Shown here: one piece after another, positions 1 to 32,000 of the stretch
How the letters are laid out: each line of letters starts with the position of its first letter
Position numbering within the stretch: position 1 is the first letter of the stretch
Assembly (NCBI GenBank): GCA_005191425.1
Contig: SUPR01000029.1
Location: forward strand, 4,737 to 36,736
Reading direction: 5' to 3'
DNA length: 32,000 bases
Source: Candidatus Helarchaeota ASGARD archaeon Hel_GB_B
Lineage (GTDB): Archaea; Asgardarchaeota; Lokiarchaeia; Helarchaeales; HEL-GB-B
The notes under the pieces: model-generated
Told to the model about the DNA's origin: nothing
The model's database searches: none
What the model saw: the letters and a program-made list of their open reading frames with translations, nothing else
Position numbers and translations under genes: made by a program

Positions 1-2
1 TT

Positions 3-158
3 ATTAAATCACTTAAAAAATGCAAGTATATTAGGGCAGAGCAAGTGAGAAGTGGAGCATTTAACAGATATGAAATCATAATAACAGATAAGGGTAGGTC
101 TGTATATAGAGAATATATTCATTTAAAAAAAAGATTGACAGATGATGAAAATGAATAA
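3..158 (+). CDS. 3' end of a gene truncated by the window edge, probably a winged-helix (MarR/ArsR-like) DNA-binding protein
   Basis: Not in the ORF track. Frame 3 is open from the edge to TAA at 156-158: IKSLKKCKYIRAEQVRSGAFNRYEIIITDKGRSVYREYIHLKKRLTDDENE*. 'LKKCKYI...RYEIIITDKGRSVY' matches the wHTH wing 'Y.iTekG' pattern. The stop overlaps the ATG at 151 of the next gene. Confidence 0.6.
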   Translation: MKSLKKCKYIRAEQVRSGAFNRYEIIITDKGRSVYREYIHLKKRLTDDENE

Positions 159-1059
159 ACTAAAGTTCATTTCTAATTTCATTATTATATTTTTTATGAT
201 TAATTTTATAATAGTAGGTTTAATCCCAAATATTTTTGGTATTTCTAATGCTACTCAGACATCAAATAATTTATATTTTTTATCGGTCGGAGAAGCGTAT
301 TATGAGTCAAAATCTAATGAACTTATACCAAATGAAGGACCAGCAATTTGGCATATTAAAACAAATTTTGATAATGAATGCATATATATCTTATTTGATA
401 TTATGGACACAACAAATCCTGATAACAAAAATTTAGATCATTTGACATTTTATATTGATTTCAGCAATAATAATTATTTATCTGATAAATCGTCTTTTGG
501 ATTCTATATACAACGCAATTTATTAATTAAATATTACAGATACAATACAAATCAAGGAAATTTCGTTGAGGTATGTCCTCCCGATGACGGATCTATGGGT
601 ACTATACATATTTTACCTTCCTGGAAAGTTTATTATGTTTTTAATTATTCTCAATTTGGATATCCGAAATATCCCGAAAATCAGACGATAAAATTAATGG
701 CAATTTATACAGACCATATTATTGGGTCTATTATATTAGATTATAAATATCCCAGTCTATGTAACAGCTTATTAAAGAGTTCTTGGGCTACAGGGTATTT
801 TATTGAAGGGTATTCAAATAATGATGCTTTTGTTATTACAATTTGGATATTAATTTTTATTATAATTGCTGGATTTGCACTTATTTCATATAAACAATAT
901 AAAAGTTCATCAGAATTTCAAAAATTCAATAATAATAGACCTAAAAACAAAACAAATAGTTTATTGAATTTTTCTATTCCAAGATTAAATGAAGAAGATT
1001 CTGGTGATGATGATATAAATTATGAAATTGATTCATTTGAAGGTTATGAACCATGGTAA
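142..1059 (+). CDS. Membrane-anchored surface protein with a DOMON/CBM9-like domain; start may be ATG 151
   Basis: N-terminal hydrophobic signal. 'NFDNECIYILFDIMD...DHLTFYIDF' resembles the DOMON/CBM9 'wD..lY....v.D...D.vel.iD' pattern. C-terminal TM (AFVITIWILIFIIIAGFALISY) is followed by a basic then acidic cytoplasmic tail. Confidence 0.7.
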   Translation: MMKMNKLKFISNFIIIFFMINFIIVGLIPNIFGISNATQTSNNLYFLSVGEAYYESKSNELIPNEGPAIWHIKTNFDNECIYILFDIMDTTNPDNKNLDHLTFYIDFSNNNYLSDKSSFGFYIQRNLLIKYYRYNTNQGNFVEVCPPDDGSMGTIHILPSWKVYYVFNYSQFGYPKYPENQTIKLMAIYTDHIIGSIILDYKYPSLCNSLLKSSWATGYFIEGYSNNDAFVITIWILIFIIIAGFALISYKQYKSSSEFQKFNNNRPKNKTNSLLNFSIPRLNEEDSGDDDINYEIDSFEGYEPW

Positions 1060-1295
1060 ATTCTGAAATATTATTTGAGAAATCTCTTGTGTTAAAATTT
1101 TTAGAAATTTTTAAAATGAAAAAAATCAAATTGCTAAAAAAATGGGTTGATTATACAGCCCGAATCATCTTTACCTTAAAAAATAACTGTAAAATACATT
1201 TGATATTATCAAAACTTAAAAAGAATTACATGTTTTATCATATAAAAACTTATATTCCAAATATTAAATCTATATTAAGGATGTGTGCAAAATGA
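1053..1295 (+). CDS. Small basic hypothetical protein (80 aa)
   Basis: The start overlaps the upstream stop (ATGGTAA) and the stop forms an ATGA overlap with ATG 1292 of the downstream gene, suggesting translational coupling at both ends. No recognisable motif. Confidence 0.4.
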   Translation: MVNSEILFEKSLVLKFLEIFKMKKIKLLKKWVDYTARIIFTLKNNCKIHLILSKLKKNYMFYHIKTYIPNIKSILRMCAK

Positions 1296-3760
1296 AAAAG
1301 AAGTCAACATTAATTATTGTTATTTTCATAATAACTGCACTGGTACTCATAATTAATTTAAAATATATGAACCAAAATAATATTTTGACTAAAAAAGACC
1401 TAAAAACTAATATACAACATTCTCAAGCCGAACCTTACTTCTATACTGTATATTCATCAAACTATTATACAAGCTCAAATTACTCTATATTTGGCGGTCT
1501 TGCTGATTTAAAAACAGAAGTTCCAGGATTCATGAGTATTTCAAAATCATTTCATGGAATAGAGGGCTTAATATATATTGAATATGAATTTGATATGAGA
1601 AATATATATACAGATATAATGGACACTTTCATAATAGATTTACTTGCAAACGGAGGAATGAACTTAACTGGAACGACTAATCTAACCTTATACGTCTATA
1701 ATTATACTACAGACAATTATATATCGATCTATAAAATAAATGGAGACACTGAAAATATTTTTAGAAAAAATGGATACATTGAAGTAGAACTTTCAAAAAT
1801 ATTTGGTATTAATAATATAAAATATAATTTAATCTCGCAATATAAAATGAAATTCAAAATTGTATTACATAATAAATTGGTTAATACAATACCTCAAGAT
1901 TTTGAGCAGAAATTATACATTTATTATATCCAATTATTAATTGGAAAAGATATTGAAATTAGAAATTTAGAAGCTTCAAGGTTGGTCGACCTCACAAATG
2001 GATATTTTCATGTAATAGGAAATTTGACTAATATGTTTGAATTAGATAATAAAACAATTCAGTTTGGAATTTCTAATGTATTTCAATATCAAACGGTAAT
2101 AGCGAATTTTTATATTGAATATGACCTTGGGTATTTCGTAAAAGAGGAAATCCTAGGCATTTTGTTCCATCATTTAGACTGGATATATAGTTCTGGCGCT
2201 AGCTTTTATTGCGAAGATCCGTATATTTCAATTTTTAATTTCAATACCAATTCTACTATATCCATTCAGTCAATTAAAGAAGATCCACAAAGCTCACTAG
2301 AGAATGTTGATCCAATAAGGTGGGATAGTCGAATCAGTGTGAATAAAACCGGCGTTATTAATGGTTCGGTTATTAGGGTCTATTATCATGCAAAAATTAC
2401 AAATTTAGATCCAGCGCCTGCTTATTTTAGTATTACTATAGACCTGGGTACAATACAATTTGTAAGATCGCTAAGTCCTTTTGTAGCTAATGTAAATGTA
2501 ATTGACAATTATGAATATTGGGGAAATAATGCTTGGATAAATGGGACTGTCTACAAGGGAAAATATGATTTGGCTAACATTACTATTGAATCCTCAGGTG
2601 ATGTTATTTCTACTGTTCCAGGTTATTTTGAATACCCAATAGTTATAAATTCTGAGGGACAATATGAATTTTATGTAAAAGCAACAGACATATATGGCTA
2701 TTCTAGTATTTCCGGCCCTTATTATATACAATTCAATAGCCACCCAGTCCAAATTAACTTATTACTCGAAGAATTCCCATATCCAACCCCTCCAGATTTA
2801 CCTAAAATAGATGTAAATATCTTAATTAAAGATGCTATTTTTAATATACCTTTGTCCAATACTTTTTTTGATCTATTTGTCGAACGAAATAATACCATAA
2901 TAACAACTTATCGTAATTTATTAACAGGAGAAGATGGGACTTATCAACTTTATTACGATGTAGAACGCGATAAATATCTTGATATAGAATATAAATTTAC
3001 AGTTGAAGTCCATCAAATGATGAATTATCAATATGCTTCAGCATCATCATATATAATGCCTACACTTGCACCTTGTTATATCACAATAATTAATTATACA
3101 ATATCTAACAATGCTTTTGCAGGGGATCATTTTAGTTTACAAATTGAATATTATTCTCTTGCCAATTTTACAAATGCTTGGTTATTATTAAATAATTCAA
3201 TAATTAGTGATTTAAATCTCCATGAAGGAAATAATACAATAAATATTATTAATGATAGAGCTGGGTTATGCAATTATCAAATTCGAGTTATTAATGACCA
3301 CGGCTATTCTAATATTTCAAAACCATTATACCTATATTTTAAACCCAATCCTATTATTTGTGAAGTTAAACATGTAATTAATTATTTAAATAAATACTTA
3401 TTCATTAACATTTCAATTTTGGATAAAAGGACTAATCAGACACTACCTAATATCCCTATTGATATCACTATTTATGATAATAATTTAATATTCTGGAAAA
3501 CAACACTTCCTTCTACTTTACCATACACTCCAATATATATTCAATTCGATTTATCTTCTCATAATTTCTCAATATTTGTAAATATCAATAATACTTCGTT
3601 ATATAAGGGCCAAAGTATTAAAATTTTAAACATAGCCTTTAAATATAAACCATATCCATATTCTGAAACAATTCTTATGGTCGTATTATCTGGTGTGGGC
3701 ATATCTGTCTTTTTTATTCAAAATAAGAAAAACAATATACACATAAAAAAGGAGGATTAA
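1283..3760 (+). CDS. Large cell-surface glycoprotein with Ig-like/beta-rich domains and N- and C-terminal TM segments; probable start ATG 1292
   Basis: N-terminal KKK plus hydrophobic stretch. Beta-strand-rich composition with many N-x-S/T sequons. Big-1-like 'LTGEDGTYQL' motif. C-terminal TM (TILMVVLSGVGISVFFIQ) plus basic tail. Confidence 0.75.
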   Translation: MCKMKKKSTLIIVIFIITALVLIINLKYMNQNNILTKKDLKTNIQHSQAEPYFYTVYSSNYYTSSNYSIFGGLADLKTEVPGFMSISKSFHGIEGLIYIEYEFDMRNIYTDIMDTFIIDLLANGGMNLTGTTNLTLYVYNYTTDNYISIYKINGDTENIFRKNGYIEVELSKIFGINNIKYNLISQYKMKFKIVLHNKLVNTIPQDFEQKLYIYYIQLLIGKDIEIRNLEASRLVDLTNGYFHVIGNLTNMFELDNKTIQFGISNVFQYQTVIANFYIEYDLGYFVKEEILGILFHHLDWIYSSGASFYCEDPYISIFNFNTNSTISIQSIKEDPQSSLENVDPIRWDSRISVNKTGVINGSVIRVYYHAKITNLDPAPAYFSITIDLGTIQFVRSLSPFVANVNVIDNYEYWGNNAWINGTVYKGKYDLANITIESSGDVISTVPGYFEYPIVINSEGQYEFYVKATDIYGYSSISGPYYIQFNSHPVQINLLLEEFPYPTPPDLPKIDVNILIKDAIFNIPLSNTFFDLFVERNNTIITTYRNLLTGEDGTYQLYYDVERDKYLDIEYKFTVEVHQMMNYQYASASSYIMPTLAPCYITIINYTISNNAFAGDHFSLQIEYYSLANFTNAWLLLNNSIISDLNLHEGNNTINIINDRAGLCNYQIRVINDHGYSNISKPLYLYFKPNPIICEVKHVINYLNKYLFINISILDKRTNQTLPNIPIDITIYDNNLIFWKTTLPSTLPYTPIYIQFDLSSHNFSIFVNINNTSLYKGQSIKILNIAFKYKPYPYSETILMVVLSGVGISVFFIQNKKNNIHIKKED

Positions 3761-3764
3761 TATT

Positions 3765-4043
3765 TTGCACTATCTATTTAATTTTAATGATTTTGTAATT
3801 ATTGTTAATGATCTTTTTGGCAATATTTTTCAATTTTTAATAATATGTGCTACATTATTATTAATTGTAAACCTTCTTCTTTACTTTTTCACAAATCAGA
3901 AAGATTTAAAACCTATATTAACCTGCATAGCTACAGTAGGAATTTGTACTCTTCTAAATTATTTGATTTTTGGCCGATTCCCTTCCTTACCTCCATTTTT
4001 ACAATTTATTGAGGTATGGATCAAACAACTATTGGGACTATAA
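3765..4043 (+). CDS. Small two-TM membrane protein (92 aa)
   Basis: TTG start with GGAGG at 3751-3755. Two hydrophobic helices separated by a short charged loop (NQKDLK). Confidence 0.7.
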   Translation: MHYLFNFNDFVIIVNDLFGNIFQFLIICATLLLIVNLLLYFFTNQKDLKPILTCIATVGICTLLNYLIFGRFPSLPPFLQFIEVWIKQLLGL

Positions 4044-4166
4044 TTTAAAACAATACTAAAAATGAAAGAAATAAAAATATTGATCCATATATAAAAAATA
4101 GTTGCTAAAATTAGTGCCCAATAAATAAAATATTTATCAATAAGTTTCAAATTTATTGATTTAAAT

Positions 4167-4547
4167 TTATATATTCCAAAAATCATAATAAAGTGATCCA
4201 GGGTCTATATTATCAGTATCTACATATATAGTCTCTAATTTTTCAATTAAACTTTTGGTTTCATTATAGAATTCGATGGCGTCTTCCTTTTTTCCAAAAT
4301 TTTTAATGAATTGAATTTCATTATTATCATAATTAAAAAAAATGTGGTCAAAATTAAGCCTAAAGTTGATCAATTTTAACATTTCTAAAAAGGTTTCAAA
4401 TTGGGATAATTTAATCGTGCTAAAGAAATTATTAGAGAATAACTTTTTGAACCCTGATGAAATTAATAAAAGTACTTCATACTTATCTGATTTTTGTAAA
4501 ATTTCGAGAAACCCGATTCTATTGTCATAATTTTTAAATTCGTTCAC
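4167..4547 (-). CDS. Hypothetical protein (126 aa)
   Basis: GTG start preceded by GAGG. Lies 18 nt downstream of the 130-aa ORF and has protein-like composition. Confidence 0.6.
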   Translation of the reverse strand: MNEFKNYDNRIGFLEILQKSDKYEVLLLISSGFKKLFSNNFFSTIKLSQFETFLEMLKLINFRLNFDHIFFNYDNNEIQFIKNFGKKEDAIEFYNETKSLIEKLETIYVDTDNIDPGSLYYDFWNI

Positions 4548-4565
4548 TTTAATTCCTCTAATTTC

Positions 4566-4958
4566 TTAAAGTTCTGGGCCGAGTTTTTCAAATATGATTA
4601 CAATTAAATAAAACAATTTTAACACAATTTTTTGGGTATTCATAGAATATTCTAGATTTTTGCTATAGAACGAGAATTCATTATGGTCAATTAGAATGGA
4701 ATCAATATTATATTTGGAAAGACATCTTGAAAAAATAATACATAATTCAATATATTTTCCAAATTCTTCTTTATTTAAGCTTATTCTTTTAAAATTTATA
4801 GTTATAAAAAATTTGATGCCTTTTAATTCATTTGATAAAATTACATATTTAATTATCCCTTTATCATATAAAATACACTCTTTATTTTTTTCAAAGATTT
4901 TTTCCCAATTGATATTATTTTCATTCATTAAAAAATCAATATTTAGCATTTTGTGCAC
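4566..4958 (-). CDS. Hypothetical alpha/beta protein; probable start ATG 4949
   Basis: Abuts the stop of the upstream gene (TAGGTGCACAAAATG), where AGGTG would serve as SD for ATG 4949. No motif recognised. Confidence 0.6.
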   Translation of the reverse strand: MHKMLNIDFLMNENNINWEKIFEKNKECILYDKGIIKYVILSNELKGIKFFITINFKRISLNKEEFGKYIELCIIFSRCLSKYNIDSILIDHNEFSFYSKNLEYSMNTQKIVLKLFYLIVIIFEKLGPEL

Positions 4959-6287
4959 CTAATAAGCTATTTTTATTGTATTAAAATTTTCATAACCAAT
5001 CAATTTAGCATTAGATTTTAGTACAGAATTAATAAATTTAGTTAAAATCCGTAATTCTTGAGATGGACGGGTCTCAGGGATTATTGTCATATTCATCAGG
5101 GTATTACATTCAGGACATTTGAAATCATCATTTTCAAAATATAATAAATAATTGAATGTTTTTAGGCAATTTGGACATTCCAAAATAATTGAATCGCCAT
5201 TATTTTTTAGTTTATTATATTTGGATTCGAGCGATTTTTTAGTTAAATTAATAACTCGCATTGAATTACTTATGAATTCTTTTCTCCCTCTTGCAAAATA
5301 TTCGAGTATCCCCAATTCACTTAATTTGTATAGTGTGCGCCGAATTTCATTACTACCTACTTTAAATACTTGTTCTAATAAGGTATATGGAATTTTATCG
5401 TTATTATTATGATAAATACAATGCAATGAATACCCCCAAATTGTCAAATCAAATTCTTCAAGAGGATATAGGTTAATAATAGTCGTATAATATTTTTCTA
5501 TCGAGCGTAATTCAAGTATTGTAGCCATGGCTAATGACTTGACTTTATCTGGCTTAAAATGCTTAAATAATAGCGTCAAATTACTTTTACCGCAGATTAA
5601 AAGTCCTTCATGATGGTCTGAGGATTTTATTCCAAGTTGAAATAAAATATCCTTGATTTGGTTTAGAAATGATTTTAAAAATTTTTTTTTGATATTAGAA
5701 TGGATTTTTGAATTTAATAATCTTAAAATTAGAAATTCTCGAATTCCCCCCTGTCTGTTATTAAAAACATAATGAGCTTTTTTCGAACTAAAAAGTCCAG
5801 AAAGTATTCCCATTTTCACTTCATTAGAGAGTCCTTGAAGGATTTGTGGGCTCTGGATATTAAGTCCGATACATTTTAAATATTTTTTAAAAGAATTTGG
5901 AAACTTAACAATGAATTTTTGATAATATTTGTAAAATTTTTTTCTGTAGGTCTTACGTTTCTTTTCTTGCTTTTTGAGTTCTATTTTTACTCCAATTTTT
6001 TCACTAAATTTTTTAATAAAAGGAATTTGAGTGGGTTCTATGACCAAAATAAATTGTTTATTAGAAGAATAACTTGAACCAACGGCAATACCATAGAAAT
6101 ATCCATAATCATAATCTGGATTTTGTAATTTAAATTTTTGATTATTTATTAAAATATCGCAATTATCAGTTAAATTCTTTAAAAATGGTGTTATTCGTAC
6201 CCATTTATCATTATTAATATCATAATATTTAGCTTTTTCTTTACTTAGTCTATTAATTAGTAGTCTGTTGTTCAATATTCTAACCAC
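4959..6287 (-). CDS. Degenerate two-motif LAGLIDADG domain fused to a TFE-alpha/TFIIE-alpha-like winged helix plus C4 zinc ribbon
   Basis: Motif 1 YGYFYGIAVGSS (aa ~61-72) and motif 2 'PQIL...EVKMGILSGLFSSK' (aa ~147-169) are followed by 'FLNQIKDILFQLGIKS', typical of intein-type DOD endonucleases. 'SNEIRRTLYKLSELGILEY' resembles the TFE recognition helix. CPNC-x16-CPEC with FKCP is a TFE-like Zn ribbon. Confidence 0.7.
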   Translation of the reverse strand: MVRILNNRLLINRLSKEKAKYYDINNDKWVRITPFLKNLTDNCDILINNQKFKLQNPDYDYGYFYGIAVGSSYSSNKQFILVIEPTQIPFIKKFSEKIGVKIELKKQEKKRKTYRKKFYKYYQKFIVKFPNSFKKYLKCIGLNIQSPQILQGLSNEVKMGILSGLFSSKKAHYVFNNRQGGIREFLILRLLNSKIHSNIKKKFLKSFLNQIKDILFQLGIKSSDHHEGLLICGKSNLTLLFKHFKPDKVKSLAMATILELRSIEKYYTTIINLYPLEEFDLTIWGYSLHCIYHNNNDKIPYTLLEQVFKVGSNEIRRTLYKLSELGILEYFARGRKEFISNSMRVINLTKKSLESKYNKLKNNGDSIILECPNCLKTFNYLLYFENDDFKCPECNTLMNMTIIPETRPSQELRILTKFINSVLKSNAKLIGYENFNTIKIAY

Positions 6288-6439
6288 CGAATTTTTATCA
6301 AATTATAAATCTTTGTCTTATAGTTACTGACAAAAACTATATATTAGTAAAAAAAATGGGGTTTTGAAGATAGTTTTGCCGTTTTTTTTGAGTTATAATT
6401 TGTTCATTTTATGCACTCATTGCAAAAAATACAGTTATA

Positions 6440-6490
6440 TACTAAAAAACAAAAAATTAAAAAACGAAAAGAAAATTAAAAATTGGATAA
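6440..6490 (-). terminator. Probable oligo-T archaeal terminator downstream of fen
   Basis: On the minus strand, several T6-T7-type runs (tttttaattttcttttcgttttttaattttttgttttt) begin ~40 nt after the FEN1 stop. The AT-rich background weakens the signal. Confidence 0.35.
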
Positions 6491-6527
6491 AATTAATGGA
6501 GTTTAATATGGAACAAACCAATTCTTT

Positions 6528-7508
6528 TTATGAATTAAAAATGTAATGATCAATCCGCTTTTGCTTTATTTTTAAATCTTTGAATCCTTTATTTAACCTG
6601 GCTAAACCTCTTCGCACTCTATTTATAGAAAAATTCTTCTCTAATAAATATTCCTTAATAGCCAAAATATTTGGATATTGAAAATAAACATCAAATTTTG
6701 AGGTTATTGGTTTCAAGAATAGGTTTCTAATTTTATTAGCATCAAATTCGTTAAATTCGTAGTCCTTTCTCATGGTCTCAATATTACCATATTTCTTTAT
6801 CATTTTTAATGATGTTTTAGGGCCAAATCCTTCGAATCCTGGATGATAATCATTTCCCATTAAGATAATGATATCAATCAATTGGTTAAAAGAAATATCT
6901 AATTTTGTAAGTACTTTATTCAAAGAGATTTGCTGTAAAGTATTAGTCTTAAAGTTCAATTTTCTATAAATCTTTGGACATCCAAATATTAAGCAATCAT
7001 AATCTTCAGAAATAACTCCATATGCCTGTTGCTCTTTAACAAGGCGCACCGCTTGAGCTTCTCCCTCACTTGGTGCTCTAAATACCGGAACTCCGAACAT
7101 TCGTATAAATTTAATTAAATCTTCAATTATATATTTATATAGGAAGAATGAATCTTTAAAAACCTTTAACTTACTTCCATTTCCACCTAAACTATTATAT
7201 TTTTTCCATGCATTTGACAACCTCTTAATTTTATAGTAATTATATGGTCTTTTTTCTCTTGGTGGAATTCCATCAAAGATAAAAATTGGTTTAATTTTTC
7301 GTTCGATTAAATTTATAATAAAATAAAAGAAACCATAGATATGAGAGACTGGATTTCCATGATAATCATAAAAAATATCTTGAGAATTTTTTATTTTTGT
7401 TATATATTTAAATAATAAGTTAGTTGCGTCAATAACAATCGTCTTATGTGAAATATCACTAAAATTTATTGTTTCTGAAATTACAAGTTCTTTTAATTTA
7501 AGACCCAA
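6528..7508 (-). CDS. fen: Flap endonuclease 1 (XPG/Rad2 family), divergent
   Basis: IVIDA, IFDG.PP, APSEGEAQA, SEDYDCLIFG, ILMGNDY, GFGPKT (H3TH) motifs, and a C-terminal PIP-like QKRIDHYIF. TTG start. Confidence 0.93.
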   Translation of the reverse strand: MGLKLKELVISETINFSDISHKTIVIDATNLLFKYITKIKNSQDIFYDYHGNPVSHIYGFFYFIINLIERKIKPIFIFDGIPPREKRPYNYYKIKRLSNAWKKYNSLGGNGSKLKVFKDSFFLYKYIIEDLIKFIRMFGVPVFRAPSEGEAQAVRLVKEQQAYGVISEDYDCLIFGCPKIYRKLNFKTNTLQQISLNKVLTKLDISFNQLIDIIILMGNDYHPGFEGFGPKTSLKMIKKYGNIETMRKDYEFNEFDANKIRNLFLKPITSKFDVYFQYPNILAIKEYLLEKNFSINRVRRGLARLNKGFKDLKIKQKRIDHYIFNS

Positions 7509-7658
7509 ATTTTTTCCACCTTAAAGTATAAAATTCATTCCTATTTTTTAATTATTAATTTATTATTTAGGTATATTATATACATATATTTTAGAATCTG
7601 GTTAATAATTAAGCATTTTATAAATACTATAATTCTAATATCTGAAAATTCAATTTCT

Positions 7659-8432
7659 TTAAACATGATATAATTCACTACATGCGGATATATTTCTTAT
7701 AATTTTATATAAAACAAATGACGGTAATATTTCAAATTCAACATGGGCAAATGCATTGCTAAATATCGACTTCATTATTAAAAGGTTAGTATCAATAATA
7801 TTGTAAACTTTTTGTATATTTTTTTCATTTAGATTACCTTTTAATTTATAAAAACACCCGTATAAAATTTCAGTTTTCCATTTTTCCATTCTCGAAGGGA
7901 TATTATCATGAAAATTTAAGAATAATTCAGGAAAATCATCAGCCCATTGTAAATATCTGTCATTATTATTGTTAATTTCATTAACTGAAACAAAAGAATA
8001 ATCATAAATTCTAAAAAAACAGAGATTATTATCGGCCATAGACCGAATAAATTTTTTAAGATTACTCTGTATACCTAATGGAATTGATGCAATCCTGAAA
8101 ATAGCTAAAGCAGATAAAGTTTTCCCATTATCTAATAATATAATGTGGTCATTTTCAATATTATTTTTTAGGCGATAGAGTTTAGGTAATCTTGTAGGAT
8201 TAATTAGCAAAACCCTTTTGTTTTTAATGAATTTTTTATCAATCTTGAAAAAATAAATTAATAGAATTATCATTGCTATTGAGAAGCCAAAAATAACATA
8301 TATTATTGCTAATATTGGTAAATTAATAGATGAGATAAATAAAAAATAAAATATTATAGATAAATACATAATACCAGTAATTAAAAATTTATTTTTAAAA
8401 ACAAATCCAGCTATTTTTTCGAGAAATTTCAA
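7659..8432 (-). CDS. Membrane protein with two N-terminal TM helices and a cytoplasmic alpha/beta domain
   Basis: TTG start with SD AGGAGTG (8440-8446). Two TMs within aa 17-62, followed by a soluble domain. Confidence 0.7.
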   Translation of the reverse strand: MKFLEKIAGFVFKNKFLITGIMYLSIIFYFLFISSINLPILAIIYVIFGFSIAMIILLIYFFKIDKKFIKNKRVLLINPTRLPKLYRLKNNIENDHIILLDNGKTLSALAIFRIASIPLGIQSNLKKFIRSMADNNLCFFRIYDYSFVSVNEINNNNDRYLQWADDFPELFLNFHDNIPSRMEKWKTEILYGCFYKLKGNLNEKNIQKVYNIIDTNLLIMKSIFSNAFAHVEFEILPSFVLYKIIRNISACSELYHV

Positions 8433-8450
8433 TCTTATTCACTCCTTTCT

Positions 8451-8963
8451 TTATTTGATTAAAAATTCAATTAGCCCAATAATGATATAAAAAATATTCC
8501 AAGCGATAATTATACCGTCATTTTGAAAAACCATCGGGTAGAAGCACATTCTCACAATTAAAAATGTCATAAATCCCACCCAAAAAATTATCCAGGCAAG
8601 AAATATCACTTGCTTTTTTGTTAAAGAAAATTTATCTGAAACAAATAAATTGTATTGAAAAGAATTGACATTTTTTTTACTACCATCAATAGAAATTATA
8701 TCCGGAAGTTCTTTTGAAAGTTCCAACAAGATATTAACATTATCTTCTAGTTCTTTTATTTCATCTGAAGATAAATTATTGTTAAAAATTGTGTCAAAAT
8801 TAAAATCAATTTCATTCATTATGGTCTTAAAAGATAAAGCATTTGAAATTATTTCATTTGTATTATTTTTTCTTATCAATAAATCCCAAATCACTACAAT
8901 TGAAATTATTACTCCAATAATAACCGGCCAAAACGAAATAAAAAAATTGATAATTAAATCCAT
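8451..8963 (-). CDS. Three-TM membrane protein with a weakly PrgI/VirB3-like 'LTKKQ' segment
   Basis: ATG with SD-like AGGGTG. One N-terminal TM and two C-terminal TMs; 'KFSLTKKQVIFL' directly precedes TM2. Confidence 0.65.
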   Translation of the reverse strand: MDLIINFFISFWPVIIGVIISIVVIWDLLIRKNNTNEIISNALSFKTIMNEIDFNFDTIFNNNLSSDEIKELEDNVNILLELSKELPDIISIDGSKKNVNSFQYNLFVSDKFSLTKKQVIFLAWIIFWVGFMTFLIVRMCFYPMVFQNDGIIIAWNIFYIIIGLIEFLIK

Positions 8964-8972
8964 AATAACACC

Positions 8973-9398
8973 CTAATTTTCAAAATCAAATAATTCAGAT
9001 GAAAAGAAATCTTCTAAATCACAATTCACCAATTCAGATTCAATTTTTCTTCTAATAATTTTGGTAATTTCGGGATTTGGCCCAATAATATAAACACAAA
9101 CAAGGTCATTATTTAAAATAACATTTTTCGAGTTAGAATCATTGACCGAAATTATAGCATTTTTGAAGTAGAAAGTATCATAAATTCTTTTTGCACCGAT
9201 AAATTTACTTGGAATTATGTTATTTATTAATAATATTTTCTGATTTTTAGTTATATATAATAATTCAGATTCTTTTCTTCTTGAATAATATTTAGATCTG
9301 GCTAATCTAACATCTTTAGGAAGAAAATTTATGAGTCTAAAGTATAAATAGAAAATTATTCCGACAATTATAACTCCAATCAGTAAAATCTCAATCAT
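8973..9398 (-). CDS. Single N-terminal TM-anchored hypothetical protein
   Basis: MIEILLIGVIIVGIIFYLYFR anchor followed by a soluble domain. First gene of a tight three-gene operon with 9 and 18 nt gaps. Confidence 0.7.
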   Translation of the reverse strand: MIEILLIGVIIVGIIFYLYFRLINFLPKDVRLARSKYYSRRKESELLYITKNQKILLINNIIPSKFIGAKRIYDTFYFKNAIISVNDSNSKNVILNNDLVCVYIIGPNPEITKIIRRKIESELVNCDLEDFFSSELFDFEN

Positions 9399-9497
9399 AA
9401 TTGACTACCAACAAATTTATAAATGAAATTTTTGACCTTTGCATTTTTGGTTTAAAATCTCCAGGTAAATTGAACTATTTAAAAATCTTTTGAATGA
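9399..9497. promoter_or_regulatory. Short divergent (bidirectional) promoter region between the membrane operon and the helicase
   Basis: 99-bp gap between divergent starts. TATA-like TTTATAAA at ~9417-9424 and ATTTAAAA at ~9477-9484 lie about 15-25 nt from the respective starts. Confidence 0.4.
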
Positions 9498-12161
9498 GTG
9501 AATAAATTGATCAAGTACGATAAGATCATTAAAGATATGTTAGAAAAAGTTGGTATCGAAAATTTACGGCCAATTCAGAAGCAGTCGGTGCCATTTATAT
9601 TTGGGAAAAAGCCAAGAAACTTATTAATAGTGGCACCCAGTGCCAGTGGAAAAACTTTAATTGGGGAGCTTGCGTTAATGAATGCTGCATTAAACGGAAT
9701 GAAAGGTTTTTATTTAGTCCCATTAAAATCTATAGCAAATGAAAAATTTATAGATTTCTTCAAAAAATATAGTGCTAATATTTCGATTGCAATCACTACG
9801 GGGGATTTTGATATCTCTATGGAAGAATTGGAAAAAAAACAAATAATAATAACAACATATGAGCGATTTGATTCAATTATTAGAAAAAAACCTTCTTGGT
9901 TTAAAAGGATTTTTGTAGTAGTTATTGATGAAATCCATAATATTGGCGATAGAACTCGTGGTATAAAACTTGAGAGCCTTTTAACCCGACTTATGACTTA
10001 TAATCAAATTCAAATTATTGGACTATCGGCTACAATTAAAAATCCAGAGGACTTAGCAAGCTGGTTAAATGCGGAATTAATAATAAACAAAGAAAGACCC
10101 GCAGAATTGCGATATAAAATTCTTATCTCAGAAAATAAATATGAAACCTTAAAAAATTTAATACCAAAATTGGTCGAAAAAAAAGCACAAATACTAATTT
10201 TTACTAGAACTCGAAAAGAGTCAGAAAAATTAGCAAAAAATCTATCAAAAGTTGTCAAAAAATACCTCACTTTTGATGAATTTCAGGAATTGGATTCATT
10301 TTCTAAAAATATTATGGAGTCATCACTTGATTTTCAGACAATTACTGGCGGTGTTGGCTATCACCATGCCGGCTTAGATCATAATTCAAGAATTTTAGTT
10401 GAAAAATTGTTTAATAATTCATTAATTAAAGTCATTTGTTGTACTACTACATTGTCTTCCGGGATAAATACGCCTGCAAATATTGTAATAATAAAGGATT
10501 TTAAAATGTACAATAATATTTCAAACAGACCAGAACTTTTGGATAAAAATAAATTCCATCAAATTTCTGGAAGAGCTGGAAGATTTGAAAAAAATATTGG
10601 TTTTGCAATTATTATGGTATCAAATGAAGAGGAAGCAAATAAAGTAAAGGAATATTATTTTAAAGAAATTAATTTAAATAATGATAAATATCATAAAAAA
10701 AGCGTTTTAAAAGCTAAATATGAAAATATTTTTAGTTCATTACCTGAAAATAGATATGCTTTAATCGATCAAACATTGGTTTTTATTCATCACCATGCTG
10801 AAGGAATAACTAGAAATGATTTAATTAGATTTTTTAAAAAGACATTCTTTTATTTTCAATTAAAAAGCCATGGAAATGAAGATTATTTAATAGAACGACT
10901 TGCGTTTGATAAAAAGAATATAGAAGCTGTCTTAAGAGCTCATTTAGTTAACCCCAATAACATTATACCTGCGGAAGTAAAGGCTATACATATATTAGAA
11001 GATAGATTTGAAGGTATTGTTATTACTAATCATGAAAAAATTGATAGAATTTGTAGTTTTTCTAATAATTCCCGATACTGCACTTGCTCCACTTTTAAAA
11101 ATACAGGTTTTTGTATTCATTTATATCATTTAGCTATTGCAGCATTGAAAAAATATCGGATTTCATCGGAAGATATCATTTTAAGTTCATTTAATGAAAA
11201 TTTTATTTTAGATTATCTTCTTAATAACAATCTAATTTATATCGAAAATGAGCGGTTTAAGTGTACAGAATATGGAAATTTAATTGTGAATCTATTTATA
11301 GACTCGCGTATGTTTCTATTTATTAGAAATAGATTGAAATTTACTACTTGTACTTATGATTTTTTAGATTTGATTAAAAAATTAACGGAATTAAAGTTTG
11401 AAAAATCTCTGAGTTATCATTATCTTTCAGTATTAAATGAAATAATAAATACTGACGAAAATATCGATATTAATAAATTTTTAAAAAAGATGAGTACATC
11501 TGAAATTGGAATTGGTGACCTTGAGAGTTTTATAGAGGCATGTAGATGGGTAACTAATGTGATAATAAAAGTTGCAGAAAATACAATTGAAGGAAACGAA
11601 AAAATCATTAATATTGGAAAAATGGTCTTGGATAAAATAAATAGACCATTACCAGATGAAGAAATGATGTATAAAATAGTCCAAAGCTCAATGGGTTCGA
11701 ATATTGGCATTATAAAAAGTAACGATGAAGATATGAAACGAATATTCTGTAAAAAAGTCAAATATTTTTTAGTATTACATAAAATAAGCGGAGTCCCAAT
11801 TTATTCATATAATTTCTCTCTTAATGACCTTGACTCGTCATTAATATCTGGTTATTTGACAGCAATTAGTAGTTTCGGGCTAGAAATATCTGGAGGAATT
11901 CAAACAAACGTGAAAAAAATGGAATATGATAAAATGAAAATTTTGATACAAGAAGGAGAAAACATTCGAGCTACTATTATCTTGGAAGAAGGATATGATG
12001 AATGGGTTTTAGAGCGACTTAAAATTTTTATTGAAAATGTTGAGAATAAATTTACAAATTTACAGAACTGGAATGGAGATTTAAACATGTTTCGGAATAT
12101 CGGAAAAATGTTTAATGAAGTATTTGGTTATAATCTAATTGAAGACCCGCCAAATATTTAA
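9498..12161 (+). CDS. Hel308/Ski2-like SF2 DExH helicase with inserted SWIM zinc finger and C-terminal longin-like domain
   Basis: Q motif (LRPIQ), Walker A APSASGKT, DEIH, GLSAT, HHAGL, TTTLSSGIN and QISGRAGR. SWIM C528-x-C530-x8-C539-x-H541 (11079-11120). Longin-like 'YFLVLHKISGVPIYSYNF...DSSLISGYLTAISSF' from ~11760. Confidence 0.88.
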   Translation: MNKLIKYDKIIKDMLEKVGIENLRPIQKQSVPFIFGKKPRNLLIVAPSASGKTLIGELALMNAALNGMKGFYLVPLKSIANEKFIDFFKKYSANISIAITTGDFDISMEELEKKQIIITTYERFDSIIRKKPSWFKRIFVVVIDEIHNIGDRTRGIKLESLLTRLMTYNQIQIIGLSATIKNPEDLASWLNAELIINKERPAELRYKILISENKYETLKNLIPKLVEKKAQILIFTRTRKESEKLAKNLSKVVKKYLTFDEFQELDSFSKNIMESSLDFQTITGGVGYHHAGLDHNSRILVEKLFNNSLIKVICCTTTLSSGINTPANIVIIKDFKMYNNISNRPELLDKNKFHQISGRAGRFEKNIGFAIIMVSNEEEANKVKEYYFKEINLNNDKYHKKSVLKAKYENIFSSLPENRYALIDQTLVFIHHHAEGITRNDLIRFFKKTFFYFQLKSHGNEDYLIERLAFDKKNIEAVLRAHLVNPNNIIPAEVKAIHILEDRFEGIVITNHEKIDRICSFSNNSRYCTCSTFKNTGFCIHLYHLAIAALKKYRISSEDIILSSFNENFILDYLLNNNLIYIENERFKCTEYGNLIVNLFIDSRMFLFIRNRLKFTTCTYDFLDLIKKLTELKFEKSLSYHYLSVLNEIINTDENIDINKFLKKMSTSEIGIGDLESFIEACRWVTNVIIKVAENTIEGNEKIINIGKMVLDKINRPLPDEEMMYKIVQSSMGSNIGIIKSNDEDMKRIFCKKVKYFLVLHKISGVPIYSYNFSLNDLDSSLISGYLTAISSFGLEISGGIQTNVKKMEYDKMKILIQEGENIRATIILEEGYDEWVLERLKIFIENVENKFTNLQNWNGDLNMFRNIGKMFNEVFGYNLIEDPPNI

Positions 12162-12164
12162 TAT

Positions 12165-14123
12165 TTACAAATTAATTTTGTTATAAAACATTTTTACAAT
12201 TCTTCCAACAAGTCCCTCATATTTTTCGATTTTTATAATCCTGTCTTGTATCCAATTACTTAATAATTTAAAATATTTTTTATAAAAAAATCTTTCATCT
12301 AAAAATATTATTATTCCTTTATCATCAAGTTTTCTGATAGGTCTTCCTGCTGATTGATTTGCTTTTCTTAAAGCAGGGATATAATACGCATATTCCAGTC
12401 CTCGTTCTTCACCAAATAAGTTTTGATAATATTTAATCAATTTTTTTATTGAATACGAAATTTTTGCAAAAGGTATGCCAACTATGACTACAGTACTCAT
12501 TTCCTTACCTGGAAAATCTACACCCTCAGAGTTTCTACCACCAGATGCACCAATTAAAAACCCTCTCATACCCTTGTAAGGTAATTTCTTATATTCAGTG
12601 ATCATAGCTTCGTTCTCTTTACTATTCATACTTTTAGATTCCATGAAAAATTTGATCCCCAATTCCTCTATTTTTTCTTTTAGCCCTTGTTCTAAAAGTC
12701 CATTAATTACTGAATAAGATGCACAGAAAACCCCTGTATTATATTTTGTGTTTTTAGCTGCTTCAACACAACAATTCATGATAAACCTATAATTCTCTTC
12801 AGTTCGGTCTTCAAATTTTAGAGTGATATCTTGTACTCCTATTATTGAAACATTTTCAAATGGGAATGGCGATGGTAGTATTCGTTCTTTAGTATTATCA
12901 AGGGTCATCCCGCAAATTTCTCGGAATGCTCGTATCGGCGCTAAAGTACCAGAAATTATCACCAAATTTCTTGCATTAAATAAATCATTTAAAATGGGTC
13001 TAACATCAAGTGTTTTAATCACAAACTCAACATTTATTTTATTTTTAACTTTAGATACTCTTAAAATATGAATATAGTCTGGTCTTAAATAATTTTGATA
13101 GATAAATTGTAAAAAATGTGCTGTTTTATATAGGCTAGACCTAGGAAGTTTATTATTTTTAAGCATTAATTCTCGAACTTGTACCCCTTTTTCTATTAAA
13201 TTATTGAAAAAATTCTCAATATTGTCTGTTTTTATTTGAGAGAAAATATTTTTTAATGTACTTTTTCTAACAGCTATTTCGATAGTTTCACCCTCTTTTG
13301 GGTCGTATGCCATCCCAGTAGTTTCAATAAATGATTTAATGTCCTTAAGAAATTGTATTGATGGGACATCATCGTCTAATAGTAATCCAATTAATTCATC
13401 TAAAGCTCTTTTAACTGATCTGGGTGTGATTTGTTGAGTCCCTGCTTCTAATGCCACATCAATTATATTATGCCCTTCATCAAATACAATTATGCAATCA
13501 GAAATTAATTTATCGATATCTTTGAAAAAAATTTGCCTGATAAATGGGTGAATTAGATAATTGAATGTCGTAATAATTACATCAGTCTCTTTCAATAGTC
13601 TTTTTGCCAGATAATAAGGACATATATTATATCTTACGCCAATAGCAATTAATTCTTCACTTTTACCTGTTTTTAAATTATATTCAAAATTTTGTAAATT
13701 GGTGAAATATTTACAACTTCCATTTTTTCGCAATTGGCTACAAAGATCTGTAATCTCCATTATTGTCCCTCTCCTGACTTCTTCATTAAGACACATCTCG
13801 GTTTTCCCTTTTAATGTTAAACCTCTAACCACATAACCTTGATCACTACCTTTTTTGTTTATTTCCTCTAATTCAGCAATAACCCTATCCATTTGGGTAT
13901 GCGTCCGAGTAGCATATATCATAGTTAAATTGTTTTGCTTGATAATTGGTATAATAGCAGATAAAGTTGTTATTGTTTTACCAGAACCATTTGCAGCTTC
14001 TATGAGAATGAATTTATGTGGTAATTTTAAATGGTCATATATTTCATTCATTAATAGACCTTGTCCAGGCCTAAGTGAATTATAGGGAAAAAACTTTCTA
14101 ATTGAAGAAGGAATTGATATCAT
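12165..14123 (-). CDS. xpd: XPD/Rad3 (DinG family) FeS-cluster 5'-3' helicase
   Basis: LRPGQ, AANGSGKT, ATRTHTQ, four FeS cysteines (EMC, DLC, GSC, ICPYY), DEGHN, ISGTL, SEGVDFPG and QSAGRPIR. Confidence 0.93.
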   Translation of the reverse strand: MISIPSSIRKFFPYNSLRPGQGLLMNEIYDHLKLPHKFILIEAANGSGKTITTLSAIIPIIKQNNLTMIYATRTHTQMDRVIAELEEINKKGSDQGYVVRGLTLKGKTEMCLNEEVRRGTIMEITDLCSQLRKNGSCKYFTNLQNFEYNLKTGKSEELIAIGVRYNICPYYLAKRLLKETDVIITTFNYLIHPFIRQIFFKDIDKLISDCIIVFDEGHNIIDVALEAGTQQITPRSVKRALDELIGLLLDDDVPSIQFLKDIKSFIETTGMAYDPKEGETIEIAVRKSTLKNIFSQIKTDNIENFFNNLIEKGVQVRELMLKNNKLPRSSLYKTAHFLQFIYQNYLRPDYIHILRVSKVKNKINVEFVIKTLDVRPILNDLFNARNLVIISGTLAPIRAFREICGMTLDNTKERILPSPFPFENVSIIGVQDITLKFEDRTEENYRFIMNCCVEAAKNTKYNTGVFCASYSVINGLLEQGLKEKIEELGIKFFMESKSMNSKENEAMITEYKKLPYKGMRGFLIGASGGRNSEGVDFPGKEMSTVVIVGIPFAKISYSIKKLIKYYQNLFGEERGLEYAYYIPALRKANQSAGRPIRKLDDKGIIIFLDERFFYKKYFKLLSNWIQDRIIKIEKYEGLVGRIVKMFYNKINL

Positions 14124-14893
14124 TTATTATAAACCCCTTTTTTATAGTTATATAGAAGTTTTCCAGTTAATAGACTAACAAGTATACCAATTACAATTGA
14201 AATTATCATATAATTATAATTTATAAAAAATAAATTTATAAGATTAGAACGAGCAAATCCTGAATAATTAGAATTGATTATTGTACAAGTTAATATCGGC
14301 TCAGATACTAGATTTTCTCTTATTGAAACTTCATATTTCAACAATATTTTAGAATTTATATCATAATAATAGGAAATAATCAGTGCTTGAGTAAAAACTG
14401 TTATAATATGTGTATAGACTTGACATAAAATCAACCCGATTTTATTTCCGAAATCAATCACTTCTAACTGGGATTTCTGAAATAAAACTTCTGATGGGGA
14501 AAGATTTGTAGCCAATATTATTTGTGGTTGAAAATCCATTAATATCCACTGCTGATGGTCATTATCTTGGTCTTTACCAGTTTCTGGATCTATATAATAT
14601 GTGCTACTTTTTATATATTCGAAAAAATTTAATCTATAGTTTTCAGTATATGTGACAATTATAACCTGACTAGAAATATTAAATTGAACTTCGATATTCG
14701 ATTGATATTGACCTTTTAAATAGAAGGAATCAGGACTAATCTCTATCAAATTTCCATTAACTATATATGATACATTAAAATTGCCTAAAGTTGCTGAATA
14801 AGTTATTTTTGAATAGAAAATTAACATATTAAATAAACCAAAAATAGATAAAAGAATAATAAAAAAAATACTAGCCCTATTTTTAAAATTCAT
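14120..14893 (-). CDS. Exported/membrane-anchored protein (N-terminal signal, beta-rich ectodomain, C-terminal TM)
   Basis: Hydrophobic N-terminus and C-terminal TM (IISIVIGILVSLLTGKLLY) followed by KK. ATGA overlap with the xpd start; 24 nt downstream of the RadA-like gene. Confidence 0.75.
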   Translation of the reverse strand: MNFKNRASIFFIILLSIFGLFNMLIFYSKITYSATLGNFNVSYIVNGNLIEISPDSFYLKGQYQSNIEVQFNISSQVIIVTYTENYRLNFFEYIKSSTYYIDPETGKDQDNDHQQWILMDFQPQIILATNLSPSEVLFQKSQLEVIDFGNKIGLILCQVYTHIITVFTQALIISYYYDINSKILLKYEVSIRENLVSEPILTCTIINSNYSGFARSNLINLFFINYNYMIISIVIGILVSLLTGKLLYNYKKGVYNK

Positions 14894-14917
14894 CTGCTCT
14901 CACAATAATGAAATTTT

Positions 14918-16015
14918 TTACGAGCGTTTTCTTCGTACTATCTTTTTAGTTTGTGGGACTTCTTTTTCAACTGTATTAATTTGCCTTTCTGTTGATGGAT
15001 TTTTATTCATTTTGGTATCGGATTGTTTTATTGTATTTATTTTAACAGGTTTTACACCTAAATCATAATATCCAGTATCTCGTAATACAAGTACAACTTC
15101 ACTTTTTGGTAAATCTACGGCTTTTTCAACTTTAAATTTACGTTCTCCTTTTGCTGAACTTTTGATTGTAACTTGGATTCTGATTTCCGATTCATGTCCA
15201 ATTACATTTCCCATTGAATGTTTAATTCCAGCGCCATAGCCCGAAGGGTCGCCTGTTGCTTGATTTGTAATTACAGCAACAATGTTATATAATTTAGCAA
15301 ATTTTTTAATTTCATGAAGTATTTGATTGGCTTTTTGTTGTCGCTCGGGTATTAATTGCCTTTGTGCACCATATTCTGACCTAAAATGCGTAGCAATTGA
15401 GTCAAGTACTACTAATTTAGCACCCGTTAATTCTATTTGCGTTCCTAATTGTTGAGAACACATATATCGTAATGCATCAGAATTAGCTGGAACTGCCCGA
15501 GAAATTCCTTTAATAACTGCATTACCATCTAGACCAAACCTGGGCGCTATCTCTCTAATTCTTTTTAATGATAAAGAATTTTCTGCATCAATAAATACAG
15601 TACCCCCACCAAGTCCTCCTTTTGATTTTGGCAAAGCAGCAGTACATATCAATTGATGTAGCATATTTGATTTTCCGGTACCCTCAGGACCCCAAAATTC
15701 ATACAATCTTTGAGTAGACAAACCCCCACCTAATATTTCATCAAAAGTTTTACAGCCGGTCGTTAATATTTCTCTTTTATTATATTCTTCTAATAATTCG
15801 TCTCCTGTCTTAAATTTAAGACCAAGTACCCCATCTGACTGTTCAGCCGCAGATCTAATAATTTTTTTTGCAACAGCTTCTGTAATTCCATCAATTGCAG
15901 CTAATTCACTAGGCCTCGCAGTTGCTATTGATTCTATAGTTCTAAAACCATTATCAATTAGTTTCTGGGCAGTAGTAGCTCCAATTCCATCCAATCTTTC
16001 TAAATCTGAACTCAA
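14918..16015 (-). CDS. radA: RadA/Rad51-family recombinase, full length with N-terminal HhH domain; divergent, possibly a paralogue
   Basis: LDGIGATTAQKL HhH, TTGCKTFDEILGGG, Walker A GPEGTGKS, KGGLGG, FIDAE, Walker B VVLDS, HFRSEY, ERQQK and ITNQ. TTG start with SD AGGTGA. Confidence 0.88.
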   Translation of the reverse strand: MSSDLERLDGIGATTAQKLIDNGFRTIESIATARPSELAAIDGITEAVAKKIIRSAAEQSDGVLGLKFKTGDELLEEYNKREILTTGCKTFDEILGGGLSTQRLYEFWGPEGTGKSNMLHQLICTAALPKSKGGLGGGTVFIDAENSLSLKRIREIAPRFGLDGNAVIKGISRAVPANSDALRYMCSQQLGTQIELTGAKLVVLDSIATHFRSEYGAQRQLIPERQQKANQILHEIKKFAKLYNIVAVITNQATGDPSGYGAGIKHSMGNVIGHESEIRIQVTIKSSAKGERKFKVEKAVDLPKSEVVLVLRDTGYYDLGVKPVKINTIKQSDTKMNKNPSTERQINTVEKEVPQTKKIVRRKRS

Positions 16016-16023
16016 TTATAAAA

Positions 16024-16029
16024 TCACCT
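16024..16029 (-). promoter_or_regulatory. Shine-Dalgarno site (AGGTGA) for the RadA-like gene
   Basis: The minus strand reads TAGGTGATTTTATAATTG, placing AGGTGA 8 nt upstream of the TTG start. Confidence 0.65.
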
Positions 16030-16543
16030 ATTTCCTTTGATTAATTTTAAGCGGGTAAAAAAATTTGTTTTTAAATGTTTCGATTAAGTGTTAAACTATA
16101 TTTACAGACTTGGATAATATTTTCTAATTGAAAAAAGCGAAAAATAAAACTATTTTAAATAGAAATCTTCTAAAATTTAATTATAAATTTATATTGCTTT
16201 TTTTATATATATTATTCAATAAAATTCTTAAAAAATTCTGAAATCTAAGATACATTAGATCTATTTTTTTAAAAAAGTTATAGATTAATTATAAAACTAA
16301 TTATTTTCTACAAATCTAAAAATTTTTTACAATTAGCCCAAATCTTCTTATCTTATATCCTCTCATAATTGATTTTTTTATAAAAGTAAGGTGTGCCTAT
16401 AAATTTATAACCAAAATTTAATCGGAATTAAATAATCTTTTTAATATTTTATTTGTAGATCAAAACTTTTTTCTCAAATTAAATTTTTTATTTCAGAGGT
16501 TTTTGGCAAAACTTTATAATATTTCAAATTTAATTTTCAAAAA

Positions 16544-17968
16544 ATGACCTCAAAAACACATGTTTGTCTAATTCAATGCGATTATCCTAAAGACCATAGT
16601 TTTATTATTAAAGATATTATTTTTCCACCATTAGGATTAGAGTATTTAGCTGCAAATATTGGGGATTTAGCTGAAATTAAGATTTTTGATAATAGATTTC
16701 CCGAATATAACTTAAAAAATCTTAAAAAAGAATTTGAAAATTTTCACCCAGATATTGTAGGGATAAGTGTAAATTTCTCCAATCAAATTTATCATGCAAA
16801 TGCTATAGCTAAAATTGCAAAAGATTTTGGAGCTAAAGTATTAATGGGTGGTTGGCATGCCACTGCAGTACCTGAGGACACGTTATCATTTCCATGGACT
16901 GACCTTGTTATTCGTGGTGAAGGAGAATCTGCTCTGAGAAACCTGATTATAAAAGGTAGTCCTTCTGACATAAAAGGGATTTCTTATAAAAAAAATGGAA
17001 AAATAATTCACAATCCTGACCAAGAATTGTTAGATTTAAATTCATCTAATCCTCCTGCCCGAAATTATAGGCCTAAATTCGCTAAAAAATATTATAACTT
17101 TTTTGGTGTTCCGGTTGATTCGATGGAAACGAGCAGAGGATGTCCATATAGATGTAAATTTTGTAATATACATAATTTTTATCACCATAAATATAGAACA
17201 CGCTCAATTCGTCAAATCATCCAGGATTTAAATCAAATTAATGAATCAGTTAAATTAGTATATATTATTGATGACAATTTTACTGCATATAGAAGTCATG
17301 TAATCGAAGTATGTAATGCAATAATTAAAAGAAATATAAAAAAAGCATTTATGAGTACTTCACGCCTAGATCAAGTTGTAAAATACCCGGAAATTTACGA
17401 ATTAATGGCAAAAGCTGGGTTTATTTTTACTTTTGTAGGAATTGAAAGCTTTTCCAATAAAACCTTAAAAAGTTTAAACAAACAGCTTGAATTGAAACAA
17501 ATTAGAAAAGGTATAAAAATTCTGCATGATTTAGGGTTTATTATTGAAGGAAATATTATATTGGGAGCAAATTATAACGATACAAAAAAGGATTTAGAAT
17601 CAACATTGGAAATAGCTAAAAGTCTAGACATCGATATACCGACCTTCTCTTTACTTACACCTTATCCTATGACAGACCTCTGGGATGAAGTCAATGAAAA
17701 AGGGCTTCTTTTATCGGGGATTGACTGGCACAAATTCAACTGGAATAACCCAATTATAAAATATCCTCATTTGTCTCCTGAAGATTTGAAATATTATCTA
17801 AATAAAGCATATTTCGAGGTCAGACGATTTAAAAATCCATTAAATAAATTTGTTAATATTCTCAGAGCTAGAGGGCTGTCTTTCTTTATTTCTACTTTTC
17901 TAACTCAAGGTGGAATCAAATCTCTAATACATTTTATTAAAAGAATATATCCTGACTTTTTGAAATGA
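16544..17968 (+). CDS. Cobalamin (B12)-binding radical SAM protein
   Basis: B12-binding domain (PPLGLEYLAA, PDIVGIS, MGGWHAT, RGEGE). SRGCPYRCKFC (CxxxCxxC), IDDNF and GIESFS. Confidence 0.92.
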   Translation: MTSKTHVCLIQCDYPKDHSFIIKDIIFPPLGLEYLAANIGDLAEIKIFDNRFPEYNLKNLKKEFENFHPDIVGISVNFSNQIYHANAIAKIAKDFGAKVLMGGWHATAVPEDTLSFPWTDLVIRGEGESALRNLIIKGSPSDIKGISYKKNGKIIHNPDQELLDLNSSNPPARNYRPKFAKKYYNFFGVPVDSMETSRGCPYRCKFCNIHNFYHHKYRTRSIRQIIQDLNQINESVKLVYIIDDNFTAYRSHVIEVCNAIIKRNIKKAFMSTSRLDQVVKYPEIYELMAKAGFIFTFVGIESFSNKTLKSLNKQLELKQIRKGIKILHDLGFIIEGNIILGANYNDTKKDLESTLEIAKSLDIDIPTFSLLTPYPMTDLWDEVNEKGLLLSGIDWHKFNWNNPIIKYPHLSPEDLKYYLNKAYFEVRRFKNPLNKFVNILRARGLSFFISTFLTQGGIKSLIHFIKRIYPDFLK

Positions 17969-18212
17969 AATTTTATTGTTGTCGAGATTATTTTCTTTTT
18001 TCTAAATTATTTTTATGAGCGTATCCGCATAGTAATTAATAAAATTTCTTCTAAATCTTACTAATTATTCCATTTTAATTATAATTAAAATTTCTGATCT
18101 TCTACTCATGATTTTTTTACATTCCATTATATTTTTAAATGGAATTTTTCACCTTTTAAAATTATTATTTAATCATAAATGAAAATATTATCCAAGAAGG
18201 ACTTGTAAAAAT

Positions 18213-18923
18213 ATGAATGATAATAAAAGAAGGGCATCTTTAAATTTCTTGACACTAAAAAGCGGACTGGATGGATTGGATAGGCAACTAAGAAATGGTT
18301 TTAGCCCAGGAATAATTCACATTTATGGCCCCCCTAATACTGGCAAATCTAATTTTGCAATGCAACTTGTATTAAATGCGATTACTACTTATGATTCTGA
18401 ACCAATTTGGATTGATACAAATAATAATTTTGAATTTAGAAGACTTATCCAAATGACTGGAAATAATATAAGAATATTGAGAAATTTCAAATATTTAAAT
18501 CCTATAAATTACGATGAATTTAAAATTTTGATCGAAAATATCCCAAAAATTATAGATAATAAAACAATGGTGCTTGTAATTGATCCCATTACTTATTTCT
18601 ATAGATTAAATGTGAATTTAAATAATTGGTTCGGCTTAAAACGAGATTTAATTAAAATTCTTGGAAAATTTATTGGTATCTCTGTTAAAAATCATTTAAT
18701 AATTATATTAGTCAATCAAATAAAAGGTCATGAAATGAAATTAGAAGCAGTGTGTCAGGATATTCTAGAATTATATTCAAAATATTCATTACTTTTTGAG
18801 AATAAAAATGGCTTAACTATTACTCTTCGTAAATTACGTAATATAAAACTCAATAAGAAATTTAAGTTTAAAATATCAAACAATGGACTTTCGGATTTTA
18901 GCACAAAAATAGGAATTGATTAA
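18213..18923 (+). CDS. radB: RadB-like RecA-fold paralogue (no N-terminal domain)
   Basis: SGLDGLDRQLRNGF, IYGPPNTGKSNFAMQL, WIDT, LVIDP and LVNQ motifs. Length of 236 aa is typical of RadB. Confidence 0.75.
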   Translation: MNDNKRRASLNFLTLKSGLDGLDRQLRNGFSPGIIHIYGPPNTGKSNFAMQLVLNAITTYDSEPIWIDTNNNFEFRRLIQMTGNNIRILRNFKYLNPINYDEFKILIENIPKIIDNKTMVLVIDPITYFYRLNVNLNNWFGLKRDLIKILGKFIGISVKNHLIIILVNQIKGHEMKLEAVCQDILELYSKYSLLFENKNGLTITLRKLRNIKLNKKFKFKISNNGLSDFSTKIGID

Positions 18924-19264
18924 TTTTAGAAAAATAACTATAAAAAACTATAGAATTCTTATTCTTATTATTAATTTTACATCACTTATTAAGTCAAAAA
19001 AGGAAAGTGATTTTTCAATTTTAGATATACAATTAACCATCAAAAAACGAAAATTTTTATTTAGAAAAATTGAAGCATTATTCCATTATTTAATAGGCTT
19101 ATTACAATATATGCATTTAAAAGCAATATCATATTCTAATAAAAAGTTCTTTATAACTTAGTTCCAAATGATTTTATATAAAATTCCTTAATTTCAATCC
19201 CCTATCTTAAAAATTAAATAATATTTTTATGATAAAATAGAAAATTCAAATTTTATTATCAATT

Positions 19265-19744
19265 TTAGTAAATATATGGACCTAGATTTACAAAAAGCAT
19301 TAATCCGGTGTTAATATACAGCCAAAATACAATAACAATAATACCAATCAGATTACTAACTACAAATATTAGGCGCGGTTTTATATTTTTTCTATTAATA
19401 TTAAATGCGTATAATGTTATAATTAAAATTAAATAAACGAAAAGCAAAACCGTAATAAAAGAAATCAGTACTTGGAGTGTTTGTATTATTATATTATTAT
19501 ATATCGCAATATTTACTATTAAATAAATTCCAAAAGTAGTTTTAATAAAATATACTCCTAATAAACTGAGAACTATAAAAACTATAGTAATTAAAAGCCC
19601 TTTTTTATTCGAATTTATTTTCGTAGTATACAAGGACAGTTGAATTATCAGTAAAACAATTAATCCTACAAAAAAATATGTCGTAAATATATAAATCCAC
19701 TGAAAAATAATTTCACTAAACCACAATCTATTCACTTTTTTCAA
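19265..19744 (-). CDS. Multi-pass (about 4 TM) membrane protein
   Basis: Four long hydrophobic segments with basic loops; TTG start is uncertain. Confidence 0.65.
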   Translation of the reverse strand: MKKVNRLWFSEIIFQWIYIFTTYFFVGLIVLLIIQLSLYTTKINSNKKGLLITIVFIVLSLLGVYFIKTTFGIYLIVNIAIYNNIIIQTLQVLISFITVLLFVYLILIITLYAFNINRKNIKPRLIFVVSNLIGIIVIVFWLYINTGLMLFVNLGPYIY

Positions 19745-20519
19745 ATTTTATTATTTATTATCAAATTCATTATTCAGTAAGAATTTCTTTATAAATGTTA
19801 AAAAACCCATATTTAAGGTCAAAACTTTCAATTAAATGGACTTTTATATCACCCATTTGAATCACTCATTGCAAAATTTTTATATGTGACTTTAATTGAT
19901 TAATTACTATGATTAGATTAAATTGGGTTAATTCTGAGAAAATAAGTTAAATAGACTATGAATAAAAGGTAAATTTCTCAGTTTGGAGATTTTAGACGGA
20001 TGATATGAAATAATTTATGCATATCTTCAAAACATTGATGAAATACTGGCTGAATTTTACACGAATACACGATATAAAATACTTTTAAATCCATTATCTG
20101 GAAATTTATTAATTTAGGTCATGATTAACCCAACTTAAATAAAAAATGAACTTAAATTATGAAGAATTAAGCATAGAAATTGATTAAATTTATATCTGTA
20201 AAAGAAATTTTAATGAAATCCAAATAAAAGGGACTGATACTAACCAAAAATAACTATTAGTTAATATAATAGAACAAATCGGTTATAAAATACATTAATT
20301 TATTTTTTAATATAAAACATCATACATTATTTGGTTTTTAAGTGTTTATAGCCAATTTATTATTTCTTATTGGTGTTTAGTTCTAAATTATTAATTAAAT
20401 AAAGTAATTATAAACAAAATTATCTGGGATAGTTTTTTAACCATTAATTATTTATTGTTTCTAAAAATTTATGACCATATAAACAAATTTAAATAAAAAA
20501 TAACAATTTCTAAAATTTA

Positions 20520-21308
20520 ATGATAACTATTGGAATAGATGTTGGTTCATTAACTACTAAAGCAGTAGTATATGATGGTAAAATATTAGGAACATTTATC
20601 TCAAGATCGGGTCATCAATTTGAACGAGCTGGGATAGATGTTTTTAATAAGGTTTTGAATATTGCTGGAGTAAAAAAAGAAGATATTGACTATATATTAA
20701 GCACAGGATATGGAAGATATTCATTGCCCTTTACAAATGATAAAGTTACGGAGATTACGGCTCATGCTAGGGGTGTTAACTTTTTTTATCCAAATGTACG
20801 GACAATAATTGATATTGGTGGGCAGGATAGTAAAGCAATGAGAGTACAAAATGGTCAAGTTAAAGACTTTATGATGAATGATAAATGTGCTGCTGGAACA
20901 GGACGTTTTATTGAAGTTATGGCTAAAGCACTTTCGGTAAACTCTCTAGATGAGATGGGAAAACTATCATTACAATCAAAAAATCCGGCTCAAATCTCTT
21001 CTATGTGCACGGTTTTTGCCGAATCAGAAGTTATTTCATTATTTGCAGAAAAAAAATATTCTAAAGTCGATATAATTGCTGGTATTCACAACTCAATTGC
21101 TAAAAGAATAGGTGGATTAGTGCGAAGGCTGGGAAAAATTGAAGAAGATGTTGCATTTGTTGGTGGAGTTGCAAAAAATATTGGCGTTAAAAAAGCATTA
21201 GAAAATGAATTAAAAGTAAAAATAGTCTCTCCGGAAGGAGATTACCCCCAATTAACTGGTGCATTAGGGGCAGCAATTATTGCTTACGAACGAGCTAACA
21301 AAAAATAA
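20520..21308 (+). CDS. Acyl-CoA dehydratase activase (HgdC/BcrAD-BadFG ASKHA ATPase, [4Fe-4S])
   Basis: GIDVGSLTTKAV, STGYGR, TEITAHARG, IDIGGQDSK, MNDKCAAGTGRF, SSMCTVFAESE, GGVAKN and GALGAA. Confidence 0.93.
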   Translation: MITIGIDVGSLTTKAVVYDGKILGTFISRSGHQFERAGIDVFNKVLNIAGVKKEDIDYILSTGYGRYSLPFTNDKVTEITAHARGVNFFYPNVRTIIDIGGQDSKAMRVQNGQVKDFMMNDKCAAGTGRFIEVMAKALSVNSLDEMGKLSLQSKNPAQISSMCTVFAESEVISLFAEKKYSKVDIIAGIHNSIAKRIGGLVRRLGKIEEDVAFVGGVAKNIGVKKALENELKVKIVSPEGDYPQLTGALGAAIIAYERANKK

Positions 21309-21360
21309 AAACTGTCAGCAAAAAATTATAATTTATTAGATCAATTCAAGAAGACGTATT

Positions 21361-21735
21361 ATGAGTTATGATAATTCTAAAAAGGAATTGTTAAAGCTAA
21401 TCTTAAAATTACAAGATAACTTTATAATTCATAAGAATACAGCAATTGAATTTTTAAAACGGAATGGTTTCACTGATATTGATATTATATCCGAAAATTT
21501 ATTGGGCTTAATTAAATATGATAATAAAATATATTATATCAGTAAGAATTTTGGCTTATTAAACCATGACCTAATTAAACTCTGTAAAAAAATCTTAAAA
21601 ACAAATAGAGACCTTGTTTTTCTATGGCCTAAAACAGAATTAGAATATCCTGAAAAGATCCCAATTTTTGTAATGGCACAAAGAGACCTTGGCATATTAG
21701 TTTATTCAGAAAACAAGGCCCTAATAGAAAAATAG
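21361..21735 (+). CDS. Hypothetical protein (124 aa)
   Basis: ATG start 52 nt after the activase gene; protein-like alpha/beta pattern. Confidence 0.65.
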   Translation: MSYDNSKKELLKLILKLQDNFIIHKNTAIEFLKRNGFTDIDIISENLLGLIKYDNKIYYISKNFGLLNHDLIKLCKKILKTNRDLVFLWPKTELEYPEKIPIFVMAQRDLGILVYSENKALIEK

Positions 21736-22112
21736 TTGATATTCATTTTAATATTAATTTTTTTCTTTTCTACTTTTTAATTTTAGAATTAATATATTTG
21801 TAGTCATAGAATTTTAAGATCTAATCAAACCACAAATAAATGCTATTAATTTAATCTAATAGAATATTATTAATTTTTAGTCTGAATTGTATATTATTTT
21901 CTTCTTGAAAACGAAAATGAATATAATTTCAATTATAAATCCGTTTCTTTAAATTAATTTTATCCTCAATATATGTTTTCTCTTCATTTATTAAGTATTT
22001 TTTAATTATTTGAAAATAAATTTACTAAATTATAAGACATTTATAGTAAAAATTCATTTATAATATTTAATGTAATAAATATTTTCAATTTTTTAATAGG
22101 TGTATTATTAAG

Positions 22113-25100
22113 ATGAGAATTTCAGTTAATAATCACAAGGTAAAATCTACGTTTTTAATATTAATTTTGGCTTTTATGATATTTGTTAATTTGTTTGCTT
22201 TAAATTATATTATCCCATATTCTCGATATTCAAATAATAAATTAAACAGCAAAAAAAGCAATAATTTCATTCAAAATAGTAATTCAGGATTTGTTGAAAG
22301 CCCAATTACTAATCCTAATTCATTATACGCTGAAAATAATACTAATGCTGTCTTAACCTGTAATAAAACTCAAAGTTTTTTAGGTAGGACGCCGCACTTA
22401 ATTAAAATAAATACTTATAACTGGAATTTTACGGCAACTAAATTAGGTTTTTTCGGTATCTCTCAAAATTATACATTAATAGTAGAAGATATTGCAGAAG
22501 ACCATAATAACATTTTTCAGGAGGATGTTTATGATGAATGGGCACAAGGTTTCAGCTTAAATGCACAATTCAGTAGGATAAATAAAATTGGACTTTATCT
22601 ACAATATAGAGGAAAATATGATTTATGGGTAGAGGTGTATAATGCGACCGATACCGGAGATTTATCTTTAGAACCGGATAAATTACTAATGAAATCTGAA
22701 ACAGTTACTATTGAAAATCTATTCAATGCTAAAAGCGAGTTTATAATTTTTAATTTTCAAAGCAATAAAATAATTAACAATTCAGAAACATGTGATAATA
22801 CCTTTTTTATAATTCTAAATGGGACGAAAACCGGTGGTATATATGCATTTGTTGAATGGTGGTATGCAGACGATGAAAAGGGAATAGACAACGGTGATGC
22901 ATTGGAATATAAAAATAATAGATGGGAACTTAATTCGATTGATTATTATTCTATAATAAATTTAACTCAACTGTTTTTCCCTGAAGATATTAATATGAAA
23001 ATAAATGATTCAGCAACAACAACAATTGATGTATTAAATGGGGCTTCTCCTGGTCGGGGGCATGTTTCATTTTCTAAATTTATTCCAAACTCAAATGTTT
23101 CAATCTTAGTGACTTCGACTACTTTTGTTAATTTCATGGCAATTTCAAATACAAGATTGAGTAATTCTTCACATGCATTAACTCAGTTTTATGCAGGTTC
23201 ACAATTACCGACCGTAAATATAAACATAAGTCTTTATGCTCACTTTATCATTGATTCATTTGCAAAAAAATTGAATATAACATTACAAAAAAGCTGGAAT
23301 GTTTCATTAATTAGTGCTAGCCAATTAATTCTTAGTAGTTCTGATTGGAAGCGTTCAGGGAATTATTTATTAATAAATGCAAGCGATAATTTTTACGCAA
23401 TAAAATGTATAGATCACAATTATATTGGTAATATTATACTAAATACCTATAAGGATTCTCTTTTTATAAATCATAATTTAACTGTTAATAATACATTTAG
23501 GATATATAATTCAATAACTCCCATTAATTTAACAATTTATAATTCGTCAGATAGACTAATCCACACTCAAAAGAAATTACCCAGTAATTATTACTGTTCA
23601 TTTGACCCCTATAATATGACTTCAAATGGGATGTTTAAAATAATTTTAAAGTGGTTCAATGGCACTTCAATAGGTTATAACTTTTCAAATATAGAGGTAC
23701 AATACCACGCGGACTTTTATGAAATATCTGACAATATTAATCAATCAAAACCGTTTCAAGCTGGAGAATTGGTATTAGTAGACGCATTTTATAATAATAC
23801 TGAATTAAACTGTGGTATATTAAATGCGTCCAGCGACATTTCTATTAATATGACAAGCAGAACTCAATACAATGTATCAGAATTTGGTGGTGGGTATTAT
23901 AATATTACCATATATACAAACCAACTTACTTCAAAAAATTATACTTTAGTAATTTCTGCTCATAAAGTTGGATACGAGGAGTCAAATTTTTCGATAAGAT
24001 TTCAGATCATTACTCATTTTAATGCTACAATGAATATCACAGGATATTATGGAAATGTATTTAGAAATGGGTCATGGTGGGTGCACCCAAATCCTTATTT
24101 TAGTGACAATACGCATAAAATTCAGATTATTTATAAGAACGGTACTGCGCCCTATGATGGAATTTATCCTGCAGCAATATATGCATATCCAAATTGGTCT
24201 TCAGATGTCTGGTATGGGAACCCTTTTGATACTTTTGGTCGATATGATATAACATTAGATACAACAGGGCTCCACGAAGGCGATAAAGGTGAAATAACCA
24301 TTATTGCAACATCAAATATGTTTGAAACAAAAGAGATAAGAATATTTTTCAAGATAGATGAAATACCCGAGAATTTATTATCATTTGATATAAATGGATT
24401 TGAGGAAATTACAGCTTATGAAGGTGAAACAATCCAAATTGCAGCAAGTTTTATTGACGATTTTCATGGGAAAGACATTGTGTTTGAAAATGATACAGAA
24501 GGTAATTTGACTTGGTACATACCCGGTACAACTGCAACGGGTCTAATGAGTAAAATAATCCACACTTATATGGATTCAATTGAACTTCCTTCCTATAATA
24601 TTACCGGAGGAGATTATAACATTACAATAAAAGCCCAAGCATTGCGAGATTATGCAACTAAGGAAGTTAATATATCACTTCATGTCTTGAATAAAGAGCC
24701 CACTAATATAAATATAACATATTATACTGAATCAGATGTCCGAATTGGGAAGCCATTATACATATATTCTACTTTATCTTTTAGTAATGGGACCAGATTA
24801 AATTATAAAATGCTTGAATTTAACCTTACATATTTAAATAATACAATTATCATAGATTCAGTTAACACAACGATATTAACAGATAGTAATGGTGTTGCTA
24901 CTTATTTTATTTCTGAATTGCCTGACAATATAAATAAAATTCGGGTGAATTGCAGCTATTCAGGAACAGAAAAAATTGCAGAAACTAAAGGGTCTAGAAT
25001 TATTAATGTACTGGACAAATATGTGACTTTTATTAATATTACTGCAGAATATTACAATGATATTAGAGTTGGAAGAAATATATCATTTCACGCTAACCTT

Positions 25101-27113
25101 ACAAGCCTAGATTTCGGGCCTATGATAGGTACAAGCGTTATATTTAACATAACATATCTATTTTATACAGGAAATAGCAGTTTACTTGTTTATAAATCAT
25201 TTGGGACCAATGAAAATGGTACTGCCAGTTATAGCATTGAACATATTCCTGATGGTGTTAAGAAAATCTATATTTCAGTAAAATATTTAGGAACAAATAC
25301 ATATCATTCTTGCTCTGACTTTAAAAATTATTCCGTAAATAAGAAATTTAATACCTCTCTTGAATTAATATCTGCACTCCCCCAAGAAGTTATGGTAGGT
25401 AATTATATCTTTTTAGAAGTTAAGTTGACTAACACTGAAAATGGCGTTCCAATCTCAAAAGCTACCATTAATTTCAAAATTTTATTCGATAATGGCTATT
25501 CATTGACCCAAAAGTCCACCACATTAACTACGGGGATAGCAATATCAAACATTAAAATACCCAATGAAGCGTCAAATGCACAATATTTTACTGTGTCTAT
25601 TGATTATGAAGGTGATTATTCAATAGTAAATGCATCGTTTATTTCACATGCCCGGATAAATGTTTTAACACCAGTTCGATTATTTGTCCGTAATCTTCCA
25701 TTTATTCTTACTGTAGTGGCAATTGGGGTAGCCTCAGTTCTTACTTATCAATTTACAATTAGAGCTCCTAGAATTAGACGAAAAATCCGTAGAATGAGAG
25801 AAGTTAATCAGAAATTTTCTGATATTTTGAATGTCCAACACCTGATGATTTTATATAAAGAAACTGGAATAACAATCTATAACCATTCATTTCAAGAAAG
25901 AACTTTTGATCCCGACTTAATTTCTGGCTTTCTAACGGCTATTGCTTCATTTCAAACTGGCTCTCATATTAAAACAGGAAAAGATGCAATTACAAGCGGT
26001 TTTGAACTAACATATGCTAATTTTATTATTTTAGTTGAAGAAGGAAATTATACCAGAGTTGGACTCATATTAGACCAAAAACCATCAAGTGAACTAAGAC
26101 AGTCTTTAAGAAAATTTCTGAATTTATTTGAGAATAAATATGAAAAAGAATTAAAGCAGTTTTCTGGTTATATAAAGCCTTTTAAAAATTCTGGTAAACT
26201 AGTAGAACAAGTATTTGAAGCATCCTTGATTTGGCCACATAGAGTAAACCCAAATATTACAAGTGAAATGGAGAAAAATCTAACAAATTTCGAGAGCATG
26301 ATTTTAACCTTAGCATTGACAATTCAAAAAGAAAAAAGCTTTTTTATGACCCCAGCATTGATTGAAGCAGTACTGGAAGTTAAAAAAACAAAAACTGAAG
26401 AAATTCTGGCAGCCTTCGATGACTTAAGAAAAAAGAATATCTTTATACCCTTTCCATTAGAGGAATTGGCAAAAATTATTGAAGAAGATAAAGAAAAAAG
26501 TCAAATAGTTGATATTACAACAAAATTAGAGGATGATGAAGAAATAGTCCCCCCAATAAAAGGTGTCCCCAAAAAAGATATGGTATATTTAAATAAACAT
26601 CTAAAATTAACGAATTATGTCTTCCAAAAATGGTTTTTAAATGAACTCTCAAAAACACCATTACCTGAAATAACTAATTACATAAAGAAAATAATTAATA
26701 ATTGGAAAAAGAATAAAGATGAAATTACATCATTAATGAATAAAGCAAAAAATTCCAAAGAAAAAGGCGACCTCGTTAGTGCAGTAGAAATATTCGACGA
26801 AGCTAAAAAATATGCCGAAGAAATTGGTCTTGAAGATAAAGCAACTGAAATTTCCAATAAAATCCATGAAACTCTTGAAATTATGAAAAATAATGTTCCA
26901 TTAAAATATGAAAAATTAATTAATAAATTCCTAAACGAAATAAATGAAATTAATAAAAAAGCAGAAATTGAAGTCAATAATAAAAACTTCATCAATGTCT
27001 GTATTTTATATATCAAAGCAGCCCATTTATCGCTCCAAATTGGTGATAGCAAAACAGCCCAATTATATCTTGATGAAATTGTAAAATATGAAAAAAATCT
27101 TGAAGACCTTTAA
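22113..27113 (+). CDS. Giant single-pass receptor-like protein: signal, glycosylated Ig-like ectodomain, TM, cytoplasmic longin, wHTH and TPR-like helices
   Basis: N-terminal signal with SD AGGTG at 22098-22102. Dozens of N-x-S/T sequons before the TM. Three Big-1-like repeats at ~24735-25635. TM at aa ~1195-1216. Longin 'QHLMILYKETGITIYNHSF...DPDLISGFLTAIASF' at aa ~1241-1376, followed by a wH-like segment and C-terminal helical hairpins. Confidence 0.85.
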   Translation: MRISVNNHKVKSTFLILILAFMIFVNLFALNYIIPYSRYSNNKLNSKKSNNFIQNSNSGFVESPITNPNSLYAENNTNAVLTCNKTQSFLGRTPHLIKINTYNWNFTATKLGFFGISQNYTLIVEDIAEDHNNIFQEDVYDEWAQGFSLNAQFSRINKIGLYLQYRGKYDLWVEVYNATDTGDLSLEPDKLLMKSETVTIENLFNAKSEFIIFNFQSNKIINNSETCDNTFFIILNGTKTGGIYAFVEWWYADDEKGIDNGDALEYKNNRWELNSIDYYSIINLTQLFFPEDINMKINDSATTTIDVLNGASPGRGHVSFSKFIPNSNVSILVTSTTFVNFMAISNTRLSNSSHALTQFYAGSQLPTVNINISLYAHFIIDSFAKKLNITLQKSWNVSLISASQLILSSSDWKRSGNYLLINASDNFYAIKCIDHNYIGNIILNTYKDSLFINHNLTVNNTFRIYNSITPINLTIYNSSDRLIHTQKKLPSNYYCSFDPYNMTSNGMFKIILKWFNGTSIGYNFSNIEVQYHADFYEISDNINQSKPFQAGELVLVDAFYNNTELNCGILNASSDISINMTSRTQYNVSEFGGGYYNITIYTNQLTSKNYTLVISAHKVGYEESNFSIRFQIITHFNATMNITGYYGNVFRNGSWWVHPNPYFSDNTHKIQIIYKNGTAPYDGIYPAAIYAYPNWSSDVWYGNPFDTFGRYDITLDTTGLHEGDKGEITIIATSNMFETKEIRIFFKIDEIPENLLSFDINGFEEITAYEGETIQIAASFIDDFHGKDIVFENDTEGNLTWYIPGTTATGLMSKIIHTYMDSIELPSYNITGGDYNITIKAQALRDYATKEVNISLHVLNKEPTNINITYYTESDVRIGKPLYIYSTLSFSNGTRLNYKMLEFNLTYLNNTIIIDSVNTTILTDSNGVATYFISELPDNINKIRVNCSYSGTEKIAETKGSRIINVLDKYVTFINITAEYYNDIRVGRNISFHANLTSLDFGPMIGTSVIFNITYLFYTGNSSLLVYKSFGTNENGTASYSIEHIPDGVKKIYISVKYLGTNTYHSCSDFKNYSVNKKFNTSLELISALPQEVMVGNYIFLEVKLTNTENGVPISKATINFKILFDNGYSLTQKSTTLTTGIAISNIKIPNEASNAQYFTVSIDYEGDYSIVNASFISHARINVLTPVRLFVRNLPFILTVVAIGVASVLTYQFTIRAPRIRRKIRRMREVNQKFSDILNVQHLMILYKETGITIYNHSFQERTFDPDLISGFLTAIASFQTGSHIKTGKDAITSGFELTYANFIILVEEGNYTRVGLILDQKPSSELRQSLRKFLNLFENKYEKELKQFSGYIKPFKNSGKLVEQVFEASLIWPHRVNPNITSEMEKNLTNFESMILTLALTIQKEKSFFMTPALIEAVLEVKKTKTEEILAAFDDLRKKNIFIPFPLEELAKIIEEDKEKSQIVDITTKLEDDEEIVPPIKGVPKKDMVYLNKHLKLTNYVFQKWFLNELSKTPLPEITNYIKKIINNWKKNKDEITSLMNKAKNSKEKGDLVSAVEIFDEAKKYAEEIGLEDKATEISNKIHETLEIMKNNVPLKYEKLINKFLNEINEINKKAEIEVNNKNFINVCILYIKAAHLSLQIGDSKTAQLYLDEIVKYEKNLEDL

Positions 27114-27496
27114 TTTTTTTTATTCTTTTTTTTGATTCAATTTTCTAATGAAAATAACGATAAATTTTCACATAAAAAATCATTATAAAATCTCAATAGT
27201 TTCTAATCATTTGAATAATTTAATTTATGTTTAAATTAAAATACTAACTTGTTTTGTTTAATTTTAATAAAATAATTTCTACCTTAAACATATACTTTTT
27301 ATTTGAATTAAATTTGAATTTGGTTTTTGGTTAATCTAAAAAATTTAATTCCAAAATTAATAATACTCGCAATTATCATAAAATCTAAAAGAATTGAAAA
27401 ACGATAATATTATAATAAACTAAATGTCACGTTAAGGACTAAAAATTATACGAAAATTTTCTTTTTAAATTTCTAATTATAAATGGAGAAAACGAA

Positions 27497-28315
27497 ATGG
27501 CAAATATTAAATTGTTTTATGAGGGTTTCAAAAAAAGTAATAAAATAATGAGAGTAGCAGGATTTATGTCTGGCTCCGGGACTAATATTCAGAAAATATT
27601 AGAGTACCAACAAAAATTAGGGCATAATTCACCTTTTGAACTAGTCTTTTTGTTTAGTAATAATCCAGATCCTGAGAAATGTAAAATTCGGGAAATTGCA
27701 AATAGATATAATCTTGAATATAAAATTAATGATCTAAAAAAATTTTACAGAGAAAAAGGACTTGATGATATAAGCGATTTAGAGGTACGAAAAGATTATG
27801 ATTTAATCACTTTAAATTTTTTAAAAGAACGGGACATTGATGCAGTTGTTTTAGGTGGATATATGGCTATTGTGACTGAAGTAATCTTCAAGAATTTTAC
27901 AACAATTAATGTTCATCCTGCAGATTTATCAATTATAGACCCTCAAACACATAGACGGAAATATACTGGCGACCACGCCGTTATGGACGCAATATTAGCA
28001 GGAGAAAAAGAATTAAGGTCAAGCGTACATATTGTAACCGAAAAAATAGACGGTGGACCAATTATTCTAATTTCTAAACCCCTTAAAGTAGAATTACCTC
28101 CTAACATTTTATTGGAGGACCTTAAACAACCAAATAACAAGGACATGCTTAAAAAAATTTCAGATGAACACCAAAATAAATTAAAACAAATTGGTGATTG
28201 GAAAATTTTCCCTCTAGCTCTTGAATATATTGCAAGAGGTTTTATTGGATTTGATGAAAATTTTCAATTATACTACAAAAACAAACCAATTCCAAATGGT
28301 ATAAAATTGACATAA
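27497..28315 (+). CDS. purN: Formyltransferase, phosphoribosylglycinamide formyltransferase (PurN)-like, long variant
   Basis: MSGSGTN phosphate loop, VLGGYM, catalytic INVHP and SSVHIVTEKIDGGPII. SD GGAG at ~27485. Confidence 0.8.
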   Translation: MANIKLFYEGFKKSNKIMRVAGFMSGSGTNIQKILEYQQKLGHNSPFELVFLFSNNPDPEKCKIREIANRYNLEYKINDLKKFYREKGLDDISDLEVRKDYDLITLNFLKERDIDAVVLGGYMAIVTEVIFKNFTTINVHPADLSIIDPQTHRRKYTGDHAVMDAILAGEKELRSSVHIVTEKIDGGPIILISKPLKVELPPNILLEDLKQPNNKDMLKKISDEHQNKLKQIGDWKIFPLALEYIARGFIGFDENFQLYYKNKPIPNGIKLT

Positions 28316-28381
28316 TTAAAAGAATATATTTTGCTATAAATTTAATTTCTTTATGAAAATAAGTAAAACTTTTATTTGATT

Positions 28382-28645
28382 TTAAATATTTTCTTGTAAT
28401 TTCTTTAATAAATTCTGATTCTTTTTATTTAAAATTAAAAAAATATAGTCCATTTTCTCCAAAAGTTTCTTAAATAATTCGTCATTATTTATTTTTATTG
28501 CAGATTTCAGTCCTGATTTAAAAAGTAAAATTAATGCCTGATAACATTTATTGTCATTGCATAAATTGTCAATGATTTTTAAATTATTGTTAAATAAATG
28601 TTTCCACGCTTGTTCTAATTCATAGTACGTATTTTGTTGTGTCAT
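28382..28645 (-). CDS. Small helical hypothetical protein (87 aa)
   Basis: ATG start, amphipathic helical pattern, same strand as the upstream phosphoesterase. Confidence 0.5.
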   Translation of the reverse strand: MTQQNTYYELEQAWKHLFNNNLKIIDNLCNDNKCYQALILLFKSGLKSAIKINNDELFKKLLEKMDYIFLILNKKNQNLLKKLQENI

Positions 28646-28764
28646 TTTTAATCATGATTAGTTTAATTCTTAAATTCATAATTTTTTATGAAATTAGATT
28701 AATAGAATTAAATAAATATATTAAAATTCTTTTATAACAATATATAGAATTCATGTTGGATTCA

Positions 28765-29391
28765 TTAACTCAAATTTATGATTGTAAATTCGGCGTTATC
28801 ATATTGAAAATACACTCCTTTAGGACCAACATTTTGAAAAATTATGTTTTTTAATTTTGCAGTTTTATACCAATTTTCATGAATATGACCAAATAAAACA
28901 AGTTTAGGTCTAAATTCAAGAATCAGATCTAAATATTCCTTAACTCCAGCATGTTTTCCATCAACCGTTTTATCACAAATTGAATAAGGGGGGACATGAG
29001 AAATTAATATGAAATTTTTCAATGAGCTTATATTTTTTTGCAAAATCTTTTTGAATTTACTGATATTCCAGACCATGTCATATTCATCACCCCCTATCCC
29101 TGTAATCCAAAAATTTTCATCGTTTAAATTAAAAATTTCTAAATGGCAATTTTTTCCAAACTGCATCTTAAAATCGATATTAAATTCATCATCATTTCCC
29201 CAGACGTAATAAACAGGTAATTCTAAATGTTTGACCCGCATTTCTAATCTATTTATTGATATTTTATTTCTAAAATCACCGCATAAAATCACAAAATCTG
29301 GCGAATATTTTTTTATTTTTTGTTTTACATCTACAAAATAATTTTTATAACCAAAAAGTCCGTGAAAATCAGAAAAAGCCAGAAATTTCAT
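28765..29391 (-). CDS. Calcineurin-like metallophosphoesterase
   Basis: SDFHG, CGDF, WGNDD, SHVPP and FGHIHE metal-binding motifs. Confidence 0.9.
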   Translation of the reverse strand: MKFLAFSDFHGLFGYKNYFVDVKQKIKKYSPDFVILCGDFRNKISINRLEMRVKHLELPVYYVWGNDDEFNIDFKMQFGKNCHLEIFNLNDENFWITGIGGDEYDMVWNISKFKKILQKNISSLKNFILISHVPPYSICDKTVDGKHAGVKEYLDLILEFRPKLVLFGHIHENWYKTAKLKNIIFQNVGPKGVYFQYDNAEFTIINLS

Positions 29392-29529
29392 TAAATATCT
29401 CTCTTAACTAACATCAATTTAGAAATAAATTTAATTCATTAATTTATAAAATATTTCAATACACTTATAATTTTTATTTAATTAAAATTTTAAAATTAGG
29501 TTATTCTTAAATAAAGGAAATGATTATTT

Positions 29530-31149
29530 ATGAAGTCTGTTTGTATAAGGAATGGAAAAATTATTGATGGAACGGGAAATCCTTGGTATAAAGCAGAAAT
29601 TGCTGTAATAAATGGAAAAATTAATGAGATATCTCGTAAAATAGATAGTAAGAATTTTGATGAAGAAATAGATGCTACTGGGCTAATAGTATCACCAGGA
29701 TTTATTGATATTCATACGCATTCGGATCTTACGATTACAGCTCCAGCTAAAAATGTTATTACTCAAGGTGTAACAACTCATGTTATTGGTAATTGCGGTT
29801 TTTCTTTAACGCCAATGGACCCGGAAAATTCTCAATCAACTGTTCTTGCTAATATGTTAGCATCAATTACAGGAGTAAGGTCGTATACACTTAAATTTCG
29901 CAATTTAACGGAATTTTTCGAAAGTTTAAGAAAAGAAGGTATAGTAATTAATACAATACCACTCATTGGGCATTCAATGTTGAGAATACAGGTAATGGGA
30001 TTAAAAAAGCGAGCGCCTAATACAGATGAACTCCAGAAAATGAAAGACCTATTAGAAGAAGAGTTAAAACGCGGGGCATTTGGAATGTCAACTGGATTAG
30101 ACTATCCACCAGGTTCATTTTCAAAAACTGAAGAAATTATAGAACTCTGTAAAGTTGTTAAAAAATATAATGGTATTTATACAACTCATTTCAGAGGATT
30201 TGCAAGTGGACTTGTCCGTGCTACTAAGGAAGTTATAAAAATTGTCGAAGGATCTGGCGTTTCAGCTGAAATTTCCCATTTTAAACCATTTGGATTTTGG
30301 ATTGGTGATATCAAACGCGCATATCTATTAGTTGAAAAAGCCCGAGATAAAGGACTTGAAATTACTTTTGATGTATTTCCACATGCATCTAATTATACAT
30401 TTCTCTTTGCTCTAATTCCTCCATGGGTATATCAATCTAAAGATAAATTAGATATTAATAAAGGCATTGATATTTTAAAAAAGATGCGTTCAGATATTGA
30501 ATTAAAAAATAGAATCTATATGGAAATGGATCAAATTGTAAGTAGCTTTTTAAAAATTAAAGAATTTGAAGACTGGAAAAAAGTATATGTAAGTGCACCG
30601 GATAATGAAGAATTTAATGGAAAAACAATTTATAAAATAGCTAAGGATAAAAATCTAGATCCTCGTGAAGCTGTAATTAAAGTATTAATCGAATTAAATG
30701 GTAACGCAAGCGGTACTTATCTTTCAATGAGTGAAGAAGATAACCTAATTACAATAACCCATCCATTATCCATGTTTGCTTCAGATGGTAAGGTAATTCC
30801 TGAAAATAGTAATGTATTTCCAAATCCATATTGTAATGGCACTTTTACACAAGTCCTTGGAAAATATGTCCGGGAATTAAAAGCACTTACAATACAAGAT
30901 GCAATAAGAAAAATGACCTCATTTCCAGCTCAAAAATTAGGCCTTAAAGATAGAGGGTTAATAAAAGAAGGTAATTGGGCAGATATCACTATCTTTGACG
31001 CTGATAAAATAATCGATAAAGCTACTTATGAAAATCCTCGTCTCTATTCAGAAGGTATTGAGTATGTAATTATAAATGGCGAAATTGTCTATAAAAAAGG
31101 CGAATTTATGGATGTTAAGCCCGGTCATCCAATTCTAAGAACAACTTAA
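29530..31149 (+). CDS. N-acyl-D-amino-acid deacylase (D-aminoacylase, amidohydrolase family)
   Basis: IDGTGNP, PGFIDIHTHSD, GVTTHVIGNCG, GMSTGLDYPPG, ISHFK, ASDG and MTSFPA.KLGL.DRG.I.EG..ADI.IFD. Confidence 0.92.
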   Translation: MKSVCIRNGKIIDGTGNPWYKAEIAVINGKINEISRKIDSKNFDEEIDATGLIVSPGFIDIHTHSDLTITAPAKNVITQGVTTHVIGNCGFSLTPMDPENSQSTVLANMLASITGVRSYTLKFRNLTEFFESLRKEGIVINTIPLIGHSMLRIQVMGLKKRAPNTDELQKMKDLLEEELKRGAFGMSTGLDYPPGSFSKTEEIIELCKVVKKYNGIYTTHFRGFASGLVRATKEVIKIVEGSGVSAEISHFKPFGFWIGDIKRAYLLVEKARDKGLEITFDVFPHASNYTFLFALIPPWVYQSKDKLDINKGIDILKKMRSDIELKNRIYMEMDQIVSSFLKIKEFEDWKKVYVSAPDNEEFNGKTIYKIAKDKNLDPREAVIKVLIELNGNASGTYLSMSEEDNLITITHPLSMFASDGKVIPENSNVFPNPYCNGTFTQVLGKYVRELKALTIQDAIRKMTSFPAQKLGLKDRGLIKEGNWADITIFDADKIIDKATYENPRLYSEGIEYVIINGEIVYKKGEFMDVKPGHPILRTT

Positions 31150-31192
31150 AGATTTTAAAAAATCTTTTAAACTAAAATTTGGTACTAATATT

Positions 31193-31831
31193 ATGGTTAC
31201 TCCTGAATCAGCTGCAGCTTTAACAAATTTAAGAAATTTTAGTAATTTTAACTGGATATTCATAATACTATTGATAATCGTTTTATACATCTATGCCAAT
31301 GAATATCAAAAAAAGAACTATGAAATTATCATGGGAGCTCTTGGATTTTATGGTATGGACATATTTAACGAAATTTGGAATAGTTTGGTACTTCATATTA
31401 CTGGTGTCAGTGCATTATGGACCAGCTCGGTCGGAAATACTATGCTTATCATTTTCGTGGGTTTAAATTTAGAGATAACTTTAATGTTCGCAATTTTGGG
31501 AATTGTATTTTTAAAAATGATACCTGAAGACAAAACTAAAAAAATTTTTAAAATGATCCCTAATCGCTGGTTTTATGCAATATTATTTTCAGTACTTGCA
31601 ATGCTTATTGAAATGTTTCTTAATTATGCTGGATTACTTATTTGGTATTATCCCTTCTGGAATTTCTCGTTTCCATGGCTAATTATCCCTATTGGATATT
31701 TACACTTTTTTGTAATTGCATTTTGGATTCATGATATGAAAAAAAGGAAAAATCAAATTGCCACTTTAAGTATTATTTATATTATTGATATTGCATTAAT
31801 GCTGATTTTTATTCCAATTGGTTGGCTTTGA
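31193..31831 (+). CDS. Multi-pass membrane protein of unknown function
   Basis: About six hydrophobic helices with a conserved-looking 'DIFNEIWNSL...W...LIIFVGLNLEI' segment; 43 nt downstream of the deacylase. Confidence 0.8.
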   Translation: MVTPESAAALTNLRNFSNFNWIFIILLIIVLYIYANEYQKKNYEIIMGALGFYGMDIFNEIWNSLVLHITGVSALWTSSVGNTMLIIFVGLNLEITLMFAILGIVFLKMIPEDKTKKIFKMIPNRWFYAILFSVLAMLIEMFLNYAGLLIWYYPFWNFSFPWLIIPIGYLHFFVIAFWIHDMKKRKNQIATLSIIYIIDIALMLIFIPIGWL

Positions 31832-31998
31832 TCTAAAATGTTTTCAATTATTTGATCGATATTAATTAGATTCATTGATTTAATAGTATAGAAAATGTCT
31901 AAAAATCCATCTGCGTATTTAATTTCATTAAATTTTTTTACTTTATCTAATCCCAATAAAAGGACTTTTGATTTAATATTATAGAACTCTGTGAAATG
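31777..31998 (-). CDS. Possible 3' end of a gene entering from the right window edge
   Basis: Minus-strand frame is open from the edge for 73 codons (HFTEFYNIKSKVLLLGLDK...ISII*) and overlaps the 3' end of the convergent membrane gene by 55 nt. Confidence 0.35.
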   Translation of the reverse strand, partial: HFTEFYNIKSKVLLLGLDKVKKFNEIKYADGFLDIFYTIKSMNLINIDQIIENILDQSQPIGIKISINAISII

Positions 31999-32000
31999 CT

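Follow-up and report, generated by a model that had tools for sequence, protein, structure and literature searches.

The 32,000-nucleotide window (the whole stretch of DNA that was analysed) carries, at positions 9498 to 12161, an Asgard gene for a Hel308-family (Ski2-like SF2) helicase, whose domains run in the order RecA1, RecA2, a winged helix (WH) split by a SWIM insert, a ratchet, a linker and a longin-like tail. Genes for a nuclease, a second helicase and two recombinase-family proteins lie around it. For the WH, SWIM insert and ratchet, residues called model residues follow the numbering of an AF2 model of aa 395-745 (pLDDT 84.5).

6528 to 7508, minus strand: FEN1/XPG-family nuclease (Pfam XPG_I, XPG_N); near the helicase also at loci L005, L006, L007, L008 and L022
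9498 to 12161, plus strand: SWIM-Hel308-longin helicase gene, an open 887-aa reading frame starting at GTG 9498 or in-frame TTG 9507
9498 to 10673, plus strand: RecA1 and RecA2, the SF2 motor core (aa 1 to about 392; Pfam DEAD E 2e-31, Helicase_C E 1e-11; PDB 2zj2 E 7e-77)
10737 to 10943, plus strand: N-terminal helices of WH domain 3 (about aa 414-482; model helices 25-87), aligning with the Hel308, Brr2 and PadR WH
10944 to 11204, plus strand: SWIM zinc-finger insert (about aa 483-569), four predicted beta strands, then CxC-x8-CxH (nt 11079-11120) running into a helix
11205 to 11312, plus strand: C-terminal part of WH domain 3, the recognition helix and wing hairpin (about aa 570-605; model H176-182, E186-189, E192-195)
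11313 to 11699, plus strand: ratchet domain 4, a full-sized helical bundle (from about aa 591 or 606 to 734)
11700 to 11729, plus strand: low-confidence linker where HhH domain 5 would start (about aa 735-744; pLDDT <50 at model residues 341-351; variable in alignments)
11730 to 12143, plus strand: C-terminal longin-like module (aa 745-882), predicted as alpha, beta-beta, alpha, beta-beta-beta, C-terminal helices
12165 to 14123, minus strand: XPD-type helicase (Pfam DEAD_2, HBB, Helicase_C_2), convergent with the SWIM-Hel308-longin gene and in the same position at L005 and L006
14918 to 16015, minus strand: RadA-like recombinase, HhH plus Rad51 (Pfam Rad51 E 2.5e-43, HHH_5)
18213 to 18923, plus strand: RadB-like short Rad51/KaiC paralogue (Pfam ATPase (KaiC), Rad51)

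Motor core, winged helix and SWIM insert

The initial annotation had described a Hel308-type core with a SWIM finger inside the WH and a longin-like domain where domain 5 would be, and this description of the architecture is right. The SF2 motifs it called intact are present and invariant in alignments of homologues: motif I (APSASGKT, aa 46-53), motif II (DEIH, 144-147), motif III (SAT, 177-179) and motif VI (QISGRAGR, 355-362). In the PDB the core matches Hel308/Hjm 2zj2 at E 7e-77; SLH1 (3e-70), ASCC3 (1e-67), Brr2 (3e-65) and a second Hjm/Hel308 entry (3e-64) match as well. Among full-profile matches, archaeal DNA-helicase models come first. Scores for the NCBIfam Hel308-type models are 240-325 bits, far under the Hel308 equivalog cut-offs (250 against 1200 bits for NF040935, 325 against 887 for PRK02362). 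Pfam and NCBIfam gave only noise-level matches over aa 430-887, with SWIM at E 0.1 and nothing for the tail.

The SWIM/longin build is genuine and conserved. The fusion, which the initial annotation expected in related genomes, recurs in five 90%-identity protein clusters and in one same-genus genome, and the closest homologues carry Helarchaeota or Promethearchaeota labels. A phylum-wide genome search at E 1e-25, probably too strict and with the best six candidates scored, returned the source genome only. A gene-fusion or assembly artefact is ruled out because the uninterrupted reading frame recurs in the five clusters, which come from different assemblies, and in the same-genus genome. Our literature searches turned up neither a Hel308 with a SWIM insert nor a longin-helicase fusion.

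The SWIM signature is CxCxnCxH, with n about 6-25, and the spacing of eight seen here fits it. The ligands, C528-x-C530-x8-C539-x-H541, lie at exactly the position originally given for the motif (nt 11079-11120), and all four are invariant in 37 of 37 homologous helicases, at identities down to about 23%, in line with the conservation that had been anticipated for these residues. The AF2 model has a beta-beta-beta-alpha layout for this insert of about 90-100 aa: strands at model residues 98-134 precede the CxC at 134/136, and a helix at 146-158 starts at C145/H147. The four strands and the CxH helix separate the first WH helices from the recognition helix and its wing ('LDYLLNN...FKCTEYG'). 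Alignments to PadR winged helices span model residues 20-211 with only 70-76 residues paired, and residues 418-645 of Hel308 2va8 align with model residues 17-324. The model and both sets of alignments thus agree with the earlier reading that the finger interrupts the WH, which resumes at LDYLLNN.

We conclude that the insert, as modelled, is a SWIM zinc finger that splits the WH and is predicted to bind zinc. Pfam SWIM (PF04434) reaches E 0.1-0.4 on the present copy (10.7-12.5 bits against a threshold of 19.6); it matches 10 of 33 aligned relatives, with a best E of 7e-7, and the helicase P0253 has a precomputed SWIM match. A sequence-profile search of the PDB with the SWIM-insert alignment matched no solved structure.

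The ratchet had been called short, and this claim fails. About seven helices, spanning roughly 130-145 aa, align with the whole of domain 4 of Hel308, PolQ and Brr2, so that structural alignment marks the domain as full-sized and rules out the short-ratchet reading. The WH and ratchet together give VIA Z 11-12 to Hel308 2va8 and 2zj2, PolQ 9bh6 and Brr2, with alignments reaching model residues 324-343. Pfam Helicase_dom4_arc (PF21280) matches 24 of the 33 relatives and not the present copy. The absence of an HLH, also claimed at the outset, was borne out: Pfam finds no HhH/HLH domain 5 in the helicase, and only the low-confidence linker comes after the last ratchet helix.

The SWIM-in-WH insert is not peculiar to this gene but common to an Asgard-wide Hel308 subfamily, of which we found 37 members. 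A separate group of Asgard Hel308-like matches, about 810-870 aa long, lacks CxC..CxH in 85 of 86 cases. Within the SWIM subfamily, HHH_5 is kept only by the deep-branching P0172 and P0253, and the longin tail is limited to a small clade, the five protein clusters and the same-genus genome noted above. In our tree the five longin-bearing proteins group with the longin-less P0008 (SH-aLRT 100), nested in the subfamily. The sister helicase P0008 and the wider subfamily have no longin module, and members other than the longin clade, P0172 and P0253 end 4-22 aa past the ratchet.

The C-terminal longin-like module

A longin-like C-terminus of about 120 aa had been proposed, with a longin or roadblock fold expected for it, and structure prediction agrees. 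Residues 745-887 fold confidently in AF2 (pLDDT 88.7), with an extra N-terminal helix (2-9) ahead of E10-17, E23-28, H36-53, E63-66, E69-75, E79-85, H90-107 and H118-132 as assigned by DSSP. The best matches are longins, at VIA Z 11-11.8: 3cue_C at 11.8 (123 residues aligned), 3egd_C (Sec22) at 11.5, AP-3 mu at 11.4, Mon1-Ccz1 at 11.3-11.4 and VAMP7 at 11.1. Roadblocks follow closely, about 1 Z below (Roadblock3 9jue, 10.8; MglB, 10.3), and cover only residues 4-113. Foldseek found AP sigma, Fuzzy and Mon1-Ccz1 at E 2e-5 to 3e-4. From the model, the C-terminal 140 aa can be assigned to the longin/roadblock superfamily.

At the level of sequence profiles, curated longin families match neither the helicase tail nor 51 close family members. 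Distant paralogues in the HMM family of the module reach Fuz_longin_1 at E 1e-4 to 5e-3, below threshold, and one Atlas cluster carries Fuz_longin_1 on 35% of its members. Searching the PDB with the longin-module alignment found no relative.

Modelled as a homodimer, the module gives an ipSAE of 0.54, against 0.02 for the best control, a score that may echo the model's memory of solved roadblock/longin dimers and that was obtained with our own alignment as input. Of 30 proteins solved as same-chain pairs, 20 reach that mark, as does 1 of 23 solved as single chains. Contacts agreed by at least 97% between runs, and partner pLDDT was at least 83. The predicted interface comprises module aa 38-55 and 59-69, including the invariant G41, A45 and F49. 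The prediction is thus of a homodimer joined at the most conserved motif of the module.

Might the tail do nothing for the helicase? Roadblock/longin domains undergo extensive, lineage-specific shuffling (Liu et al.), and the fusion is narrowly distributed, as would suit a neutral by-product of Asgard domain shuffling. However, tail identity across five lineages is 45-55%, about that of the rest of the protein (52-59%), the family-invariant residues are kept, and the reading frame is uninterrupted in every assembly. We consider a neutral tail very improbable.

The module is a promiscuous Asgard domain family, with about 42-44 copies in the source genome and 601 representative proteins sharing it. 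Its partners in the source genome are giant membrane proteins, wHTH, PCI, TPR, LRR and Ig-like proteins and a small GTPase; the HMM family there includes a fusion of longin to an Arf/Ras/Roc GTPase (L017) and an NPRL3-like protein that combines longin with wHTH (L016). Four proteins of 1500-1855 aa carry the module about 40 aa past a predicted TM helix, as a cytoplasmic tail. One of the four (1666 aa) lies within the window, 14 kb downstream of the helicase. The motif that it shares with the helicase does not single out a specific tether between the two, being a family signature found in 42-44 proteins of the source genome. An Atlas shape search with the module returned a 376-member Promethearchaeota longin-GTPase cluster (TM 0.76). 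Since the module also sits on wHTH, PCI, TPR and LRR proteins, it indicates no single pathway.

Gene neighbourhood and proposed function

RadA-like and RadB-like genes lie less than 9 kb from the helicase in seven of eight SWIM-helicase loci, and FEN1 accompanies them in six of those seven; the eight loci come from related genomes and are not independent samples. The helicases compared are only 34-58% identical to the present one. The one SWIM-less control locus (n=1) has no RadA-like, RadB-like or FEN1 gene. Flanked by divergent and convergent genes, the helicase gene is monocistronic, and its link to repair genes is therefore regional, not operonic. No conserved small upstream partner was found: the divergent 141-aa ORF shows no similarity to equally placed ORFs in L006, L007 and L008.

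We propose, with a probability of roughly 60%, that the protein is a recombination or fork-repair helicase in which the domain-5 brake was lost and a module for dimerisation or recruitment acquired. Its substrate would be DNA, and it would serve homologous recombination or the repair of stalled forks together with the RadA-like, RadB-like, FEN1 and XPD proteins. The longin-fold module, drawn from the large promiscuous Asgard family, was joined to the ratchet end in one small clade. Domain 5 of Hel308 is a brake, an ssDNA sensor and an annealing element (PMC13623763); without it the motor would be unbraked, and the longin module may be a new control point. The module would most likely pair two helicases, or the helicase and another longin-bearing protein, through its conserved helix and strand edge. 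The SWIM insert, on the WH surface, would most likely contact protein or DNA. Shu2 uses its SWIM domain to contact the Rad51 paralogue Shu1 (PMC5727457) and HELQ binds RAD51 and BCDX2 (PMC13623763); going by Shu2/SWS1, the SWIM partner here could be a RadA paralogue, and a SWIM-RadB contact is suggested purely by analogy.

The neighbourhood also bears on whether the enzyme is instead a Ski2/ASCC3/Slh1/Brr2-type RNA helicase in RNA surveillance or ribosome rescue, its DNA-repair neighbours being coincidental. The SLH1, ASCC3 and Brr2 profile scores are near those of Hjm/Hel308, and the WH-ratchet cassette aligns no less well with those of Brr2 and ASCC3 than with that of Hel308. Yet the protein has one cassette only and no Sec63 FN3 domain, its best full-profile matches are the archaeal DNA-helicase models, and proximity to RadA, RadB and FEN1 is kept in seven of the eight loci despite the low identity of the helicases. 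An RNA helicase is, in our view, improbable.

A second alternative, possible but rather unlikely, is the one inferred in the initial annotation, in which helicase activity or location is wired to GTPase or membrane signalling. The longin would bind a small GTPase, acting as platform, GEF or GAP-like element, or would heterodimerise with the cytoplasmic longin tail of a giant membrane protein. Known longins and roadblocks are GTPase platforms (PMC10933270), and this reading is also favoured by the L017 and L016 proteins, by the four giant TM proteins, one of them nearby, and by the 376-member longin-GTPase cluster. The most conserved motif of the module falls inside the predicted dimer interface, and heterodimers between longin paralogues are therefore plausible. 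Weighing against such wiring, the module copies sit on very different partners that identify no pathway, and both P0008 and the entire wider subfamily do without it. The inspected loci show no conserved GTPase gene next to the helicase; the one GTPase annotated in their flanks is at L022, 5 kb away, and Asgard genomes are GTPase-rich. The conserved neighbours are RadA, RadB, FEN1 and XPD.

The recombination or fork-repair reading has a bolder extension, to which we give a slim chance. The SWIM-Hel308 with its RadB-like neighbour might be an Asgard counterpart, possibly a forerunner, of two eukaryotic links, SWS1/Shu2 SWIM with Rad51 paralogues and HELQ with BCDX2, with the longin adding a GTPase-type or longin-longin switch on recombination. 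If true, longin-switched recombination would be the first direct tie of the Asgard 'trafficking' domain repertoire to genome maintenance.

Comparison with known systems

The archaeal Hel308/Hjm helicases (2p6r, 2va8, 2zj2) and the helicase domains of eukaryotic HELQ and POLQ have the same order of RecA1-RecA2, SF2 motifs, WH domain 3 and seven-helix ratchet, and the recombination genes near the present helicase accord with the known roles of Hel308/HELQ. Unlike canonical Hel308, the present protein has a SWIM of about 90 aa in the WH and no HhH domain 5, with a longin instead. Current accounts of Hel308/HELQ control centre on domain 5 and on contacts with the RAD51 family. A conserved Asgard lineage without domain 5, with a SWIM in the WH and near RadA/RadB paralogues, is a system for studying how helicases are steered to recombination.

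Longin-less SWIM-Hel308 proteins (P0008 from Lokiarchaeota, P0031 from Hermodarchaeia, P0270 from Jordarchaeum, P0253 from Baldrarchaeia) share the core, the SWIM-in-WH insert, the ligand positions and the ratchet, and mostly the same RadA/RadB/FEN1 surroundings. They stop 4-22 aa past the ratchet or, in Baldrarchaeia-type members, carry HhH, whereas a longin was added only in the present clade.

In SWIM proteins (PF04434; SWI2/SNF2 ATPases of bacteria and archaea, MuDR transposases, MEKK1, Shu2/SWS1), the same CxC-x8-CxH ends a small beta sheet and runs into a helix. The association with an SF2 ATPase is shared with SWI2/SNF2, and that with a Rad51-family paralogue is shared with Shu2/SWS1, in the present case by gene neighbourhood only. 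In contrast to other SWIM proteins, the present SWIM lies inside a Hel308-type winged helix, not at a terminus, and scores below the Pfam threshold.

Longin modules are otherwise associated with trafficking and GTPase regulation. A longin domain in an Asgard protein need not imply trafficking, as the present module is found on dozens of unrelated proteins in the source genome. The fusion links an easily assayed enzyme to a very large, functionally unexplained Asgard longin family, and the role of the module as dimeriser, recruiter or GTPase platform should therefore be readable biochemically. Known longins (AP sigma and mu, zeta-COP, Sec22/VAMP7, TRAPP Bet5/Trs23, Mon1-Ccz1, Fuzzy and the Loki Roadblock-Longin 8yqg) have the same beta-beta, alpha, beta-beta-beta, alpha-alpha core, at Z 11-11.8 over 112-130 residues, and in roadblock/longin dimers the two chains meet at the central helix and edge strand, the arrangement predicted for the helicase module. 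The helicase module differs from them in its extra N-terminal roadblock-like helix, its identity of 7-18% and its lack of a Pfam longin match. Whereas known longins sit on a SNARE, coat, GEF or GTPase, this one sits on a nucleic-acid motor.

Motor core and winged helix

The helicase gene (9498-12161, +) lies in a window of very low GC content (22-32%) and translates without stops into 887 aa, starting at a GTG at 9498 or at an in-frame TTG at 9507, where a public record begins. It stands alone on its strand, with a divergent 141-aa ORF upstream and a convergent XPD-type helicase gene downstream. Pfam places DEAD (E 2e-31) and Helicase_C (E 1e-11) within aa 24-363, and SF2 motifs I, II, III and VI are complete and do not vary among homologues. 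The top solved relative of the core is Pyrococcus Hjm/Hel308 (2zj2, E 7e-77, aa 5-457), followed by Slh1, ASCC3 and Brr2 (E 3e-70 to 3e-65) and Archaeoglobus Hel308 (3e-64). NCBIfam models of the Hel308 type score 240-325 bits, far under their equivalog cut-offs, over a matched span of only aa 6-474.

Relatives were collected by a word-indexed search with aa 440-887 and then, as a wider set, by a profile search. The former returned four full-length relatives (873-884 aa, 47-53% identical over aa 440-887), labelled, where a label is given, Helarchaeota or Promethearchaeota. The CxC-CxH motif that the initial annotation had assigned to a SWIM finger at nt 11079-11120 is present, and its ligands (C528, C530, C539 and H541) are the sole invariant columns in an alignment of the insert. 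Every one of the 37 members found for a ~710-785-aa subfamily, and each of the five longer proteins, has CxC-x(5-16)-CxH at the same position; of the Asgard Hel308-like matches of ~810-870 aa, all but one lack it. Named sources of the subfamily are Lokiarchaeota, Helarchaeota, Hermodarchaeia, Jordarchaeum, Odinarchaeota, Baldrarchaeia and 'Asgardarchaeia'. The Pfam SWIM family matches 10 of 33 aligned relatives (best E 7e-7) and the studied copy below threshold (E 0.1-0.4).

We modelled aa 395-745 with AF2 from 33 subfamily sequences (pLDDT 84.5).

Features of the AF2 model (model numbering)
25-87, winged-helix (WH) helices
98-134, four strands of the insert
134/136, CxC, with a helix beginning at C145/H147
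176-182, recognition helix, preceded by two further helices
186-195, wing hairpin
197-340, helical bundle

In this predicted fold an insert of some 90-100 aa genuinely interrupts the winged helix, because structure alignment (VIA) spreads chain 418-645 of Sulfolobus Hel308 (Z 11.2) across model 17-324 and PadR winged helices of ~85 residues over model 20-211. The proposed SWIM-bearing interruption is thus borne out. The ratchet, described earlier as short, is instead full-length by alignment to Hel308, the PolQ helicase (Z 12.2) and Brr2 (Z 11-12). A disordered linker follows it, with no HhH domain, in agreement with the earlier statement that no HLH is evident. Within the SWIM subfamily, HHH_5 is kept only by the deep-branching proteins P0172 and P0253; the others end 4-22 aa past the ratchet.

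A longin-type module and its spread

Scanned exhaustively with HMMER, aa 440-887 matched 601 representative proteins (E 1e-3 or better) that range from 116 to 2774 aa, and nearly all matches cover aa ~745-882 alone. Partner domains include Ig-like, FG-GAP, LRR, TPR, PCI/DDRGK and wHTH, and none of 51 aligned module copies matches a Pfam family. In an AF2 model from these 51 sequences (pLDDT 88.7), the secondary structure runs alpha, beta-beta, alpha, beta-beta-beta, alpha, alpha-alpha. The top Foldseek matches in the PDB are AP-2 sigma, Fuzzy, zeta-COP, Mon1-Ccz1, TRAPP and MglB (E 2e-5 to 1e-3). A search independent of Foldseek put longins on top (TRAPP 3cue_C, Z 11.8; Sec22, 11.5; VAMP7, 11.1), with AP-3 mu, Mon1-Ccz1 and Fuzzy at 11.3-11.4. 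The modelled module belongs to the longin/roadblock superfamily, with C-terminal helices of the longin type and one additional helix at the N-terminus, because longins score Z 11.1-11.8 over residues ~8-136 and roadblock/MglB domains Z 10-10.8 over only ~4-110. For the tail, the longin fold named in the initial annotation is the best match, with roadblock nearly tied by score.

Two module copies were also modelled together, alongside controls and from a self-made alignment. The homodimer scored 0.54 against 0.02 for the best control; 20 of 30 proteins whose structures are same-chain pairs score at least as high, as does 1 of 23 whose structures are single chains, a calibration that is only rough because of the self-made alignment. 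Contact agreement between runs was at least 97% and partner pLDDT at least 83. The high score may partly reflect known structures, since similar roadblock/longin dimers have already been solved. The predicted interface, which contains the family-invariant G41, A45 and F49, is made by residues 38-55 of the module (central helix) and 59-69 (the edge strand after it).

The window's own genome (3.5 Mb) holds one longin-module family, in 42 places by profile search and 44 proteins by ORF scan. The module is C-terminal on multipass membrane proteins too, and is fused to PCI/DDRGK and wHTH; an NPRL3-like longin-wHTH protein and a longin with an Arf/Ras/Roc GTPase also occur.

Example module proteins
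C131:21456-22346 (locus L017)
C102:19299-20330 (locus L016)
C160:19223-21394 (locus L010)

Four module proteins of 1500-1855 aa have two hydrophobic segments, the first N-terminal and the second ~40 aa ahead of the module. The window encodes one of these proteins (22113-27113, +; 1666 aa), with its second segment at ~aa 1192, the module near nt 25809-26225 (E 1e-41 against the family profile) and no Pfam match; three similar giants (1514-1855 aa) are on contigs C132, C134 and C124. Four module matches (C105, C102, C116 and C107) contain an in-frame stop. The family's more remote members match Pfam Fuz_longin_1 at sub-threshold scores. An Atlas shape search found the same span of partners in Promethearchaeota, and the range in this genome fits the massive roadblock/longin shuffling published for Asgard genomes (10.1101/2020.10.19.343400; PMC10933270).

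Origin of the fusion and gene neighbourhood

A quick ML tree covered 29 members with SWIM, 12 without it and the second paralogue from the window's genome. In it, the five proteins with a longin tail and the longin-less Lokiarchaeota protein P0008 form a clade (SH-aLRT 100) inside the SWIM subfamily, its internal branching order not settled. Among GTDB species representatives, the fusion, expected in related genomes, recurs in one same-genus genome (50% identity over 365 aa). Tail-less SWIM helicases (742-759 aa) occur in three same-order genomes, and a large neighbouring family has only the SWIM-less ~840-aa type. The tail is conserved like the rest of the protein (45-55% versus 52-59%).

As to a canonical Hel308 elsewhere in the genome (94% complete), a domain-5-bearing paralogue exists, since an 878-aa Hel308-like protein on contig C109 (L004:616-3252) has a ratchet (Helicase_dom4_arc) and HHH_5, but it is extremely divergent, on a very long tree branch (length 3.4). 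Additional sequence separates its RecA1 from its RecA2, and the context of its Walker A motif, SGTGTGKS, is unusual. Contig C15 carries a third SF2 helicase (L002:2-2065, minus strand), which is truncated at the contig end and has a ~230-aa N-terminal extension of no known family.

Repair genes around the helicase gene
6528-7508, FEN1, on one side
12165-14123, XPD, on the other side
14918-16015, RadA-like gene, beyond XPD
18213-18923, RadB-like gene, beyond the RadA-like gene

We inspected eight SWIM-helicase loci, the window and seven homologue loci with helicases 34-58% identical to the studied one. RadA-like and RadB-like genes both lie within 9 kb in seven of the eight, the exception being the Baldrarchaeia-type locus; six of these seven also have FEN1, in differing gene order. 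One SWIM-less control locus has no Rad51-family gene. The SWIM helicase is regionally linked with RadA, RadB and FEN1 in related genomes, which, with a single control, is suggestive rather than statistical. An RNA-helicase role, compatible with the sequence, is disfavoured by this neighbourhood.

A B12-binding radical SAM gene (16544-17968, +) separates the window's RadA-like and RadB-like genes; in L005 (Helarchaeota) and L006 (Lokiarchaeota) the RadB-like gene directly follows RadA. Between XPD and RadA, a 257-aa ORF (14120-14893, -) without a Pfam match overlaps the XPD start, and L005 has a 256-aa ORF in the same position. Three small ORFs (7659-9398, -; 257, 170 and 141 aa), also without Pfam matches, fill the FEN1-helicase gap, as do similar-sized ORFs in L005 and L006; the 141-aa product does not resemble in sequence the ORFs at the equivalent place in L006, L007 and L008.

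In Jordarchaeum, nine consecutive same-strand genes (L022:9001-17089) run from the SWIM helicase through a 134-aa gene, a RadB-like gene, a 445-aa gene, a TPR protein, FEN1 and a 206-aa gene to an Arf/Ras-like small GTPase and an unannotated 237-aa gene. Among the inspected loci, only this one has a GTPase annotated near the helicase. Coupling to a GTPase or membrane, as the initial annotation proposed, is possible, with nothing specific in its favour.

A probable recombination helicase built from known parts

Domain 5 of Hel308 acts as a brake on both the ATPase and the helicase, detects ssDNA and is required for annealing (2026 review, PMC13623763). The most economical reading is that the protein would be a helicase for recombination or fork repair that has lost this brake and annealing domain. 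On this reading the SWIM finger embedded in the winged helix would serve as a contact element, for a partner protein or DNA. Shu2 uses its SWIM domain as the binding surface for the Rad51 paralogue Shu1 (PMC5727457); by analogy only, a RadA paralogue is one candidate partner. HELQ makes contact with RAD51 and with the BCDX2 paralogue complex (PMC13623763). The longin tail, new in this clade, would pair the helicase with itself or with another longin-bearing protein. We found no paper on a SWIM insert in Hel308 or on a longin-helicase fusion; both are new arrangements of known parts.
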